The notes under the pieces: model-generated | Told to the model about the DNA's origin: nothing | Database searches by the model: none | What the model saw: only the letters and a program-made list of their open reading frames with translations | Origin: a virus | Lineage: Duplodnaviria; Caudoviricetes | Direction: 5' to 3' (one strand) | Length of the DNA stretch: 46,454 nt | Virus record (IMG/VR): IMGVR_UViG_3300049198_000022 | Location: 1 to 46,454 of that record | Shown here: positions 1 to 46,454 of the stretch, piece after piece | Layout: each line of letters opens with the position of its first letter | Numbering within the stretch: the stretch's first letter is position 1 | Program-made: the position numbers and the translations under genes

Positions 1-2
1 TT

Positions 3-2504
3 GAGCTGGAGACTCCTGCGCCAGCGCCCGCCGCTGCGCCCGCCGCTGCGCCCGCCGCTGCGCCGATGGGTGTGCCGATGGGTGTGCCGATGGGTGTGCC
101 GCAAGGCTTCCAGATGGAGACCAGCGTACCCGAGGGCTTCCAGCAGGACGCCCCCATGCCCGCTGCGGAGCCCGACAGCGCCAAGTTCGAACTTCAGCTG
201 AAGAGCATGCTCGACAGCGGCGTTCCGCTTGACCAAGTGCGCCAGTTCGTCACAAGCTCGCGCCGCACGCTTGAACCCAACACGGAAAAATGGCTTTCCG
301 AGAACTACGAGAATTGGCGCACGTCGCGCGACGCTTCGGGTGAGGGCTACTCTGTTCGTGACTTGCCGCCCAAGGTCGAGGAAGAGTTCGAAGTCACCAC
401 CCCTGAGCCGCATCGTGAGATGGGCCTTGGCGAGTCCACGTGGCTTGGTCTCCAGAGCTCGGCCTTGCGCGGCTGGGATGACGAGATCGAAGGCTTCAGT
501 GGCGCAGTAGGCAACAAGATCGGCACCGCGCTCGGCATGAACGAGAGCGACGCGGACTTCTGGAATATCTACGAGCAGATTGCGCAGCAACAGCGCGACG
601 ACAAGGACGCCGCGTGGGAACAGAACCCCAAGGCGTACGCGCTGGGCTACACTCCCGGAATGTTCCTCGGTTACCGGCTGCGCGCCGGTAACGGCGTTCC
701 GCTGACGCGTCTGGAGCGCGCCCGCCGCGCCAGCGGCGTCGGCTTCGTAGAGGGAGCCATCAGCGGCGGCGGCAACGCTGATCCTGGAATGGACGGCAGC
801 TGGACCGACCGTATCCTCCCCGCTATCGGGTACGGTACGGGCGGGGCAATCGCTGGTCCAATTCTGGATACCGCGCTCAGCATGGGTGGCAACGCACTTC
901 GGTCGGCCTACAATCGGTTCGGCCCGCCGAAGAATGACCCGAACAGCGGCATCAACGCGCTCAGTGACCGCGTTCGCCTTGACCCCGCAGCTATGCGGGC
1001 AGAGGCCGAACGCTTCAACACCGCTGGCGTCCAGCCGCGCATTGCTGACATTGTCGGTGACGAGGGTCGCACGGTCATCCGCAACGCTGCCCAGCAGGAC
1101 ACCCCCGCTCGCAGGATAGTCGCGGACACGGCTGAGCGCACCTACGCCGACGTCCCCGACCGCGTGGTGGCGCAAGCTGGCCGCATCAGCGATAGCCCGC
1201 TCTCCGCCCGACAGATCACGAACGTCGTGGACGAAGAGCAGCGGGCGCTTGGCCCTTCGTTTGATGCAGTCCGCGATGAGGTCGTGGACATCACGCCCGA
1301 AATGACCGAGGTCATCGGCACGGCCACGGGCCGCGCAGCCCTGCGCCGCGCTGCAAAGTGGCTGGATCCCGAGTCCGAAAACATGGTGGTCGAGTTCATT
1401 CGCAGCCTGAATAAGTCGCGCAAAGCTGCCGACGACGCAGCGAACGCCCCGTCTGTCGATGAGCAAGCCGCCAAGCTCGTTCCTGGATGGGCTGGCATGA
1501 GCGACGCGGCCAAGGCGCAGATCATTCCGCAGCTTGGCCTCAAGGAGCCACAAGCCGCAGACGATCTCCTCCCCACGGCGCTCACGGTTGACATCGTGGA
1601 CAAGTGGGCGCGCGCCATCAACAAGGCTGCCGAGGCGGATAACATGTTCGGCCCCGCGCGAGAAATGATCGACGCTATCCGTGGCGCTGCCCGCGCGCAG
1701 CATCCCGGATACGACGAGGCCCTCACGCAGTTCGCCGCCCGCGCTGGCGTGGGCGAGGCCGCTGCCGGAACCGGCAAGTTCGCGGACACAAGCTTCCTCA
1801 AGACCCCGCCTGACCAGTACGTGCCGAATATCCGGCAGGCCAGCGAGACTCCGGCGGCGGTCGGCGTACCCGAGCAGGGCTCGCCCACGGTACGGCTCAC
1901 AGTCAGCGAAGCCGATGCGCTTGCCGCCCGCGCCCGCCAAGAGGTCACCGACCGCGCCACCGAAGGCAACGCCTTGCAGGTCGCTCGCGACGTCGCCAAC
2001 GGCACCGGCCAACAGGCGCGCAACGCCGCGCTTCTGGGAGGACGTCAAGCCGAAGAGCTTCAGCAGGGTATGCGCGCTGAAGTTGACCGCGTGGATAACA
2101 TGCTGGCCATTGACCCCCGCGCTGGCCGACAGGCTCGCTTGCGGGAAGGTGGCGGGCGTGACGCCATCGTGGACGGCTTCCAAGACGCCGTGGCCGCAGC
2201 GGGTGGCGCAGCCGTGGGCAGTAAGTACACGGTGATCCGTATCGCGAGCAAGTGGCTCACGCAGGGCGGCATCCGTAACGTGGACGCCGAGCGCCTTGCC
2301 CGCGACGCCGTAAGCGACGACCCGCGCCGCGTTGAAACGGCTATCCAGTTCCTGGAGCAGCGGGGCATGGCGCGCGAACGGGCGCAGCGGTTCGTCTCCA
2401 CGTTCGCAGGCGCACTCTCCGGACGCGCCGCCACTGGCAAGGAAGACACCCGTCCAGCGCCTAACAGCGTTCGGGCCATCATGAAGGAAGGACCGCAACC
2501 ATGA
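3..2504 (+). CDS. Large internal virion/ejection (DNA transfer) protein, 5'-truncated at the window edge
   Basis: Frame 3 is open from nt 3 (ELETPAPAPAAA..., VPQGFQME, VPEGFQQD). Ala-rich, >800 aa. Follows the two other ejection genes if the window is circularised; probable start is the ATG at 46440 (MSGYK). Confidence 0.7.
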   Translation, partial: ELETPAPAPAAAPAAAPAAAPMGVPMGVPMGVPQGFQMETSVPEGFQQDAPMPAAEPDSAKFELQLKSMLDSGVPLDQVRQFVTSSRRTLEPNTEKWLSENYENWRTSRDASGEGYSVRDLPPKVEEEFEVTTPEPHREMGLGESTWLGLQSSALRGWDDEIEGFSGAVGNKIGTALGMNESDADFWNIYEQIAQQQRDDKDAAWEQNPKAYALGYTPGMFLGYRLRAGNGVPLTRLERARRASGVGFVEGAISGGGNADPGMDGSWTDRILPAIGYGTGGAIAGPILDTALSMGGNALRSAYNRFGPPKNDPNSGINALSDRVRLDPAAMRAEAERFNTAGVQPRIADIVGDEGRTVIRNAAQQDTPARRIVADTAERTYADVPDRVVAQAGRISDSPLSARQITNVVDEEQRALGPSFDAVRDEVVDITPEMTEVIGTATGRAALRRAAKWLDPESENMVVEFIRSLNKSRKAADDAANAPSVDEQAAKLVPGWAGMSDAAKAQIIPQLGLKEPQAADDLLPTALTVDIVDKWARAINKAAEADNMFGPAREMIDAIRGAARAQHPGYDEALTQFAARAGVGEAAAGTGKFADTSFLKTPPDQYVPNIRQASETPAAVGVPEQGSPTVRLTVSEADALAARARQEVTDRATEGNALQVARDVANGTGQQARNAALLGGRQAEELQQGMRAEVDRVDNMLAIDPRAGRQARLREGGGRDAIVDGFQDAVAAAGGAAVGSKYTVIRIASKWLTQGGIRNVDAERLARDAVSDDPRRVETAIQFLEQRGMARERAQRFVSTFAGALSGRAATGKEDTRPAPNSVRAIMKEGPQP
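24..101 (+). repeat. Two adjacent 12-bp tandem repeat arrays: (GCGCCCGCCGCT)x3 then (CCGATGGGTGTG)x3
   Basis: Directly visible; they encode APAA x3 and PMGV x3 in frame 3. Confidence 0.95.
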
Positions 2505-2929
2505 CTTTCGCGCTTGGCAATCGCAGCCGCAACAACCTTATCGGCGTACACCCCAAGCTCGTGCGTGTGGTGGAGCGCGCCATCCAACTCACCAAGCAAG
2601 ACTTCATGGTGATCGAAGGCGTCCGCACCCCTGCCCGCCAGCGGGAGCTCTACGCGCAGGGCCGTACGAAGCCCGGACCCAAGGTGACTTGGACCATGAC
2701 GAGCAACCACTTCGTCAAGGCAGACGGACACGGCCACGCGGTTGATATCTGCCCGTGGCCCGTGGACTGGTCGGATACCAAGAAGTTCGACGCCATCGCC
2801 AAGGCCATGTTCGCGGCCAGCGAAGAACTTGGTATTCCGATTCGCTGGGGTGCGGACTGGGATCGCGATGGCAAGCCCCGCGAACGCGGCGAGAGCGACA
2901 GCCCGCACTTCGAACTCGCGGCAGCTTGA
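2501..2929 (+). CDS. Endolysin, M15 family (L-Ala-D-Glu) peptidase
   Basis: EGVRTPARQRELYAQGR, SNH...GHAVD, IRWGADW and DSPHFEL motifs with His/Asp/His Zn ligands. Confidence 0.92.
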   Translation: MTFALGNRSRNNLIGVHPKLVRVVERAIQLTKQDFMVIEGVRTPARQRELYAQGRTKPGPKVTWTMTSNHFVKADGHGHAVDICPWPVDWSDTKKFDAIAKAMFAASEELGIPIRWGADWDRDGKPRERGESDSPHFELAAA

Positions 2930-2930
2930 C

Positions 2931-3242
2931 ATGAACCGACTCTTCAACTGGCTGGCCGTGATGACGGCGGATGGGAGGAAGGCGTGGGCCTTCTTCTCCA
3001 TTCTTATTTTCTGCGGCATCATGACCACGTATGCCAGCGTCGCTCTGTATCTTGTGCGGGCGAACGTCGTCTACGTGTTCGGGCTGGGGCTGGCGGCGCA
3101 CGTTCAGCTTGGCATCGCAATCACAGGACTCATCGCGTTCTTCGTGCGCCGCGACGTGGTAATCACGCGGGACTCCGTGAGCATCAAGGATGCGCCGCAC
3201 CCCGAAGAGGAGACTGACGATGTTCAGCATACTGACAAGTAA
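2931..3242 (+). CDS. Putative holin / lysis membrane protein
   Basis: ATG at 2931 directly after the endolysin stop; two long hydrophobic segments and a charged C-tail. Confidence 0.6.
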   Translation: MNRLFNWLAVMTADGRKAWAFFSILIFCGIMTTYASVALYLVRANVVYVFGLGLAAHVQLGIAITGLIAFFVRRDVVITRDSVSIKDAPHPEEETDDVQHTDK

Positions 3243-3609
3243 GATATTCGGCGGCTTGGCGCTGGGGCTGGCGATGACGCTGGCCTTCGTAGTCTGGAGC
3301 GGTGACCGCCGCGAGGCCAAGCTCGAGGCCAACATCGCCAAGCAGGTCAAGGTGATCGCCAAGCTACGTCGCGACAACGAGACGCTCAAGGGCAACGTGG
3401 ACAAGGTGGAGGGTGCGCTGGCCGTCTGCAACGCGGGCGTCGACGCCGCCGCGCGCACCGCCAACGCCATCGGCCGCGCCGGTGCCGCCGCCGTCGAGGC
3501 CGTCCAGAAGGCTGGGGGCGTAGCCGCCGCCCGTAGCGTCGCAGCCGTCAAAGCCATGCCCGCCGCCACCTGCCAAGATGCAGAGGCCATTCTTAGGAGC
3601 CGACCATGA
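3220..3609 (+). CDS. Rz-like inner-membrane spanin
   Basis: GAGGAG SD before ATG 3220; N-terminal TM helix followed by coiled coil and Ala-rich helix. Confidence 0.7.
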   Translation: MFSILTSKIFGGLALGLAMTLAFVVWSGDRREAKLEANIAKQVKVIAKLRRDNETLKGNVDKVEGALAVCNAGVDAAARTANAIGRAGAAAVEAVQKAGGVAAARSVAAVKAMPAATCQDAEAILRSRP

Positions 3610-3914
3610 CCAAAATAAGGATCGTCAGACACATCGGGGCCGCTTTGGCCGTATTGGTAGCTGGCGGGTGCAAAACGCTGCCCACAGACGATCCTGAGCC
3701 CGTCACGCGCATCGTTGAGGTGAAGGTTCAGGTGCCGGTGCCATGCCCTGCCTTGCAAACGCTGGGCGCTGAGCCTATATACCCCGATACGGAGCAGGCC
3801 ATTGCTGAGGCTCCAGACATCGCAGCGCTCGCGGTTCTCTTTAAGGTGGGCCGCATCCTTCGCACACAGAGACTCGCCGAGTACGAAGCAGCAAAGACTG
3901 CTTGCTCTTTTTGA
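3606..3914 (+). CDS. Rz1-like outer-membrane lipoprotein spanin
   Basis: Signal peptide with lipobox VLVAGGC; Pro-rich VPVPCP; ATGA overlap with the i-spanin. Confidence 0.72.
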   Translation: MTKIRIVRHIGAALAVLVAGGCKTLPTDDPEPVTRIVEVKVQVPVPCPALQTLGAEPIYPDTEQAIAEAPDIAALAVLFKVGRILRTQRLAEYEAAKTACSF

Positions 3915-3925
3915 GGACCACCGCT

Positions 3926-4231
3926 ATGGACCATGATGTAGAACTTAAGCGAGTGTGGTCGTACATGGACAAAGTTGCCGAAAAGCTGGATAAGCTTTCC
4001 GATCAGATCGCCGAAGTTAAAGAGACGGTCATCCGCATGGAGGCTGCGGATCACAAGAGCGAGATTGCTAAGATTGACGCGCGGTTGCTTCTCTTGGAAG
4101 CTGGTGATCACCGCCGCTCGGGCGAGCGCAGCAGCAGTGACCGTCTTGTTGACTTGATGTTCAAACTCGCCCCTTGGCTTCTCCCCTGCGCCCTAGCTGT
4201 GTGGATGGTCCTCGGGGAGCCCCGCGTCTGA
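3926..4231 (+). CDS. Coiled-coil protein with C-terminal TM helix (second holin/antiholin candidate)
   Basis: GAGGA SD before ATG 3926; heptad pattern, then hydrophobic LAPWLLPCALAVWMVLG. Confidence 0.55.
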   Translation: MDHDVELKRVWSYMDKVAEKLDKLSDQIAEVKETVIRMEAADHKSEIAKIDARLLLLEAGDHRRSGERSSSDRLVDLMFKLAPWLLPCALAVWMVLGEPRV

Positions 4232-4570
4232 GATCAGCCGTTCAATGCGGGTCACTGCCCCTTGGTAGTGGCCCGCGATGATCTGCTTAAGAATCTCTTC
4301 CTCTTCGGCGGGGAACTGACGGTAATAGTCAGAATACATGGACGAGCCCACATAGGCGTGACGGTCTGGGACGTGCCGCTCCATCGCCTTCTGCAAGTAG
4401 TGGATCGCCTTGTGCAGGTCCTCCACCCCATTCTTCTCGCGCCAGCGGCTGACGTACTTGGTGGCGCAGCCCAGCAGATAGTGCAGGTTGATGTCGCACA
4501 CCCAGTCCCAGTGCTGATACTCGCGGTTCTTGTAGTGACTCCCGCCGTGCTGGATATCATTCGCGCCCAT
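4193..4570 (-). CDS. DUF3310 / T7 gp1.7-like nucleotide kinase
   Basis: QHGGSHYK...LGCATKYVSRWREKNGVEDLHKAIHYL signature; TAATG coupling to the upstream HD gene. Confidence 0.8.
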   Translation of the reverse strand: MGANDIQHGGSHYKNREYQHWDWVCDINLHYLLGCATKYVSRWREKNGVEDLHKAIHYLQKAMERHVPDRHAYVGSSMYSDYYRQFPAEEEEILKQIIAGHYQGAVTRIERLISDAGLPEDHPHS

Positions 4571-5103
4571 TACAGGTTCCCCCATTCGTTGCTGATGTAG
4601 AAGGCAAGGTCGTAGAACTTGGCGTCGTCGCGATGCTGGTTGCTGTCGCCAAGAAGGTTGTTGACGTAGTGCATGAAGTTGCCGAAGGCGACGTCTGTCG
4701 TGCGGTTGCCCAGCCGCCGCTCTTCGAGGCAGTGCATCGCTCCGTCAAGGCTGTCTGCCAGCTTGAGCCAGCGTTGCTCGTCGGGAGTAAGTTCTGGTAT
4801 CTCCAGCCCGACGCTGGCCAGCACTTCTTCCTCCGCCGCATCCATCTGGTCGCGCAGGCCCGCCACCCTACGCTTGAACGGCGCGGGCATGTCGCCCGTC
4901 TCACACTCGGGTATGTCGTGTACGTGGGCGGCGTACAGCAGGGACATCGTCAGCCGTGGCTCAGGCACACAGCAGTAGATGATGCTGGTCAGGTTGAACG
5001 TGTGGTGGCCGACAGGGTTGGCCATCAGCAGCGTCATGGTGTGGAACCGCTGCACGCGCCCGCCACGGCGCATGAGCTCGAGCTTGTCTGTCAGGTCTGT
5101 CAC
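4570..5103 (-). CDS. HD-domain deoxynucleotide phosphohydrolase (YfbR/DatZ-like fold)
   Basis: RVQRFHT, GHH, HDIPECETGDMPAPFK and KLADSLD motifs. Confidence 0.85.
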   Translation of the reverse strand: MTDLTDKLELMRRGGRVQRFHTMTLLMANPVGHHTFNLTSIIYCCVPEPRLTMSLLYAAHVHDIPECETGDMPAPFKRRVAGLRDQMDAAEEEVLASVGLEIPELTPDEQRWLKLADSLDGAMHCLEERRLGNRTTDVAFGNFMHYVNNLLGDSNQHRDDAKFYDLAFYISNEWGNL

Positions 5104-6182
5104 TTTTGGCTCCTCTTGCTTGCGCGCTCAATCCACTCTGCGCAGGCCACGCGCCAGTCGCAGTTACCGGCGTTGCCGATGTAGTCGCAGCCCGCCGCTG
5201 CCGCGTCGTAGTCGCCCATCTTGTGCAGGTCCCACACGTGGAGCATGGGTATAGCCACGCCCGCCATGAACGGATGGCTCAGGGTAGGTGACGCTTCCCG
5301 CCACGCATACTTCTGCGCAGGGTCTTCGCACGGCGAGGCCGCGTACTCCATGAACTTGGGCAGGTCCTGCTCAAAGGCGTCCATGGAGTGTGGGAAGAAC
5401 ATAGGCGTCTGATTGACCGCACCCTCCGCAACGTCGAGCGAGTACCTGTCGTTCTTGAGAATGTCCTCGATCTTCTCGGGGAACCCAGCAACGACGTCCG
5501 TGTAGACGTGATAGTTGTTGCTGATCTGCGTCATGGTTCCCACACGCACGCCGATGCGCGCCGCCATGTACTCCAGCAGCACGCTGAAGTGAACGGCGTT
5601 GGCCCCGTGGGCTCCCCACCAGAGATCGTTGCTGCGGCAGCATACGGTCATGTGAAGCTCACCGTCACGGACGCGGAAGTAACAGTGTGTATTGCACGGA
5701 ACGTCCTTGCTGCCGTGGATCGCCGCCGACAGATCGCCATAGCCCTTCTTGCTGCCGCCATCCCACATGGCCAGCACGGCGCGGCGGCTGGAAGGATCGT
5801 CCCGCAGGTGCAGCACGATGTTCTCGATCTGGTCGGTGCTGAAGTACACGCGCCAGCGGTGGCCGTATGCCGCAGGCTGGGTCTTGCCGCCATCGTCAGA
5901 GTACTCGGCCATACGCTTGTTGAACTGGGCCAGCCACGGTAGGTCGTTGCGCCCTGCGAGCATCCATAGGCTCTCGAACAAGTGGAAGAACGGGTTGGCC
6001 TTGCGCATGGGGCTGAACAGCACGCGCTCCATGGGGCGCTGCGTCACGGTAGTGACCGGCACGTTGGCAACGCGCACCGGCCCGTTCCGGCTGGTCTCGT
6101 AGTCGAAGTGCAGCGGGTTGTCCATTAGCGCCAGCCCGTAGCCGAGCGCGCGGTTGACGTTTCTTGCTCTGATAAGGTGCAT
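5100..6182 (-). CDS. Thymidylate synthase-family dUMP hydroxymethylase
   Basis: ANPFFHLFESLWMLAGRND, AYGHRWR, SSRRAVLAMWD, catalytic DVPCN, RSNDLWWGAHGAN (Asn at the dU-specificity position), NNYHVY; TGATG coupling to the rSAM gene. Confidence 0.88.
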   Translation of the reverse strand: MHLIRARNVNRALGYGLALMDNPLHFDYETSRNGPVRVANVPVTTVTQRPMERVLFSPMRKANPFFHLFESLWMLAGRNDLPWLAQFNKRMAEYSDDGGKTQPAAYGHRWRVYFSTDQIENIVLHLRDDPSSRRAVLAMWDGGSKKGYGDLSAAIHGSKDVPCNTHCYFRVRDGELHMTVCCRSNDLWWGAHGANAVHFSVLLEYMAARIGVRVGTMTQISNNYHVYTDVVAGFPEKIEDILKNDRYSLDVAEGAVNQTPMFFPHSMDAFEQDLPKFMEYAASPCEDPAQKYAWREASPTLSHPFMAGVAIPMLHVWDLHKMGDYDAAAAGCDYIGNAGNCDWRVACAEWIERASKRSQK

Positions 6183-7150
6183 CACATTTTCTCCCATTCA
6201 CGTTTCACAGGGGTAGTCAGCGGCTTCTTGGAAGCCTGCTCGTCCAAGAACTGCTTGCCCTTGGGGGTCGGCTTGGGCAGCTTCTCTCTGCCGAACTTGT
6301 CGGGCAGCAGACCCACGCGGTAGCTTGTGGCGTCGCAGCCTGCACACGGGCCGAAGTCACGCAGCCCTACGACAAGCCGACGACGCGCCTCGTCCATCAC
6401 CTTGCCGTGCCATATCTCCAGCAGGCCGACCTTGTTGATGTTGCCGGTGGCCAGCTCGCCACGCCAGTCGTTGCAGCAGATGGCGGTGGAGCCGTCCCAC
6501 CGGAAGCTCAGCTCTCGGAAGGGCTTGGCGCACGGCTTGCCTTGCCCCGCGCTGCTCTTGGGAGCGCCTGCGCCCGCATGGTTATTCAGCGAGGCGTGCG
6601 TTCCCTCCGTGTTGGCGTCAATGGGCCGGATATGGACCAGCCGCCGCGCCTTGGCCTTCTGGCGGGCGTGGGGATTGCCAAGCGGGTTATCGGGGTACAC
6701 GAAGAACTCGTAGTCCGCATTCGGCGCAGCGGCAAGGCGGGCCAGCACCTTCGGCACAAGGCTGACGTTCTGGTACTCGTCCAGCCCCAGTGTGTTCAGC
6801 CCCGCTTCGAACAGAGTGCGGATTGTGTTCGGCCCCTCCGGTCCTTGTAGCCCGCCGCCGTTGGAAAGCATCAACATGCTGACGCGCGGCAGATGCCTGC
6901 GGAATATGCCGACTATCTTGGCGGCGTCGGGGTGCATGGTCGGCTCCCCGTGCATCGCGAACTCAAGGCGGCAGTTCCACCTATGTTCGGCAAGCTGACT
7001 GGCAATGCGCTCCGCGGTCTTAGCGGTCATGAACTTGTAGGTCCGCTCTTTGCCACGGATGCCGTTGATGCCGCAGAACGAGCAGCGCAGATTACAACCT
7101 TCCGCGAGCTCGATCTGTACGGCAAACGGCGGCTCTTGTTTGTACGGCAT
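6182..7150 (-). CDS. Radical SAM enzyme with SPASM/twitch domain
   Basis: CNLRCSFC (CxxxCxxC), HGEPTMH, C-terminal CAKPF...DGSTAICCND...CAGC; AAGGAG SD. Confidence 0.9.
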   Translation of the reverse strand: MPYKQEPPFAVQIELAEGCNLRCSFCGINGIRGKERTYKFMTAKTAERIASQLAEHRWNCRLEFAMHGEPTMHPDAAKIVGIFRRHLPRVSMLMLSNGGGLQGPEGPNTIRTLFEAGLNTLGLDEYQNVSLVPKVLARLAAAPNADYEFFVYPDNPLGNPHARQKAKARRLVHIRPIDANTEGTHASLNNHAGAGAPKSSAGQGKPCAKPFRELSFRWDGSTAICCNDWRGELATGNINKVGLLEIWHGKVMDEARRRLVVGLRDFGPCAGCDATSYRVGLLPDKFGREKLPKPTPKGKQFLDEQASKKPLTTPVKREWEKM

Positions 7151-7174
7151 TTGATATCTCCTTGTTACCGGCGC

Positions 7175-7203
7175 AGCTTACAGCGGCAGCGCGTGAGGGG
7201 CAA
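7175..7203 (-). promoter_or_regulatory. Sigma70-like promoter upstream of rSAM-HMase-HD-kinase genes
   Basis: Minus strand TTGCCC-N17-TAAGCT in the intergenic gap. Confidence 0.55.
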
Positions 7204-7207
7204 CAGA

Positions 7208-7360
7208 TTATGTGCGTCCCACAACTATGTAGACACTGAGAACCGGCAGTATCACATGAAGCTGGATGCCGCGCTGCCCATTGGGGCCGCGCACGGCGCA
7301 GAACATGAACCCGAGACCGAACTGGGTCTTGTCTATAGTGTGGCTGAAGTCAAAGATCAT
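7208..7360 (-). CDS. Small 50-aa protein (MIFDFSHTIDKTQFGLGFMF...VVGRT), absent from ORF track
   Basis: Hand-translated; ATGA overlap with the upstream stop at 7357-7360. Confidence 0.55.
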   Translation of the reverse strand: MIFDFSHTIDKTQFGLGFMFCAVRGPNGQRGIQLHVILPVLSVYIVVGRT

Positions 7361-8211
7361 TGGCCGTTCTCCCACGGTAGGTCAAGCGGGGTGTACTTCT
7401 GCTTCGGCCGGCCCTCGCCCAGCCGCACGCGCTCGTACTTGTCGAATTCACACAGACAGTTCTGCATGTCGTGGGCGGTAAGCGGCTCCGCATTCCAGCG
7501 GGCGTTCACCGCATCGCGCAGCCGCAGCAGCGTTTCGCGGAACTCCATCTCCTTCCACGGCGCGTCGGTGGGGCGCAGCATAACGCGGTTCAGCCCGCGT
7601 CGGCTCCCAGGACCGCTGGCCGCAAAGGTGTGGAAGTCTTCCCACGTACGCCCGTCGTTGACGTACTTCCAGTCAGCGATCACCTGCGCGGCCATGAAGC
7701 TGCCCAGCCCTTGCTGCTCGAGCAGAACCATCTGGACGTTAGCGAGCTGGCCCACGTTCATGCGGGTGGTCAGCTTGTCGCGGTTCTTCCACATGGGCTT
7801 GAGTACCACGTCGACGACGTAGTCGACCTTATCCATCGCCCGCCCGTTAGTGCTGACGATGTAGGCGGCATTGAAGTTCTTCTTGCCCGCGCTGGCCCGC
7901 ATCTTCAGATTCTTGCGCATACGGGCGGGGTCGAACGGCAGGACGTTCTCACGAATGTAGTCCAGCGTCTCCTCGTTATTGAACAGCCGCGCCACCACGA
8001 GCGCGAACCACACGTACGGAGACGACGAGTAGTAGTCCCCGTAATTCTTGAGAATCCACTTGGTCACGCGGTCGTCATTGCGGCGGACGTTGCAGAAGCG
8101 GTACTCCGAGATAATCGGGTCGGGCTTGGCCCTGCTATGCCAGCCCTCTTCCTTGGCCACCCTATGACGCTCGCGCGCCTTGATGAAGTCGACTACAGCC
8201 TTCACTCGCAT
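7357..8211 (-). CDS. Helical 5-hmdU DNA kinase-like protein (aGPT-Pplase1 / HMUDK_hel family, HhH-glycosylase-like fold)
   Basis: ERHRV...DPIISEYRFCNVRRNDDRVT, ARLFN, AAYIV, GLGSFMAAQVIAD, GPGSRRGL, QNCLCEFDKY. Confidence 0.82.
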   Translation of the reverse strand: MRVKAVVDFIKARERHRVAKEEGWHSRAKPDPIISEYRFCNVRRNDDRVTKWILKNYGDYYSSSPYVWFALVVARLFNNEETLDYIRENVLPFDPARMRKNLKMRASAGKKNFNAAYIVSTNGRAMDKVDYVVDVVLKPMWKNRDKLTTRMNVGQLANVQMVLLEQQGLGSFMAAQVIADWKYVNDGRTWEDFHTFAASGPGSRRGLNRVMLRPTDAPWKEMEFRETLLRLRDAVNARWNAEPLTAHDMQNCLCEFDKYERVRLGEGRPKQKYTPLDLPWENGQ

Positions 8212-8233
8212 TACACCCTCCTAATGTTGGCGT

Positions 8234-8521
8234 TCACGTTACGTTGTTCTTCCACTCTTGCATAAACTTCTCGTCGCTGCGCAGCCGCTTGCGTATATGG
8301 TAGCCCTGTCGGCGGTCTACTTCAACGGCCCCTAGCCGCACGGCCTGCGCCCGCCTGCCCTTGGCGACGTCGTAGTGTGGGAAGCTGAACGGCTGGAACC
8401 ACTCACGCTTCATGCCTATGGCGTCGGCCATGACGTGCAGTTCGGCTATGGTGTCGGCGAACATGTGACACATGACCATACGTCCCAGCTTGTTCGCTGC
8501 CCCATCTACGTAGACCGCCAC
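8234..8521 (-). CDS. DUF4031-family protein
   Basis: MAVYVD...MCHMFADTIAELHVMADAIG...WFQ...PHYDV...AVRLGA. Confidence 0.8.
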   Translation of the reverse strand: MAVYVDGAANKLGRMVMCHMFADTIAELHVMADAIGMKREWFQPFSFPHYDVAKGRRAQAVRLGAVEVDRRQGYHIRKRLRSDEKFMQEWKNNVT

Positions 8522-9289
8522 CTACACCCTCCCAATTTCGTAGGCTTTCTTCCACTGGACACGCACGTCACGGCGTTCGGCCCACGCGTCCTTGCTCTTG
8601 GCATTCTTGGTGACCACGGTCACAACTCCAGGATGCAGCCGCGCCAGCCCCTCCGCGCCCTGCGCCTGCACTTCCAGCGAGCGATAGGTGGAGCAGCCTC
8701 CTGGAGCGTTGCTGCGACCCTGATCTTGACACCAGCGGTTCAGCGTGTGGCTCTCGTAGCCGCGCCGAAGAAGCTGAAGGGCTACGTCAAAGTCCTCCAT
8801 TACCGGCAGGCGGTCAAAGCGGATGCCCTCGCTCTTGAGTACGGAGGCGTCGTAGCCCAGCGCACGCAGACACCGAATGTTGTAGATGACCTCGTCGTCG
8901 GGGTTGCGGTTGGCACCTTCACGTACGGCGATGGAGGCGTGAACGCACTTCTTGAGCGTGGTCTCCATAGCCCGCAGCATCTGCGTGACGTCGGCCGGTG
9001 TGGCCTTGGCCAGCAGGCGCGGGTCGTCTGCCCGCCGTACGAAGAAGCTGAGGTCGTCGTCCAGCATAAGCACCGGCCCCTCGCTGATGTCTATGATATG
9101 TTGGCGCACCTTGCCGATGCCCTTGGCGCTAGTCACGTAGACCGCGTCAGCGCCGAAGCGCTCAGTGTATGCCTTGGCGTCGGCCTTTGCGACGACAAGC
9201 CTTGCCCGCTTGCGGGCGGCGGGAGGCAACTGATCGAAAGTGTGGTGGGCTTGGTCCGCCCTACCAAGGCTGGGGATGAATATCTGCAT
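8522..9289 (-). CDS. Glycosyltransferase, TET/JBP-associated (TAGT)/GREB1-like GT-A family
   Basis: IFIPSLGRA, GIGKVRQHI, MLDDDL (DxD), EDFDVALQLLRRGY, GGCSTYR. Confidence 0.8.
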   Translation of the reverse strand: MQIFIPSLGRADQAHHTFDQLPPAARKRARLVVAKADAKAYTERFGADAVYVTSAKGIGKVRQHIIDISEGPVLMLDDDLSFFVRRADDPRLLAKATPADVTQMLRAMETTLKKCVHASIAVREGANRNPDDEVIYNIRCLRALGYDASVLKSEGIRFDRLPVMEDFDVALQLLRRGYESHTLNRWCQDQGRSNAPGGCSTYRSLEVQAQGAEGLARLHPGVVTVVTKNAKSKDAWAERRDVRVQWKKAYEIGRV

Positions 9290-9309
9290 GTGACTTCTCC
9301 ATAGATCAG

Positions 9310-9348
9310 AAGAGCCCCGCCACTCTCAGAGAAAGTGGCGGGGCTCTT
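9310..9348 (-). terminator. Strong hairpin/terminator between the basic-protein gene and the modification cluster
   Basis: Perfect 15-bp inverted repeat AAGAGCCCCGCCACT / AGTGGCGGGGCTCTT; weak U-tract. Confidence 0.75.
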
Positions 9349-9370
9349 TAGTGCGTAAAGGCGCGGGCGG

Positions 9371-10042
9371 TTACGCGAACTCGATGTAACCCTTCTTGAC
9401 GCACCAGCCGAAGTCCAGCTTGCGATCGCCGTATTCCTTCGACGTGGCCAGCTCCGCGGAAGCGTCGTCGGTGGTCTTGTTGCCCATGACGACATCGACC
9501 ATGTGCGCGGTCCACGTGCCTTCGCGGGTCTTGATGTCGGCCCGCTTCACGAGATGCTTGTACTTGCGGTTCTCGGCCGGAGCCTTGGGCTCCTTGGGGG
9601 TCTTGGCCTTCGCAGCCGGTGCGGCCTTGGTCGCCTTCGCGGCGGGTGCGGCCTTGGCAGTGGTCTTCTTGGTCAACTTGGTCGCCATTTCTTGTAACTC
9701 CTCGTCTGTGAGTGGGACTACCCCACGAAAAAGCTGAACCGCTTCGGGAGTAGCCCCTTGGTTCAACATGTCAAGCTTTAGCTCTAATAGAGCAGACTGT
9801 AAAGCACTTTCTTCAAGGTTTAATCTCGGATAGTTTTTCAGCTCGTGGTCCATAATAATGCGGTCGCGTACGCCGAGCTGAGCGTCAACATTGGCCCAGC
9901 GGTACACCACCCGCACCCCGCAAAAGGTTTGCGCGGCGACGAGCATCCTACCCAGCTTGCCGCCCATAAGGCTGGCGGGGTTGCCTATCCAGTAGGGCTC
10001 AAAGGCGGGTGCCGGTGCCGGTACGGGTTTACGCTTGGCCAC
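9371..10042 (-). CDS. Protein with K/A/P-rich linker and C-terminal REGTWT..DxxW domain; likely internal start at 9688
   Basis: GTG start overlapping the helicase end; GAGGAG-N9-ATG at 9688 in frame; C-terminal domain paralogous to 26286 and 27676 ORFs. Confidence 0.75.
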   Translation of the reverse strand: MAKRKPVPAPAPAFEPYWIGNPASLMGGKLGRMLVAAQTFCGVRVVYRWANVDAQLGVRDRIIMDHELKNYPRLNLEESALQSALLELKLDMLNQGATPEAVQLFRGVVPLTDEELQEMATKLTKKTTAKAAPAAKATKAAPAAKAKTPKEPKAPAENRKYKHLVKRADIKTREGTWTAHMVDVVMGNKTTDDASAELATSKEYGDRKLDFGWCVKKGYIEFA

Positions 10043-11519
10043 GGCGGCGTCCTTTCAATGCGTCAAGCAGCGCGTTCTGCGTGCGGGTCTTGCTTCGCTG
10101 TACATGGAACACGGTCACGTCAATACTGTCTCTCGCAATAATGTGGTGAATGAAAACCCGCTTGGCCTTGTTACCTTGGCGGCGGATGCGCTTGATGAAC
10201 TGATCATACAGCTCCAAGTCCCAGAACATGCTGAACCAGACTACGTGCTGCGCACTGCCCTTCTGGAAGTTGAGGCCGTGGCCCATGCTGGCAGGGTGGC
10301 CGCAGAGCATCGGGATCTCATTATTGTTCCACGCGTTCTCAATGGCCTTGGCCTTGGCCTGCGTATTGGCGTCGGACATGAACACCGCGTTGGGAAACTT
10401 CTTGCGTAGCCGCGCCTCGTCGTGATTGAATTCGTAGGCCACGAGGATGGGCTGGCCACTAAGTTCGTCAACCAAGTCGGCGAGCGCGTCCAGCTTCAAA
10501 TCGTGCAGGTGCATCACCTGCCGCTTCTTGCCCTGAACGCGGCTTGCAAGGTCGTCGTCCACGTAGACAGCGCCATTGGCAATCTGCCGACACTTGGTAC
10601 TTGCGGCAGCGGCGTTGCCTGCGACTAGCTCTTGGCCCTCCATCTGGGCCAGAAGCTCTTCCTCAAGTGTGTCGTACAGCTTGCGCACCTTGTCGGGCAG
10701 GTCAACGAGTATCTTGAGCGGCATGATCTCCGGCAGCTCAAGGTGATCCTCCGCACTGGCGCGCATGGCCAGCGGGCGGATGGCTTCGTAGATACGGTCG
10801 GCGGCTCCAGGCTGAATGGCCCAGTTCCAGCCGTTGCGATCCAGCGCCGTGAAATACTTCGTGCGGTAGTGCGTGATGTACTGGCCCAGCGCATTGCCGA
10901 GATCAAGCACGTACATCTGGCCGAAGAGGTCCATCAGCCCGTTCGGGGCGGGCGTGCCGGTAAGGCCCCAGCGGCGGATGAACGATGGCAGCACTTGCTT
11001 GAGCATCTTGAACCGCACGCCCTTCGTGGACTTGAACTTGGTCAGCTCGTCGATGACCAACGTGTCAAAGCCGAAGCTGCGCCACCGCGTCATGTCAACA
11101 CGAGGCCCGCCGTTCTTACCGCCGTAGATCAGCCACTCTAGCCCTTCGGGGTTGATGACAAGCAGATCGTAGTTAGCGATGTTGTCCAGGACTTCCTGCT
11201 TCTTGGGGCCGTGCAACAGGCCGACGCGAATATGCTTCAGGTCTTCCCACTCGCTCGGCTCGTCGGGCCACACAAGCTGACACACGCGCAGCGGCGCGAT
11301 GATCAGCGTCTTGCGGTTGGTCTTGGCCTTGTTCAGCGCGTCAAGAGCCTTGAGTACGATGGCGGTCTTGCCCATTCCTGGATCAAGAAGCAGCGCCGCA
11401 GCGCCGTGGGTCAGGAGGAACTTAATCCCCTTCTTCTGATAGCTGTGCGCCACCGCGCTGAACACGGGCTTGGATTGCTTCGAGAGCGGCTTCCTCGTTG
11501 TCGGTCCACGCGACGTCAT
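10029..11519 (-). CDS. SNF2-family helicase
   Basis: HSYQ, LDPGMGKT, IDELT, LTGTP, GHGLNFQ, RIRRQG motifs. Confidence 0.93.
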   Translation of the reverse strand: MTSRGPTTRKPLSKQSKPVFSAVAHSYQKKGIKFLLTHGAAALLLDPGMGKTAIVLKALDALNKAKTNRKTLIIAPLRVCQLVWPDEPSEWEDLKHIRVGLLHGPKKQEVLDNIANYDLLVINPEGLEWLIYGGKNGGPRVDMTRWRSFGFDTLVIDELTKFKSTKGVRFKMLKQVLPSFIRRWGLTGTPAPNGLMDLFGQMYVLDLGNALGQYITHYRTKYFTALDRNGWNWAIQPGAADRIYEAIRPLAMRASAEDHLELPEIMPLKILVDLPDKVRKLYDTLEEELLAQMEGQELVAGNAAAASTKCRQIANGAVYVDDDLASRVQGKKRQVMHLHDLKLDALADLVDELSGQPILVAYEFNHDEARLRKKFPNAVFMSDANTQAKAKAIENAWNNNEIPMLCGHPASMGHGLNFQKGSAQHVVWFSMFWDLELYDQFIKRIRRQGNKAKRVFIHHIIARDSIDVTVFHVQRSKTRTQNALLDALKGRRRGQA

Positions 11520-11745
11520 ACCCCAGTTCCTCTAACATGTCGTGGATATATACCTGCTTCACATCAGGCTCATATCCGACTTCTTTGAACTCCAGCAGGA
11601 ATGGCCTGCCGCCCTTTATGAAAAACAGCCGGTCAGGCCACCCCGTCTCGCTGCCCGTTGGGGGTTCCAACTTGATGGAAGGAACCCCGTACCGCTTGAG
11701 CGCCTTTTCACGGACGCGGCGCTCAAGTGCACCTTCTCTACGCAA
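11422..11745 (-). CDS. VRR-NUC domain nuclease
   Basis: E...GWPDRLF...LLEFK...Q...LEELGYDV; canonical position before the SNF2 helicase. Confidence 0.88.
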   Translation of the reverse strand: MRREGALERRVREKALKRYGVPSIKLEPPTGSETGWPDRLFFIKGGRPFLLEFKEVGYEPDVKQVYIHDMLEELGYDVAWTDNEEAALEAIQARVQRGGAQLSEEGD

Positions 11746-12082
11746 CTACGCCGGACCGCGAAAGGTGCGCGCAGAGCGTTTCAAGGTCTTCGAGGCTGCG
11801 GTGTAGGCTGGACGTAGCTTCCTCGAGCTCGCCGACGACCCCACCGTGCGGCACCGCGCCTGCTCCGGTGGAACCGACCTTGCTCTCGGAAGGCGGGCCA
11901 GCCACGCCCGTCAACTCGGTATTGAAGCGAGCCACGGTCGTGGACATGTTGGCGACGCGGTCCCGCGCGCTCATGATGCTGTGCATGAGATTGCCCAGCC
12001 GCGTCTCGGCCCTGATGTCGTGGCCTTTGCCGCCCATGAGCTGAGTCTCTGCCCGCTCTCCATAAAGTTCTGCATCACGCAT
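11738..12082 (-). CDS. Hypothetical protein
   Basis: AAGGAG SD; overlaps both neighbours. Confidence 0.6.
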   Translation of the reverse strand: MRDAELYGERAETQLMGGKGHDIRAETRLGNLMHSIMSARDRVANMSTTVARFNTELTGVAGPPSESKVGSTGAGAVPHGGVVGELEEATSSLHRSLEDLETLCAHLSRSGVVA

Positions 12083-12659
12083 TGATAGTCTCCTTGATAC
12101 GACGGATATTCTCCATCAGGTGAACCGCTTGCGACTTCGCGTCGTCAAGCGCATTGTGGTAGGTGCCTTGGCGCTGCACCTTGTCGAACTTAAACGCATC
12201 GCCCAGCAACTCATCCAAGTTCTTGAGCGTGCGGTAGCAGCGGCCACCATACCCCGCCACATAGGGAGGCACAAGCGCAGCGTCGTACATGCACCGCAGA
12301 ATGGGGTTGTCAAAGTCAGCCCCGTTGCCGTAGAACAGAATGTTGCTCTTGGTGTTGATGGACGCGAGCCACTGGTTCAGGTCGTGCATCGCGTCTGGCA
12401 GATCGACCCCTTCGCCTGCGCGGGCCTGATCAACGATCACGCGGGCTTCTGCGCTCTGCTTTTCCCACCACGCCACGGTGTCTGGGTCTTCGCGCAGGAA
12501 GTGTTCAAGGCTGGAGTCCACGTTGATGACGCGGTAATACTCCTTGCCCAGTGTACAGGCGTGCGGAAAGAACTCCACAATGCCGATGCTCAGACCTACG
12601 CATCCCGGAACCGTGCCGAGAGTCTCAAGGTCACACATGAGGTGAGACTTCGCGCCCAT
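12075..12659 (-). CDS. DEDDh 3'-5' exonuclease (Rv2179c/exoVIII C-terminal-like)
   Basis: MCDLETLG, GNGADFD, HNALDDAKSQA. Confidence 0.88.
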   Translation of the reverse strand: MGAKSHLMCDLETLGTVPGCVGLSIGIVEFFPHACTLGKEYYRVINVDSSLEHFLREDPDTVAWWEKQSAEARVIVDQARAGEGVDLPDAMHDLNQWLASINTKSNILFYGNGADFDNPILRCMYDAALVPPYVAGYGGRCYRTLKNLDELLGDAFKFDKVQRQGTYHNALDDAKSQAVHLMENIRRIKETINA

Positions 12660-12802
12660 TACATAATCCCCACTTCAATTGCCCGCGCCTGCTCTGCCGT
12701 AACGGGCAGCTCGATAACGACGCGGCGGGCGTGGTCGCTCCGACTCAGAACCAACACGGGCTCCTTCTTGCCGGACGACTTGTACTCAAGTTCTGCACGC
12801 AT
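12659..12802 (-). CDS. Small hypothetical protein (MRAELEYKSSG...)
   Basis: AGGAG SD before ATG 12802; TAATG coupling to the exonuclease. Confidence 0.6.
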   Translation of the reverse strand: MRAELEYKSSGKKEPVLVLSRSDHARRVVIELPVTAEQARAIEVGIM

Positions 12803-12812
12803 GTATTCTCTC

Positions 12813-13514
12813 CTAGTATTTGCAGGGGCCACCGGCCGACTTGCGGAAGGCGCACCACTGACACTTGTTGTTGGGAGTCGGGGCGAACCGCTTGTCCTTG
12901 AACATGGCGACCACCTTGACCTCCCAGTCCTTGCGAATCTCTTCGAAGGACAGCATGGGCCTGCCCTCCTCCGTGACCAGTCCGGGCTCACGGGAGTATT
13001 CGCGGATGACTTCGTTGTCACGCTCTTGGTCAAGATACCAAAGGCGCGTAGTCACGTGGCGCACGTGGGGGAACTTCATGAACACGCCGCTGCTGAAGAG
13101 CTCCACCTGCTCCTCGTTCGTGTCGTACTTGCGACCCGTCTTGAAGTCAATGACCTCAGCCGTGTCGTCATCGTACAGCACGGCAACGTCGCAGATGATG
13201 CGCAACCATGTGTCGTTCCCGAACCACCCTGTCGGCGTCCACTGGCGGGTGAAGCCCCACTGCTGTTCGACCATCGGGTCGAGCGCCTTGAGCTGCTCCA
13301 TCTCGTCGCGGAAGTGCTTGTAGCTGGCAGGCACCTTGGACTTGCGCTTGGACTTGAGCCAGTTCTCACCCTCCTTGTGCACGTCGCCGCCGCGTTGCAT
13401 GGCAGCCGATCCGGGCTCGGGCAGCTTGTCGATGTACTTGAGCTTGAAGCGCAGCGGACACTGCCGGTAATCAGCGTATCGGCTGTACGACCATGCGGTG
13501 ATGCCGTTGCTCAT
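12813..13514 (-). CDS. PD-(D/E)xK Cas4/RecB-like exonuclease
   Basis: WSYSR...QCP, RGGDVH, IICD, VIDFKTG, C-terminal CQWC...C (Fe-S staple). Confidence 0.88.
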   Translation of the reverse strand: MSNGITAWSYSRYADYRQCPLRFKLKYIDKLPEPGSAAMQRGGDVHKEGENWLKSKRKSKVPASYKHFRDEMEQLKALDPMVEQQWGFTRQWTPTGWFGNDTWLRIICDVAVLYDDDTAEVIDFKTGRKYDTNEEQVELFSSGVFMKFPHVRHVTTRLWYLDQERDNEVIREYSREPGLVTEEGRPMLSFEEIRKDWEVKVVAMFKDKRFAPTPNNKCQWCAFRKSAGGPCKY

Positions 13515-13849
13515 TGCAACACCGATGGCGGCGCTTCGTCGAAAGCTCCGTCCTCATGTTGCTTGACCACGAACCGCAGAAGCTCAAGCGTGTCGGGCGC
13601 AGACAGGTTGCCGGTGCTGATCAACTCGCCGGTGTCCAAGTCCACCACGGTCACGAAGATGGCCGGTTGCGGGATGCCCATGCGTTGCAGCATCTGGACA
13701 AGGTTATCGCCGAACATGTCTAGCGGCACGCTGCCCAGCTTGGAAGGCGGAAGCCCGCCGCCCACGGTGAAGCCGCAGCCGCCGCAGTGGCCGTCTTGCA
13801 CTACTGGCGATGTCGCTCCGCACTTGGGGCATTTTTCAAGACTACTCAT
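13511..13849 (-). CDS. Hypothetical protein with N-terminal zinc ribbon
   Basis: CPKC...CGGC; coupled overlaps on both sides. Confidence 0.65.
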   Translation of the reverse strand: MSSLEKCPKCGATSPVVQDGHCGGCGFTVGGGLPPSKLGSVPLDMFGDNLVQMLQRMGIPQPAIFVTVVDLDTGELISTGNLSAPDTLELLRFVVKQHEDGAFDEAPPSVLQ

Positions 13850-15755
13850 ACTTGCTTTTCCCTTCGTTGAACTTCTTCTGGTGGCCCCAGCTCTTGCCGG
13901 ACTTGCCCTCGCTCAGCATAGCAAGGTCAAAGTCTTCACTCACGGCCTCCATGCTGTCGCGGAGAACCTGCATTTCTACCTTGGGGTCAGGGCCGGACGA
14001 TACGTTCACTTCGTCGTAGACCTGCACAAGGAACCGCCCCTGCCGCTTGGGATGCTCGTGATAGTTGATCATGGCCTGCTTCGTTACGTCGGCCGCGCTA
14101 CCTTGGCAGAGATAGTTGAGCAGCTTGTACTCGTACGTCATGTGGCGACCGTACTTCTTGCTGAAGCTCGGCGGCTCCACATAGTACGCCCGCCCGCCCC
14201 ATGTGTACAGGCAGTCGCCATCACGCCCTAGCTGCTTCGTGGCGTCGCTCAGGCCACCGCGCCCCGTAATACTGGGCAGGGCGCGCTTGTGCGCGTTGAG
14301 GAGGCTCTTGGCCTCGTCGATGGAGCAGCCAATACCGCCCGCCGTGGCCGGTGCGCCGCCGCCGTAAATGATGCGGAAGTTGGCGATCTTTACGTTCTTA
14401 CGCTCGAAGAACAAGCCGGTGGTGTCGTTGATCAGGTCGCCCACGTAGCCGTGAACGTCTAGCCACGGGTTGGCCTGATAAGCGGCAAGTAGAGGCCCGT
14501 CTTCAAAATGCGCGGCGATACGGAGCTCTTGCCCATTGTAATCACGATGTAGCCAAAGCTCGTTCTTGTCCGGAAGTAGATACACGCGCACGAGGGGAAG
14601 CTCAGGGACACCGAGGAAAGCGGGATGAACGTATCCGTCATTGTTGTTGTCCCACGACTTGCTGATGTTGAGGAAGTTCGGGTCGCTGGTACTCGGCCTC
14701 CCCGTACGGGTGCCGCCCGCCTCCCCGCGTATCTGGTTCCAGTTGGTGCTGATATGTCCGTCACCGCGCCGGTCAGCCTGTTCCAGCCACGGACGCATGA
14801 ACATCTTGATGCAAGTGGTCAGGCGGTTGCGGTAGCCGAAGGCGTCGGCCACTTGCTTGTCACGGTACAGGTCGGGCGTCAGGTTCTTCTTGCTGATGCT
14901 GAACTTGCCGGTGGGCGTCAGCATCAAGTCCTCTTCCAGCACGACCTTGGCGGACAGCAGGGCCTCCAGCATCTGCGTGTCGTTGTCCATGCTTAGGGCG
15001 GGGCGCTTAAGGCGCTTGCGCAGCCACGCGTCAACCTTCTCTAGCGCGGCCTCGTACATGGCAAGGTCACGCCGCAGCGCGCGAACGTCTACCCGTATGC
15101 CGACGCGCTCGTTGTCAAGGAATATCGGCATGACCTTCTGCTCACGCTGGTAGGCGGCGAGCATGTCGTGCTGATTGATGACGTAGTCCCAGCTGTCCTT
15201 GAACAAGTCCCACGTGCGATCGGTGTCGCCGCAGGCGTAGCGCCCGACCAGATGTCCTGGAGCCTGCGCGATATGCTTACCCCACTGGCTCGGCGTGAAC
15301 TTGCCGTGCGCCTCTATGAGAGCTTGCCTGTTCTTGCGCTCAAGAATCCATTCCTTCACGTCGTCCTGCTCAGTGGGCGGCACGCCAAGGAACCGTTCGG
15401 CCAGCGGCTTGAGGCCGAGCTCGCGGCTATGCGGGTCGCGCAGGAACATCATGAACATGGTGTCGTGCATTTCAAGCGCGGGCAGGCGGGGCATACCAAG
15501 ATGCGTCTCGCCAACGTCTACGTCGAACTTGCCGTTGAAGAACAGCACGCCTTTTCCAGGACGCCACACAGTCTTCAGCGCGTTGATGGCATCCTGCTTC
15601 GTGCAGTTATTCCCCTCGGGGTGGTCCCATGCGAAATAGCGGGACTTCTTTCCTGGAAGCTTGATGCTCACGCCTACGGGCTTCGGCGGATATTCCGGCC
15701 GCTTCTCGATGGCGTGGGTCTCAAAGTCAATAGTTGGTAGGGAAGGGCAGCGCAT
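13842..15755 (-). CDS. DNA polymerase, family A, with 3'-5' exonuclease domain
   Basis: IDFET, FNGKFD, YACGD; TRTGRPS..DPN, DYNGQELR (motif A), RKNVKIANFRIIYG (B), CQGSAAD, VYDE (C). Confidence 0.95.
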   Translation of the reverse strand: MRCPSLPTIDFETHAIEKRPEYPPKPVGVSIKLPGKKSRYFAWDHPEGNNCTKQDAINALKTVWRPGKGVLFFNGKFDVDVGETHLGMPRLPALEMHDTMFMMFLRDPHSRELGLKPLAERFLGVPPTEQDDVKEWILERKNRQALIEAHGKFTPSQWGKHIAQAPGHLVGRYACGDTDRTWDLFKDSWDYVINQHDMLAAYQREQKVMPIFLDNERVGIRVDVRALRRDLAMYEAALEKVDAWLRKRLKRPALSMDNDTQMLEALLSAKVVLEEDLMLTPTGKFSISKKNLTPDLYRDKQVADAFGYRNRLTTCIKMFMRPWLEQADRRGDGHISTNWNQIRGEAGGTRTGRPSTSDPNFLNISKSWDNNNDGYVHPAFLGVPELPLVRVYLLPDKNELWLHRDYNGQELRIAAHFEDGPLLAAYQANPWLDVHGYVGDLINDTTGLFFERKNVKIANFRIIYGGGAPATAGGIGCSIDEAKSLLNAHKRALPSITGRGGLSDATKQLGRDGDCLYTWGGRAYYVEPPSFSKKYGRHMTYEYKLLNYLCQGSAADVTKQAMINYHEHPKRQGRFLVQVYDEVNVSSGPDPKVEMQVLRDSMEAVSEDFDLAMLSEGKSGKSWGHQKKFNEGKSKYE

Positions 15756-15758
15756 AAG

Positions 15759-15971
15759 TCAATCAACCCATATAAGCGGTATCTGGCTCAGGGCCAGCCA
15801 CAGCAGCGACGAAAGCAGAAACGAAATGGTGTGGCCCGCCCACTGCTCGGCCCGCTCGTGGCGGTGCACGCTGGCGCTGAGCAGGCTAGTGGTCGAGGCG
15901 AGCGCGCACGCTACCCCTCCGGCAAGCGCGACCAGCCCGAGCGCCGCCATAATCTGGTGAGCAAGTAACAT
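15759..15971 (-). CDS. Small two-TM membrane protein
   Basis: MLLAHQIMAALGLVALAGG...ISFLLSSLLWLAL; fills the gap before the polymerase. Confidence 0.5.
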   Translation of the reverse strand: MLLAHQIMAALGLVALAGGVACALASTTSLLSASVHRHERAEQWAGHTISFLLSSLLWLALSQIPLIWVD

Positions 15972-15986
15972 AGACGCCCCATCGGA

Positions 15987-16081
15987 AAAAAAGGTGGAGG
16001 CCGCGAGCGAGGGATCATCGCTCCGCCCCCTTCTAGCCCGTAGGCCAGCGCGACTGCGCGCGGGAGGGGTTACGCGCAGTC
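15987..16081 (-). terminator. Three consecutive hairpins ending in a U7 tract
   Basis: GACUGCGCG/CGCGCAGUC, CUGGCC-UACG-GGCUAG, GAGCGA/UCGCUC, then CCUUUUUUU. Confidence 0.7.
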
Positions 16082-16935
16082 TATCTCTTGCGGGCCGGTG
16101 CCTTGCCACGCGTCAGCTTCTTGCTGGCCGCAGCCTTGGCCTTGGGCGCGGCCTCTTCTTCCTCGAAGACGACGTACGGGAAGTCAATGCCCTCGTCCAG
16201 CTTCTTGTAACGCTCGAAGAGCGCGGGGATGAGCTCGTCGGCCACCGGCTCAATCAGCTCAAAGTTGACGCGGAACTGCGACTTGGAGTCCGGCGTCAGG
16301 TAGACGCGGGTGTACACGGCGAACAGCGGCTTGCTGAACTGGTCGGCCACGTCGCGCACGTACGCGTCAAAGCCCTTGCCGCTCATGACAGGAACCTTGA
16401 GATAGGCTTCCTCGCAGGTGCGGAAGTGGTCGGCATCTTCGACGAGCTCCAAGTCGTAGCCGCCGTTCTTGCCTGCGCTGGTGTAGGTGCCAGCGGGCAA
16501 GCAGGCCAGTCGGCGACGGTTGCTGCAAGCCTTGCCCCGCCCCTTGGCCGCGCTACCCCACTGATTCTGAGGGCAGCTTTCGCAGTCGTCGCTCTGCTTG
16601 TCGAAGTCGTCGTTGTTGTCAAGCAGGGCGGGCGGTCCCATTTCGTCCTTCGCGTCGGGGTCCTTGCAGAACGCGAAGCAGGCGGGCGGCGTGCGGTTGT
16701 CAGCGTCGTAGTCGCTGTCGTAGTACACGTTTTCCAGACACCACGCGCCGATGACGACGACCATCTGGTTTCCGGGAAGCGGGACGTCGTCGAACTTGAG
16801 CTGTCCTGCGCTCGTGCTGAAGAAGCGACCACCGCCGCCGCTATTGGTCAGCGTGGCCGACTTGCCTGCCAGCTTGGCAAGTTCTTCGTCGTAGTTGGTG
16901 ACTGCCTTGCTGGGGGCGGGTTTCTTAGCTGCCAT
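16081..16935 (-). CDS. Putative ssDNA-binding/annealing protein with Zn-binding motif
   Basis: NVYY...PPACFA, CESCPQNQWGSA..GRGKACSNRRRLA, LKVPVMS, acidic then basic tail; sits upstream of the polymerase. Confidence 0.65.
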   Translation of the reverse strand: MAAKKPAPSKAVTNYDEELAKLAGKSATLTNSGGGGRFFSTSAGQLKFDDVPLPGNQMVVVIGAWCLENVYYDSDYDADNRTPPACFAFCKDPDAKDEMGPPALLDNNDDFDKQSDDCESCPQNQWGSAAKGRGKACSNRRRLACLPAGTYTSAGKNGGYDLELVEDADHFRTCEEAYLKVPVMSGKGFDAYVRDVADQFSKPLFAVYTRVYLTPDSKSQFRVNFELIEPVADELIPALFERYKKLDEGIDFPYVVFEEEEAAPKAKAAASKKLTRGKAPARKR

Positions 16936-16947
16936 GATACTAGTCTC

Positions 16948-17157
16948 CTAAAACCACGCCGCAAACGGGGCGAGGATTGCTTTCAAATCACCGACGGTCA
17001 TTGGGTAGTCGGCTTCTTCATCGTCGCTTGCCAAGATGGGGACGTCCTCCCCACTAGGATTGCGTGCGAACAGGGGCGCGGCGTCCGACAGCTTGGCGTC
17101 TTCCAAACTGCGAGCCGCAGCGGCCAGCTTTACTATGACTTCTCCGGATATGTGCAT
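16948..17157 (-). CDS. Small hypothetical protein (MHISGEVIVKL...)
   Basis: GGAG SD before ATG 17157. Confidence 0.55.
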   Translation of the reverse strand: MHISGEVIVKLAAAARSLEDAKLSDAAPLFARNPSGEDVPILASDDEEADYPMTVGDLKAILAPFAAWF

Positions 17158-17266
17158 CGTTAGTCTCCGGTGGGTTCCACCACTCAGCCACCACGGCCAT
17201 GAGGGCGAACAGGACGACGCAGCCGCCACCCATAAGGATAGCGGCTGCGAATATTATGTTGATCAT
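17054..17266 (-). CDS. Small membrane protein
   Basis: ATGA coupling; hydrophobic N-terminus; 3' part overlaps the next ORF. Confidence 0.4.
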   Translation of the reverse strand: MINIIFAAAILMGGGCVVLFALMAVVAEWWNPPETNDAHIRRSHSKAGRCGSQFGRRQAVGRRAPVRTQS

Positions 17267-17724
17267 ACCTTGGTGAGCGAGATCTTCTTGGCCTCGAACG
17301 TGCCGACGCCTGCAACGGCCACGCCTTGCTCGGCCCGCTCCTTGAACGCGGCGCGGTTGAGCGCCTTGTTCAGCAGGTCGAAGCTGTCGTTCTTCTTGAT
17401 GAAGTCATAGACCTTGTCCCAGTCTTCCACGACGGGGATGGTCTCGCGCTTGATGAGCACCTTGTACCGCTTGCCGACCACGCCGCCGCTCACGTCCATG
17501 TCGACGGTGTCGATCAGGTGGTTAGTGATGGCGTCCTCGTGGGCCTTCACGGCGTCGGTGATCTTGGACAGCGCCAGCCGCATTTCGCGGACGTCGTGAA
17601 GCTCATCTGCGAGCTGGCCGAGCTTGGTCTTGGGGAACTTGGTGCGCGTGGCGGGGAGGCCGGTCACCTTGATGCCGAGTTGCGCAGCCGCCTTGATCAG
17701 CGACTTGAGGTCTTTGGATGCCAT
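17263..17724 (-). CDS. Conserved phage replication-module protein
   Basis: Coiled coil plus VEDWDKVYDFIKKNDSFDLL...VAGV motif typical of genes preceding this SSB type; AAAGGA SD. Confidence 0.75.
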   Translation of the reverse strand: MASKDLKSLIKAAAQLGIKVTGLPATRTKFPKTKLGQLADELHDVREMRLALSKITDAVKAHEDAITNHLIDTVDMDVSGGVVGKRYKVLIKRETIPVVEDWDKVYDFIKKNDSFDLLNKALNRAAFKERAEQGVAVAGVGTFEAKKISLTKV

Positions 17725-17760
17725 GTCAATTCCTTTGGTTCTTAGAGAGTTCAGTTACTT

Positions 17761-17803
17761 GCGAGCGCTGACCAGAAAATGGAGTAAACTGGCCAGCGCC
17801 CGC
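17761..17803 (-). ncRNA. Candidate antisense hairpin RNA/5' leader with loop UUUACUCCAUUUU
   Basis: 15-bp stem with two G-U pairs that form only on the minus strand; GCTATACA -10-like box just upstream (17815-17808); loop complementary to early-gene RBSs. Confidence 0.55.
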
Positions 17804-17833
17804 GCCATGTATAGCACGCCCGCAAGGGATGCG

Positions 17834-18721
17834 CTATAGGTCGCCGCGCAGCCCCAAATATACGGGGTGGCGCGGCTTATCCTTGACCCCGATGGGCAGG
17901 AACTTGTACTTGATCACTTTGCCGAGCCACTCATCGCGGTTATCCCAGATCTCTTGGCGCTCTGCGTCGGTGAAGCCGGTGCCAACATCGAACTCGACGC
18001 CGCCGAACTGGTCGCTCATGCCGCGCACCTTAAGCGCGCCCAAGGTGCCGGTTGGCTTCATGTTCTCCTTGTGGCTGGAGCGTTCGGTGCGGCCCAGCGC
18101 GTTGCGCTTGGCCTCGTTGGCATTGTGCATCCGCTCGTCAAAGCCGATGATCATGGCCTCGGCGTCTTCGAACCGCTTCAGCTTCCACAGGGCCATGTCG
18201 GTCTTGCCGCTGCGCCCTTGCTTGTACAGGCCGGTCGTGCTGCGACCCATGAGGCCCTCGTAGCCGCGAGAAAGATACTCGGCCTCCCACCGGTCGATCT
18301 CGTCGTGTGTGCGGCACACCTGATGCGGGACCAGCTTGAGGCGCGGCGACTTCTTCTTAGCGACAAGCGCCTTGGCCTCCAGCAGCCGCTCGGTGAAGGG
18401 CATGTCGCTCTTCAGGTCAAAGACATGGAAGCACCAATCCGGCTCGCCATCCTGCGACATCACGCCGCTGACCGTGTTGCGGTAAACGTCCTTGTCGTTC
18501 GGCGGGCCGACGATCAGCTCACCGTCAAGCCCGTGCGGCAGCTTCATAGCCTTGAGCGCATTGCGGATGAACAGGTTGGGAATGTCCTTCAGCGACCGCG
18601 TGAACGGTACGCCGCCCAGTATCGTGCAGCGGATGCCGTCTAGCTTGGGGCTGACCAGCGCAGGCAGACGCGCCTTGTCAACCGAGTCAAGTTTGAATGC
18701 GAGCATCACTTTGTCTGTCAT
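17834..18721 (-). CDS. ATP-dependent DNA ligase
   Basis: SPKLDGIR (KxDG), LDGEL, FHVFD, GYEGLM, WKLK, VGTGFTD, PRHPVY. Confidence 0.95.
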   Translation of the reverse strand: MTDKVMLAFKLDSVDKARLPALVSPKLDGIRCTILGGVPFTRSLKDIPNLFIRNALKAMKLPHGLDGELIVGPPNDKDVYRNTVSGVMSQDGEPDWCFHVFDLKSDMPFTERLLEAKALVAKKKSPRLKLVPHQVCRTHDEIDRWEAEYLSRGYEGLMGRSTTGLYKQGRSGKTDMALWKLKRFEDAEAMIIGFDERMHNANEAKRNALGRTERSSHKENMKPTGTLGALKVRGMSDQFGGVEFDVGTGFTDAERQEIWDNRDEWLGKVIKYKFLPIGVKDKPRHPVYLGLRGDL

Positions 18722-19071
18722 CTTCCGTCTCCTAGATCGTGTTCGTAATCTTGTTCACCAGTTCCTCGGCACGCCGCACACTGCATCCGCAAGGCGCGGA
18801 AGCCTTTCTGCGACGAGATATACCCGCGCCCGCTGCACTTGGGGCAGGCGTTGTCTGTGACCGCGCGGGTAGATTTGGTTTGCAGCCACTCGGCCACGGT
18901 ACGCTCTGCGCGCTTGATGGCGTGGAACTCCTCCACGTCACCGCCCTTGTCGGGGTGCGCCTGCATCGCCTTGGCCCTGAACGCTTGGCTCAGGGTGGCG
19001 GCTGTCACCTGCTCGCGCTCCAACCCCAGCAGAAGCAGCGCGTCGGCGAGCGCGTCGTCCTTGCGGCTCAT
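18718..19071 (-). CDS. J-domain protein with DnaJ-type zinc finger
   Basis: HPDKGG; CPKCSGRG and CAACRGTG repeats. Confidence 0.88.
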   Translation of the reverse strand: MSRKDDALADALLLLGLEREQVTAATLSQAFRAKAMQAHPDKGGDVEEFHAIKRAERTVAEWLQTKSTRAVTDNACPKCSGRGYISSQKGFRALRMQCAACRGTGEQDYEHDLGDGR

Positions 19072-21113
19072 CAGCGTTTCTCCCTAACGGGCTGCATTTT
19101 GAGATTGTCCTCCAACTTCTTCTTGTTGGTACACTTACGCCACTGCTCCACGTTTCGCACGGCGAAGAACCGTTCCATGCGCCCCGTCGGCCCCTGCAAG
19201 GGCTGGCCCTTATATACCTGAACGAACCCAGCGGCTGACAGCTGTCGGCCAAGGCCCACGGCGGTCACGCGGCTGTTGGGGTGGTCACGCTCGTACATGT
19301 TGAGCAGCTCACGGCTGGAGAACAGGTCGCGGGTGTGGCGCATTTCACCCATTGACAGGATTTGGTCGGGGTAGGTTTTCAGCTCGTGCACCCAGCTTCC
19401 TGCGTCACCCTTAGTGGCGGCGATCATGCGCTCCTTGGCGTACGTCTTGGGCGCATGTGCGGCGGGGTTGAAGGCGGGGCTGATCTTGCGGTCTTTGAGC
19501 CACTGCATCAGGTGGCCCGCCCCGTCGCCCTTGTACCACTTGTCGTACTCTTGGTAGAACTTGTCCGGCAGTGGGTCGCCGGTAACTTCCACGATCAGGA
19601 AGCGGCGGTCTTTGTCTTCGAGGAAGAAGCTGTCGCCGTGCTGGGACGTGAAGCAGAAGTTCATGCAGTTGGGCAGACTGTACTGCGGCACGAACTTGAT
19701 GTTGATATCAATCTCGGCCTTGGTGATCAGCCGCTTCAGGACGTTCATGTAAGCACGGTTGTCTTTACCCGTAATTTCGTCGCCTAGGATGAACTGTTTG
19801 TTCTCGGCCCAGTAGGACTCCTCAAGGTCAGCGTCGGCGATTTCCTTGAAGTTGTCGCCGTATATGCGGCCCAGCGTGTAGCCGATCAGCGTCTTACCCG
19901 TGCCTTGCGCGAGGCCGTGGATGACCACGGCCACGAACATCTTGGCTCCGGGATTCTGGATGGGGTAGGCGCACCAATCGTAGAAGTACTCAAGCACGCC
20001 TTCCTCGGCGTCGTCAAAGATGAACTCGCATAGCTTGAGCCAAGGCTTGACGTCACCCTTGGTGGGCTCCACTCCCCAGCCGCGCCATTGGTTGAACTCG
20101 TTCTTGTTCGTGATCATCGGCTGTCCTGGAGCGTAGGTCAGGCGCTTCACGCTCCGGCGCAGCGGCCAGCGCAGCCACACCGGCGCGGCAGGCACCTTTT
20201 CACGCAAGAGGTCGCCCTTGGCACTGATCTTGGTTTCAGTGGTGCTGGCGGTGGCCCAGCGGCTATGACCGCGAAACTGCTCGGCGTTCATCTTCTGGCC
20301 GGTCTCGGACACGACCAACAGGCCAGGATCCTCTACGTAGACCACGTCCTCGTTGATACGCCATAGCGCGCGGCTCAGGCCCAGCGGTTCGGCGGCTTCC
20401 AGCAAGTCCTTCAGGTCTTCGTCAGTGTTGGCCAGCAGGTAGTCGTCCAGCCCGACCTTGGTCTCGTTCTCACCGTCGGGCAGAGCCAGCATCTTGAGCT
20501 GCGCGCCGTGTTCCTCCAGCTCACTGGTCAGGGCGTTGATGGCAAGGCACACGTTGGGCTTGGTCAGGTAGTCGCTGTCAAAGCAGATGAACACCGTGCG
20601 CTTGGCCCAGTTGAACGCCTTGAGCTCGGGCAGAAGCCAGACCCCCTCCTTGCTGGAGCGGAAGTTCCAGACGCCGCCGAGGCCAATGGTGGGGAACCCC
20701 GCCGCGCAGGCGGCGGCGGCTTTGAGCTCGCCTTCGGTGATGATAATGTCGTAGTCAGCGTCTTTGGATATGGTGGCCCAGTCGCTGCTCGTGGGCATAT
20801 AGGCGCACACTCCGCTGTTTGGCGGCTGCGCGTAGCGTTGCTCTTTGGCACCTGCGGCGTCTTTGAAGCCGAACGCCTGTTTGTCTAGATACCGCACCCG
20901 AAAGAAGTTCGGCCACTTGGGATGGCTGGACATCGGCTTCTTGTCAATACCCATGTATGGGATGACTAGGGCGGGGCGGGCTTCCAGCGACTTGTCAAGC
21001 GTCATGGCGCTGGCCACTTCGTACATACCTAGGGCCGACCCTTGGGCGCTGGTGAGGCCGCTGCTCAGCAGCTTCTCCTTGCCTAGTTTCGTCCACTCGC
21101 CCTTGCGTGCCAT
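19071..21113 (-). CDS. Primase-helicase (TOPRIM/DUF3854-like plus SF3/DUF5906-like P-loop)
   Basis: IITEGELKA, IGLGGVW, ICFDSD, KVGLDDYL; GTGKT, ILGDE, DRRF. Confidence 0.88.
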   Translation of the reverse strand: MARKGEWTKLGKEKLLSSGLTSAQGSALGMYEVASAMTLDKSLEARPALVIPYMGIDKKPMSSHPKWPNFFRVRYLDKQAFGFKDAAGAKEQRYAQPPNSGVCAYMPTSSDWATISKDADYDIIITEGELKAAAACAAGFPTIGLGGVWNFRSSKEGVWLLPELKAFNWAKRTVFICFDSDYLTKPNVCLAINALTSELEEHGAQLKMLALPDGENETKVGLDDYLLANTDEDLKDLLEAAEPLGLSRALWRINEDVVYVEDPGLLVVSETGQKMNAEQFRGHSRWATASTTETKISAKGDLLREKVPAAPVWLRWPLRRSVKRLTYAPGQPMITNKNEFNQWRGWGVEPTKGDVKPWLKLCEFIFDDAEEGVLEYFYDWCAYPIQNPGAKMFVAVVIHGLAQGTGKTLIGYTLGRIYGDNFKEIADADLEESYWAENKQFILGDEITGKDNRAYMNVLKRLITKAEIDINIKFVPQYSLPNCMNFCFTSQHGDSFFLEDKDRRFLIVEVTGDPLPDKFYQEYDKWYKGDGAGHLMQWLKDRKISPAFNPAAHAPKTYAKERMIAATKGDAGSWVHELKTYPDQILSMGEMRHTRDLFSSRELLNMYERDHPNSRVTAVGLGRQLSAAGFVQVYKGQPLQGPTGRMERFFAVRNVEQWRKCTNKKKLEDNLKMQPVREKR

Positions 21114-21137
21114 AAAGCCCCTCTAAATTGTGTCCAG

Positions 21138-21170
21138 AAAAATCGCCCGCACCGTGTTAGGGCGCGGGCG
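21138..21170 (-). terminator. Rho-independent terminator at the end of the early gene block
   Basis: CGCCCGC...GCGGGCG stem followed by AUUUUU on the minus strand. Confidence 0.65.
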
Positions 21171-21191
21171 TCGTGCTGGGGTGGCAGTCTG

Positions 21192-21205
21192 CTAACCTAG
21201 GTTAG
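21192..21205. promoter_or_regulatory. Perfect 14-bp palindrome CTAACCTAGGTTAG
   Basis: Directly visible in the intergenic gap upstream of the primase; function inferred. Confidence 0.45.
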
Positions 21206-21227
21206 TATCGCGGGTTGCCAGCGGGTG

Positions 21228-21626
21228 TTATAGCGCGTGCCGGTTGGGAACGCAAGCGACCCCTGTCGAGGGCTCGTAGGGCAGTCCCAGCAGGTCGGGG
21301 GCTAGGTGGGTTACATGGGCAGGGCTGTGGTCACGCTGATTGATGTCGAGGCCCTCCTGAACCATCTCGAACTGGTCGCAGTCGTCGCAGTAAAACACCC
21401 GCCCAAGCTGCCACACCCGCGTCGCCTCGTTGAACCGCGCTCCGATGAACGTCTTGCCAAGAGGGATGGCCAGTTTGTGGTCGGCCAGCTTGGTCCAGTT
21501 GAGGCGGCGGGAGTCCTCCATCATGGGGTAGTAGATGGGCGCTGGTTCGGCCGGTACGCACACTCCGCACTCCATGCAGTATGCGGCGCGGCTGGTCAGA
21601 CCGACTTCTTCATGATTGCAAGGCAT
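21228..21626 (-). CDS. Hypothetical Cys-rich protein
   Basis: CNH...CMEC, CDDC; GGAGG SD nearby. Confidence 0.6.
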   Translation of the reverse strand: MPCNHEEVGLTSRAAYCMECGVCVPAEPAPIYYPMMEDSRRLNWTKLADHKLAIPLGKTFIGARFNEATRVWQLGRVFYCDDCDQFEMVQEGLDINQRDHSPAHVTHLAPDLLGLPYEPSTGVACVPNRHAL

Positions 21627-21627
21627 C

Positions 21628-22242
21628 TCATTTCCTCCGTGTTATGTCGACGATGTGTGCGGCCATCTGTTCTACGATGTCCCGTGGTGGGTCGCCCGCC
21701 CCTAGTTGCCTGAGCATGGAGCGCGCGATTTTTACGGCGATATCCTTGCGCCGTTCAAGGTTGTACTGTTCGAAGTCTACGGGCAGGCGCTCTACGACGT
21801 GCAGGTCAAGCTCCTCGGCACTCATGCGCAGGGTGTGCCTTCCGTACGCTTGGTCGCGTACAAGCTCAAGACTTATGCTGGTCATACCGTCGGTGCGGGT
21901 AGTGCGCTCATTGTCAGACTTCTTGGTCAGCTTGTTGAAGCCGCCCTTGTTGTGCTTCTGATAGTCGTACCCGCTCTGCTTGCGCGCTTCCTCCGCCATC
22001 TTCTGGACGTCTGACCATTGCGTGCCGCGAAGGTACTCCTCGAAGTATGACAAGTCGTCGAACCACGAACTGTCGGACTTCTTGGGCTCGGGCGGCGCTT
22101 TCTGCGGCTTGCTGTCGAGTTCGGCCCTAAGTTCCGCCACCTTCTGACGCAGCGCCTCACATTCGGCGCGCTCTTCGGCCAGCAGCAGCTCCGCGGCTTC
22201 GGCTCGCATGGCGGCGTTGGCGCAGTCGGGGCAGTTATTCAT
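21628..22242 (-). CDS. Hypothetical coiled-coil protein
   Basis: Start MNNCPDC at 22242 via ATGA overlap. Confidence 0.65.
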   Translation of the reverse strand: MNNCPDCANAAMRAEAAELLLAEERAECEALRQKVAELRAELDSKPQKAPPEPKKSDSSWFDDLSYFEEYLRGTQWSDVQKMAEEARKQSGYDYQKHNKGGFNKLTKKSDNERTTRTDGMTSISLELVRDQAYGRHTLRMSAEELDLHVVERLPVDFEQYNLERRKDIAVKIARSMLRQLGAGDPPRDIVEQMAAHIVDITRRK

Positions 22243-22358
22243 GACACGTCCCTTTCGTAGCTGTCGCCGCATTTCGAGCAAGTATATTGAAGCGTGGTGC
22301 CGCCATACGGCTCGCGCTCATAGTCGTGATCGCACGACTTCGTATCCTCGGTCTTCAT
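22239..22358 (-). CDS. 39-aa zinc-finger microprotein (MKTEDTKSCDHDY...CSKCGDSYERDVS)
   Basis: Hand-translated; ATGA overlaps at both ends; CxH...CxxC. Confidence 0.65.
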   Translation of the reverse strand: MKTEDTKSCDHDYEREPYGGTTLQYTCSKCGDSYERDVS

Positions 22359-22723
22359 TTCGGCATCCTATCGTTAATGCGGGAGCGGTTGATTGCCAGC
22401 GCCTCGGGGGTCGGTATCCAGTACTGATGATACGGCTTGGGGAGCTGCCGCATTCCTGGGACCGTGATCAGCGTAGGGTTATACCCGCGCCTGAACATCT
22501 CTGCGATTAGCTGACCGTGGCGCTCGCGCACGTAGGCCATCCGCGTGTAGAAGAACTTGACGTGGCCAGCGCCCAGCGTGTACTCGCTCGGCACGGCTGT
22601 CCAGCTCCCCATGCGGTCGTGGTGCGCCTGCGCCAGCGCATACACCCGAGGCAACTCGCGATACTCTGCGACTAAGTGCTTCGGGTGTAGCTCGGCCACA
22701 GGCACGCAGTTGATGCGGGTCAT
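22355..22723 (-). CDS. denV: Pyrimidine-dimer DNA glycosylase / endonuclease V
   Basis: MTRIN...HLVAEYRELPRV, YTLGAGHVKFFY, EMFRRGY, NRSRI, as in T4 DenV. Confidence 0.93.
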   Translation of the reverse strand: MTRINCVPVAELHPKHLVAEYRELPRVYALAQAHHDRMGSWTAVPSEYTLGAGHVKFFYTRMAYVRERHGQLIAEMFRRGYNPTLITVPGMRQLPKPYHQYWIPTPEALAINRSRINDRMPK

Positions 22724-23124
22724 TTCGGTTCTCCCTGCTGCGCGAGGTAGGCTCGGAGGTTAGCGAGGGTTGGCGCAAAGTGCGCTTCGATTGCGGCCTT
22801 CAATTCCTCGTAAGCGGCCATCGCATCGGGCGTCCAACCGCAGTCGTCGTCGCTCTCTTGGTCGGGGTTGTCGAAGTGGCTGCATATTGTCACCGCCAGA
22901 TTGTCCCCGCCCATCGAAGGCACGCTGACATTCATCACGGTTTCAATGGCGCGGGCCAAAGCCCCCTCCGCCTCACGCATCACCGCAAGCGCGTCTGCTT
23001 GGGATGCGATCCGGTGGCGGGCGGCAATCTCCCTGCGCCGATACATATCATCCTTGGCGATATACATCAGGTCGGCGCACTGCTTGTCAGCCTGCGTCAC
23101 CGCCACAGTATCCCCGCCGCTCAT
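22720..23124 (-). CDS. Hypothetical protein
   Basis: ATGA-coupled ORF with GGAG SD. Confidence 0.65.
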   Translation of the reverse strand: MSGGDTVAVTQADKQCADLMYIAKDDMYRRREIAARHRIASQADALAVMREAEGALARAIETVMNVSVPSMGGDNLAVTICSHFDNPDQESDDDCGWTPDAMAAYEELKAAIEAHFAPTLANLRAYLAQQGEPK

Positions 23125-23417
23125 TTCGGCTCTCCGGTCATGTGGGCGCGAAGGCGGCGGGCCATTTCGAGGGCGGCGTTATAACTGCCATACATATCGT
23201 TCAATTCAGACGCCCAATTCCGCAACTCATCTTCGCTCGGCCACGCTGCCACAGGTGCGCAGGAGAGGGTGGCGCGGATGGCGGCTTCAATCTCGCTGTC
23301 GTCTCTCATATCGCGCACCATCTTCATGATTGCAGCGACCGGCTCCACGCCCATCGCGGCGATCTGCGCATCAATAGCCTCGCGCTCGGCAAGCAGTTGT
23401 TCTCGGGTTTTGGTCAT
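23121..23417 (-). CDS. Hypothetical protein (MTKTREQLL...)
   Basis: ATGA-coupled; AAGGAAGG SD. Confidence 0.65.
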   Translation of the reverse strand: MTKTREQLLAEREAIDAQIAAMGVEPVAAIMKMVRDMRDDSEIEAAIRATLSCAPVAAWPSEDELRNWASELNDMYGSYNAALEMARRLRAHMTGEPK

Positions 23418-23728
23418 TTCACACCTTCCTTCCATGCTGCTAGGGTGCGCTCCAGCCAGTCGTCCTTGACCGGCGCGAGTTCGAAATACCATCCGGCGGT
23501 CAGCTCTCTGGTCGCCTTCATCTTAATTCCGGCCCTGACCCACAGAAAATATCCTCGGTACGGGCTGGGGTCCATGCCTTCCAGCGTGCATCCCAGCCCG
23601 TACTTCATTTCGTATATTGACGCGATGCGGTAGGTCCTGCCGAGGATCGGTCGCTGAACGGGGCGGTTCAGTTTGTCGTGGCCTCCGTTCCTCAGCGCCA
23701 CCACGACATCGCCTACCGCGACGCTCAC
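23414..23728 (-). CDS. Hypothetical protein
   Basis: GTGA-coupled ORF. Confidence 0.6.
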   Translation of the reverse strand: MSVAVGDVVVALRNGGHDKLNRPVQRPILGRTYRIASIYEMKYGLGCTLEGMDPSPYRGYFLWVRAGIKMKATRELTAGWYFELAPVKDDWLERTLAAWKEGVK

Positions 23729-24207
23729 TTGCGCAGCGCCCGACGGAGCAAGTCGCCAAGCGTACTACCCCCGCCGCCCATTGCCGCGATCATGTCCTCC
23801 ACGCGCTTCCGCGACGCTTCCATCATGGCCTTGCCTTCAGCCTCGGGCAAGGTGCTGACGTAGTCGGCCATCGAAATAGCGGCGGACTGCATCATAGCCT
23901 CTTCCAAGACTTGCAACTGCGCGATGATCAGGCGGGTGGCCACCAGACCGAATATCGCAGTGGCGGGCGCATTGCGCGCCATGCCATCGGCCTCGGCCAT
24001 GCGGTTGACCGCCATCGCAGCAACGTCATCGATGAGTGAGGGCAAGAGCGCTCCCAGCGCCAACTGCTCGGGGATGCTCGTGACGTCCTCAAATCCAGGA
24101 CAGCCGCACAACTCATCCACCCCCGCCTGCGCCCTAACATGCGGCGCGTGGTCGGTCCCCTCTTCAATGCCGAAAAGCTCCCGAGCTTTCTGGGTAAGTT
24201 TATCCAC
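23725..24207 (-). CDS. Hypothetical protein
   Basis: AAGGAG SD before GTG. Confidence 0.65.
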   Translation of the reverse strand: MDKLTQKARELFGIEEGTDHAPHVRAQAGVDELCGCPGFEDVTSIPEQLALGALLPSLIDDVAAMAVNRMAEADGMARNAPATAIFGLVATRLIIAQLQVLEEAMMQSAAISMADYVSTLPEAEGKAMMEASRKRVEDMIAAMGGGGSTLGDLLRRALRK

Positions 24208-24219
24208 TTTTCATTCTCC

Positions 24220-24405
24220 TTACATAGGTCCAGCGGACCGCAGTTGACTTGCCTTCTTGCGAGCAGCTATGCGCGCATCGTGCTTCGTGGCGGTGAGGGC
24301 CAGCGCAATAGGCTCCTCTCCGATATAGACAACCGGAAGCCATCCGCCTGCCACCCGACGCGCCGCCCACGAGACGCGCCGGAACTTCTTTGCCGCATTT
24401 GTCAC
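24220..24405 (-). CDS. Small basic hypothetical protein
   Basis: GTGA-coupled ORF. Confidence 0.55.
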   Translation of the reverse strand: MTNAAKKFRRVSWAARRVAGGWLPVVYIGEEPIALALTATKHDARIAARKKASQLRSAGPM

Positions 24406-25259
24406 AGCGCCTCCAACTCTGCGATAGGCTCGCCGGTTGCGCGGATAGCCGCAGCATTGATCTGCTGCTCCGCCTGACGCACCGCATCTTGGAGCGTGCC
24501 TGCGCCCGTGCCGGTGGAGCCCGTTTGCAGACCGTCAATGCAGAGCGCATCGGGGTTGAGGTTGAGGACGTCGTCCGGAACCATAGGTACGACATTTCCG
24601 TACCCATAGTCTTCCATCGCCGCTGGCATTCGCTCCCACACGCCGAACGCAAGGCGGCGGAAAGCCGCAGGGTGGCCAAGGCCGAACGCGACAGCGCTCA
24701 GGTCCAGTGGGTCGCCAGCCTGCTTGATGGTCCACACTACGCATCCGCGCTTGCCCCTGAGCCTGCTGACAGCGCAGCCGATCAGCTCAATGCGGACGCC
24801 TCGGTTCTCAAGGCGGTCAATGATGCTGACCATTGCGGCGGCGAAGTTTGCCATGCGCCGCGCCGACGTGCCTGCCGAGCAGCACACGTTGACGCAGATG
24901 GTCATGGTCTGGCGCGGCTTGTGCGCATTGCCACGGCGGACCATGTTGAACGGGTCGCCGCTGATCGCACGGGCGACGTCAGCGTAGTCACCGCCGACGC
25001 TATAGGTGCGCTCAGCCCGCTGGCCGGTCGGGATGGAGTTGATCAGCGCAGACACCTTGCCGACGCCATCCTCCCATCCCTCGCTGGCCAGCCGCACCGC
25101 GCCTTCGTAACCGGCGCTGAGGTCCCAGTCGTGGTCGCGCCCCGTGGCACGGCTGGCGGCCTGCTTCCACGTCCTCGGCGTTTCGGCCGACCAAGTGGCC
25201 ATCTGGAGGGCACTGTCAAACTGATAGATGACCCGCTGCTCGTCAGTGAACTTAAGCAT
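24402..25259 (-). CDS. VWA-like (CobT-like) partner of the AAA+ ATPase
   Basis: Start MLKFTD at 25259; alternating beta/alpha core (TICVNVCCSAG, IIDRLENRGVRIEL, HPAAFRR); directly downstream of the MoxR-type ATPase. Confidence 0.6.
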   Translation of the reverse strand: MLKFTDEQRVIYQFDSALQMATWSAETPRTWKQAASRATGRDHDWDLSAGYEGAVRLASEGWEDGVGKVSALINSIPTGQRAERTYSVGGDYADVARAISGDPFNMVRRGNAHKPRQTMTICVNVCCSAGTSARRMANFAAAMVSIIDRLENRGVRIELIGCAVSRLRGKRGCVVWTIKQAGDPLDLSAVAFGLGHPAAFRRLAFGVWERMPAAMEDYGYGNVVPMVPDDVLNLNPDALCIDGLQTGSTGTGAGTLQDAVRQAEQQINAAAIRATGEPIAELEAL

Positions 25260-26283
25260 GATAGCTCTCCCCGAGGCGTGCTGCGACGCGCGCACGATTG
25301 GTCGCATCCAGACCCTTCCAGATGCAGGCTTCTTCAACCTTGGCCTTGTCCATGCCAGCGGCGAGCAGCTTGGCGCCGGTGATGCTGGCACGGGGCGACA
25401 CGATGTGGCGCACCTTTTCAACGGTGATCGCACGACGCACCGCTTGCACCCGCTTGACCCAGTCGGCGTCAACCGCCAGCTTGAGCTCCAGCGCCTCGTC
25501 GTAGTCCACCTCAAACACGGTGAACCGGTCCAGCGTGGCTGCGTCCAGCTGATTGCGACCGACGTACTGGCGGTCAGCGCCGCGACCGAAGGTGTTCCCC
25601 GCAGCAATGGCGAAGAAGTCCTTGTGCCGCTTGACGAGTCCGTCAGGGAAGGGGCAAGTGTCGTTGGCAAGTGCCGCATTGAAGGCGGTCATTGCGTCGG
25701 CGTCGCTCGCGTCCACCTCGTCAAACAGGAAGCCGCCGCCGTGCTCATAGGCCTCGCGGAATTGTGTGCGCACGACCTTGCCGTGTGCGTCGATAAAGCC
25801 GAGCAGCTTGAACTCGCTCGTGACGCGCGCCTCCATGTAGAAGGGGCGCTGCAAGATCGTGCAGATTTGTTCGGCCAGCGTGGTCTTGCCCGAGCCAGCC
25901 GGACCCACGATCATGGGCGATGCGCCTGCCACTACGGCGAGCAGCACGTCCTCCAGCATGTTATGGGCCAAGTCCACCTTGACCGCAGGCAACTTGCCAA
26001 CCTTGATCTCGGTCACACGGCTGAGCAAGTTCAGGTTGTCCTTGACGAGCTCGGGCACAAGTGCCGCCATGCGCTGCGCCATAAGGTCCACGACCTTGGT
26101 CACCGCCTCGTCCTTGGGGTCAACCGCTTCGGTCTTGGTCACCGCAGGAACAGCGCCCGCGATGCAGTTGCCCAGCGTGTGACGGACGGTCCAGCGACCG
26201 TCTACTTGCTCGGCGACGCCGAGGCCTGCGGGAACCTTGTGGCCGCACTTGTGGCAGACGCCTTCGTACTGATTGGTCTTCAT
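25252..26283 (-). CDS. MoxR/CobS-like AAA+ ATPase with N-terminal zinc ribbon
   Basis: GPAGSGKT, FLFDEVD, AGNTFGRG...YVGRNQLDAATLDRF, SPR; N-terminal CHKCG. Confidence 0.9.
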   Translation of the reverse strand: MKTNQYEGVCHKCGHKVPAGLGVAEQVDGRWTVRHTLGNCIAGAVPAVTKTEAVDPKDEAVTKVVDLMAQRMAALVPELVKDNLNLLSRVTEIKVGKLPAVKVDLAHNMLEDVLLAVVAGASPMIVGPAGSGKTTLAEQICTILQRPFYMEARVTSEFKLLGFIDAHGKVVRTQFREAYEHGGGFLFDEVDASDADAMTAFNAALANDTCPFPDGLVKRHKDFFAIAAGNTFGRGADRQYVGRNQLDAATLDRFTVFEVDYDEALELKLAVDADWVKRVQAVRRAITVEKVRHIVSPRASITGAKLLAAGMDKAKVEEACIWKGLDATNRARVAARLGESYHA

Positions 26284-26285
26284 GA

Positions 26286-26723
26286 TTAATCCTCCATTTT
26301 GAATGTGATGTATTGCTTTTCTTCGACGAGCCAGTTCCAGTCAATGCCTTTGCTGGCGAACTCGGGGTATTGCGTGGCCAGCGCCAGCTCCGCATCCTTG
26401 ACGCGCATATTGGCGACCACGACGCTGACCATCGCATGGGTGTAAGTGCCGCGCCGGTGCCGGTTAGGGGCGAACTCGCGCAGGACACGATAGGGCCGGT
26501 CGGTCGCTTTAGGGCGACGGGTGCGGCGGGTGCGGGTGCGCATCGCTTGGCCAGTAAAGGCGTCGCGGATCGGCGGTGGCGGCAATAGGTCACCGCTGCT
26601 AGGTGGCCTAGACGTGACAGGCTTGCGGGGCATAAGGCGCTCCAGCAAGTTGGCGATCACCTCGCGGGGTATTCCTTCGGCTTGCGCCTGCATCCGTTTG
26701 GCAAAGTCTTTCGCGACTTCCAT
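26286..26723 (-). CDS. Basic protein with REGTWT-like domain (paralogue 2)
   Basis: DRPYRVL...RRGTYTHAMV...IDWNWLVEEKQYITF; GGAGG SD. Confidence 0.75.
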   Translation of the reverse strand: MEVAKDFAKRMQAQAEGIPREVIANLLERLMPRKPVTSRPPSSGDLLPPPPIRDAFTGQAMRTRTRRTRRPKATDRPYRVLREFAPNRHRRGTYTHAMVSVVVANMRVKDAELALATQYPEFASKGIDWNWLVEEKQYITFKMED

Positions 26724-26779
26724 ATTTTCCTCCAGTGGTTAAGGCCAGCCGCCTTTATAGCGGCAAAGCGGTTGAAAAC

Positions 26780-26953
26780 CTAGCGGTCGCTGCGGGCTGC
26801 GTCATAGCGGCGCTGCCATGCCCCTAGGGCAAGGCTCACGCTGACCCGTCGCTGCGCAGCACGGCGGTCGCACAAGGCGTAGTGCCGCGCAATAGCGGCG
26901 CTAGTGGCCTTGCGGCGCTCGTCAGCCTGACGCTGATCTACAGGGGCGCTCAC
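26780..26953 (-). CDS. Small Arg/Ala-rich early protein
   Basis: Hand-translated 57 aa; GTGA overlap. Confidence 0.45.
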   Translation of the reverse strand: MSAPVDQRQADERRKATSAAIARHYALCDRRAAQRRVSVSLALGAWQRRYDAARSDR

Positions 26954-27054
26954 CGGCTTGCCCCGCAGTGGATGCAGACGTCCATGGCTGGCTCAATCAG
27001 CTGGCCATTGTCGTCCACCGCCTCGGTCCATTCGTGCTGGCATGTGCTGCTCAT
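26950..27054 (-). CDS. 34-aa zinc-finger microprotein (MSSTCQHEW...CIHCGASR)
   Basis: AAGGAG SD, ATGA overlap, CxH...CxxC. Confidence 0.65.
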   Translation of the reverse strand: MSSTCQHEWTEAVDDNGQLIEPAMDVCIHCGASR

Positions 27055-27212
27055 GCTACTGCTCCTTGCTTGCGTGCTGTATCCCTGCGCCACTGCGCTT
27101 CGCTGCGAGACATCCCCGTATATCGGGGCCGCCCATATTCAAACAGCGCCCAGCTATAGGCGTCGTCGCCCTCATATTTGGCGATCGTGAATCGTTGCGG
27201 CTTGGCCATCAT
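27051..27212 (-). CDS. Small early protein (MMAKPQRFTIAKYEGDDAYSWALF...)
   Basis: ATGA-coupled ORF. Confidence 0.65.
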   Translation of the reverse strand: MMAKPQRFTIAKYEGDDAYSWALFEYGRPRYTGMSRSEAQWRRDTARKQGAVA

Positions 27213-27382
27213 GCCATCCCCATGTCTTGCAAGGCGTGGCCGACACGCATGTCCACCGCGCCCTTGGTCAGCTTGGCCAGTTCGGCCTCGGTGAAGCAGC
27301 ACGCCTCAAAGGCGTATGCGCCTTCCGGCCCATAGGCTGCTTCGGCCTCGGCCATGCGTGTTTCGTAAAGCGATTTGGACAT
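27209..27382 (-). CDS. Small early protein (MSKSLYETRM...)
   Basis: Hand-translated 57 aa; GGGGAGGG SD. Confidence 0.6.
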   Translation of the reverse strand: MSKSLYETRMAEAEAAYGPEGAYAFEACCFTEAELAKLTKGAVDMRVGHALQDMGMA

Positions 27383-27385
27383 GTG

Positions 27386-27583
27386 TCAGCCCTCCCCGTT
27401 AAGCTTGGCAATGGCCGCATCAATGCTGGCCTGCGAGTCACCCGTCCGCGCGATGCGGGTGCGGCTGCGGGGCAAGCCGCAATCGGCCTGCTCCTGCTCC
27501 ACCACGGCGCGGTCGTAGTCGCCAAAATGGACGCCCCATGCGCCATCCTCGCGGGTGGCCAGTACGTAGTAAGACTTTTCCAT
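27386..27583 (-). CDS. Small early protein (MEKSYYVLATREDGAWGVHFGDYDR...)
   Basis: AAAGG SD before ATG 27583. Confidence 0.7.
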   Translation of the reverse strand: MEKSYYVLATREDGAWGVHFGDYDRAVVEQEQADCGLPRSRTRIARTGDSQASIDAAIAKLNGEG

Positions 27584-27675
27584 TTGTTTACCTTTCGTTA
27601 AGGACTGCCAGTGTGGCCAGTCATCGCAACACTGGACGCGCCGGTTAAAGGGTGCGCCCAGTGCTGCGGGACGGG

Positions 27676-28338
27676 TCATGCGAACGCGATGAACTTCTTG
27701 GCGGCCATCCACGTCCAGTCCAGCTTGCGCGCCTTCGCGTCGAACGGCTTCTTAGCGAGCTCAGCGTCGGCCTTGGCGGTGGACGTGTGCTTCAGGGCCA
27801 GTCCGACCATATAGATCGTCCACGTCCCCTCGCGCAGCCCGAGGTCGGCCAAGTTGGCCAGCGCCTTGTAAGTGCGGTCCGCGCCCTTGGCGGGTGCCGG
27901 TGCCTTGGCAGCGGGTGCCGCCTTGGACGCCGGTGCGGTTGCCTTGGCAGCGGGTGCCGCCTTGGCCTTGCTATCGGCAATGGCCTTGCTGGCATGGGGC
28001 GCGTCGCGGCCGGAAATGCCGGTGGCCAGCTTGGCAGCGGGTGCCGCCTTGGCCAGCTTGGCCCAGAGCGCTTCAGCCGCCTTGAACGACTGGCCCACTG
28101 CGCAAGCCGCGCGCAGTTCGCCACTCCAGCGGTCGCTGGGGAACGACAGGGTGTCGCCGCCTGCCGAGTGGACGTGGTGCGACGTGCTGTTAGCGCCCCC
28201 CTTGCTGGACACGATCAGGTCGGCCTGCGCGGCGGTCAGCTTGGCGGGTGCCTTGGCCTTGGCGGGTGCGGTTGCCTTGGCGGGTGCCTTGGCCTTGGCG
28301 GTTGCGGTCTTGACGGACTTATTTACGGACTTGGTCAT
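27676..28338 (-). CDS. Histone-H1-like K/A/P-rich protein with REGTWT domain (paralogue 3)
   Basis: KAAPAAKA repeats; C-terminal DRTYK...REGTWTIYMV...LDWTWMAAKKFIAFA; TGGAG SD. Confidence 0.8.
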   Translation of the reverse strand: MTKSVNKSVKTATAKAKAPAKATAPAKAKAPAKLTAAQADLIVSSKGGANSTSHHVHSAGGDTLSFPSDRWSGELRAACAVGQSFKAAEALWAKLAKAAPAAKLATGISGRDAPHASKAIADSKAKAAPAAKATAPASKAAPAAKAPAPAKGADRTYKALANLADLGLREGTWTIYMVGLALKHTSTAKADAELAKKPFDAKARKLDWTWMAAKKFIAFA

Positions 28339-28342
28339 TGTA

Positions 28343-28407
28343 TCTACTCCATTTTCCGCAGCAAATGCGCTGCCAGTTGCGCCCTAGGTGCAAGGCGCAA
28401 GTGGCAA
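28343..28407 (-). repeat. Early leader element copy 1 (hairpin plus GAAAATGGAGT RBS)
   Basis: TGCCACTTGCGCC...GGCGCAACTGGCA, nearly identical to the copy at 28739-28798. Confidence 0.85.
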
Positions 28408-28442
28408 CGGCGCGCCGTGCTAGGGCGCGCCAGTTGGTTAGA

Positions 28443-28730
28443 TCATTCGGCCAGCAAGGCGCAAGCCGTTTCAAAGGCGAATTCGTAGTCGGCAGCAATG
28501 GCGCGCGGCACGGGGCAACGCTCCTTGCGTGGCAGCGGTTCGCTGATTCCCAAATAGCTGGCCAGCGCATCGCGCAGCTTGTCGTCGGCCTTGGCCCAGT
28601 GCGCGGCGGCACGGCTTGCGGCGGCATACTGCGGATCGCCGTTTAGCGTGGCGGTCAGCCATGCCAGTGCAGCGGGGCAGTCCATGCCAGTGGCGGCGAC
28701 GGTGAGCTCAAAGTAAAATTCGTTTTCCAT
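28443..28730 (-). CDS. Hypothetical early protein
   Basis: TGGAG SD and conserved leader. Confidence 0.65.
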   Translation of the reverse strand: MENEFYFELTVAATGMDCPAALAWLTATLNGDPQYAAASRAAAHWAKADDKLRDALASYLGISEPLPRKERCPVPRAIAADYEFAFETACALLAE

Positions 28731-28738
28731 TTGTTAAC

Positions 28739-28798
28739 ACTCCATTTTCTGCAAAATTGCCAGTTGCGCCCCGCTAGGTGGCAAGGCGCAAGTGGCAA
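28739..28798 (-). repeat. Early leader element copy 2
   Basis: TTGCCACTTGCGCC...GGCGCAACTGGCAA then GCAGAAAATGGAGT. Confidence 0.85.
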
Positions 28799-28833
28799 TG
28801 GCGGCGCTAGGTTGCCCCGCGCCGCCGCTGCTT

Positions 28834-28849
28834 TGTGTGTGTGTGTGTG
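28834..28849. repeat. (TG)8 microsatellite
   Basis: Directly visible. Confidence 0.95.
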
Positions 28850-29520
28850 GTGGCACCCTGCCCCCTGCATTTCAGCCCTAGCGGGCAGTTGCAAAGCTGG
28901 CCTGCATTGCAGGGGTATATGCCCCCACGCCGCCGCTGCCTTGCCGCCGTTATCCGCTGGACCACTACATAAGGGGCGCTTGCGCCTGCCCCTTACGTGG
29001 TGCCACCCGCCTGCAATTATTGCCGCACGGCTGCTAACCCGTGGCGCGGCTTTAGGTGCCGCGTACCTTTGCAAACTTGCCACCGCACCCCGCAGGGTCT
29101 TGCCGTGATGGCCTTGTGTGTGCCTAGCCGCGCATTGCAGGGGTCGGTCGCCCTAGCCGCTAGGTGTGGCTGGAACCCGCCACCGGCTGCGGCACCATGC
29201 CGCAACACGTGAATTGCAAGCGTCGTGCCAAACACGAAAAACGGCGGAAATCAGCCATTTTTCCAGCCGCGCCCAGCGCCGCCGCGCCCAAAGTGTAAAG
29301 AAACTTTACAGCCGAAAAAACTTTTCGGGCGCAAGTGCCTCAAATCACACGCTTTTCCCACTGTAAAAAATTCCGTCACCCATTATGGAAAACCTTACAC
29401 GTCCTAGGGCTCGTTTTAAGCGAATCTGACGCGAGAAATCCGCCAGCCATACTAGCATGACCGGACGACCCGTTTTCGCATTTTCCTACTTTTGGCACGG
29501 GACTTGCTGGGGTGCAAAGA

Positions 29521-29952
29521 TCATGCCAACTTCGCCGCCTCGGCCGCAGTGGCGCGCCGCACGGTAACGGCCACGGTTCCATCCGCGGTGTGGACTAGCC
29601 GCTGCCATGCCCCGTCGCGACTAAGCATAACTGCAAGGCTCTGCGCGGTGGGCGGTGCGGCGCTGCCCAGTTTGGCCAGTGTGTCCACTAGCAGCCGGTG
29701 CGCGGCCTTGCTGCCCATAGCGTACGCAATGGGTCCCGGCTGGCAGTCCACCACATGGACGATGCTTGGGGTGCGTCCCGCGCGCTGGCCGGTGCGCTTG
29801 GCCTGCCCCGCCGCAACACTTGCGCGGTGGGCTGCATCGGCCTGCAAGGCGTCGTCCAGCTGGCCAGCTAGGGCAGTGTGGGCTGGATCGCCCGTGGTGC
29901 GTAACGCAGCCGCTGCGCGCATGATCGTAAGCGTTAGCGAACTCTTAAGCAT
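29521..29952 (-). CDS. First early gene, Ala-rich hypothetical protein (MLKSSLTL...)
   Basis: AGAAGGA SD before ATG 29952. Confidence 0.6.
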   Translation of the reverse strand: MLKSSLTLTIMRAAAALRTTGDPAHTALAGQLDDALQADAAHRASVAAGQAKRTGQRAGRTPSIVHVVDCQPGPIAYAMGSKAAHRLLVDTLAKLGSAAPPTAQSLAVMLSRDGAWQRLVHTADGTVAVTVRRATAAEAAKLA

Positions 29953-30019
29953 AGCTGTTATCCTTCTAAGTGTTTGAAACTGCTCGCATAACAGATAAAC
30001 AGTTACCGCGCAGCCCATA

Positions 30020-30140
30020 CCCTATAAACCTAGTTACTAATTATGACCAATATACGTTAACCAACTCCCTTAGTTATTATTTAGTAACTACTTTTACCCC
30101 CTTAAGGTAGGTTAATCATGTGTTATGTGTTATTCTTTGC
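30020..30140. other. AT-rich tract with inverted repeat (origin/terminus/promoter candidate)
   Basis: TAGTTACTAA (30031-30040) and TTAGTAACTA (30081-30090); conspicuously AT-rich in a GC-rich genome. Confidence 0.5.
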
Positions 30141-30490
30141 CAAGTTTTGCTCGGCTTTACAGTGGCTTAGGCGCTGCGAGCGCCGCACACATGGCTGCTC
30201 CGCCACCACACATGGCCAGAATTGGTCGCCATAACAGTCACTTACAAGGTTAATTCCGTGCGTCGCCACGTGGCGCTGGTCAAACGGTTTGCAAACAGGG
30301 TAAACGTGGCCGGTCCTTATTGGAACGGAGCCGCCGAGCCAAAGAGTGGATCAGTCTGTCGTCCCCGAGACACGACGTGACCGAGACACGGAGCAGCGAA
30401 GTCACCAAGGGACATGGACGTTGGTTAATCGTAGCGACTGCGAGACTCAGGTCGCCGACAGACAGACTTAGGTGCGTCGTCTCTCGGGAC

Positions 30491-30542
30491 GATATGGTTA
30501 ACGAATATGGTAAACAGAAATGGTTAACAGATATCGTTAACG
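30491..30542 (+). repeat. Four tandem imperfect 13-bp repeats (consensus GATATGGTTAACR)
   Basis: GATATGGTTAACG / AATATGGTAAACA / GAAATGGTTAACA / GATATCGTTAACG. Confidence 0.9.
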
Positions 30543-30691
30543 AGGCGACGTCGCGACTTCGGGCGTCGTTAACCACGATGCGGGGTGCGCGGGGGTAGGT
30601 TGGGCGCGGCGGCGGTGTCGCCTTGGTAATACCCGAGACCAGAGCCGCAGAGTAGTTTCGTCATTGAAGAGTATCAGCAAGGAGTACCGGA

Positions 30692-30802
30692 ATGACACCG
30701 TGGACATGGACAGATCGTATCCGCAGCCTCTTTGAGGCCCACAAGACCGAGATGCTTATCGTCTCAGTCAGCAGCTTCCTTGCGGGCGCGGTATTCTTCT
30801 AA
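30692..30802 (+). CDS. 36-aa membrane-anchored microprotein
   Basis: AAGGAG SD; TAATG coupling to TerS; hydrophobic C-terminus. Confidence 0.6.
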   Translation: MTPWTWTDRIRSLFEAHKTEMLIVSVSSFLAGAVFF

Positions 30803-31332
30803 TGCCTCGCCCAGTCAAGAAGCACAAAGACCCCAAGAAGCAGAAGCTTCACGAAGCAGCGTTGGCGCGCAGACGCGCAGCGCACGCAGAAAAGCGCACC
30901 CTTGAAATGGCGGCGCAAGCAGCCGAAGGTCAGGCAGACTTTCAGAAGCTTGTGGAAGCCGAAAAGGAGCGCATAGAGTCTCAGGCTACAACGTTCGCCC
31001 GCAAGGGTGGCTCCACTCCGCCCAAGGTGACGACGCAGGCGCGAGACAATCTCGCCAAGGCGTTTGACCTTATGGGCGGCGTGCCTGCGCTCGTAGTGTG
31101 GGGACGCAGCAACCCGACAGACTTCTACCGTCTCTGGTCGCGGCTTATCCCCCGAGAGGCCGCGGAGACCAGCACGGCCCTCCCACTGGAGGACTTGCTG
31201 GCAAAGCTGGCCAGCCGCGAAGAACAATCAGTGGGCCAAGCCGCCTACGAGATTGGACAAGAACTTCTCGACAAGGGCAAGGCGGCTGCGGAAGCAGAGG
31301 ACGCCGAGCTAGCGAAAAGGATTTTGAACTGA
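30802..31332 (+). CDS. terS: Putative terminase small subunit
   Basis: RKGGSTPPKVT...AFDLMGGVPALVVWGRSNPTDFYRLWSRLIP pattern; first large gene of the late operon. Confidence 0.65.
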   Translation: MPRPVKKHKDPKKQKLHEAALARRRAAHAEKRTLEMAAQAAEGQADFQKLVEAEKERIESQATTFARKGGSTPPKVTTQARDNLAKAFDLMGGVPALVVWGRSNPTDFYRLWSRLIPREAAETSTALPLEDLLAKLASREEQSVGQAAYEIGQELLDKGKAAAEAEDAELAKRILN

Positions 31333-31616
31333 TGAACTTCCTGAACATGATCAAAGCGGGCATGGACCCCGACAGCATCGGCGGCGGGCTGCTCAAGCGC
31401 ATGGGTGCGACGGGCATCGGCGGCTATGAGGGCCAAGACGCTATGGGCAATCGTCCGCAACAGCAGCCCACCGCCGCGCCGCCCGCCTACGCCCCTCCGG
31501 GAGCGCCGGACATGACGCAGGCCGGTATGGCAGGCGGTCAGCCGGGAGGTCCGCACGAAATGAAGGAAGGCGGGCTCGCCAAGTTCCTCAAGATGATGAT
31601 CGGAGGCGGCGCATGA
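31332..31616 (+). CDS. Gly/Met/Pro-rich hypothetical protein
   Basis: TGATG coupling; low complexity. Confidence 0.6.
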   Translation: MNFLNMIKAGMDPDSIGGGLLKRMGATGIGGYEGQDAMGNRPQQQPTAAPPAYAPPGAPDMTQAGMAGGQPGGPHEMKEGGLAKFLKMMIGGGA

Positions 31617-31957
31617 ACTTCATGAACGCACCCACGCCAGTCATGACCGACGGTGTGCAGCGCATGGGGCGCAAAGTGGCGGAGCCTGCCCCGCCTGCGG
31701 GCATGAGTTCGGAAGAACAGCTCCGCGCCGCCCAGCTGGAGCAGGCGCAGGGCGGCACGCCTGAGCAGGAAGCCGCAGCGCGGCGGGCGGGCTTCAAGAA
31801 CTACAACGAAATGGTCGTGTACGAGCGCAACAAGCAGAACAAGACCGGCGGCACCACGGGCAAGGGGCTGATGGATCAGCTGCTTGAGCATCCGATGCAC
31901 CCGCGCAACATGTTCAACTACATCAACGACGCACTGAAGAAGGCAACCGGTCAGTGA
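31613..31957 (+). CDS. Hypothetical protein
   Basis: GGAGG SD; ATGA and GTGA coupling. Confidence 0.65.
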   Translation: MNFMNAPTPVMTDGVQRMGRKVAEPAPPAGMSSEEQLRAAQLEQAQGGTPEQEAAARRAGFKNYNEMVVYERNKQNKTGGTTGKGLMDQLLEHPMHPRNMFNYINDALKKATGQ

Positions 31958-33534
31958 CTGAGGCAGAGCAGCTTGCACTCTTGGCGGACTTGCGCGCAGA
32001 CTTGATGCGCTATGCGCCCGCGTGTCTGAAGATCAAGACCAAAAGCGGTCAGCTGCTCCCCCTCAAGCTGAACAAGGCCCAGCGGTACGTCCATGAAAAG
32101 CTGGAAGAGCAGCTGAGGGAGACGGGCAAGGTCCGCGCTCTGATCCTTAAGGCACGTCAGCAGGGCTTCAGCACCTACGTCGGCGCGCGGTTTTATCACA
32201 AGGCCAGCCTGAACCACGGCGTCGGGGTCTTTATCCTCACCCACGAGCAGGCGGCGACGGATAACCTGTTCAACATGGTGGCCCGCTACCACGAACACAA
32301 CTTCCTCAAGCCGCACACGGGCGCGGCCAACGCCAAGGAGCTCTTGTTCGACAGGCTGGACAGCGGCTATGGCGTGGCAACCGCAGGGCAGAAGGCAGTT
32401 GGACGCTCGAAGACGATCCAACTCTTCCACGGATCGGAAGTCGCCTTCTGGCCCAACGCCGGTGACCACTTCGCGGGCGTCGGGCAGGCCATTCCGGAGC
32501 TTCCGGGAACCGAAATCATCCTTGAAAGCACGGCCAACGGCATCACCGGCGAGTTCTATGAGCGCTGGCAGCAGGCTGAGGCGGGCATCGGCGACTATAT
32601 TCCGATCTTCTCGCCGTGGTTCTGGGAATCGGGCTACGCGCGCAAGGTTCCTGAGGGCTTCCGCATCAAAACTGAGAAGGAAGCTGGCGAGGACATCAGC
32701 GAAGCCGACTATATGGAGCTCCACGACCTGTCGCTGGAGCAAATGGTGTGGCGGCGCGCGAAGATTGCGGAGCTCAAGGACCCGATGCTCTTCATGCAGG
32801 AGTATCCGGCCACCCCTGACGAGGCGTTCCAGTCCACCGGCCACGACAGCTTCATCAAGAGCGGCCTCGTTCTCAAGGCGCGGAAGTTCACAATTGAGGA
32901 CCCAGTCGGCCCGTTGGTCATTGGCGTTGACCCCAGCCGCTTCGGCGACGATCTTTTCGCTATTGTGTGGCGCAAGGGACGTAAAATTCTCAAGAAGGAG
33001 ACCATCGAGAAGATCGATGTCGTTTCCGGAGCCAACCGCATCAAGCAAATCATCGACAAAGACAACCCAGCGCGGGTTTTCATCGATGCTGGCGGTGTCG
33101 GCGGTGGCGTGTACGACTTGGTCAAGTCCTACGGCGAGAAATACGACCGTGTGACGCGCGCCGTGAACTTTGGCGGCGAGCCGCAGGAGCCGGTGATCAT
33201 TTTGGACGACGGTTCGCGCTCTCCGGGACCGAAGAACCGCCGTGCCGAAATGTGGATGCGGTCGAAGGAGTGGCTTGAGGACTCCATTGGGGTGGATATT
33301 CCCGACGAGAGCATCTTCCAGAGCGACGCGGTCGGCCCGAGCTACAAGTATGACTCCAACCAGCGCCTTCAGCTGGAAAGCAAGGAGCAGATGCGCAAGC
33401 GCGGCGTCCGCAGTCCCGACATCTGGGATGCAGTGGCCCTCACGTTCGCAGAACCTGTCTACGAGAAGAAATCAGAGTTCGCAACGACCAAGCCTCTTAC
33501 CGTCAACACGCCAACAGGATGGATGGGACTATGA
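31954..33534 (+). CDS. terL: Terminase large subunit
   Basis: ILKARQQGFST (Walker A), HGSEVAFW, LESTANG, QEYP, IGVDPSRFGDD, FIDAGGVG, SPDIWDAVALTFA. Confidence 0.95.
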   Translation: MTEAEQLALLADLRADLMRYAPACLKIKTKSGQLLPLKLNKAQRYVHEKLEEQLRETGKVRALILKARQQGFSTYVGARFYHKASLNHGVGVFILTHEQAATDNLFNMVARYHEHNFLKPHTGAANAKELLFDRLDSGYGVATAGQKAVGRSKTIQLFHGSEVAFWPNAGDHFAGVGQAIPELPGTEIILESTANGITGEFYERWQQAEAGIGDYIPIFSPWFWESGYARKVPEGFRIKTEKEAGEDISEADYMELHDLSLEQMVWRRAKIAELKDPMLFMQEYPATPDEAFQSTGHDSFIKSGLVLKARKFTIEDPVGPLVIGVDPSRFGDDLFAIVWRKGRKILKKETIEKIDVVSGANRIKQIIDKDNPARVFIDAGGVGGGVYDLVKSYGEKYDRVTRAVNFGGEPQEPVIILDDGSRSPGPKNRRAEMWMRSKEWLEDSIGVDIPDESIFQSDAVGPSYKYDSNQRLQLESKEQMRKRGVRSPDIWDAVALTFAEPVYEKKSEFATTKPLTVNTPTGWMGL

Positions 33535-33689
33535 CTACACACGTGGAGCGCCGCATCGATAAGTTGCAGCAGAAGCTGAAGGCGCGGACGAAGCATGACG
33601 GCTCGCCGCGTCCCGGATACGAACAGAATGTCGCCGCCATCCGCGCCGAAATCGAGACAATCCTGAATATGGAGAGCAACCGTGGCTGA
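33531..33689 (+). CDS. 52-aa hypothetical protein (MTTHVERRIDKLQQKLKAR...)
   Basis: Hand-translated; coupled between TerL and portal. Confidence 0.6.
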   Translation: MTTHVERRIDKLQQKLKARTKHDGSPRPGYEQNVAAIRAEIETILNMESNRG

Positions 33690-35910
33690 GATGGTAGAAT
33701 TTGACGATATGGAAGACGTCACCGCCGATGATTACGGCGTGGACGCTGAAAAGTACGTCCCCGAGGGCTACAAGACAGCCGAGGAGTTCCTTGCGCACGT
33801 CACCAAGACTTATGAGTCCGACGTCAAGTACGATAAGGAGAACCGCGAGTGGGCTTTGGAGGATCTCCAGTTCACGGCGGGCGACCAGTGGGACCCCACT
33901 GTCAAGAAAGAGCGCGAGGATGCGTTCCGGCCGTGTCTGACCATCAACGTGCTGCCGCAGTTCGTGGGGCAGGTGATCGGTGACCGCCGCATCAACAAGA
34001 CTACCATCAAGGTGCGACCGCTGAAGGAAGGCACCATGAAGGAAGCCGAGGTCCGCAGCGGTCTGATCAAGAGCATCGAGTCGTATTCGCGCGCTGAACG
34101 CGCTTACGACGCAGCTTGCGAAGATCAGGTGACCTGCGGCATCGGCAACCTGCGCGTCGACCTTGAATACGCGGGCAACGACGTCTTCGACCAGGATATC
34201 CTCATTCGCCACGTTCCCAACCCGCTGGCCGTGGTGTGGGACCGCATGAGCGTTGACCCAACGGGCCGCGACGCGCGGCACTGCTTCGTCACTGACCGCA
34301 TCCCCAAGGATGTCTACGACAAGAAGTACCCCGACTACCCCTGCCCGACCGGCTTCACTGACGAGTCGAGCGTCAACCAGAGCGGATGGTGGGATACGGA
34401 GTCAGTGCGCCTAACGGAGTTCTGGGAACTCTACAATAAGCCCGCCAAGTTCGCTATGATGCAGGACGGCGACGTCAAGGACGTTACCGGCATGGACCGC
34501 GAGCTTTACGAGGACCAGCTCTGGCGGCACCCAGCCACCGGCGCGACCAAAGAGCGCGACAGCTATCGTACCTATGCGAGAATGCACATCGTCACGGGCT
34601 TTGCCATTCTGGGCGAGGCCTATGAAATACCGCTCACCCGCCTGCCCATCGTACGGGTCGAGGGACGCGTCGTGCGTGTGGGCGACGACCGCGTGCGGTT
34701 TGGCCTTGTGCGCTTTGCCAAGGACAGCCAGCGACTGAAGAACTACTGGCGCAGCGTTTCGGCTGAAGTGCTGGCGCTGGCCCCGAAGGCGCAGTGGTCC
34801 GGCCCCGCAGACGCCTTTGAAGGCCGCGAGGAGCAGTGGAAGCGCAGCCACCTGACCGGCCAAGGCCCGCTGATCTGGAACAAGAACGCCAGCGCCGAGC
34901 CGAAGCGCGTCGACCCGCCCGCTGTCCCCGCAGCTCTTCTGCAAGAAGCGCAGATGAACCAGCAGGACATCAAGGACACCACCGGCCTGCATGACGCGAG
35001 CCTTGGGATGCGCAGCAACGAAGTCAGCGGCGTGGCCATCAATGCCCGCAAGAAGGAAGGCGACGTTGCGACGATTATTTATCACGATAATCTCAACAAC
35101 GCCATCCAGGAAGTTGGCGATGTCGTAAACCAGCTCATTCCGCTGGCCTACGATGCGACGCGCATGGTTCGCGTCATCGGCGAAGACGACAAGCACAAGC
35201 TGCTCGTCATCAACGACCCCGACGACGAGAACTCGCCTGACATCACCGCCGCCAAGTACGACGTCGTGCTTGAAACCGGCCCGTCCTTCACCACCCAGCG
35301 CCAAGAAGCGATGGAAGGCATGATGACCCTCATCCAGACCGCGCCGGAAATGCTGGGCGTGTTCGGTGACATTGTCGCCAAGAACATGGACTGGCCCGGA
35401 GGCTACGAAATCGCTGAGCGTCTCAAGGCCCACATGAAGCGGAACGGCACGTACGTCGAAGAGGAAGAAGAGGGCGAAGAAGGCCAGCCTACTCAAGAGC
35501 AGATGATGCAGATGCAGCAGATGCAGCAACAGCAGCAGATGCAAGAGCAGGCGATGGCTCTCGAAATGCGGGAGAAGGAAGCCACCACGGCCAAGGCCGA
35601 AGCTGAAGCCGCCATCAAGGCCGCAGAGGCTGAAGCGGCCAAGGCGCTGCCCCAGCGGGCCGAGCTCGAGACCGCCATTCTTGAGGAAAAAGCACTGCAA
35701 GCCTTGGCTGACCGGCAGAAGGCTGAGGCGCAGGCCGACGAGGCTGCGTTCAACGCCGACAACGCCCCGCGCCTGCTTGAACAAAAAATTCGCTTGGCAG
35801 AACGCTCCGCTTCTGCTAAGTCGATGCCCAACAACCGCGGAGCAGGTCCTCGCCCCTCAGGCGACCGTCGTAAGACGCAACCCAAAGGAAATGCCAATGC
35901 AACGTCGTAA
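33682..35910 (+). CDS. Portal protein, P22 gp1-like
   Basis: DLQF.AGDQW, RPCLTINVL, GLVRFAKDSQR..NY, SNEVSGVAINAR, GPSFTTQRQE, long C-terminal helical barrel. Confidence 0.93.
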   Translation: MAEMVEFDDMEDVTADDYGVDAEKYVPEGYKTAEEFLAHVTKTYESDVKYDKENREWALEDLQFTAGDQWDPTVKKEREDAFRPCLTINVLPQFVGQVIGDRRINKTTIKVRPLKEGTMKEAEVRSGLIKSIESYSRAERAYDAACEDQVTCGIGNLRVDLEYAGNDVFDQDILIRHVPNPLAVVWDRMSVDPTGRDARHCFVTDRIPKDVYDKKYPDYPCPTGFTDESSVNQSGWWDTESVRLTEFWELYNKPAKFAMMQDGDVKDVTGMDRELYEDQLWRHPATGATKERDSYRTYARMHIVTGFAILGEAYEIPLTRLPIVRVEGRVVRVGDDRVRFGLVRFAKDSQRLKNYWRSVSAEVLALAPKAQWSGPADAFEGREEQWKRSHLTGQGPLIWNKNASAEPKRVDPPAVPAALLQEAQMNQQDIKDTTGLHDASLGMRSNEVSGVAINARKKEGDVATIIYHDNLNNAIQEVGDVVNQLIPLAYDATRMVRVIGEDDKHKLLVINDPDDENSPDITAAKYDVVLETGPSFTTQRQEAMEGMMTLIQTAPEMLGVFGDIVAKNMDWPGGYEIAERLKAHMKRNGTYVEEEEEGEEGQPTQEQMMQMQQMQQQQQMQEQAMALEMREKEATTAKAEAEAAIKAAEAEAAKALPQRAELETAILEEKALQALADRQKAEAQADEAAFNADNAPRLLEQKIRLAERSASAKSMPNNRGAGPRPSGDRRKTQPKGNANATS

Positions 35911-36868
35911 CCTGATGATTTCCGCCTCCATGACTCCCATCGAAGCCAAGATGGGGCGCTACATGCGCGCTCCCGATCACGACGCCAGCAGCGCGCCGAT
36001 GATCGAGATCGACGAGACGCCCACCAACGCGCCCGCTGTTCCCGCAGCGCCCGTCGGCAAGACCACCGACGACCTCTACGACGAGGAATACGGCGGCACG
36101 GTTGAGGAGGCCTCTTCCGAAGAGCCCGAGGTCCTGGAACTGACCGAAGAGGTCAAGGAAGAGGCCAAGCCGGAGGCCAAGCCCGAAAACGACGTGCAGA
36201 AGCGCATCGACCAGCTTACTGCGGAGCTGCGCGAGACCCAGCGGCAACTTGCCGAGGCGTCCCGCCCCCGCGAACAGAATTCCAAGCCCACGGGCGCGGA
36301 AGAACCCAAGGGGGACGGTGCGCCGAACCCTGAGGACTACGACTTCGGCAAAGCGGACGACAAGTTCATTGCCGACTGGGCTCGCTGGAACGCTGATCAG
36401 CGGTTCAACGAACGTGCCGAGCAGGTGCGTGTTGAGCAGCAGATCGAAGCGATCGAGACGAGCTGGAAGGGAGCACTTGAGGCCCCTGAGGTCGTTGAGG
36501 CGTATCCGGACTTTGACGAGAAGGTCACCAAGGGTGCCGATCGTCAGGAATGGGCGTGCTCGCTGCCGATGGCGGTCTTGATCAAGCGGTCGGACGTCGG
36601 CCCGGACATCGCCTATGAATTGGCGTCCAACCCCGACGAGTCCCGCCGCATCGCGTCGCTCTCACTTGAAGAGCAGCTCCTGGAGTTCGGCCGTCTTGAA
36701 GGCCGCGCCTCCGCGCTTAAGGGTACGGCACGTTCTGCCGCCCCCGCTCCCAAGAAGGTGCCTTCGTCCGCACCCCCGCCGCCCGCAAACCGCAGTCGCG
36801 GCAGTGGTGGCAAATTCGCTAATCCTCAGGATGCGCTCTACGATCGTATGCTGAGTGAACTCAACTGA
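35897..36868 (+). CDS. Scaffolding protein
   Basis: Between portal and capsid; acidic; VQKRIDQLT, PNPEDYD, YPDFDE, GPDIAYELASNP, Pro-rich tail. Alternative start at 35891. Confidence 0.85.
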   Translation: MQRRNLMISASMTPIEAKMGRYMRAPDHDASSAPMIEIDETPTNAPAVPAAPVGKTTDDLYDEEYGGTVEEASSEEPEVLELTEEVKEEAKPEAKPENDVQKRIDQLTAELRETQRQLAEASRPREQNSKPTGAEEPKGDGAPNPEDYDFGKADDKFIADWARWNADQRFNERAEQVRVEQQIEAIETSWKGALEAPEVVEAYPDFDEKVTKGADRQEWACSLPMAVLIKRSDVGPDIAYELASNPDESRRIASLSLEEQLLEFGRLEGRASALKGTARSAAPAPKKVPSSAPPPPANRSRGSGGKFANPQDALYDRMLSELN

Positions 36869-36890
36869 TCCGCAATAAGGAATTTGCGAC

Positions 36891-38195
36891 ATGGCAAACC
36901 AAGTAACTCAGCTTGCCCTCATCACCGCAGCGATCTGCGCACGTATGGAAAATACGCTGCTCGCGTCGAAGATGGTGACGTGGAACAAGAACGACAAGAA
37001 GATCAACCCGCTGAACGGCTTCAAGTACATCGAACACGTTCCGCCCCGCTACAACCGTCGCCGCTGGACCGGCGCGGTCGCTGACCTCTCGGCTGGCAAG
37101 CAGGACACCGTCTTCGGGTCGGAAGTGTTCAGCCTCAATCAGGGCGACACGCTCGACTTCTTCTACGGCGACTTCGAAAACATCAAGGACTTCGATGCCG
37201 CCAAGAAGAACGCCCGCATCAAGTCGATCGGCGAAGACGAAGGTCACCTCGTCGACGCTGACGTCCTGAACACCGTCGCGCTCTGCGGCGCGAACTGGAT
37301 CGGCACTCCCGGCACCGCAATCAGCGATGTCGACCCGCTGATGGAGGGCTACGCCCGCCTGAAGGAAGAAGGCGTCTCGGACAACGAAATCTTCTGCGTC
37401 CTGCCGTATTCCGACATGCCCGGACTCGCGAAGTACCTGATGGAACTTCCCGCGCCGGACGCTCTTGCGACTGCGGTGGTCACCCGCCTCAGCTTCAAGC
37501 AGCTTGCGGGCCTGCCCGTCATGTTCACCCAGCAGCTCCCGACCCTCACCACCGGCACCCGTGCCGTCACTGGGGCGGTCGCTGGCGCGGCGCAGGGCAG
37601 CAACTACCGCGACGTCTGCGTGTCCAGCACGACCAACGGCAACTTCCTCACGCAGGAAATTGACCTCGACGGCTTCGCGGCGGGTGCGACGTTCAAGGAT
37701 GGCGAAATCTTCACCATCGCTGGCGTCAACGACTACGATAACCGGAAGCAGGCCAGCAAGGGTCGCCTGCGTCAGTTCCGCGTTATCGGCGACGCAACCG
37801 CGGACGGTACGGGTGCGGTGACCCTCCGCATCTTCCCTGCCATCATCGCTCCGGCGGGCGGCGGCATCGGCGACAACGGGGTGAACACTGCTCACGCCAC
37901 CGTCACCGCTGTTCCGGCTGATGGCGCGGTCGTGACGTTCCTCGGGGCGGCTTCCACCGAGTTCCTCACGCGGGCGCTCATCAAGAAGTCGGCCTGCCGC
38001 GTCGAGACGGCGATGCTCGAAGACCTGCCGTCGGGTGAAAACTCGAGCGTTCAGATGAAGAACATTCCGCTGTCGCTCCGTTCGTACAAGTACGCGAACG
38101 GCGATACGGGCGTCTCCTCGGTCCGCTTCGATATCCCGTGGCAGACCAACGTGAACCCCTATGGCCGGTACGAGATCGTTCGTATCAACGGCTAA
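36891..38195 (+). CDS. Major capsid protein, P22 gp5-like
   Basis: TAAGGA SD; MAN start; insertion domain GEIFTIAGVN...LRQFRV...IFPAII. Confidence 0.9.
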   Translation: MANQVTQLALITAAICARMENTLLASKMVTWNKNDKKINPLNGFKYIEHVPPRYNRRRWTGAVADLSAGKQDTVFGSEVFSLNQGDTLDFFYGDFENIKDFDAAKKNARIKSIGEDEGHLVDADVLNTVALCGANWIGTPGTAISDVDPLMEGYARLKEEGVSDNEIFCVLPYSDMPGLAKYLMELPAPDALATAVVTRLSFKQLAGLPVMFTQQLPTLTTGTRAVTGAVAGAAQGSNYRDVCVSSTTNGNFLTQEIDLDGFAAGATFKDGEIFTIAGVNDYDNRKQASKGRLRQFRVIGDATADGTGAVTLRIFPAIIAPAGGGIGDNGVNTAHATVTAVPADGAVVTFLGAASTEFLTRALIKKSACRVETAMLEDLPSGENSSVQMKNIPLSLRSYKYANGDTGVSSVRFDIPWQTNVNPYGRYEIVRING

Positions 38196-38210
38196 AGGTT
38201 TCGTCGGGGC

Positions 38211-38234
38211 GGGGCTGGGCTAACGCTCAGCCCC
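38211..38234 (+). terminator. Hairpin after the capsid gene
   Basis: GGGGCTGGGC-TAAC-GCTCAGCCCC; no clear U-tract. Confidence 0.5.
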
Positions 38235-38249
38235 AAACCCATTAGGAGA

Positions 38250-38558
38250 ATGCTCATGGCCTTTGCCACACTCGACTTCGAAATTCGCCCTGAGGACGGG
38301 TGGGTTCTGGTCGCCACAAATCCCAACTACCTGAAGATTCGCCCCGTCGAGCATCACCCGTATTGGATTGCTGTGACGGCTGCTGGGGTTCCGGCGGCGG
38401 ATCTCGAGGGCCTGAAGTATGGTCGCGGCGGCGACGCGCAGCGGCAGGACTTCGACATCAGCGGCGTTACGGCTGGGCTCGTCTATATCCGCGTAAAGGA
38501 GCCGCCGAACAGCGCTCCGTCTTCGCACATGCACTTCGGCGTGTTGCGCGACCAGTAA
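38250..38558 (+). CDS. Small virion-associated/hypothetical protein
   Basis: TAGGAG SD; beta-rich; start could be 38256. Confidence 0.7.
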   Translation: MLMAFATLDFEIRPEDGWVLVATNPNYLKIRPVEHHPYWIAVTAAGVPAADLEGLKYGRGGDAQRQDFDISGVTAGLVYIRVKEPPNSAPSSHMHFGVLRDQ

Positions 38559-38576
38559 CCAAGAAAGGATACCAAC

Positions 38577-38912
38577 ATGTCCAAGAACAAGATCATGTGG
38601 CCCGGATGGCGCTACAATCCAGAGACCGGCGCGGGTGAAATCTTCCAGAGCGAGGAAGAAGTGCCCGAGGGCTGGGTCAAGTTCGCCGAACTGGCCCCCA
38701 TCGCGGAAGCCGCCGAGGACGAGGAAGTCGAACTCACCGAAGACGACGAAGCCGCCATCAAGGCGCTCATCGAAGACAACACCAAGGACGAGCTCATCGC
38801 TCGGCTCGTGGCGCTGAACGAAGGGCGCGAAGACGACGACCAGATCGAGTTCTTGGAAAGCTGGCCCAAGCGCCCGCTCGCTGTCGCCATCCACACCGCA
38901 GAAGGTGAATAA
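38577..38912 (+). CDS. Acidic hypothetical protein
   Basis: WPGWRY...IFQSEEEVPEGW; AAAGGA SD. Confidence 0.75.
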   Translation: MSKNKIMWPGWRYNPETGAGEIFQSEEEVPEGWVKFAELAPIAEAAEDEEVELTEDDEAAIKALIEDNTKDELIARLVALNEGREDDDQIEFLESWPKRPLAVAIHTAEGE

Positions 38913-38915
38913 GTC

Positions 38916-39704
38916 ATGACCCTGACCTCCGAGATGATTAGGCTGGCCTATCGTGAGTCGAACCTCATTGCCATTGGGGCGTCGCCAACCGCGCCGCAAG
39001 TGGCTGAGGCGCTGGCGCGGCTCAACTCGATCGTCTCGGGGGCCTACGGGTACGAAGTGGGCCAAGAGTTCATAGATTGGCCCATCGGGCAGGAGGGCGT
39101 CAACACTGAGGAGTCGGCACCCTTCTGGACGAACGACCTGTGGGCCTACCCGCCCATCAACATGCGGATGATTGCTGCCAGCAACACCCCGCAGACCATC
39201 TATCTTCCGCCCGGACCGAGCAACGGTTCGCGCATCGCCTTGATCGACCCCGCGTCGCGCCTTGCGGCAGCGCCCATCATCATCGATGGTAACGGGCGTA
39301 CGATCGAAGGTTCCGACACGCTCACGCTCAACACCAACGGCACGAACAAGGTCTGGTTCTACCGCGCCGACACCGGCAACTGGACGCTTCTCTCGGAGCT
39401 CACCGGCGTAGACCCTGAGCAGTTCCCGTTCCCTATCGAGTTCGATGACTACTTCATCACGAAGCTGGCCATGCGTCTCAACCCGCGTTACGGGCGGCAG
39501 ATGGCGGAGAGCAGCGCGGTTGCAATGGCGCAGACGCTGGACAAGCTGCGCGCTCGCTACCGCCAAGACGAAAAGGTCATCGGCCCGCTTGGCGCGTTCG
39601 CGCTGACCAGCGGCTACGGCAACGGCAGAGCCTACTCGCAGTTCGGCGATGTTGGCCACAGGCGCGGTACGCGGAATATCCGCCCGCCGCATTATCAGGG
39701 GTGA
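38916..39704 (+). CDS. Head-to-tail adaptor, P22 gp4-like, with central insertion
   Basis: IRLAYRESNL...ALARLNSIV and FITKLAMRLNPRYG helical termini; beta-rich insert (TIYLPPGPSNG...IDGNGRTIEG). Confidence 0.7.
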   Translation: MTLTSEMIRLAYRESNLIAIGASPTAPQVAEALARLNSIVSGAYGYEVGQEFIDWPIGQEGVNTEESAPFWTNDLWAYPPINMRMIAASNTPQTIYLPPGPSNGSRIALIDPASRLAAAPIIIDGNGRTIEGSDTLTLNTNGTNKVWFYRADTGNWTLLSELTGVDPEQFPFPIEFDDYFITKLAMRLNPRYGRQMAESSAVAMAQTLDKLRARYRQDEKVIGPLGAFALTSGYGNGRAYSQFGDVGHRRGTRNIRPPHYQG

Positions 39705-39708
39705 TTGA

Positions 39709-40980
39709 ATGAAAATTCTTCAAGCCCGCAGCGAGTTCGTTCGCAACGTCGCCAAGATACCCGACGTTCTGCTGCGCAACCGTTTTATCGAGCTCAACCC
39801 TGTTCTCCAAGAAGGAGAGCAGCCGTACTCGTATATCCAGCGTCCGGCGCTTCACTACTGGATGAGCGTGGGGACTGGGCCTATCCGCTCGGTGTTCCAC
39901 GCGGCTGGCGCGTTCAACGACGATATGTTCGTGGTGAGCTTTGACACGCTCTACCGCGTTGACGCGTTCAAGAACTCCACGGCCATTGCGCTCAACCTGT
40001 TTGGCGCCGACGATCCTGGATCGCCGGTGGCCTTTGCCTGCACGGGCGAAATCGGCGATATCCCGAACCGTCTGTTCTTTGCGGACGGTCAAACGCTGCG
40101 GGTCTACACCGACGACGGGTTCGCCACGGGAACTCTCACAACCACCGCAGTTCCCAGCAACGGCGACGTCGTGGAAATGGGCGGCACCTACTACCAGTTC
40201 ACGACAGGCTCTGTGGATGCGGGCACGCCCCTTGGCACGGTTGCGTTCCCGTGGCTTGTGGCGATTAACCTAGCGAGCGCCACGGCAACGCTGGACAACC
40301 TTCTGGCCGCGCTGAACGGCACCGGCACCGCTGGCACCCAGTACAGTACGGCCACCATCCCGAACACTGACGTCGCAGGCGAGGCCTCCACTTCGGGCTT
40401 CCTGCGCGTACGGGCGCTGGAGGCTGGCGTGTTCGGCAACGCCATCACCACGACGGAGACCGGCGCGAACATGTCGTGGGGTGCGGCGACGCTGCAAAAC
40501 GGCGGCGTTCCTGGAACATTCCAGATCGCTACCCCGAACGACATCGGCGTCATCAGCGTGGCCTTCATCAACGGCTACGTGATCGTCGTCCCCGCCCAAG
40601 GCGAAGGCGTAGACGGGCGCTTCTACTGGATACAGCCCGGAGAGACGACGATCGATCCGCTTGACTTTGCCACGGCGGAGCGTAGCGCGGACCCCATCTT
40701 CAAGGTTGTCGTCTTCGGCGATCAGTTCTGGCTTCCTGGACAAACGACCACGGAAACGTGGTACATCAGCGGCGACCCCGATGCTCCGGTCGCCCGCGTG
40801 CAGGGCATTCTGTTCGACCGAGGAACCATTGCCGGTACGGGTCGACAGGTCAAGGACTCCCTGCTTATTGTGGACAACGATGGCGGGGTCTTCAAAATAC
40901 GCGGTGGTCAGGAGCAGCGGATCTCCACGCCCGATATCGAAGAACGTATCCGCAAGGCAATCGCAGCTACCGCTGTCTGA
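39709..40980 (+). CDS. Tail hub/DNA stabilisation protein, P22 gp10-like, N-terminal part
   Basis: RPAL...GPIRSV, VAFINGYVI, FATAERSADP, TTETWY.SGD, RISTPDIEERI. Confidence 0.75.
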   Translation: MKILQARSEFVRNVAKIPDVLLRNRFIELNPVLQEGEQPYSYIQRPALHYWMSVGTGPIRSVFHAAGAFNDDMFVVSFDTLYRVDAFKNSTAIALNLFGADDPGSPVAFACTGEIGDIPNRLFFADGQTLRVYTDDGFATGTLTTTAVPSNGDVVEMGGTYYQFTTGSVDAGTPLGTVAFPWLVAINLASATATLDNLLAALNGTGTAGTQYSTATIPNTDVAGEASTSGFLRVRALEAGVFGNAITTTETGANMSWGAATLQNGGVPGTFQIATPNDIGVISVAFINGYVIVVPAQGEGVDGRFYWIQPGETTIDPLDFATAERSADPIFKVVVFGDQFWLPGQTTTETWYISGDPDAPVARVQGILFDRGTIAGTGRQVKDSLLIVDNDGGVFKIRGGQEQRISTPDIEERIRKAIAATAV

Positions 40981-41000
40981 CCCGCTCTAGGAGATTTGTT

Positions 41001-42047
41001 ATGCTCGACCACGCCGATAACTTCAACACCTACGGCACGCTCACCGCTCTTCTGCTCGAAGGTGTGTACGCCGAGATTCGCGACGTGGCGCTTGTCGCAG
41101 ACCCTGACGGGGTGTCCACTGAACGCGTCCTGCGCTATAATGAGAACGCCTCAGCCGCGTTCGACGCCATCGCCCGCAGGGTGCTGTCCGCAGCCTCCGT
41201 GACTTCCGGTGTGGCGAGCCGATTCTGGCTGGACCGCTTGCCGACCACCACTACTGAGGAGCCGTCCATTCGCTGGGCGGACGCTGGCAACAATCAGATC
41301 GCGCGCCTGCGGGTCATGACCACGGGCGGACTTCAGCTTGTGGATCACAACAATAACGTCATCGCGCAGACTCCTGGACCGGTCGTCACCGCGAACGGCT
41401 GGTTCCACTACGAAGCCAAGCTCACCTGCGGTCTCCTCCTAGACGCCGAGTTCGAGTGCCGCATTGAAGGCCGTGTGGTTCTCACCCACAGCGGCTTCAG
41501 CACGAGCGACGCAGCCGCCGACCAGATCATCACCGGCGTACTGTCCACCGGTACAGGCTCCAATCCCGCCATGTACCACAAGGACTACGTCATCTGGGAC
41601 GGGACCGGCACGTACAACAACGACTTCCTCGGCGGTGTGCGCGTCTACGAACTCTACACCATTGCCGACGTCATCTTCCCGTGGCTGTCCACTGGGCCGG
41701 ATGGCTTCAGCGTGTTGGACAACAACCCTCCCACGGACGTCGACTATATCTACGCCGATCTCACCATGCCCGCGCAGTGTGAGTTCACCATGAGCAACCT
41801 TCCGGCAGACGTTTCCAGCGTCAAGGGCGTGTTCATCAAGTACCGCGCGGGCAAGAGCGACGGTGGCGACGGACAGCTTCAGGCAGGCGTCATCAGCAAC
41901 GCGGTGGCGGGTCTCGGTACGGATCGCCCCATCACGTTCGCGCAGACGTATTGGACCGACCTGTTTGAGGAAGACCCCGACACGAACGCGCCTTGGGTTC
42001 CCGGAGCCGTAGACGCCATGACGGTAACACTCGACAGGACCGTGTGA
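41001..42047 (+). CDS. Beta-rich virion protein (lectin/concanavalin-like)
   Basis: TAGGAG SD; WFHYEAK, DYVIWDGTGTYNNDFLG, DPDTNAPW. Confidence 0.65.
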   Translation: MLDHADNFNTYGTLTALLLEGVYAEIRDVALVADPDGVSTERVLRYNENASAAFDAIARRVLSAASVTSGVASRFWLDRLPTTTTEEPSIRWADAGNNQIARLRVMTTGGLQLVDHNNNVIAQTPGPVVTANGWFHYEAKLTCGLLLDAEFECRIEGRVVLTHSGFSTSDAAADQIITGVLSTGTGSNPAMYHKDYVIWDGTGTYNNDFLGGVRVYELYTIADVIFPWLSTGPDGFSVLDNNPPTDVDYIYADLTMPAQCEFTMSNLPADVSSVKGVFIKYRAGKSDGGDGQLQAGVISNAVAGLGTDRPITFAQTYWTDLFEEDPDTNAPWVPGAVDAMTVTLDRTV

Positions 42048-42048
42048 T

Positions 42049-42891
42049 ATGGCGCTGACCCCACAAGTGCGCGCCACGCAGATGCGAGCGTTGGTGGTCG
42101 GTGACGCGACCCCCGCCGTTCAAGTCACGCAGATGCGCGGCCTAGCGACCATCAACTTCCCAACGCAGGAAGTGCAGGTCACGAACCTGCTGGTCAATAG
42201 CGTGGTGGCAGGACCGGCGCGCAGCCTCCGTGTCTCGCAGATGCGAGCTATAGTCGTGGCCCGTGGTCGTAACGAAACGCCGAAGGCGCGTGACTGGACA
42301 TACACCCTAGACGCGCACGACTTCTACATTCTGCAGACGCGGTTCGACACAATCGTGTTCGACCTCAGCACCGGCGCGTCGTTCATCTGGGGTACGGAAG
42401 ACTCGACGCTTTGGCGCGCGCACACTGGCGTCGTCTGGCAGCGCCCGCTGCTGGACGCCATCAACTACAGCAACATCATGGCTGGCGATGATACGCTGGG
42501 AACGCTGTACCTGCTCAACCCGAACGACGTGCAGGACGACAGCCCAGACCCCGATCGCCCGACCCGCCTGCCGTTCCAGCGGGTTATCTACGGCCAGATT
42601 GCAGTGCGTGGGCGGGATAGCGTACCCTGCAACGGAGTGGAAGTCTACGGAAGCATAGGCGCACCTGACAGCGAGGCCACGCTGACCGCAGTGACGCTTT
42701 CCACTTCGGACGATAGGGGCAACACCTTCACCGATCACGGGACGCTCACGGTAACGCCGGAAGTCTATGATACGCGGCTTGACTGGCTCAGCCTCGGTAG
42801 CATGACCGCTCCAGGTCGCCTGTTCAAGCTGGTCGACTACGGGGCGCTTGTTCGCGTAGACGACTTTGAAATGCCGGATACGGAGGAGTAG
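42049..42891 (+). CDS. P22 gp10-like C-terminal part with N-terminal V(R/Q)VTQ repeats
   Basis: YTLDAHDFYILQ, AGDDTLGTLYLL, STSDDRGNTF, WLSLGS...RLFKL. Confidence 0.7.
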   Translation: MALTPQVRATQMRALVVGDATPAVQVTQMRGLATINFPTQEVQVTNLLVNSVVAGPARSLRVSQMRAIVVARGRNETPKARDWTYTLDAHDFYILQTRFDTIVFDLSTGASFIWGTEDSTLWRAHTGVVWQRPLLDAINYSNIMAGDDTLGTLYLLNPNDVQDDSPDPDRPTRLPFQRVIYGQIAVRGRDSVPCNGVEVYGSIGAPDSEATLTAVTLSTSDDRGNTFTDHGTLTVTPEVYDTRLDWLSLGSMTAPGRLFKLVDYGALVRVDDFEMPDTEE

Positions 42892-42892
42892 G

Positions 42893-43915
42893 GTGCAAAA
42901 CCTAGAGAGCAACACCAAGATCGTCAATGACGACGGTACGCCAACTCAGTACTTCATGCGCCTGCTCCAAGTACGGGGTATCGGGCAGGATGATCTCGTG
43001 GATTTGGTGGATGCTCTGGAGGCCAACAAGGCAGACAAGGCAACCGAGATTATCGCAGGCACCGGCCTTGATGGTGGCGGAGACCTCAGCGAAGATCGCA
43101 CGCTGGAGTTGGAGCCGGTAACGCCGGACCCCAGCGGCAGCTACACGAGCGCCGACATCACGGTGGACCCGTACGGCAGAGTAATCGCAGCCGCTAACGG
43201 TTCCGGTGGCGGGGGCGGCGCGCTTGACCCACTTTCGCTACGCACCACCACTCCCGACACCCTCAGCGGTGCGCTCGTCAGCTACGGCATCACAGTCACC
43301 CGCGTCGGCACTACCGGCAACGCGGTTGGCAGCGGCGGCGGGGACTACTACAACTCTAAGGCTAGGTCGCACAATCAGAGCGCCAACGCGATAAACGCTG
43401 CCGGTATCTTGTACACCCAGCAGTATTATTCTCGCGGGGCGGGTGGCGGCGGCGGGTACAAGGTTCGCATCCGCGCAGGACTTGGGGAGAACAATCTCTT
43501 TAGCACGACCCGTCGTGTGTTCTACGGTCTGGCGAACCAAACCACTTTCGCAGCAGACCCCAGCACGTTTGTCGACTGCGTGGGGCTCGCGGCCGACGCC
43601 GCTGACACAAACCTGTCGATCATGCACAACGACGCGGCGGGCGTGTGTACCGTCGTTCCTCTTGGGGCTAACTTCCCCGCCAAGACTGCCGTGGTCGACG
43701 TGTACGAACTGCAACTTGAGTGCGACCGGAGCGGCGCGGAAATACGATGGACCGTCACCCGCATGAACACCGGCGACACGGCCAGCGGTACGATTAACAC
43801 AAACCTTCCGACAGCCGCCACGCGGCTCCGTATGTTCGTCGGAGCCAACACCGGCCCCAGCGTGGCGGGCCTTGTACGCGCAGAGCTTTTTGGCTGGGCG
43901 TCGTCCGACGCTTAG
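42893..43915 (+). CDS. Tail fibre/needle-like protein
   Basis: IVNDDGTPTQYFMRLL, IAGTGLDGGGDLS.DRTL, GSYTSADITVDPYGRVIAAANGSGGGGG, beta-rich head. Confidence 0.75.
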   Translation: MQNLESNTKIVNDDGTPTQYFMRLLQVRGIGQDDLVDLVDALEANKADKATEIIAGTGLDGGGDLSEDRTLELEPVTPDPSGSYTSADITVDPYGRVIAAANGSGGGGGALDPLSLRTTTPDTLSGALVSYGITVTRVGTTGNAVGSGGGDYYNSKARSHNQSANAINAAGILYTQQYYSRGAGGGGGYKVRIRAGLGENNLFSTTRRVFYGLANQTTFAADPSTFVDCVGLAADAADTNLSIMHNDAAGVCTVVPLGANFPAKTAVVDVYELQLECDRSGAEIRWTVTRMNTGDTASGTINTNLPTAATRLRMFVGANTGPSVAGLVRAELFGWASSDA

Positions 43916-43967
43916 GCGTTGGGCACGCAACATTATTAGTGAGGCCCGCAGGCGGCTTAATAACAGC

Positions 43968-43996
43968 TTGCCGAGTAAATAACTTTAGCCTATAGG
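43968..43996 (+). promoter_or_regulatory. Sigma70-like promoter upstream of the ejection genes
   Basis: TTGCCG-N17-TATAGG in an AT-rich intergenic gap. Confidence 0.55.
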
Positions 43997-44018
43997 GCAA
44001 ATATCTTGGAGATTCGTT

Positions 44019-44651
44019 ATGGGCATTCTTGGCGCACTTTTCGGCGGTAGCAAGAGCAAGTCGGGCAACCAAGCCTACGGAGATCTGAAGGGGTCGCTGA
44101 CCCCTGCGATCTCTGGCGGTATGAACTCCTTCAACAACCTCAACTCGGAGTTGGCGGGCGGCTTTGAGGGGTTCAAGAAGAACGCGGGCTTCGACTTCGC
44201 AATGGGCGAGGGGCTCAAAGGCATCACGGGCGCGGGCGCTGCCCGTGGCACGCTTAACAGCGGCATGACCGGCAAGGCGTACCAGCGGTTCGGCACCGGT
44301 CTCGCGAGCCAGTTCTACGACAACTATCTCAACAAGCTCAAGGACAGCGCGGGCATCGGCCTTGGCGCGGCTGGCACGCTTGCGGGCGCTGGCCAGACCA
44401 GCAGCGGCAAGAGCAACGGCGGCATCCTGACCAGCCTGTTCAGCGACCGCCGCCTGAAGCAGGACATCACGCCGGTCGGCAAGCTGGACAACGGCCTCAC
44501 CGTTTACTCCTACCGCTACGTGGACAGCCCCGTAACGCAGATCGGTCTGATGGCCGACGAAGTGCTGGAAGCCGTCCCCGAAGCGGTCGGTCAGGCTGAA
44601 CTTCCGTCCGGTACGTACTTGACGGTCGATTATGCAAAGGCGGTGAAGTGA
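44019..44651 (+). CDS. Ejection/pilot protein (P22 gp7-like) with C-terminal peptidase S74 domain
   Basis: Gly-rich, AAARGTLNSG.T.KA..RFG.GLASQ; FSDRRLKQDI...IGLMADEV...PEAV...TVDY. Confidence 0.8.
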   Translation: MGILGALFGGSKSKSGNQAYGDLKGSLTPAISGGMNSFNNLNSELAGGFEGFKKNAGFDFAMGEGLKGITGAGAARGTLNSGMTGKAYQRFGTGLASQFYDNYLNKLKDSAGIGLGAAGTLAGAGQTSSGKSNGGILTSLFSDRRLKQDITPVGKLDNGLTVYSYRYVDSPVTQIGLMADEVLEAVPEAVGQAELPSGTYLTVDYAKAVK

Positions 44652-44652
44652 C

Positions 44653-46443
44653 ATGCCCATTGTCGACAACATCATCGGTATCGTTCGCGGTATCAACGAC
44701 CGCAAGAAAGCGGCCCAAGTTCAGGACATCATGGCTGGGAACGGCGACCCGACCCAGAACTACCTGAACAATCCGCAGGCCGTGGCGCAGAACCTTATGT
44801 CCGTGGACGCCTTCGCGGGCATCACGGCGTCGCGTGAGGCGACCGATCGCGCCACGGCACAAGCTAAGGCGCGGCGAGACGCTGCGGCTGCGGACATGGT
44901 CACGCTGGGCAAGCACCTGCGCGGCCTTGACCCGACGAAGACTGACTATCGTCAGGTCGTCGGCACGCTCGCCCCGTACCTCACGGGAACGTTGGGCATG
45001 AAGCAAGAGGACCTTGACGCCTTCGCAACCAGCGTTCAGTCGAACCCCATGCTTCTCCAAGGTATGGACGACGAGGCTTGGAAAGCTATCGCAGCGGATC
45101 GTTACGGCGAGAAGGTGGCCACTCCAGGAAGCTTCATCCGCCGTGGCGGCGAAACGGTTGAGCGCGTGCCGTTTGCCATGAAGGTTGAGAACACGCCGGA
45201 CGGTGCAATCGGGCGAGTGTTCGACCCCAACGTCGGCGAGTTCGTGGATGGTCCGCGTCAGCCCGCGCCCGCCACGGGTGCACCGGCAGGCGCACCGGCC
45301 TCCATGCCCACTAGCGGCTCAGCAGAGTTCTCTGCCGCGTTCGGCACGCCCGCAGCCGCCGCACCGGCCAGCGCGCCGCAGGGCAACTTCACCGTTGAGC
45401 AGCTTCTGCCGCACTTCGTGGGGCAAGAGTCCAGCGACGACTACACCGCGCTCAACCCTGAGTCGGGGGCGATGGGTCGCTACCAGATCATGCCGGAAGT
45501 TGGCCAAGTGTTCGCGCAGCGCCTTGGCTTGGCGTGGCGTCCCGACATGATGACGCAGGATACGCCCGCCGCCCGCCGCTATCAGGACGCCATCGGGCAG
45601 GCGCGCATCCAAGAGTCTATCGACTACGGCAAGGGCAACCTTGACGAGATCACCGGCCACTACTTCGCAGGCACTGACCGTTCTGGCTGGGGACCGAAGA
45701 CCCGTCAGTATCAGCAGGAAATGCGCCAGCGTATCGGCGGTGGCGACGCCAGCATGGCCGGTCAGCCGCAGGCGCAACCGCCGCAGCTCGGCCGGTACAC
45801 CACGATCAACCCCAAGGACCCCACGGCGTCTGACGGCAAGGACTACCGCGTGGCCACCCCCGAAGAAGTCGCGGCTATGGGCTTCGCTCCTGGAACCGTG
45901 GTGCAGATCGATCAGAACAACAAGGCCGACGTTCTGCAGTCGCCGCCTAAGCCAACGCTCACCGGCAAACAGCGCGAGAACGCCACCACGAAGCTGGCCA
46001 GTCTCACCGCTATCGAGACGCAGTTGAACCGTGTGGAAGAGCTGATTCCGGCTTTGGAGAAGGGCGGCTGGACTGGCTACTTGGGCGGTCTGGTTCCCGG
46101 AGCGTTGGACAAAGAGAGCGACGCTTACGACGCGGCACTCGCCACCCTTACTTCGCTGACCCGTCAGCTGACGCGTACTCCGGGCGAAGGCTCGATGTCC
46201 GACTACGAAACCAGACTGGCAGCGGCCATTCCTCCGGGACGCCGCATGGGGCCGGAAGGTCGCGACGAGTCGATCCTCGCTATGCGCGCGCTCATCAAGG
46301 CGACCCGCGACGGCTACCAAGAACTTCTCTCGGACGGAGCTCCGCAGGGGCAACAAGGGCCGAACATCGGCGACGTTATCCGAAACCCAACAACCGGCGA
46401 ACGTCGCCGTTGGGATGGTAAGGAATGGAGGACCATTAAATGA
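44653..46443 (+). CDS. Ejection protein with lytic transglycosylase-like domain
   Basis: QESSDDYTALNPESGAMGRYQIMP...HYFAG...WGPKTRQY. Confidence 0.8.
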   Translation: MPIVDNIIGIVRGINDRKKAAQVQDIMAGNGDPTQNYLNNPQAVAQNLMSVDAFAGITASREATDRATAQAKARRDAAAADMVTLGKHLRGLDPTKTDYRQVVGTLAPYLTGTLGMKQEDLDAFATSVQSNPMLLQGMDDEAWKAIAADRYGEKVATPGSFIRRGGETVERVPFAMKVENTPDGAIGRVFDPNVGEFVDGPRQPAPATGAPAGAPASMPTSGSAEFSAAFGTPAAAAPASAPQGNFTVEQLLPHFVGQESSDDYTALNPESGAMGRYQIMPEVGQVFAQRLGLAWRPDMMTQDTPAARRYQDAIGQARIQESIDYGKGNLDEITGHYFAGTDRSGWGPKTRQYQQEMRQRIGGGDASMAGQPQAQPPQLGRYTTINPKDPTASDGKDYRVATPEEVAAMGFAPGTVVQIDQNNKADVLQSPPKPTLTGKQRENATTKLASLTAIETQLNRVEELIPALEKGGWTGYLGGLVPGALDKESDAYDAALATLTSLTRQLTRTPGEGSMSDYETRLAAAIPPGRRMGPEGRDESILAMRALIKATRDGYQELLSDGAPQGQQGPNIGDVIRNPTTGERRRWDGKEWRTIK

Positions 46444-46454
46444 GCGGCTATAAG
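46440..46454 (+). CDS. Start (MSGYK) of the large ejection protein that continues at the window start
   Basis: GGAGG SD and ATGA overlap with the preceding stop. Confidence 0.6.

What the first reader, a model, noticed from the sequence alone, without database searches (positions are those of the whole stretch)
17757..17826. Hairpin RNA whose loop is antisense to the ribosome-binding sites of three early genes (candidate trans-acting shut-off RNA)
Seen: the minus strand reads GCGGGCGCUGGCCAG-UUUACUCCAUUUU-CUGGUCAGCGCUCGC, a 15-bp stem. Its two G-U pairs would be A-C mismatches on the other strand, which favours a minus-strand RNA. It begins a few nt after a GCTATACA -10-like box. The loop is complementary to three SD regions: GAAAAUGGAGUAGA of the histone-like gene (28343-28356; 14 nt with one G-U), CAGAAAAUGGAGU of ORF 28730 (28739-28751; 13 nt perfect) and AAAAUGGAG of the AAA+ ATPase gene (26292-26300; 9 nt). 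An upstream CUUGCGGGCG could pair with the 3' arm in read-through transcripts, giving an alternative fold. Inference: a middle-phase transcript leader or processed sRNA silences translation of early mRNAs 8-11 kb away. No repressor gene is evident in the genome.
Basis: partly seen in the sequence, partly recalled or inferred. Interest (0 to 1): 0.85.

Follow-up and report, generated by a model that had tools for sequence, protein, structure and literature searches.

The report
Phage leader hairpin with anti-RBS loop
A bacterial virus encodes a predicted RNA hairpin at the likely start of its DNA-replication transcript, and the hairpin's open tip mirrors the ribosome-landing sites of three likely early genes, so it likely damps their translation, although no RNA has been observed and more distant relatives keep the hairpin without the match.

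Summary
A 15-bp minus-strand stem (17761-17803) lies 4 nt past a TATACA -10-like box. Its 13-nt loop pairs 13, 12 and 9 contiguous Watson-Crick nt with three ribosome-binding sites. Random CUCC-bearing loops reached 13 nt in 0-1 of 1200 trials.

A hairpin sits at this position across the clade, with unrelated stems and G-U pairs on the coding strand, so a 5' leader RNA is likely. The closest relative keeps the pairing core CUCCAUUUU at 61% synonymous identity. A fragment likely from that same phage keeps three matching early sites.

Against: the orthologous loops of three complete, more distant relatives match their own sites only at chance level. The AAUGGAG site predates the loop, two targets are paralogous cassettes, net energies are modest (-7 to -10 kcal/mol) and no terminator frees an sRNA. 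The proposed alternative fold is disfavoured.

Verdict: a clade-wide 5' leader hairpin whose loop likely represses early translation in this sub-lineage (0.45), versus stabiliser plus coincidence (0.35). This scan noted similar anti-RBS hairpins before on other DNA (about 60 notes). Cluster K mycobacteriophage SAS repeats show the same single inverted copy in print.

The parts
17761..17803 (-). 15-bp stem (2 G-U) with 13-nt loop; predicted 5'-terminal hairpin of the transcript that runs into the replication genes
   Evidence: positional homologues
17776..17788 (-). U/C-rich loop UUUACUCCAUUUU, predicted fully open (P=0.93); core CUCCAUUUU is the complement of AAAAUGGAG
   Evidence: core unchanged in L083
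17808..17815 (-). GCTATACA -10-like box (TG-extended), half of an inverted repeat with 17833-17838 that overlaps the ligase stop; promoter role inferred
   Evidence: a TATA-type box recurs at this place in L083, L085, L058, L098, L005, L090, L093, L071
17263..17724 (-). 153-aa conserved gene directly downstream (first cistron of the inferred transcript); PHROG 13900 hit, function not established
17834..18721 (-). ATP-dependent DNA ligase; its stop overlaps the promoter-like box
28738..28751 (-). Candidate target 1: RBS of the 95-aa orphan gene 28443-28730 (13 WC plus 1 G-U)
   Evidence: net -10.2 kcal/mol, rank 2 of 51
28342..28358 (-). Candidate target 2: RBS of the 220-aa Ala/Lys-rich gene 27676-28338 (12 WC; 17 bp with 3 G-U, covering the whole loop)
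   Evidence: net -7.1 kcal/mol, rank 9 of 51, because the site is partly folded
26292..26300 (-). Candidate target 3: RBS of the AAA+ ATPase gene 25252-26283 (9 WC)
   Evidence: net -8.8 kcal/mol, rank 4 of 51; not kept in L127 or L128
28357..28412 (-). Leader cassette (hairpins) before the 220-aa gene, paralogous to the cassette before the 95-aa gene
   Evidence: repeat D18, 22 of 23 nt identical; folds
28752..28803 (-). Leader cassette before the 95-aa gene; makes targets 1 and 2 non-independent
16052..16081 (-). Second intergenic hairpin of the same operon with a C-rich loop (UAACCCCUCC); at the matching place G001 has a loop with 10 WC to the RBS of its first early ORF

Best explanation
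This is a predicted promoter-proximal RNA hairpin at the inferred 5' end of the phage's replication-gene transcript, and in this sub-lineage its open loop likely base-pairs in trans with the Shine-Dalgarno regions of the first genes of the inferred early operon, which would block ribosome entry. Shown: the stem, its strand, its conserved position behind a -10-like box, the complementarity, and retention of the pairing core in the nearest relative. Inferred: that host RNA polymerase starts 2-7 nt upstream of the stem; that the stem protects the 5' end so that the leader, or a 5' decay fragment, accumulates; that pairing starts at CUCC-GGAG, spreads over the U-rich loop and opens 2-3 bp of the 3' arm; and that the result is damping of the 95-aa and 220-aa genes, with weaker and lineage-variable effects on the ATPase or the 145-aa gene. 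The stem is old and clade-wide, while the targeting loop looks like a recent, fast-turning-over addition.
For: (1) Match profile 13, 12, 9, 9 nt against 51 predicted start regions. With random loops forced to carry CUCC, a best match of 13 or more occurred in 1 of 1200 (uniform) and 0 of 1200 (U-rich) trials, 12 or more in 3 and 12 of 1200, and a third match of 9 or more in 0 and 22 of 1200; shuffles of the real loop gave 0, 0 and 2 of 1200. With one G-U allowed, 0 of 250 shuffles reached it. (2) The loop is open (P=0.93), and the stem persists in read-through RNA (pair probabilities 0.93-1.0). (3) In L083 (76-92% amino-acid identity for the core genes, 0.607 identity at 1083 four-fold sites) both G-U pairs are G-C and the 9-nt core is unchanged, while the sequence 3' of the stem has diverged; 0.607^9 = 0.011. 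(4) L127 is L083's nearest partner by tetranucleotide L1 distance (0.158; the same measure paired 5 of 5 complete genomes with themselves). It keeps AAAAUGGAG at the 220-aa orthologue, has a G-U-compatible AAAGUGGAG at the 95-aa orthologue, and has AAUGGAGG at the 145-aa orthologue, which pairs further with L083's changed loop. The sum of its top three early matches was reached by 1 of 250 shuffles. (5) G001 has, at another intergenic place in the same operon, a hairpin with 10 WC to the RBS of its first early ORF (0 of 100 shuffles). (6) Precedent: anti-SD motifs in hairpin loops silence RBSs (NfeR1, PMC10746234 passages), and cluster K SAS repeats have one inverted copy away from gene starts (PMC3203893 passages).
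Against: (1) The orthologous loops of complete relatives match their own start regions at chance level: G001 104 of 300, G002 295 of 300 and G004 236 of 300 shuffles as good, and the partial L098 61 of 300. G003 has no long hairpin here. (2) AAUGGAG before the 220-aa orthologue is present in G001 and G002, whose loops lack the complement, so the site is older than the loop and no compensatory change was seen. (3) Targets 1 and 2 are paralogous cassettes, and duplicated RBSs are common in relatives' early regions. (4) After accessibility costs the energies are modest and not top-ranked (ranks 2, 4 and 9 of 51). (5) The ATPase site is not kept in L127 or L128, and L128 has no matching site (300 of 300 shuffles as good). 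The L083-L127 pairing is unproven; the second composition measure ranked L127 fourth of nine and was right for only 2 of 5 controls. (6) RBS-upstream bases are well conserved between orthologues in general. (7) No terminator follows the stem. (8) The finding was selected for its match from a very large scan, so the p-values overstate it, and my early-gene sets were drawn after seeing the data.
Confidence: 0.45

Rival explanations
1. The hairpin is only a 5' stabiliser (and possibly a spacer) of the long replication-operon mRNA. U/C-rich loops with an anti-SD-like core arise easily in GC-rich stems, and the 12-13 nt match to one duplicated RBS cassette is chance or a relic of an inverted copying event.
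For: A promoter-like box followed by a hairpin at the ligase 3' end recurs across the wider family, often with short loops, as in L002, L003, L007, L015 and L088. Stems are unrelated in sequence, with 18 G-U against 2 A-C on the coding strand in 8 stems (stems were picked by folding that strand, which inflates the ratio). No own-genome targets were found for the orthologous loops of G001, G002 and G004. 5' secondary structure blocks RppH/RNase E entry (PMC3997798 passages).
Against: It does not explain why the loop core is unchanged in L083 while neighbouring unpaired sequence diverged, why the match is 0-1 in 1200 under CUCC-conditioned nulls, or why a stabiliser needs a 13-nt open loop.
Confidence: 0.35
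2. The loop is a generic anti-Shine-Dalgarno seed (6-9 bp) aimed at many messages, host mRNAs included; the long match to early phage genes is one outcome of U-rich flanks meeting A-rich RBSs.
For: Loops at this place are pyrimidine-rich, with CUCC or CCUC in the window, L083, G001 and L098. Loops at a second intergenic place carry CCCCUCC, CCCCCUC, CCCUC, UCCUCCCC or ACUCCU in five phages. This is the design of alpha-r14 sRNAs.
Against: The host is unknown, so host targets could not be tested. G002 and L085 loops lack CUCC. Broad SD blocking would also hit the phage's own middle and late genes.
Confidence: 0.1
3. The element acts in cis on transcription or processing (RNase III or RNase E site, or a put-like antitermination RNA; both recalled, not tested), or at the DNA level as an inverted copy of a protein-binding motif.
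For: It is promoter-proximal at the head of about 13 kb of co-directional genes. A hairpin of similar build (15 bp, 2 G-U) follows the 220-aa gene at 27625-27668. The promoter-like region itself is an inverted repeat.
Against: G-U polarity favours a single-stranded structure on one strand. The three other AAAATGGAG copies sit exactly at SD spacing, as expected of an RNA-level RBS. Rfam has no match. G003 does without the long stem.
Confidence: 0.1

Closest known systems
Start-associated sequences (SAS/ESAS) of cluster K mycobacteriophages (PMC3203893, passages read)
   Same: An extended SD repeat in one orientation before non-structural genes, a subset preceded by inverted repeats, and in four genomes a single copy in the opposite orientation away from gene starts; the authors left an RNA or protein ligand open.
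   Different: SAS is a 13-bp motif in 11-19 copies with an unrelated sequence. Here there are three copies of 9-13 nt, and the inverted copy fills the loop of a conserved promoter-proximal stem.
alpha-r14 / cuckoo sRNAs such as NfeR1 (PMC10746234, passages read)
   Same: An anti-SD motif displayed in a hairpin loop on stems of variable sequence, with predicted occlusion of several RBSs.
   Different: Those are free chromosomal sRNAs with three hairpins and an invariant CCUCCUCCC. Here there is one hairpin, loop ACUCC, no terminator, apparently an mRNA leader, and the loop is not invariant in the clade.
5'-terminal stabilising stem-loops of bacterial mRNAs (PMC3997798, passages read)
   Same: A stable stem within a few nt of the inferred start site, conserved in position rather than sequence.
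   Different: Stabilisers need no conserved loop; this loop is long, open, conserved in the nearest relative and complementary to RBSs.
T4 RegB endoribonuclease (PMC3014915, passages read)
   Same: A functional analogue: inactivation of early mRNAs at GGAG in their SD sequences.
   Different: RegB is a protein nuclease; here the proposed agent is an RNA loop that would mask the GGAG.
SviR of PLE satellites (10.1101/2022.04.08.487710, abstract and outline read); PreS and VpdS (review PMC12197685, passages read)
   Same: Trans-acting RNAs encoded by phages or phage satellites; SviR lowers translation of phage mRNAs.
   Different: These are free sRNAs of temperate phages or satellites acting on host or helper genes; none is an operon leader aimed at the same phage's early RBSs in the passages seen.

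Membership tests
Any Rfam family (cuckoo, C4 antisense RNA and others) | Covariance-model score at the gathering threshold | tested here: not met
   0 hits in the whole window; 0 at E<=1 in six relative loci; only chance-level CRISPR-DR12 and MIR531 rows off the hairpin at E<=10
alpha-r14 / cuckoo sRNA | Three hairpins, each with CCUCCUCCC in the loop | tested here: not met
   One hairpin with loop UUUACUCCAUUUU; motif as defined
alpha-r14 / cuckoo sRNA | Anti-SD sequence exposed in a loop on a variable stem | tested here: met
   CUCC in an open loop, P=0.93; stems vary among relatives
Trans-acting base-pairing sRNA | Independent short transcript with its own 3' end | tested here: not met
   No terminator-like site after the stem; the leader runs into the 153-aa gene. 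A processed fragment is not excluded
Trans-acting base-pairing sRNA | Seed complementary to target translation-initiation regions beyond chance | tested here: met
Trans-acting base-pairing sRNA | Seed and target conserved or co-varying in relatives | tested here: inconclusive
   Kept in L083 and L127; absent for the orthologous loops of G001, G002 and G004; no clear compensatory change
Trans-acting base-pairing sRNA | Expression and repression of targets shown | not testable with these tools
   Needs infection RNA and reporter or toeprint assays
5'-terminal mRNA stabiliser | Stem begins within a few nt of the transcription start | tested here: inconclusive
   The stem starts 4 nt after the TATACA hexamer, as in L083, L085, L058 and L098 within about 5-12 nt; the start site is not mapped
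5'-terminal mRNA stabiliser | Half-life depends on the stem | not testable with these tools
   Needs decay measurements
Cluster K SAS/ESAS | 13-bp SAS consensus in 11-19 copies | tested here: not met
   Three copies of a different 9-13 nt motif; definition
Cluster K SAS/ESAS | Single inverted copy not at a gene start | tested here: met
   17776-17784 on +, with no ORF start at SD spacing
Intrinsic terminator | U-tract after the stem | tested here: not met
   The stem is followed by AAGUAAC; not listed; no U-tract in L085, L058, L060 or L098 either

The most novel reading that the evidence does not exclude
A lytic phage uses the 5' leader of its replication-operon mRNA as a trans-acting, multi-target anti-RBS RNA that turns down its own early genes: an RNA-only counterpart of T4 RegB. 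The stem is an old scaffold and the loop is re-programmed, or relocated to another intergenic hairpin as perhaps in G001, when early RBS cassettes turn over. This would also give a mechanism for the unexplained lone inverted SAS copy of cluster K mycobacteriophages.
Probability: 0.35. Interest if true: 0.8.

Novelty: new variant of a known kind. Interest (0 to 1): 0.52.

Why it matters
How lytic phages stop making early proteins is known in few cases, with T4 RegB as the model. An mRNA leader that does it by masking Shine-Dalgarno sites would be a protein-free switch that is invisible to gene annotation and cheap to test: one 43-nt hairpin, three 30-nt leaders and compensatory mutants. It would also offer a testable explanation for repeated extended-SD tags with one inverted copy (SAS). 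If it fails, the result is still a clade-wide conserved 5' leader hairpin and a calibration of how often anti-SD loops match by chance.

Tried and rejected
Alternative fold with upstream CUUGCGGGCG: rejected (P at most 0.004). Plus-strand RNA, including a CsrA/RsmA-type GGA-loop decoy (family recalled): disfavoured, because the fold is weaker with two A-C mismatches and the plus-strand GCTATA at 17833 points away from the stem. Cis pairing of the loop with the downstream gene's own SD: by inspection, there is no useful pairing in the window and it is inconsistent in relatives. Terminator: no U-tract. Rfam: nothing. Formal covariation: MAFFT could not align the unrelated stems and RNAalifold returned 2 pairs, so no covariance model was built and G-U/A-C counts per stem were used. 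More close relatives: single-protein scans of viral contigs gave none with the 153-aa gene, and with the primase only G001, G002 and the L129 record; the hairpin pattern gave 0 hits; the ligase-end pattern gave 19 loci, of which 2 were G001 and G002 and none of the other 17 was a clade member with the hairpin; genome contigs gave 1 distant locus; cultured phages had no close relative. Full records of L083 and L098 are not held. Sequencing runs: no RNA holder listed; laying the one DNA run showed no variants at the hairpin or targets. G001's longer leader has a 10-bp match (one G-U) to an early RBS, but 25 of 150 shuffles did as well over all starts (3 of 150 over early starts, post hoc), so it is not counted as support. 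The G003 hit is an off-minimum parse that pairs mostly through stem bases, so it is not counted either. Functions of the 95-aa and 220-aa proteins: no family or fold. No earlier scan notes exist on this genome or on look-alike DNA.

Full report
Context. The window is a 46,454-nt virus record of about 61% GC. PHROG and Pfam scans show a P22-like portal, terminase, head and ejection genes on + (30.8-46.4 and 0-4.2 kb). A minus-strand block holds AAA+ ATPase, primase, ligase, DNA polymerase, helicase and a thymidine-modification cluster. No repressor or integrase appeared among the rows shown for 68 ORFs. No cultured phage is close. One public soil DNA run holds the stretch and may be its source. 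The host is unknown. 'Early' and 'middle' below are inferred from gene content and order, not measured.

Observation. The stem, loop and matches are as described. The minus strand 17761-17803 folds into 15 bp around a 13-nt loop, at -29.1 kcal/mol against -20.2 for the other strand; z is -3.15 against -1.60. AAAATGGAG occurs four times, once inverted in the loop and three times at SD spacing before ATGs at 28730, 28338 and 26283 (chance 0.13). Contiguous pairing is 13 WC plus 1 G-U, 12 WC (17 bp with 3 G-U, the whole loop) and 9 WC; hybrid-only energies are -21.6, -24.2 and -11.3.

Is the match more than chance? I predicted start regions with a crude SD-based caller (51 in the window, a few of them false). 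The loop's profile is 13, 12, 9, 9, 8, and one of the two 9s is a probably false start at 44500. Random 13-nt loops forced to contain CUCC reached 13 nt in 1 of 1200 (uniform) and 0 of 1200 (U-rich) trials, 12 nt in 3 and 12 of 1200, and a third match of 9 in 0 and 22 of 1200. So it is beyond a simple anti-SD effect. There are three caveats. The 28730 and 28338 leaders are paralogous cassettes, so they are about one event. With accessibility costs (my approximation of IntaRNA) the three sites rank 2, 4 and 9 of 51, at -10.2, -8.8 and -7.1 kcal/mol. And the finding was picked for this match out of a very large scan.

The hairpin in relatives. Scans with the ligase, an alignment of the downstream 153-aa protein and the ATPase gave related loci, and four near-complete records were fetched (G001-G004). 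After the ligase stop, a TATA-type box followed by a long stem recurs in L083, L085, L098, G001 (L060), G002 (L058) and G004 (L071), with more complex folds in L090, L093 and L005. Short hairpins occur in more distant phages, and G003, which lacks the ligase, has none. The stems are unrelated in sequence. Over 8 stems I counted 18 G-U and 2 A-C on the coding strand; this is inflated because the stems were found by folding that strand, and L098 folds better on the other strand. An automatic alignment failed, so there is no formal covariation score. In L083 both G-U pairs of the window are G-C, a change that is neutral only on the coding strand. I take an RNA hairpin at a transcript 5' end as likely; the start site is not mapped.

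Loop and targets in relatives: for. L083 keeps CUCCAUUUU unchanged at 0.607 identity over 1083 four-fold sites (0.011 if neutral), while the 3' flank has diverged. L083 lacks the early region. Two early-region fragments are about equally close in protein (L127, L128). Tetranucleotide L1 distance puts L083 nearest L127 (0.158; self-pairing was right in 5 of 5 controls), while a second measure was uninformative (2 of 5) and ranked L127 fourth of nine; four-fold identity (0.568 against 0.50) points the same way. L127 has AAAAUGGAG, AAAGUGGAG (G-U compatible) and AAUGGAGG before its 220-aa, 95-aa and 145-aa orthologues. These are the three best coding-strand partners of the L083 loop. The sum of the top three early matches was reached in 1 of 250 shuffles, although the single best match was not unusual (80 of 250 over all starts). 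A scan for inverted RBS copies anywhere in the relatives found, in G001, a different intergenic hairpin (11531) with 10 WC to the RBS of its first early ORF. Of 20 intergenic hairpins tested in five genomes, 3 beat all 100 shuffles: the window's, that G001 hairpin, and a G003 parse that I discount. C-rich loops recur at that second place in the window, G002, G003 and L005.

Loop and targets in relatives: against. The orthologous loops of G001, G002 and G004 match their own starts no better than shuffles (104, 295 and 236 of 300; L098 61 of 300 on a partial locus). G002, G003 and G004 showed no convincing anti-RBS hairpin elsewhere. AAUGGAG already precedes the 220-aa orthologue in G001 and G002, so the site is older than the loop. 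The ATPase site is lost in L127 and L128, and L128 has no matching site at all. Bases upstream of SDs are well conserved between orthologues generally. No clear compensatory change was seen. The ATPase lies behind a GCTATA box like the hairpin's own (26761), so it need not be earlier. No terminator follows the stem.

Mechanism. The most likely reading (0.45) is a two-layer element: an old promoter-proximal stem that would protect and present the 5' end of the replication transcript, and, in the window/L083 sub-lineage, a loop that would pair with the SD regions of the first early genes and damp their translation as the replication transcript accumulates. Pairing would nucleate at CUCC-GGAG, extend over the loop and open 2-3 bp of the 3' arm. 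Structure, position, complementarity and near-relative conservation are shown; transcription start, timing, pairing in the cell and repression are inferred. The main rival (0.35) is a stabiliser with a chance or relic match. A generic anti-SD seed (0.1) and cis processing, antitermination or DNA-level roles (0.1) remain.

Comparison with what is known. There is no Rfam match. It works like the anti-SD loops of NfeR1/cuckoo sRNAs (PMC10746234, passages) but fails their membership test. The arrangement matches cluster K mycobacteriophage SAS repeats with one inverted copy (PMC3203893, passages; its Fig. S3, which shows those copies, was not seen). 5' stem-loops as stabilisers: PMC3997798, passages. 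Early shut-off at GGAG by RegB: PMC3014915, passages. Phage sRNAs: review PMC12197685, passages (its supplementary table of 38 uncharacterised sRNAs was not seen) and SviR, abstract and outline. [quoted passage not shown] Three searches (listings only) showed no title or abstract describing a lytic phage leader loop that represses the phage's own early RBSs; the library omits most subscription papers. RNAIII/RsaE, HK022 put, T7 RNase III sites and CsrA-type decoys are recalled, not read. The scan's own notes list about 60 similar findings in at least 59 other genomes. They are unchecked and are not evidence here; they gave me the SAS and cuckoo leads, and they fit either a widespread mechanism or a selection effect.

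Verdict. This is a real, conserved RNA structure with a more-than-chance, lineage-limited anti-RBS loop; its function is unproven. New variant of a known kind; interest 0.52.

Noticed in passing
window 29216-29230 (-), 29493-29507 (+), 29514-29528 (-): Three sigma-54-type -24/-12 motifs (consensus recalled) cluster in the early control region (chance 0.18, 0 of 100 shuffles). Matching motifs occur in G001, G003, G004 and L127-L130, mostly as opposed pairs, but not in G002. YuA is reported to use sigma-54.
   Followed up: partly
window 27625-27668 (-): A second 15-bp, 2-G-U hairpin right after the 220-aa gene (z -5.6). Similar long stems flanked by CCCGUCC- and GAUGAC-like ends follow the orthologue in G001, G002, G003, L127 and L128. 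It may be a processing site.
   Followed up: partly
window 28357-28432 and 28752-28830; G001 45070-45340, G002 6240-5820, L130 6030-6460: Conserved early-leader switch: one upstream arm can pair either next to the SD of the first ORF or with a copy after that ORF. In G001, G002 and L130 the arm overlaps the SD in cis; in the window and L127 it does not.
   Followed up: partly
window 4193-9289 (-): Thymidine-hypermodification-type cluster: nucleotide kinase, HD-like hydrolase, thymidylate-synthase homologue, radical SAM/SPASM protein, 5-hmdU DNA kinase helical domain and TET-associated glycosyltransferase, in a phage with a P22-like portal. The radical SAM gene was found in G003 but not in G001, G002 or G004.
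   Followed up: no
window 25000-30000: CTAG is enriched: 18 in this 5 kb against 0-8 in the other bins, often in or beside leader hairpins.
   Followed up: no
window 30000-30550: AT-rich non-coding stretch between the divergent arms, with short GTTAAC-type repeats and an inverted repeat at 30025-30096; candidate replication origin or genome end.
   Followed up: no
window 17808-17838: The promoter-like region is an inverted repeat giving GCTATA on both strands; the plus-strand copy (17833) would point antisense into the ligase gene. A similar repeat is present in L083 and L005.
   Followed up: no
window 27676-28338, 26286-26723, 9371-10042: The C-terminal part (about 70 aa) of the 220-aa, 145-aa and 223-aa proteins cross-match the same regions in relatives, which suggests a small repeated domain of unknown function in early and middle proteins.
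   Followed up: no
L060:9815-9870 and L090 leader: G001 and L090 share an extra structured leader module (CAAGGCYGGUCAG ... AGAUUCCRGCAGCGU) with a compensated GCYGG/CCRGC stem ahead of the main hairpin; no Rfam match for L090.
   Followed up: partly

Follow-up and report, generated by a model that had tools for sequence, protein, structure and literature searches.

At the head of the window's leftward gene block, both strands are depleted in the dinucleotide TC and in its complement GA; by the window we mean the whole 46,454-nt stretch analyzed. The trough is real, conserved and selected, and in this genome it is graded, not absolute. The window is a complete 46.5-kb virus record and represents a P22-like podovirus with P22-like portal and coat proteins, polymerase A, primase and ligase; soil metagenome is the label of the one sequencing run containing it. 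No close cultured phage was found, the best large terminase (terL) match having 45.5% identity.

Against base-composition expectation, the observed/expected ratio (O/E) of GA/TC was 0.45–0.46 over 28,340–30,320 versus 1.01–1.13 in three other large blocks. TC plus GA was observed 108 times at 28340–30313 versus 238 ± 12 in 2000 base shuffles (minimum 194; z −10.7), so the depletion survives composition correction (O/E 0.46), and outside 26.5–30.3 kb no window of equal size fell below an O/E of 0.91. Hand counts made in a preliminary description of this DNA proved exact: 28741–29220 holds 4 GA and 7 TC (20.8 and 34.8 expected), 30001–30320 holds 3 GA (16.1 expected; TC 11, 24.1 expected) and 30321–30560 holds 29 GA (20.4 expected). 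The depletion which that description assigned to the early region reaches further left than was noted there, as a shoulder:

28340..30313, both strands: trough core; on the plus strand GA 0.36 and TC 0.49, versus 0.93 and 1.13 in leftward genes
26500..28339: trough shoulder, O/E 0.74, weakening leftwards in 300-nt bins
28731..29200, minus strand: non-coding leader, the deepest part of the trough (O/E 0.19), just downstream of a leftward sigma-54-type site

Two runs free of TC/GA lie in the leader, one of 138 nt (from 28961; E=1e-4), the other of 124 nt (from about 28749). Depletion is milder around the sigma-54-type sites, where the surrounding 320 nt still have an O/E of 0.75. The idea that non-coding DNA is always TC-poor was rejected, most other non-coding gaps in the window being at 0.82–1.30 with the exception of two short ones, 21114–21227 (0.51) and 43916–44018 (0.47).

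The avoided unit is the dinucleotide itself. When the 32 trinucleotide classes are ranked by depletion, the eight containing TC/GA take the first eight places, and all 16 NTCN contexts stand at 0.30–0.77 when eight genomes are pooled. Avoidance of GATC/GANTC restriction, which had been offered as an alternative, does not account for this: five GATC and two GANTC sites are left in the trough (GATC 2.5 in the trough versus 3.7 per kb; GANTC 1.0 versus 1.2), and TC outside GATC, GANTC and TCT is still more than halved, from 94 to 42 per kb. DarT motifs are of the TCT/TNTC type, and this second alternative fails on the depletion of all 16 NTCN contexts and of TC outside TCT. Avoidance of the EcoRI type (GAATTC) was rejected, one such site being kept in the trough.

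The genes concerned are the following:

29521..29952, minus strand: first leftward gene, 143 aa; TC plus GA 23 versus 37.1 expected given its protein, z −3.5
28443..28730, minus strand: second early gene, 95 aa, function unassigned; 21 versus 31.7, z −3.9
27676..28338, minus strand: Ala/Lys-rich protein; codon z −2.2

The first two are short of TC/GA given both their protein and genome-wide codon use, and among 27 further genes tested z was below −2 in two, 27676–28338 and the primase (−3.3). Amino-acid composition alone was rejected as the explanation on these codon-level scores and on the non-coding DNA being deepest. In pooled orthologue codons of the first two genes, CTC occurred 5 times versus 36.6 expected and GTC 12 versus 32.2 (the first-gene row of locus L005, with 6 codons, was given no weight). 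The replacements were CTA (28, 11.9 expected), GTG (38, 30.9 expected) and AGC (51, 36.7 expected), as well as TTA, CTT and GTT. In pairwise alignments TC>TT made up 0.20 of 491 differences in the early genes versus 0.22 of 2852 in controls. Because synonymous codons avoid TC without an excess of C-to-T changes, selection rather than mutation is indicated. APOBEC/DddA-like enzymes are TC-specific cytosine deaminases, and TT/AA is raised in the trough (1.44) while the phage encodes a pyrimidine-dimer glycosylase; a mutational loss by such a deaminase or by UV damage at TC is nevertheless barely credible given the TC>TT fractions, replacements that include CTA, GTG and AGC, and a G+C content that is unlowered in the deepest part.

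The single Glu that had been noted in the first early protein was confirmed; its 143 residues include 8 Asp. Its family is clade-restricted (20 matches including itself, none with Pfam), and its structure model is confident (pLDDT 89.7); no match to the protein was found in Pfam, the Atlas or the PDB (PDB cut-off E<=0.001). The C-terminal domain of the 27676–28338 protein is common to 26286–26723 and 9371–10042; a winged-helix-like fold predicted for this protein (TM 0.5–0.6) is a lead only. The control elements lie as follows:

28339..28435, minus strand: double hairpin preceding a ribosome-binding site (repeat D14; the two copies have fold z −5.2 and −4.5)
28731–28830, minus strand: second copy of the double hairpin
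29215..29230, minus strand: predicted sigma-54-type (−24/−12) promoter consensus pointing into the early genes; aligned in L001, L002 and L003
29493..29508, plus strand: predicted sigma-54-type consensus directed towards the switch and the terminase operon (inverted pair I15)
29513..29528, minus strand: third predicted sigma-54-type match, overlapping the first gene's stop codon
30115..30143, minus strand: weak sigma-70-like promoter match (9/12) upstream of the first gene; 2 in 4.7 kb versus 1.0 expected

Each of the two genes after the first is preceded by a double hairpin ahead of its ribosome-binding site. The pattern searched for is what we take to be the sigma-54 (−24/−12) consensus; all three matches in the genome fall at 29,215–29,528, where shuffling expects 0.07. 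A match stands at the same place in 10 of 13 relatives, those without it being G006, G029 and G028 (the G028 contig stops before the region). Since deep- and shallow-trough relatives alike carry them, the sigma-54 sites are not the cause of the trough. An AT-rich core with conserved boxes lies at about 29,990–30,160, and no Rfam match was found in 26500–31000.

On its right the trough ends sharply, with a change point at 30,314 (2lnLR 49). An abrupt switch to GA-rich DNA had been placed near 30,320; the edge stands, whereas the flip does not, since the O/E to the right (1.28–1.29) lies within the normal range of the genome (1-kb maximum 1.32). What was seen there is the normal level resumed, plus the strand bias of rightward genes:

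30314..30801, plus strand: region right of the switch, normal GA/TC (1.28), with 13-nt GTTAAC-type repeats at 30491–30541 (repeat D2)
30802..31332, plus strand: putative small terminase (terS), assigned by position without a family match
31954..33534, plus strand: large terminase, within the 30802..33534 block

A transcript from the rightward sigma-54-type site would cross the 30,314 edge. Eight oriented genomes with a clear change point have one sharp edge 316–687 nt upstream of putative terS and an inward decay, and repeats similar to those at 30491–30541 are present in relatives. The 30314–30801 segment is a candidate packaging or late-control region, and a one-sided edge with repeats to its right would be compatible with a packaging start. 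Both sequencing runs that were found consist of assembled contigs, and one of the two may be where the window comes from; one contig spans the switch, with flat depth there. Among 17 shorter contigs, L008, L056 and L006 begin no more than a few hundred nt from the position corresponding to the switch, and L012 and L013 begin in unrelated sequence. A literature search for the termini of terminase relatives yielded nothing usable.

Profile matches identified a modification cluster elsewhere in the genome:

4570..9289, minus strand: modification cluster
4570–5103, minus strand: HD nucleotidase
5100–6197, minus strand: thymidylate-synthase homologue (PF00303, E 6e-20)
6182–7150, minus strand: radical SAM/SPASM protein
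7357–8211, minus strand: aGPT-Pplase1 (HMUDK_hel; PF18723)
8234–8521, minus strand: DUF4031 protein
8522–9289, minus strand: TAGT glycosyltransferase (PF20691, E 1e-23)

The synthase homologue is 40% identical to M6 gp58 and has the active-site motif RSND...GANAVHFS in common with it; the Asn of this motif we take to mark dUMP specificity. Judged from its gene content, the cluster would produce hydroxymethyluracil (hmU) DNA and glycosylate it. Among the 57 ORFs, no HMUDK_HMUD1 match that would denote a 5-hmdU kinase was found, and aGPT-Pplase2 was absent, the clade-1 model (PF18723) alone matching. Because these two were not found, the predicted gene set places the window phage outside the M6/ViI pathway as defined in the available text of PMC8989533. 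No PDB relative of TAGT or aGPT-Pplase1 was found by sequence. Modification at GA by 7-deazaguanine, of the type of CAjan (whose modified motif is presumably GA), found no support, as neither dpdA nor preQ0 synthesis/deazaguanine genes occur among the 57 ORFs (PHROGs, Pfam).

Comparison of 51 loci, with near-duplicates and loci having less than about 3 kb upstream of terL left out, divided the relatives by identity. The minimum 1-kb O/E upstream of terL was 0.26–0.82 in all 12 loci at >=67% identity and 0.84–1.13 in all 39 at 58–65%. The gene slot before aGPT-Pplase1 varies: it holds a GT-A enzyme in G000, G005, G006, G009 and G028, a P-loop kinase in G007, G008, G016 and G029 (that of G007, of the HMUDK_HMUD1 type, sits in the TAGT slot) and a GT-B-like protein with a weak Pfam match in G025. 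Fixed-window TC ratios were 0.43, 0.71, 0.49 and 0.34 with GT-A versus 0.81, 0.84 and 0.67 with a kinase; with n=4 versus 3 the two sets overlap (G005 0.71, G029 0.67), and a single clade may account for the kinase genomes. The trough is thus usually deeper with a glycosyltransferase than with a kinase, a direction that fits, in few and overlapping genomes. TG ratios were 0.98–1.13 with GT-A and 0.85–0.95 with a kinase, and the slight TG dip of the latter agrees with reports of a preference for TG/TC in kinase phages. The comparison of relatives with and without the cluster, which the preliminary description had called for, found the trough at the same place in relatives of the clade. The synthase was absent in all four outgroup records tested; the outgroups differ in gene order and are therefore not matched controls, and three outgroup loci have ratios of 0.70–0.73, like kinase genomes.

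A second lineage has a comparable feature. Nothing in G020 (68 kb) matches the terL, portal or capsid of the window, yet its cluster comprises TAGT (53% over the matched part), radical SAM (42%), aGPT-Pplase1, synthase and HD. G020 carries a 663-nt run free of TC/GA (E 5e-31). The start of this run lies within a sigma-70-like promoter that was recognised by eye and missed by the promoter scan; the run spans a 158-aa gene lacking Asp and Glu and stops beyond a strong 15-pair hairpin. This island is located between terminase-like genes, named by inspection, and its protein has no homology to the early proteins of the window (hhalign probability 0.1). Bounded as it is by promoter and hairpin, it links the purge more closely to a transcription unit than to an end, and as it follows a transcription unit between terminase-like genes, the genome end that had been proposed at the switch is unnecessary. 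No island was found in the other six of seven glycosyltransferase-plus-synthase phages outside the clade, namely G030, G021 and G023 (fragments), Manatee Spring phage, LuckyBarnes (first 50,000 of 50,774 nt) and phiJL001. In M6, YuA and CAjan, whose modifications are known, no significant run lacks the modified dinucleotide. The lowest TG windows of YuA (0.59–0.66) lie at its two annotated −35/−10 promoters and serve as a weak positive control; CAjan has GA-poor 400-nt windows (0.34–0.46), without a significant GA-free run.

TC is probably the phage's own mark, whatever the selective agent. The reading we prefer, to which we give a little less than an even chance, is that TC would be the phage's own glycosylation context and the trough a low-modification window for the first transcripts. 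The preliminary proposal, in which the phage modifies TC and has purged it where the DNA has to be read by host polymerase, fits every test run and has outlasted the restriction and DarT alternatives named with it, the modification and its context both being predictions from sequence. Under the preferred reading hmU would replace T in phage DNA, the TAGT enzyme would glycosylate hmU in TC, and the sugar would hinder initiation or early elongation by unaided host RNA polymerase. The head of the leftward block would then have lost TC on both strands, being the first stretch that host polymerase has to transcribe from the coated incoming DNA. One early protein, 29521–29952 or the winged-helix-like 27676–28338, may relieve the block, and such relief would explain why the avoidance dies away over about 4 kb and TC is at its usual level in later genes. 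A fuller version can be offered only tentatively. In it a pioneer protein would be needed before the host can read DNA glycosylated on hmU in TC, a self-exempt window would head the early operon, the missing dinucleotide would state the specificity of the enzyme, exchange of glycosyltransferase for kinase would relax the window, and 29521–29952 or the winged-helix-like protein would unlock transcription, possibly via sigma-54. In M6, ViI and phiW-14 the modification is reported to be specific for TG/TC contexts (PMC6449724, available text), and a phage T-dioxygenase is reported to prefer NTC (PMC13229309, available text). A literature search, which covered few subscription papers, found no published modification-free early window.

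The start-window reading is supported by the deepest part of the trough beginning just downstream of a sigma-54-type site. It is weakened by the purge being partial, with 108 sites remaining in 2 kb and the sigma-54 surroundings at 0.75, and by replication genes, also read from parental DNA, having normal TC, so that a relief step is required. The overlap of glycosyltransferase and kinase ratios in few genomes and the outgroups at 0.70–0.73 weaken it as well, as does a trough that reaches about 170 nt upstream of the sigma-70-like match at 30115–30143. Its generality is weakened by the islandless majority of outside glycosyltransferase phages and by M6, YuA and CAjan.

That same upstream extension favors the main rival. 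Here, too, TC would be modified by the phage itself, but the selection would come from a modification-dependent nuclease of the host (END or GmrSD type), 30,314 being the first-entering end kept unmodified until an inhibitor is made. In lambda and T7 the last-packaged DNA is ejected first, a geometry that the single sharp edge upstream of putative terS and the inward decay in the eight oriented genomes would fit. According to the available text of PMC12191111, END nucleases act against hypermodified phages, and inhibitors are phage-encoded; according to that of PMC10644984 T5-like phages are more sensitive with sites near the first-injected end. The sites still remaining would, however, suffice for a nuclease needing few, and the G020 island is bounded by promoter and hairpin between terminase-like genes; we consider the nuclease reading unlikely. 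It is quite unlikely that a host factor reads unmodified TC/GA independently of the modification cluster, as a very-short-motif defence enzyme or through an RNA-level GA/UC effect. The imperfect glycosyltransferase link and the hairpin-rich leaders within the trough would suit such a factor, but GATC, GANTC and TCT fail to explain the depletion, both strands and non-coding DNA are hit, and wherever the cluster could be checked troughs were confined to cluster-bearing genomes. Sigma-54 promoters require upstream activator sites, and these, or the conserved boxes of the AT-rich core, might be kept unmodified for replication, packaging or regulatory proteins (an origin or enhancer) rather than for a polymerase path. 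Depletion continues through coding DNA at synonymous sites, though, and is weakest between the sigma-54 sites, which makes protection of binding sites highly unlikely.

The start-window reading can be set beside known systems. As far as the available text of the reports shows (PMC6449724, PMC8989533, PMC13458397), the 5-hmdU hypermodification phages M6, YuA, ViI, phiW-14 and SH-Ab 15599 have, like the window, a dUMP-hydroxymethylase-type synthase, HD and aGPT-Pplase1 in one cluster, and TC, the step depleted in the window, is among their reported contexts. Unlike the M6-type pathway, the window has TAGT in the kinase slot and neither 5-hmdU kinase nor aGPT-Pplase2 in its 57 ORFs; it is depleted in TC and not TG, whereas M6 and YuA show mild TG dips only. 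YuA (NC_010116.1), an hmU-type phage, has annotated sigma-54 (−24/−12) promoters such as are predicted here, but among late genes, while the three matches of the window cluster in the control region and point in both directions. The first-step-transfer region of T5/BF23 (PMC10644984, available text) is likewise locally poor in a motif where the earliest genes begin; in the window, by contrast, the motif is a dinucleotide that the phage itself probably marks, sites for GATC, GANTC and GAATTC are kept, and entry order can at most be inferred. The combination of a predicted hmU acceptor and a GT-A-type enzyme recalls base J of trypanosomatids and the phage GT-A/TAGT glycosyltransferases (10.1101/2023.12.21.572611; see also PMC8544896), and in the window the hmU source adjoins a GT-A/TAGT glycosyltransferase (PF20691 and PF00303 in one cluster). 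Base J, a glycosylated T, is linked to stopping transcription. The hmU of the window, a product predicted from genes, would instead be made before replication by the synthase, and where base J is a marked terminator the pattern here is an unmarked stretch.

A modification-free start window would offer a testable answer to the question of how host RNA polymerase can begin transcription of heavily modified phage DNA. The clade provides a natural comparison, one gene slot holding GT-A, GT-B or kinase across its members. If true, the start window would indicate which proteins unlock the remainder of the genome, and the sequence context of uncharacterised DNA-modifying enzymes would be predictable from genome sequence.

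In the window, the elements in and around the TC/GA-depleted trough, the modification genes and the related paralogues were as follows:

6182-7150, radical SAM/SPASM protein
8522-9289, variable gene slot, with equivalents in the relatives G007, G016, G029 and G025
9371-10042, 26286-26723 and 27676-28338, three paralogues
28339-28435 and 28731-28830, twin double-hairpin leaders, each ahead of an early gene
29215-29528, both directions, cluster of divergent predicted sigma-54-type promoter matches
29990-30160, AT-rich core containing the conserved boxes ACA(C/G)ATAACA and CTACCTTAAGGGG
30491-30541, GTTAAC-type repeats of 13 nt, on the right-hand side of the switch

The sigma-54-type matches were kept in 10 of the 13 relatives, and the window genome had no recognisable classical enhancer-binding protein. 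The AT-rich core is a candidate origin or operator. Repeats similar to those around GTTAAC were found in relatives, and the window copies are candidate terminase binding sites. Neither double-hairpin leader had an Rfam match; both are possibly processing or stabilising elements. A CobS/MoxR-like AAA+ gene and its DUF7192 partner (24402-26283) lie innermost in the early block.

Elsewhere in the window, the primase gene carried a mild TC/GA deficit at synonymous sites (z -3.3), and the gap upstream of it had TC/GA at 0.51 (gene and gap together, 19071-21227). In G020, the unrelated 68-kb phage, one gene unit of 663 nt lacked TC/GA altogether (62,237-62,899, equivalent to L207:2237-2899), as did a further 148-nt run at 16,257, directly upstream of the polymerase gene. 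Tandem repeats at the start of a contig from a relative of G009 (L015:1-470) made a 340-nt TC/GA-free run. A low-complexity stretch of G006 (L040:3057-3500) was without TT for 225 nt and without TA for 456 nt.

The single variable slot was occupied by a GT-A, a 5-hmdU kinase or a GT-B-like protein, depending on the relative, and was adjoined by aGPT-Pplase1 in every case. No aGPT-Pplase2 was seen on inspection of the three kinase clusters (G007 and G016 as full ORF lists). The three paralogues have in common a 70-aa C-terminal domain, for which structure prediction suggests, as a lead only, a winged-helix-like fold. One copy lies immediately ahead of the modification cluster, and its product could read the modified base.

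The radical SAM/SPASM protein had no match in the cultured-phage collection; counterparts were found in G009 (84%) and G020 (42%). The deepest troughs were those of the window, G009 and G020, all of which encode this protein, and its role may be alteration of the sugar.
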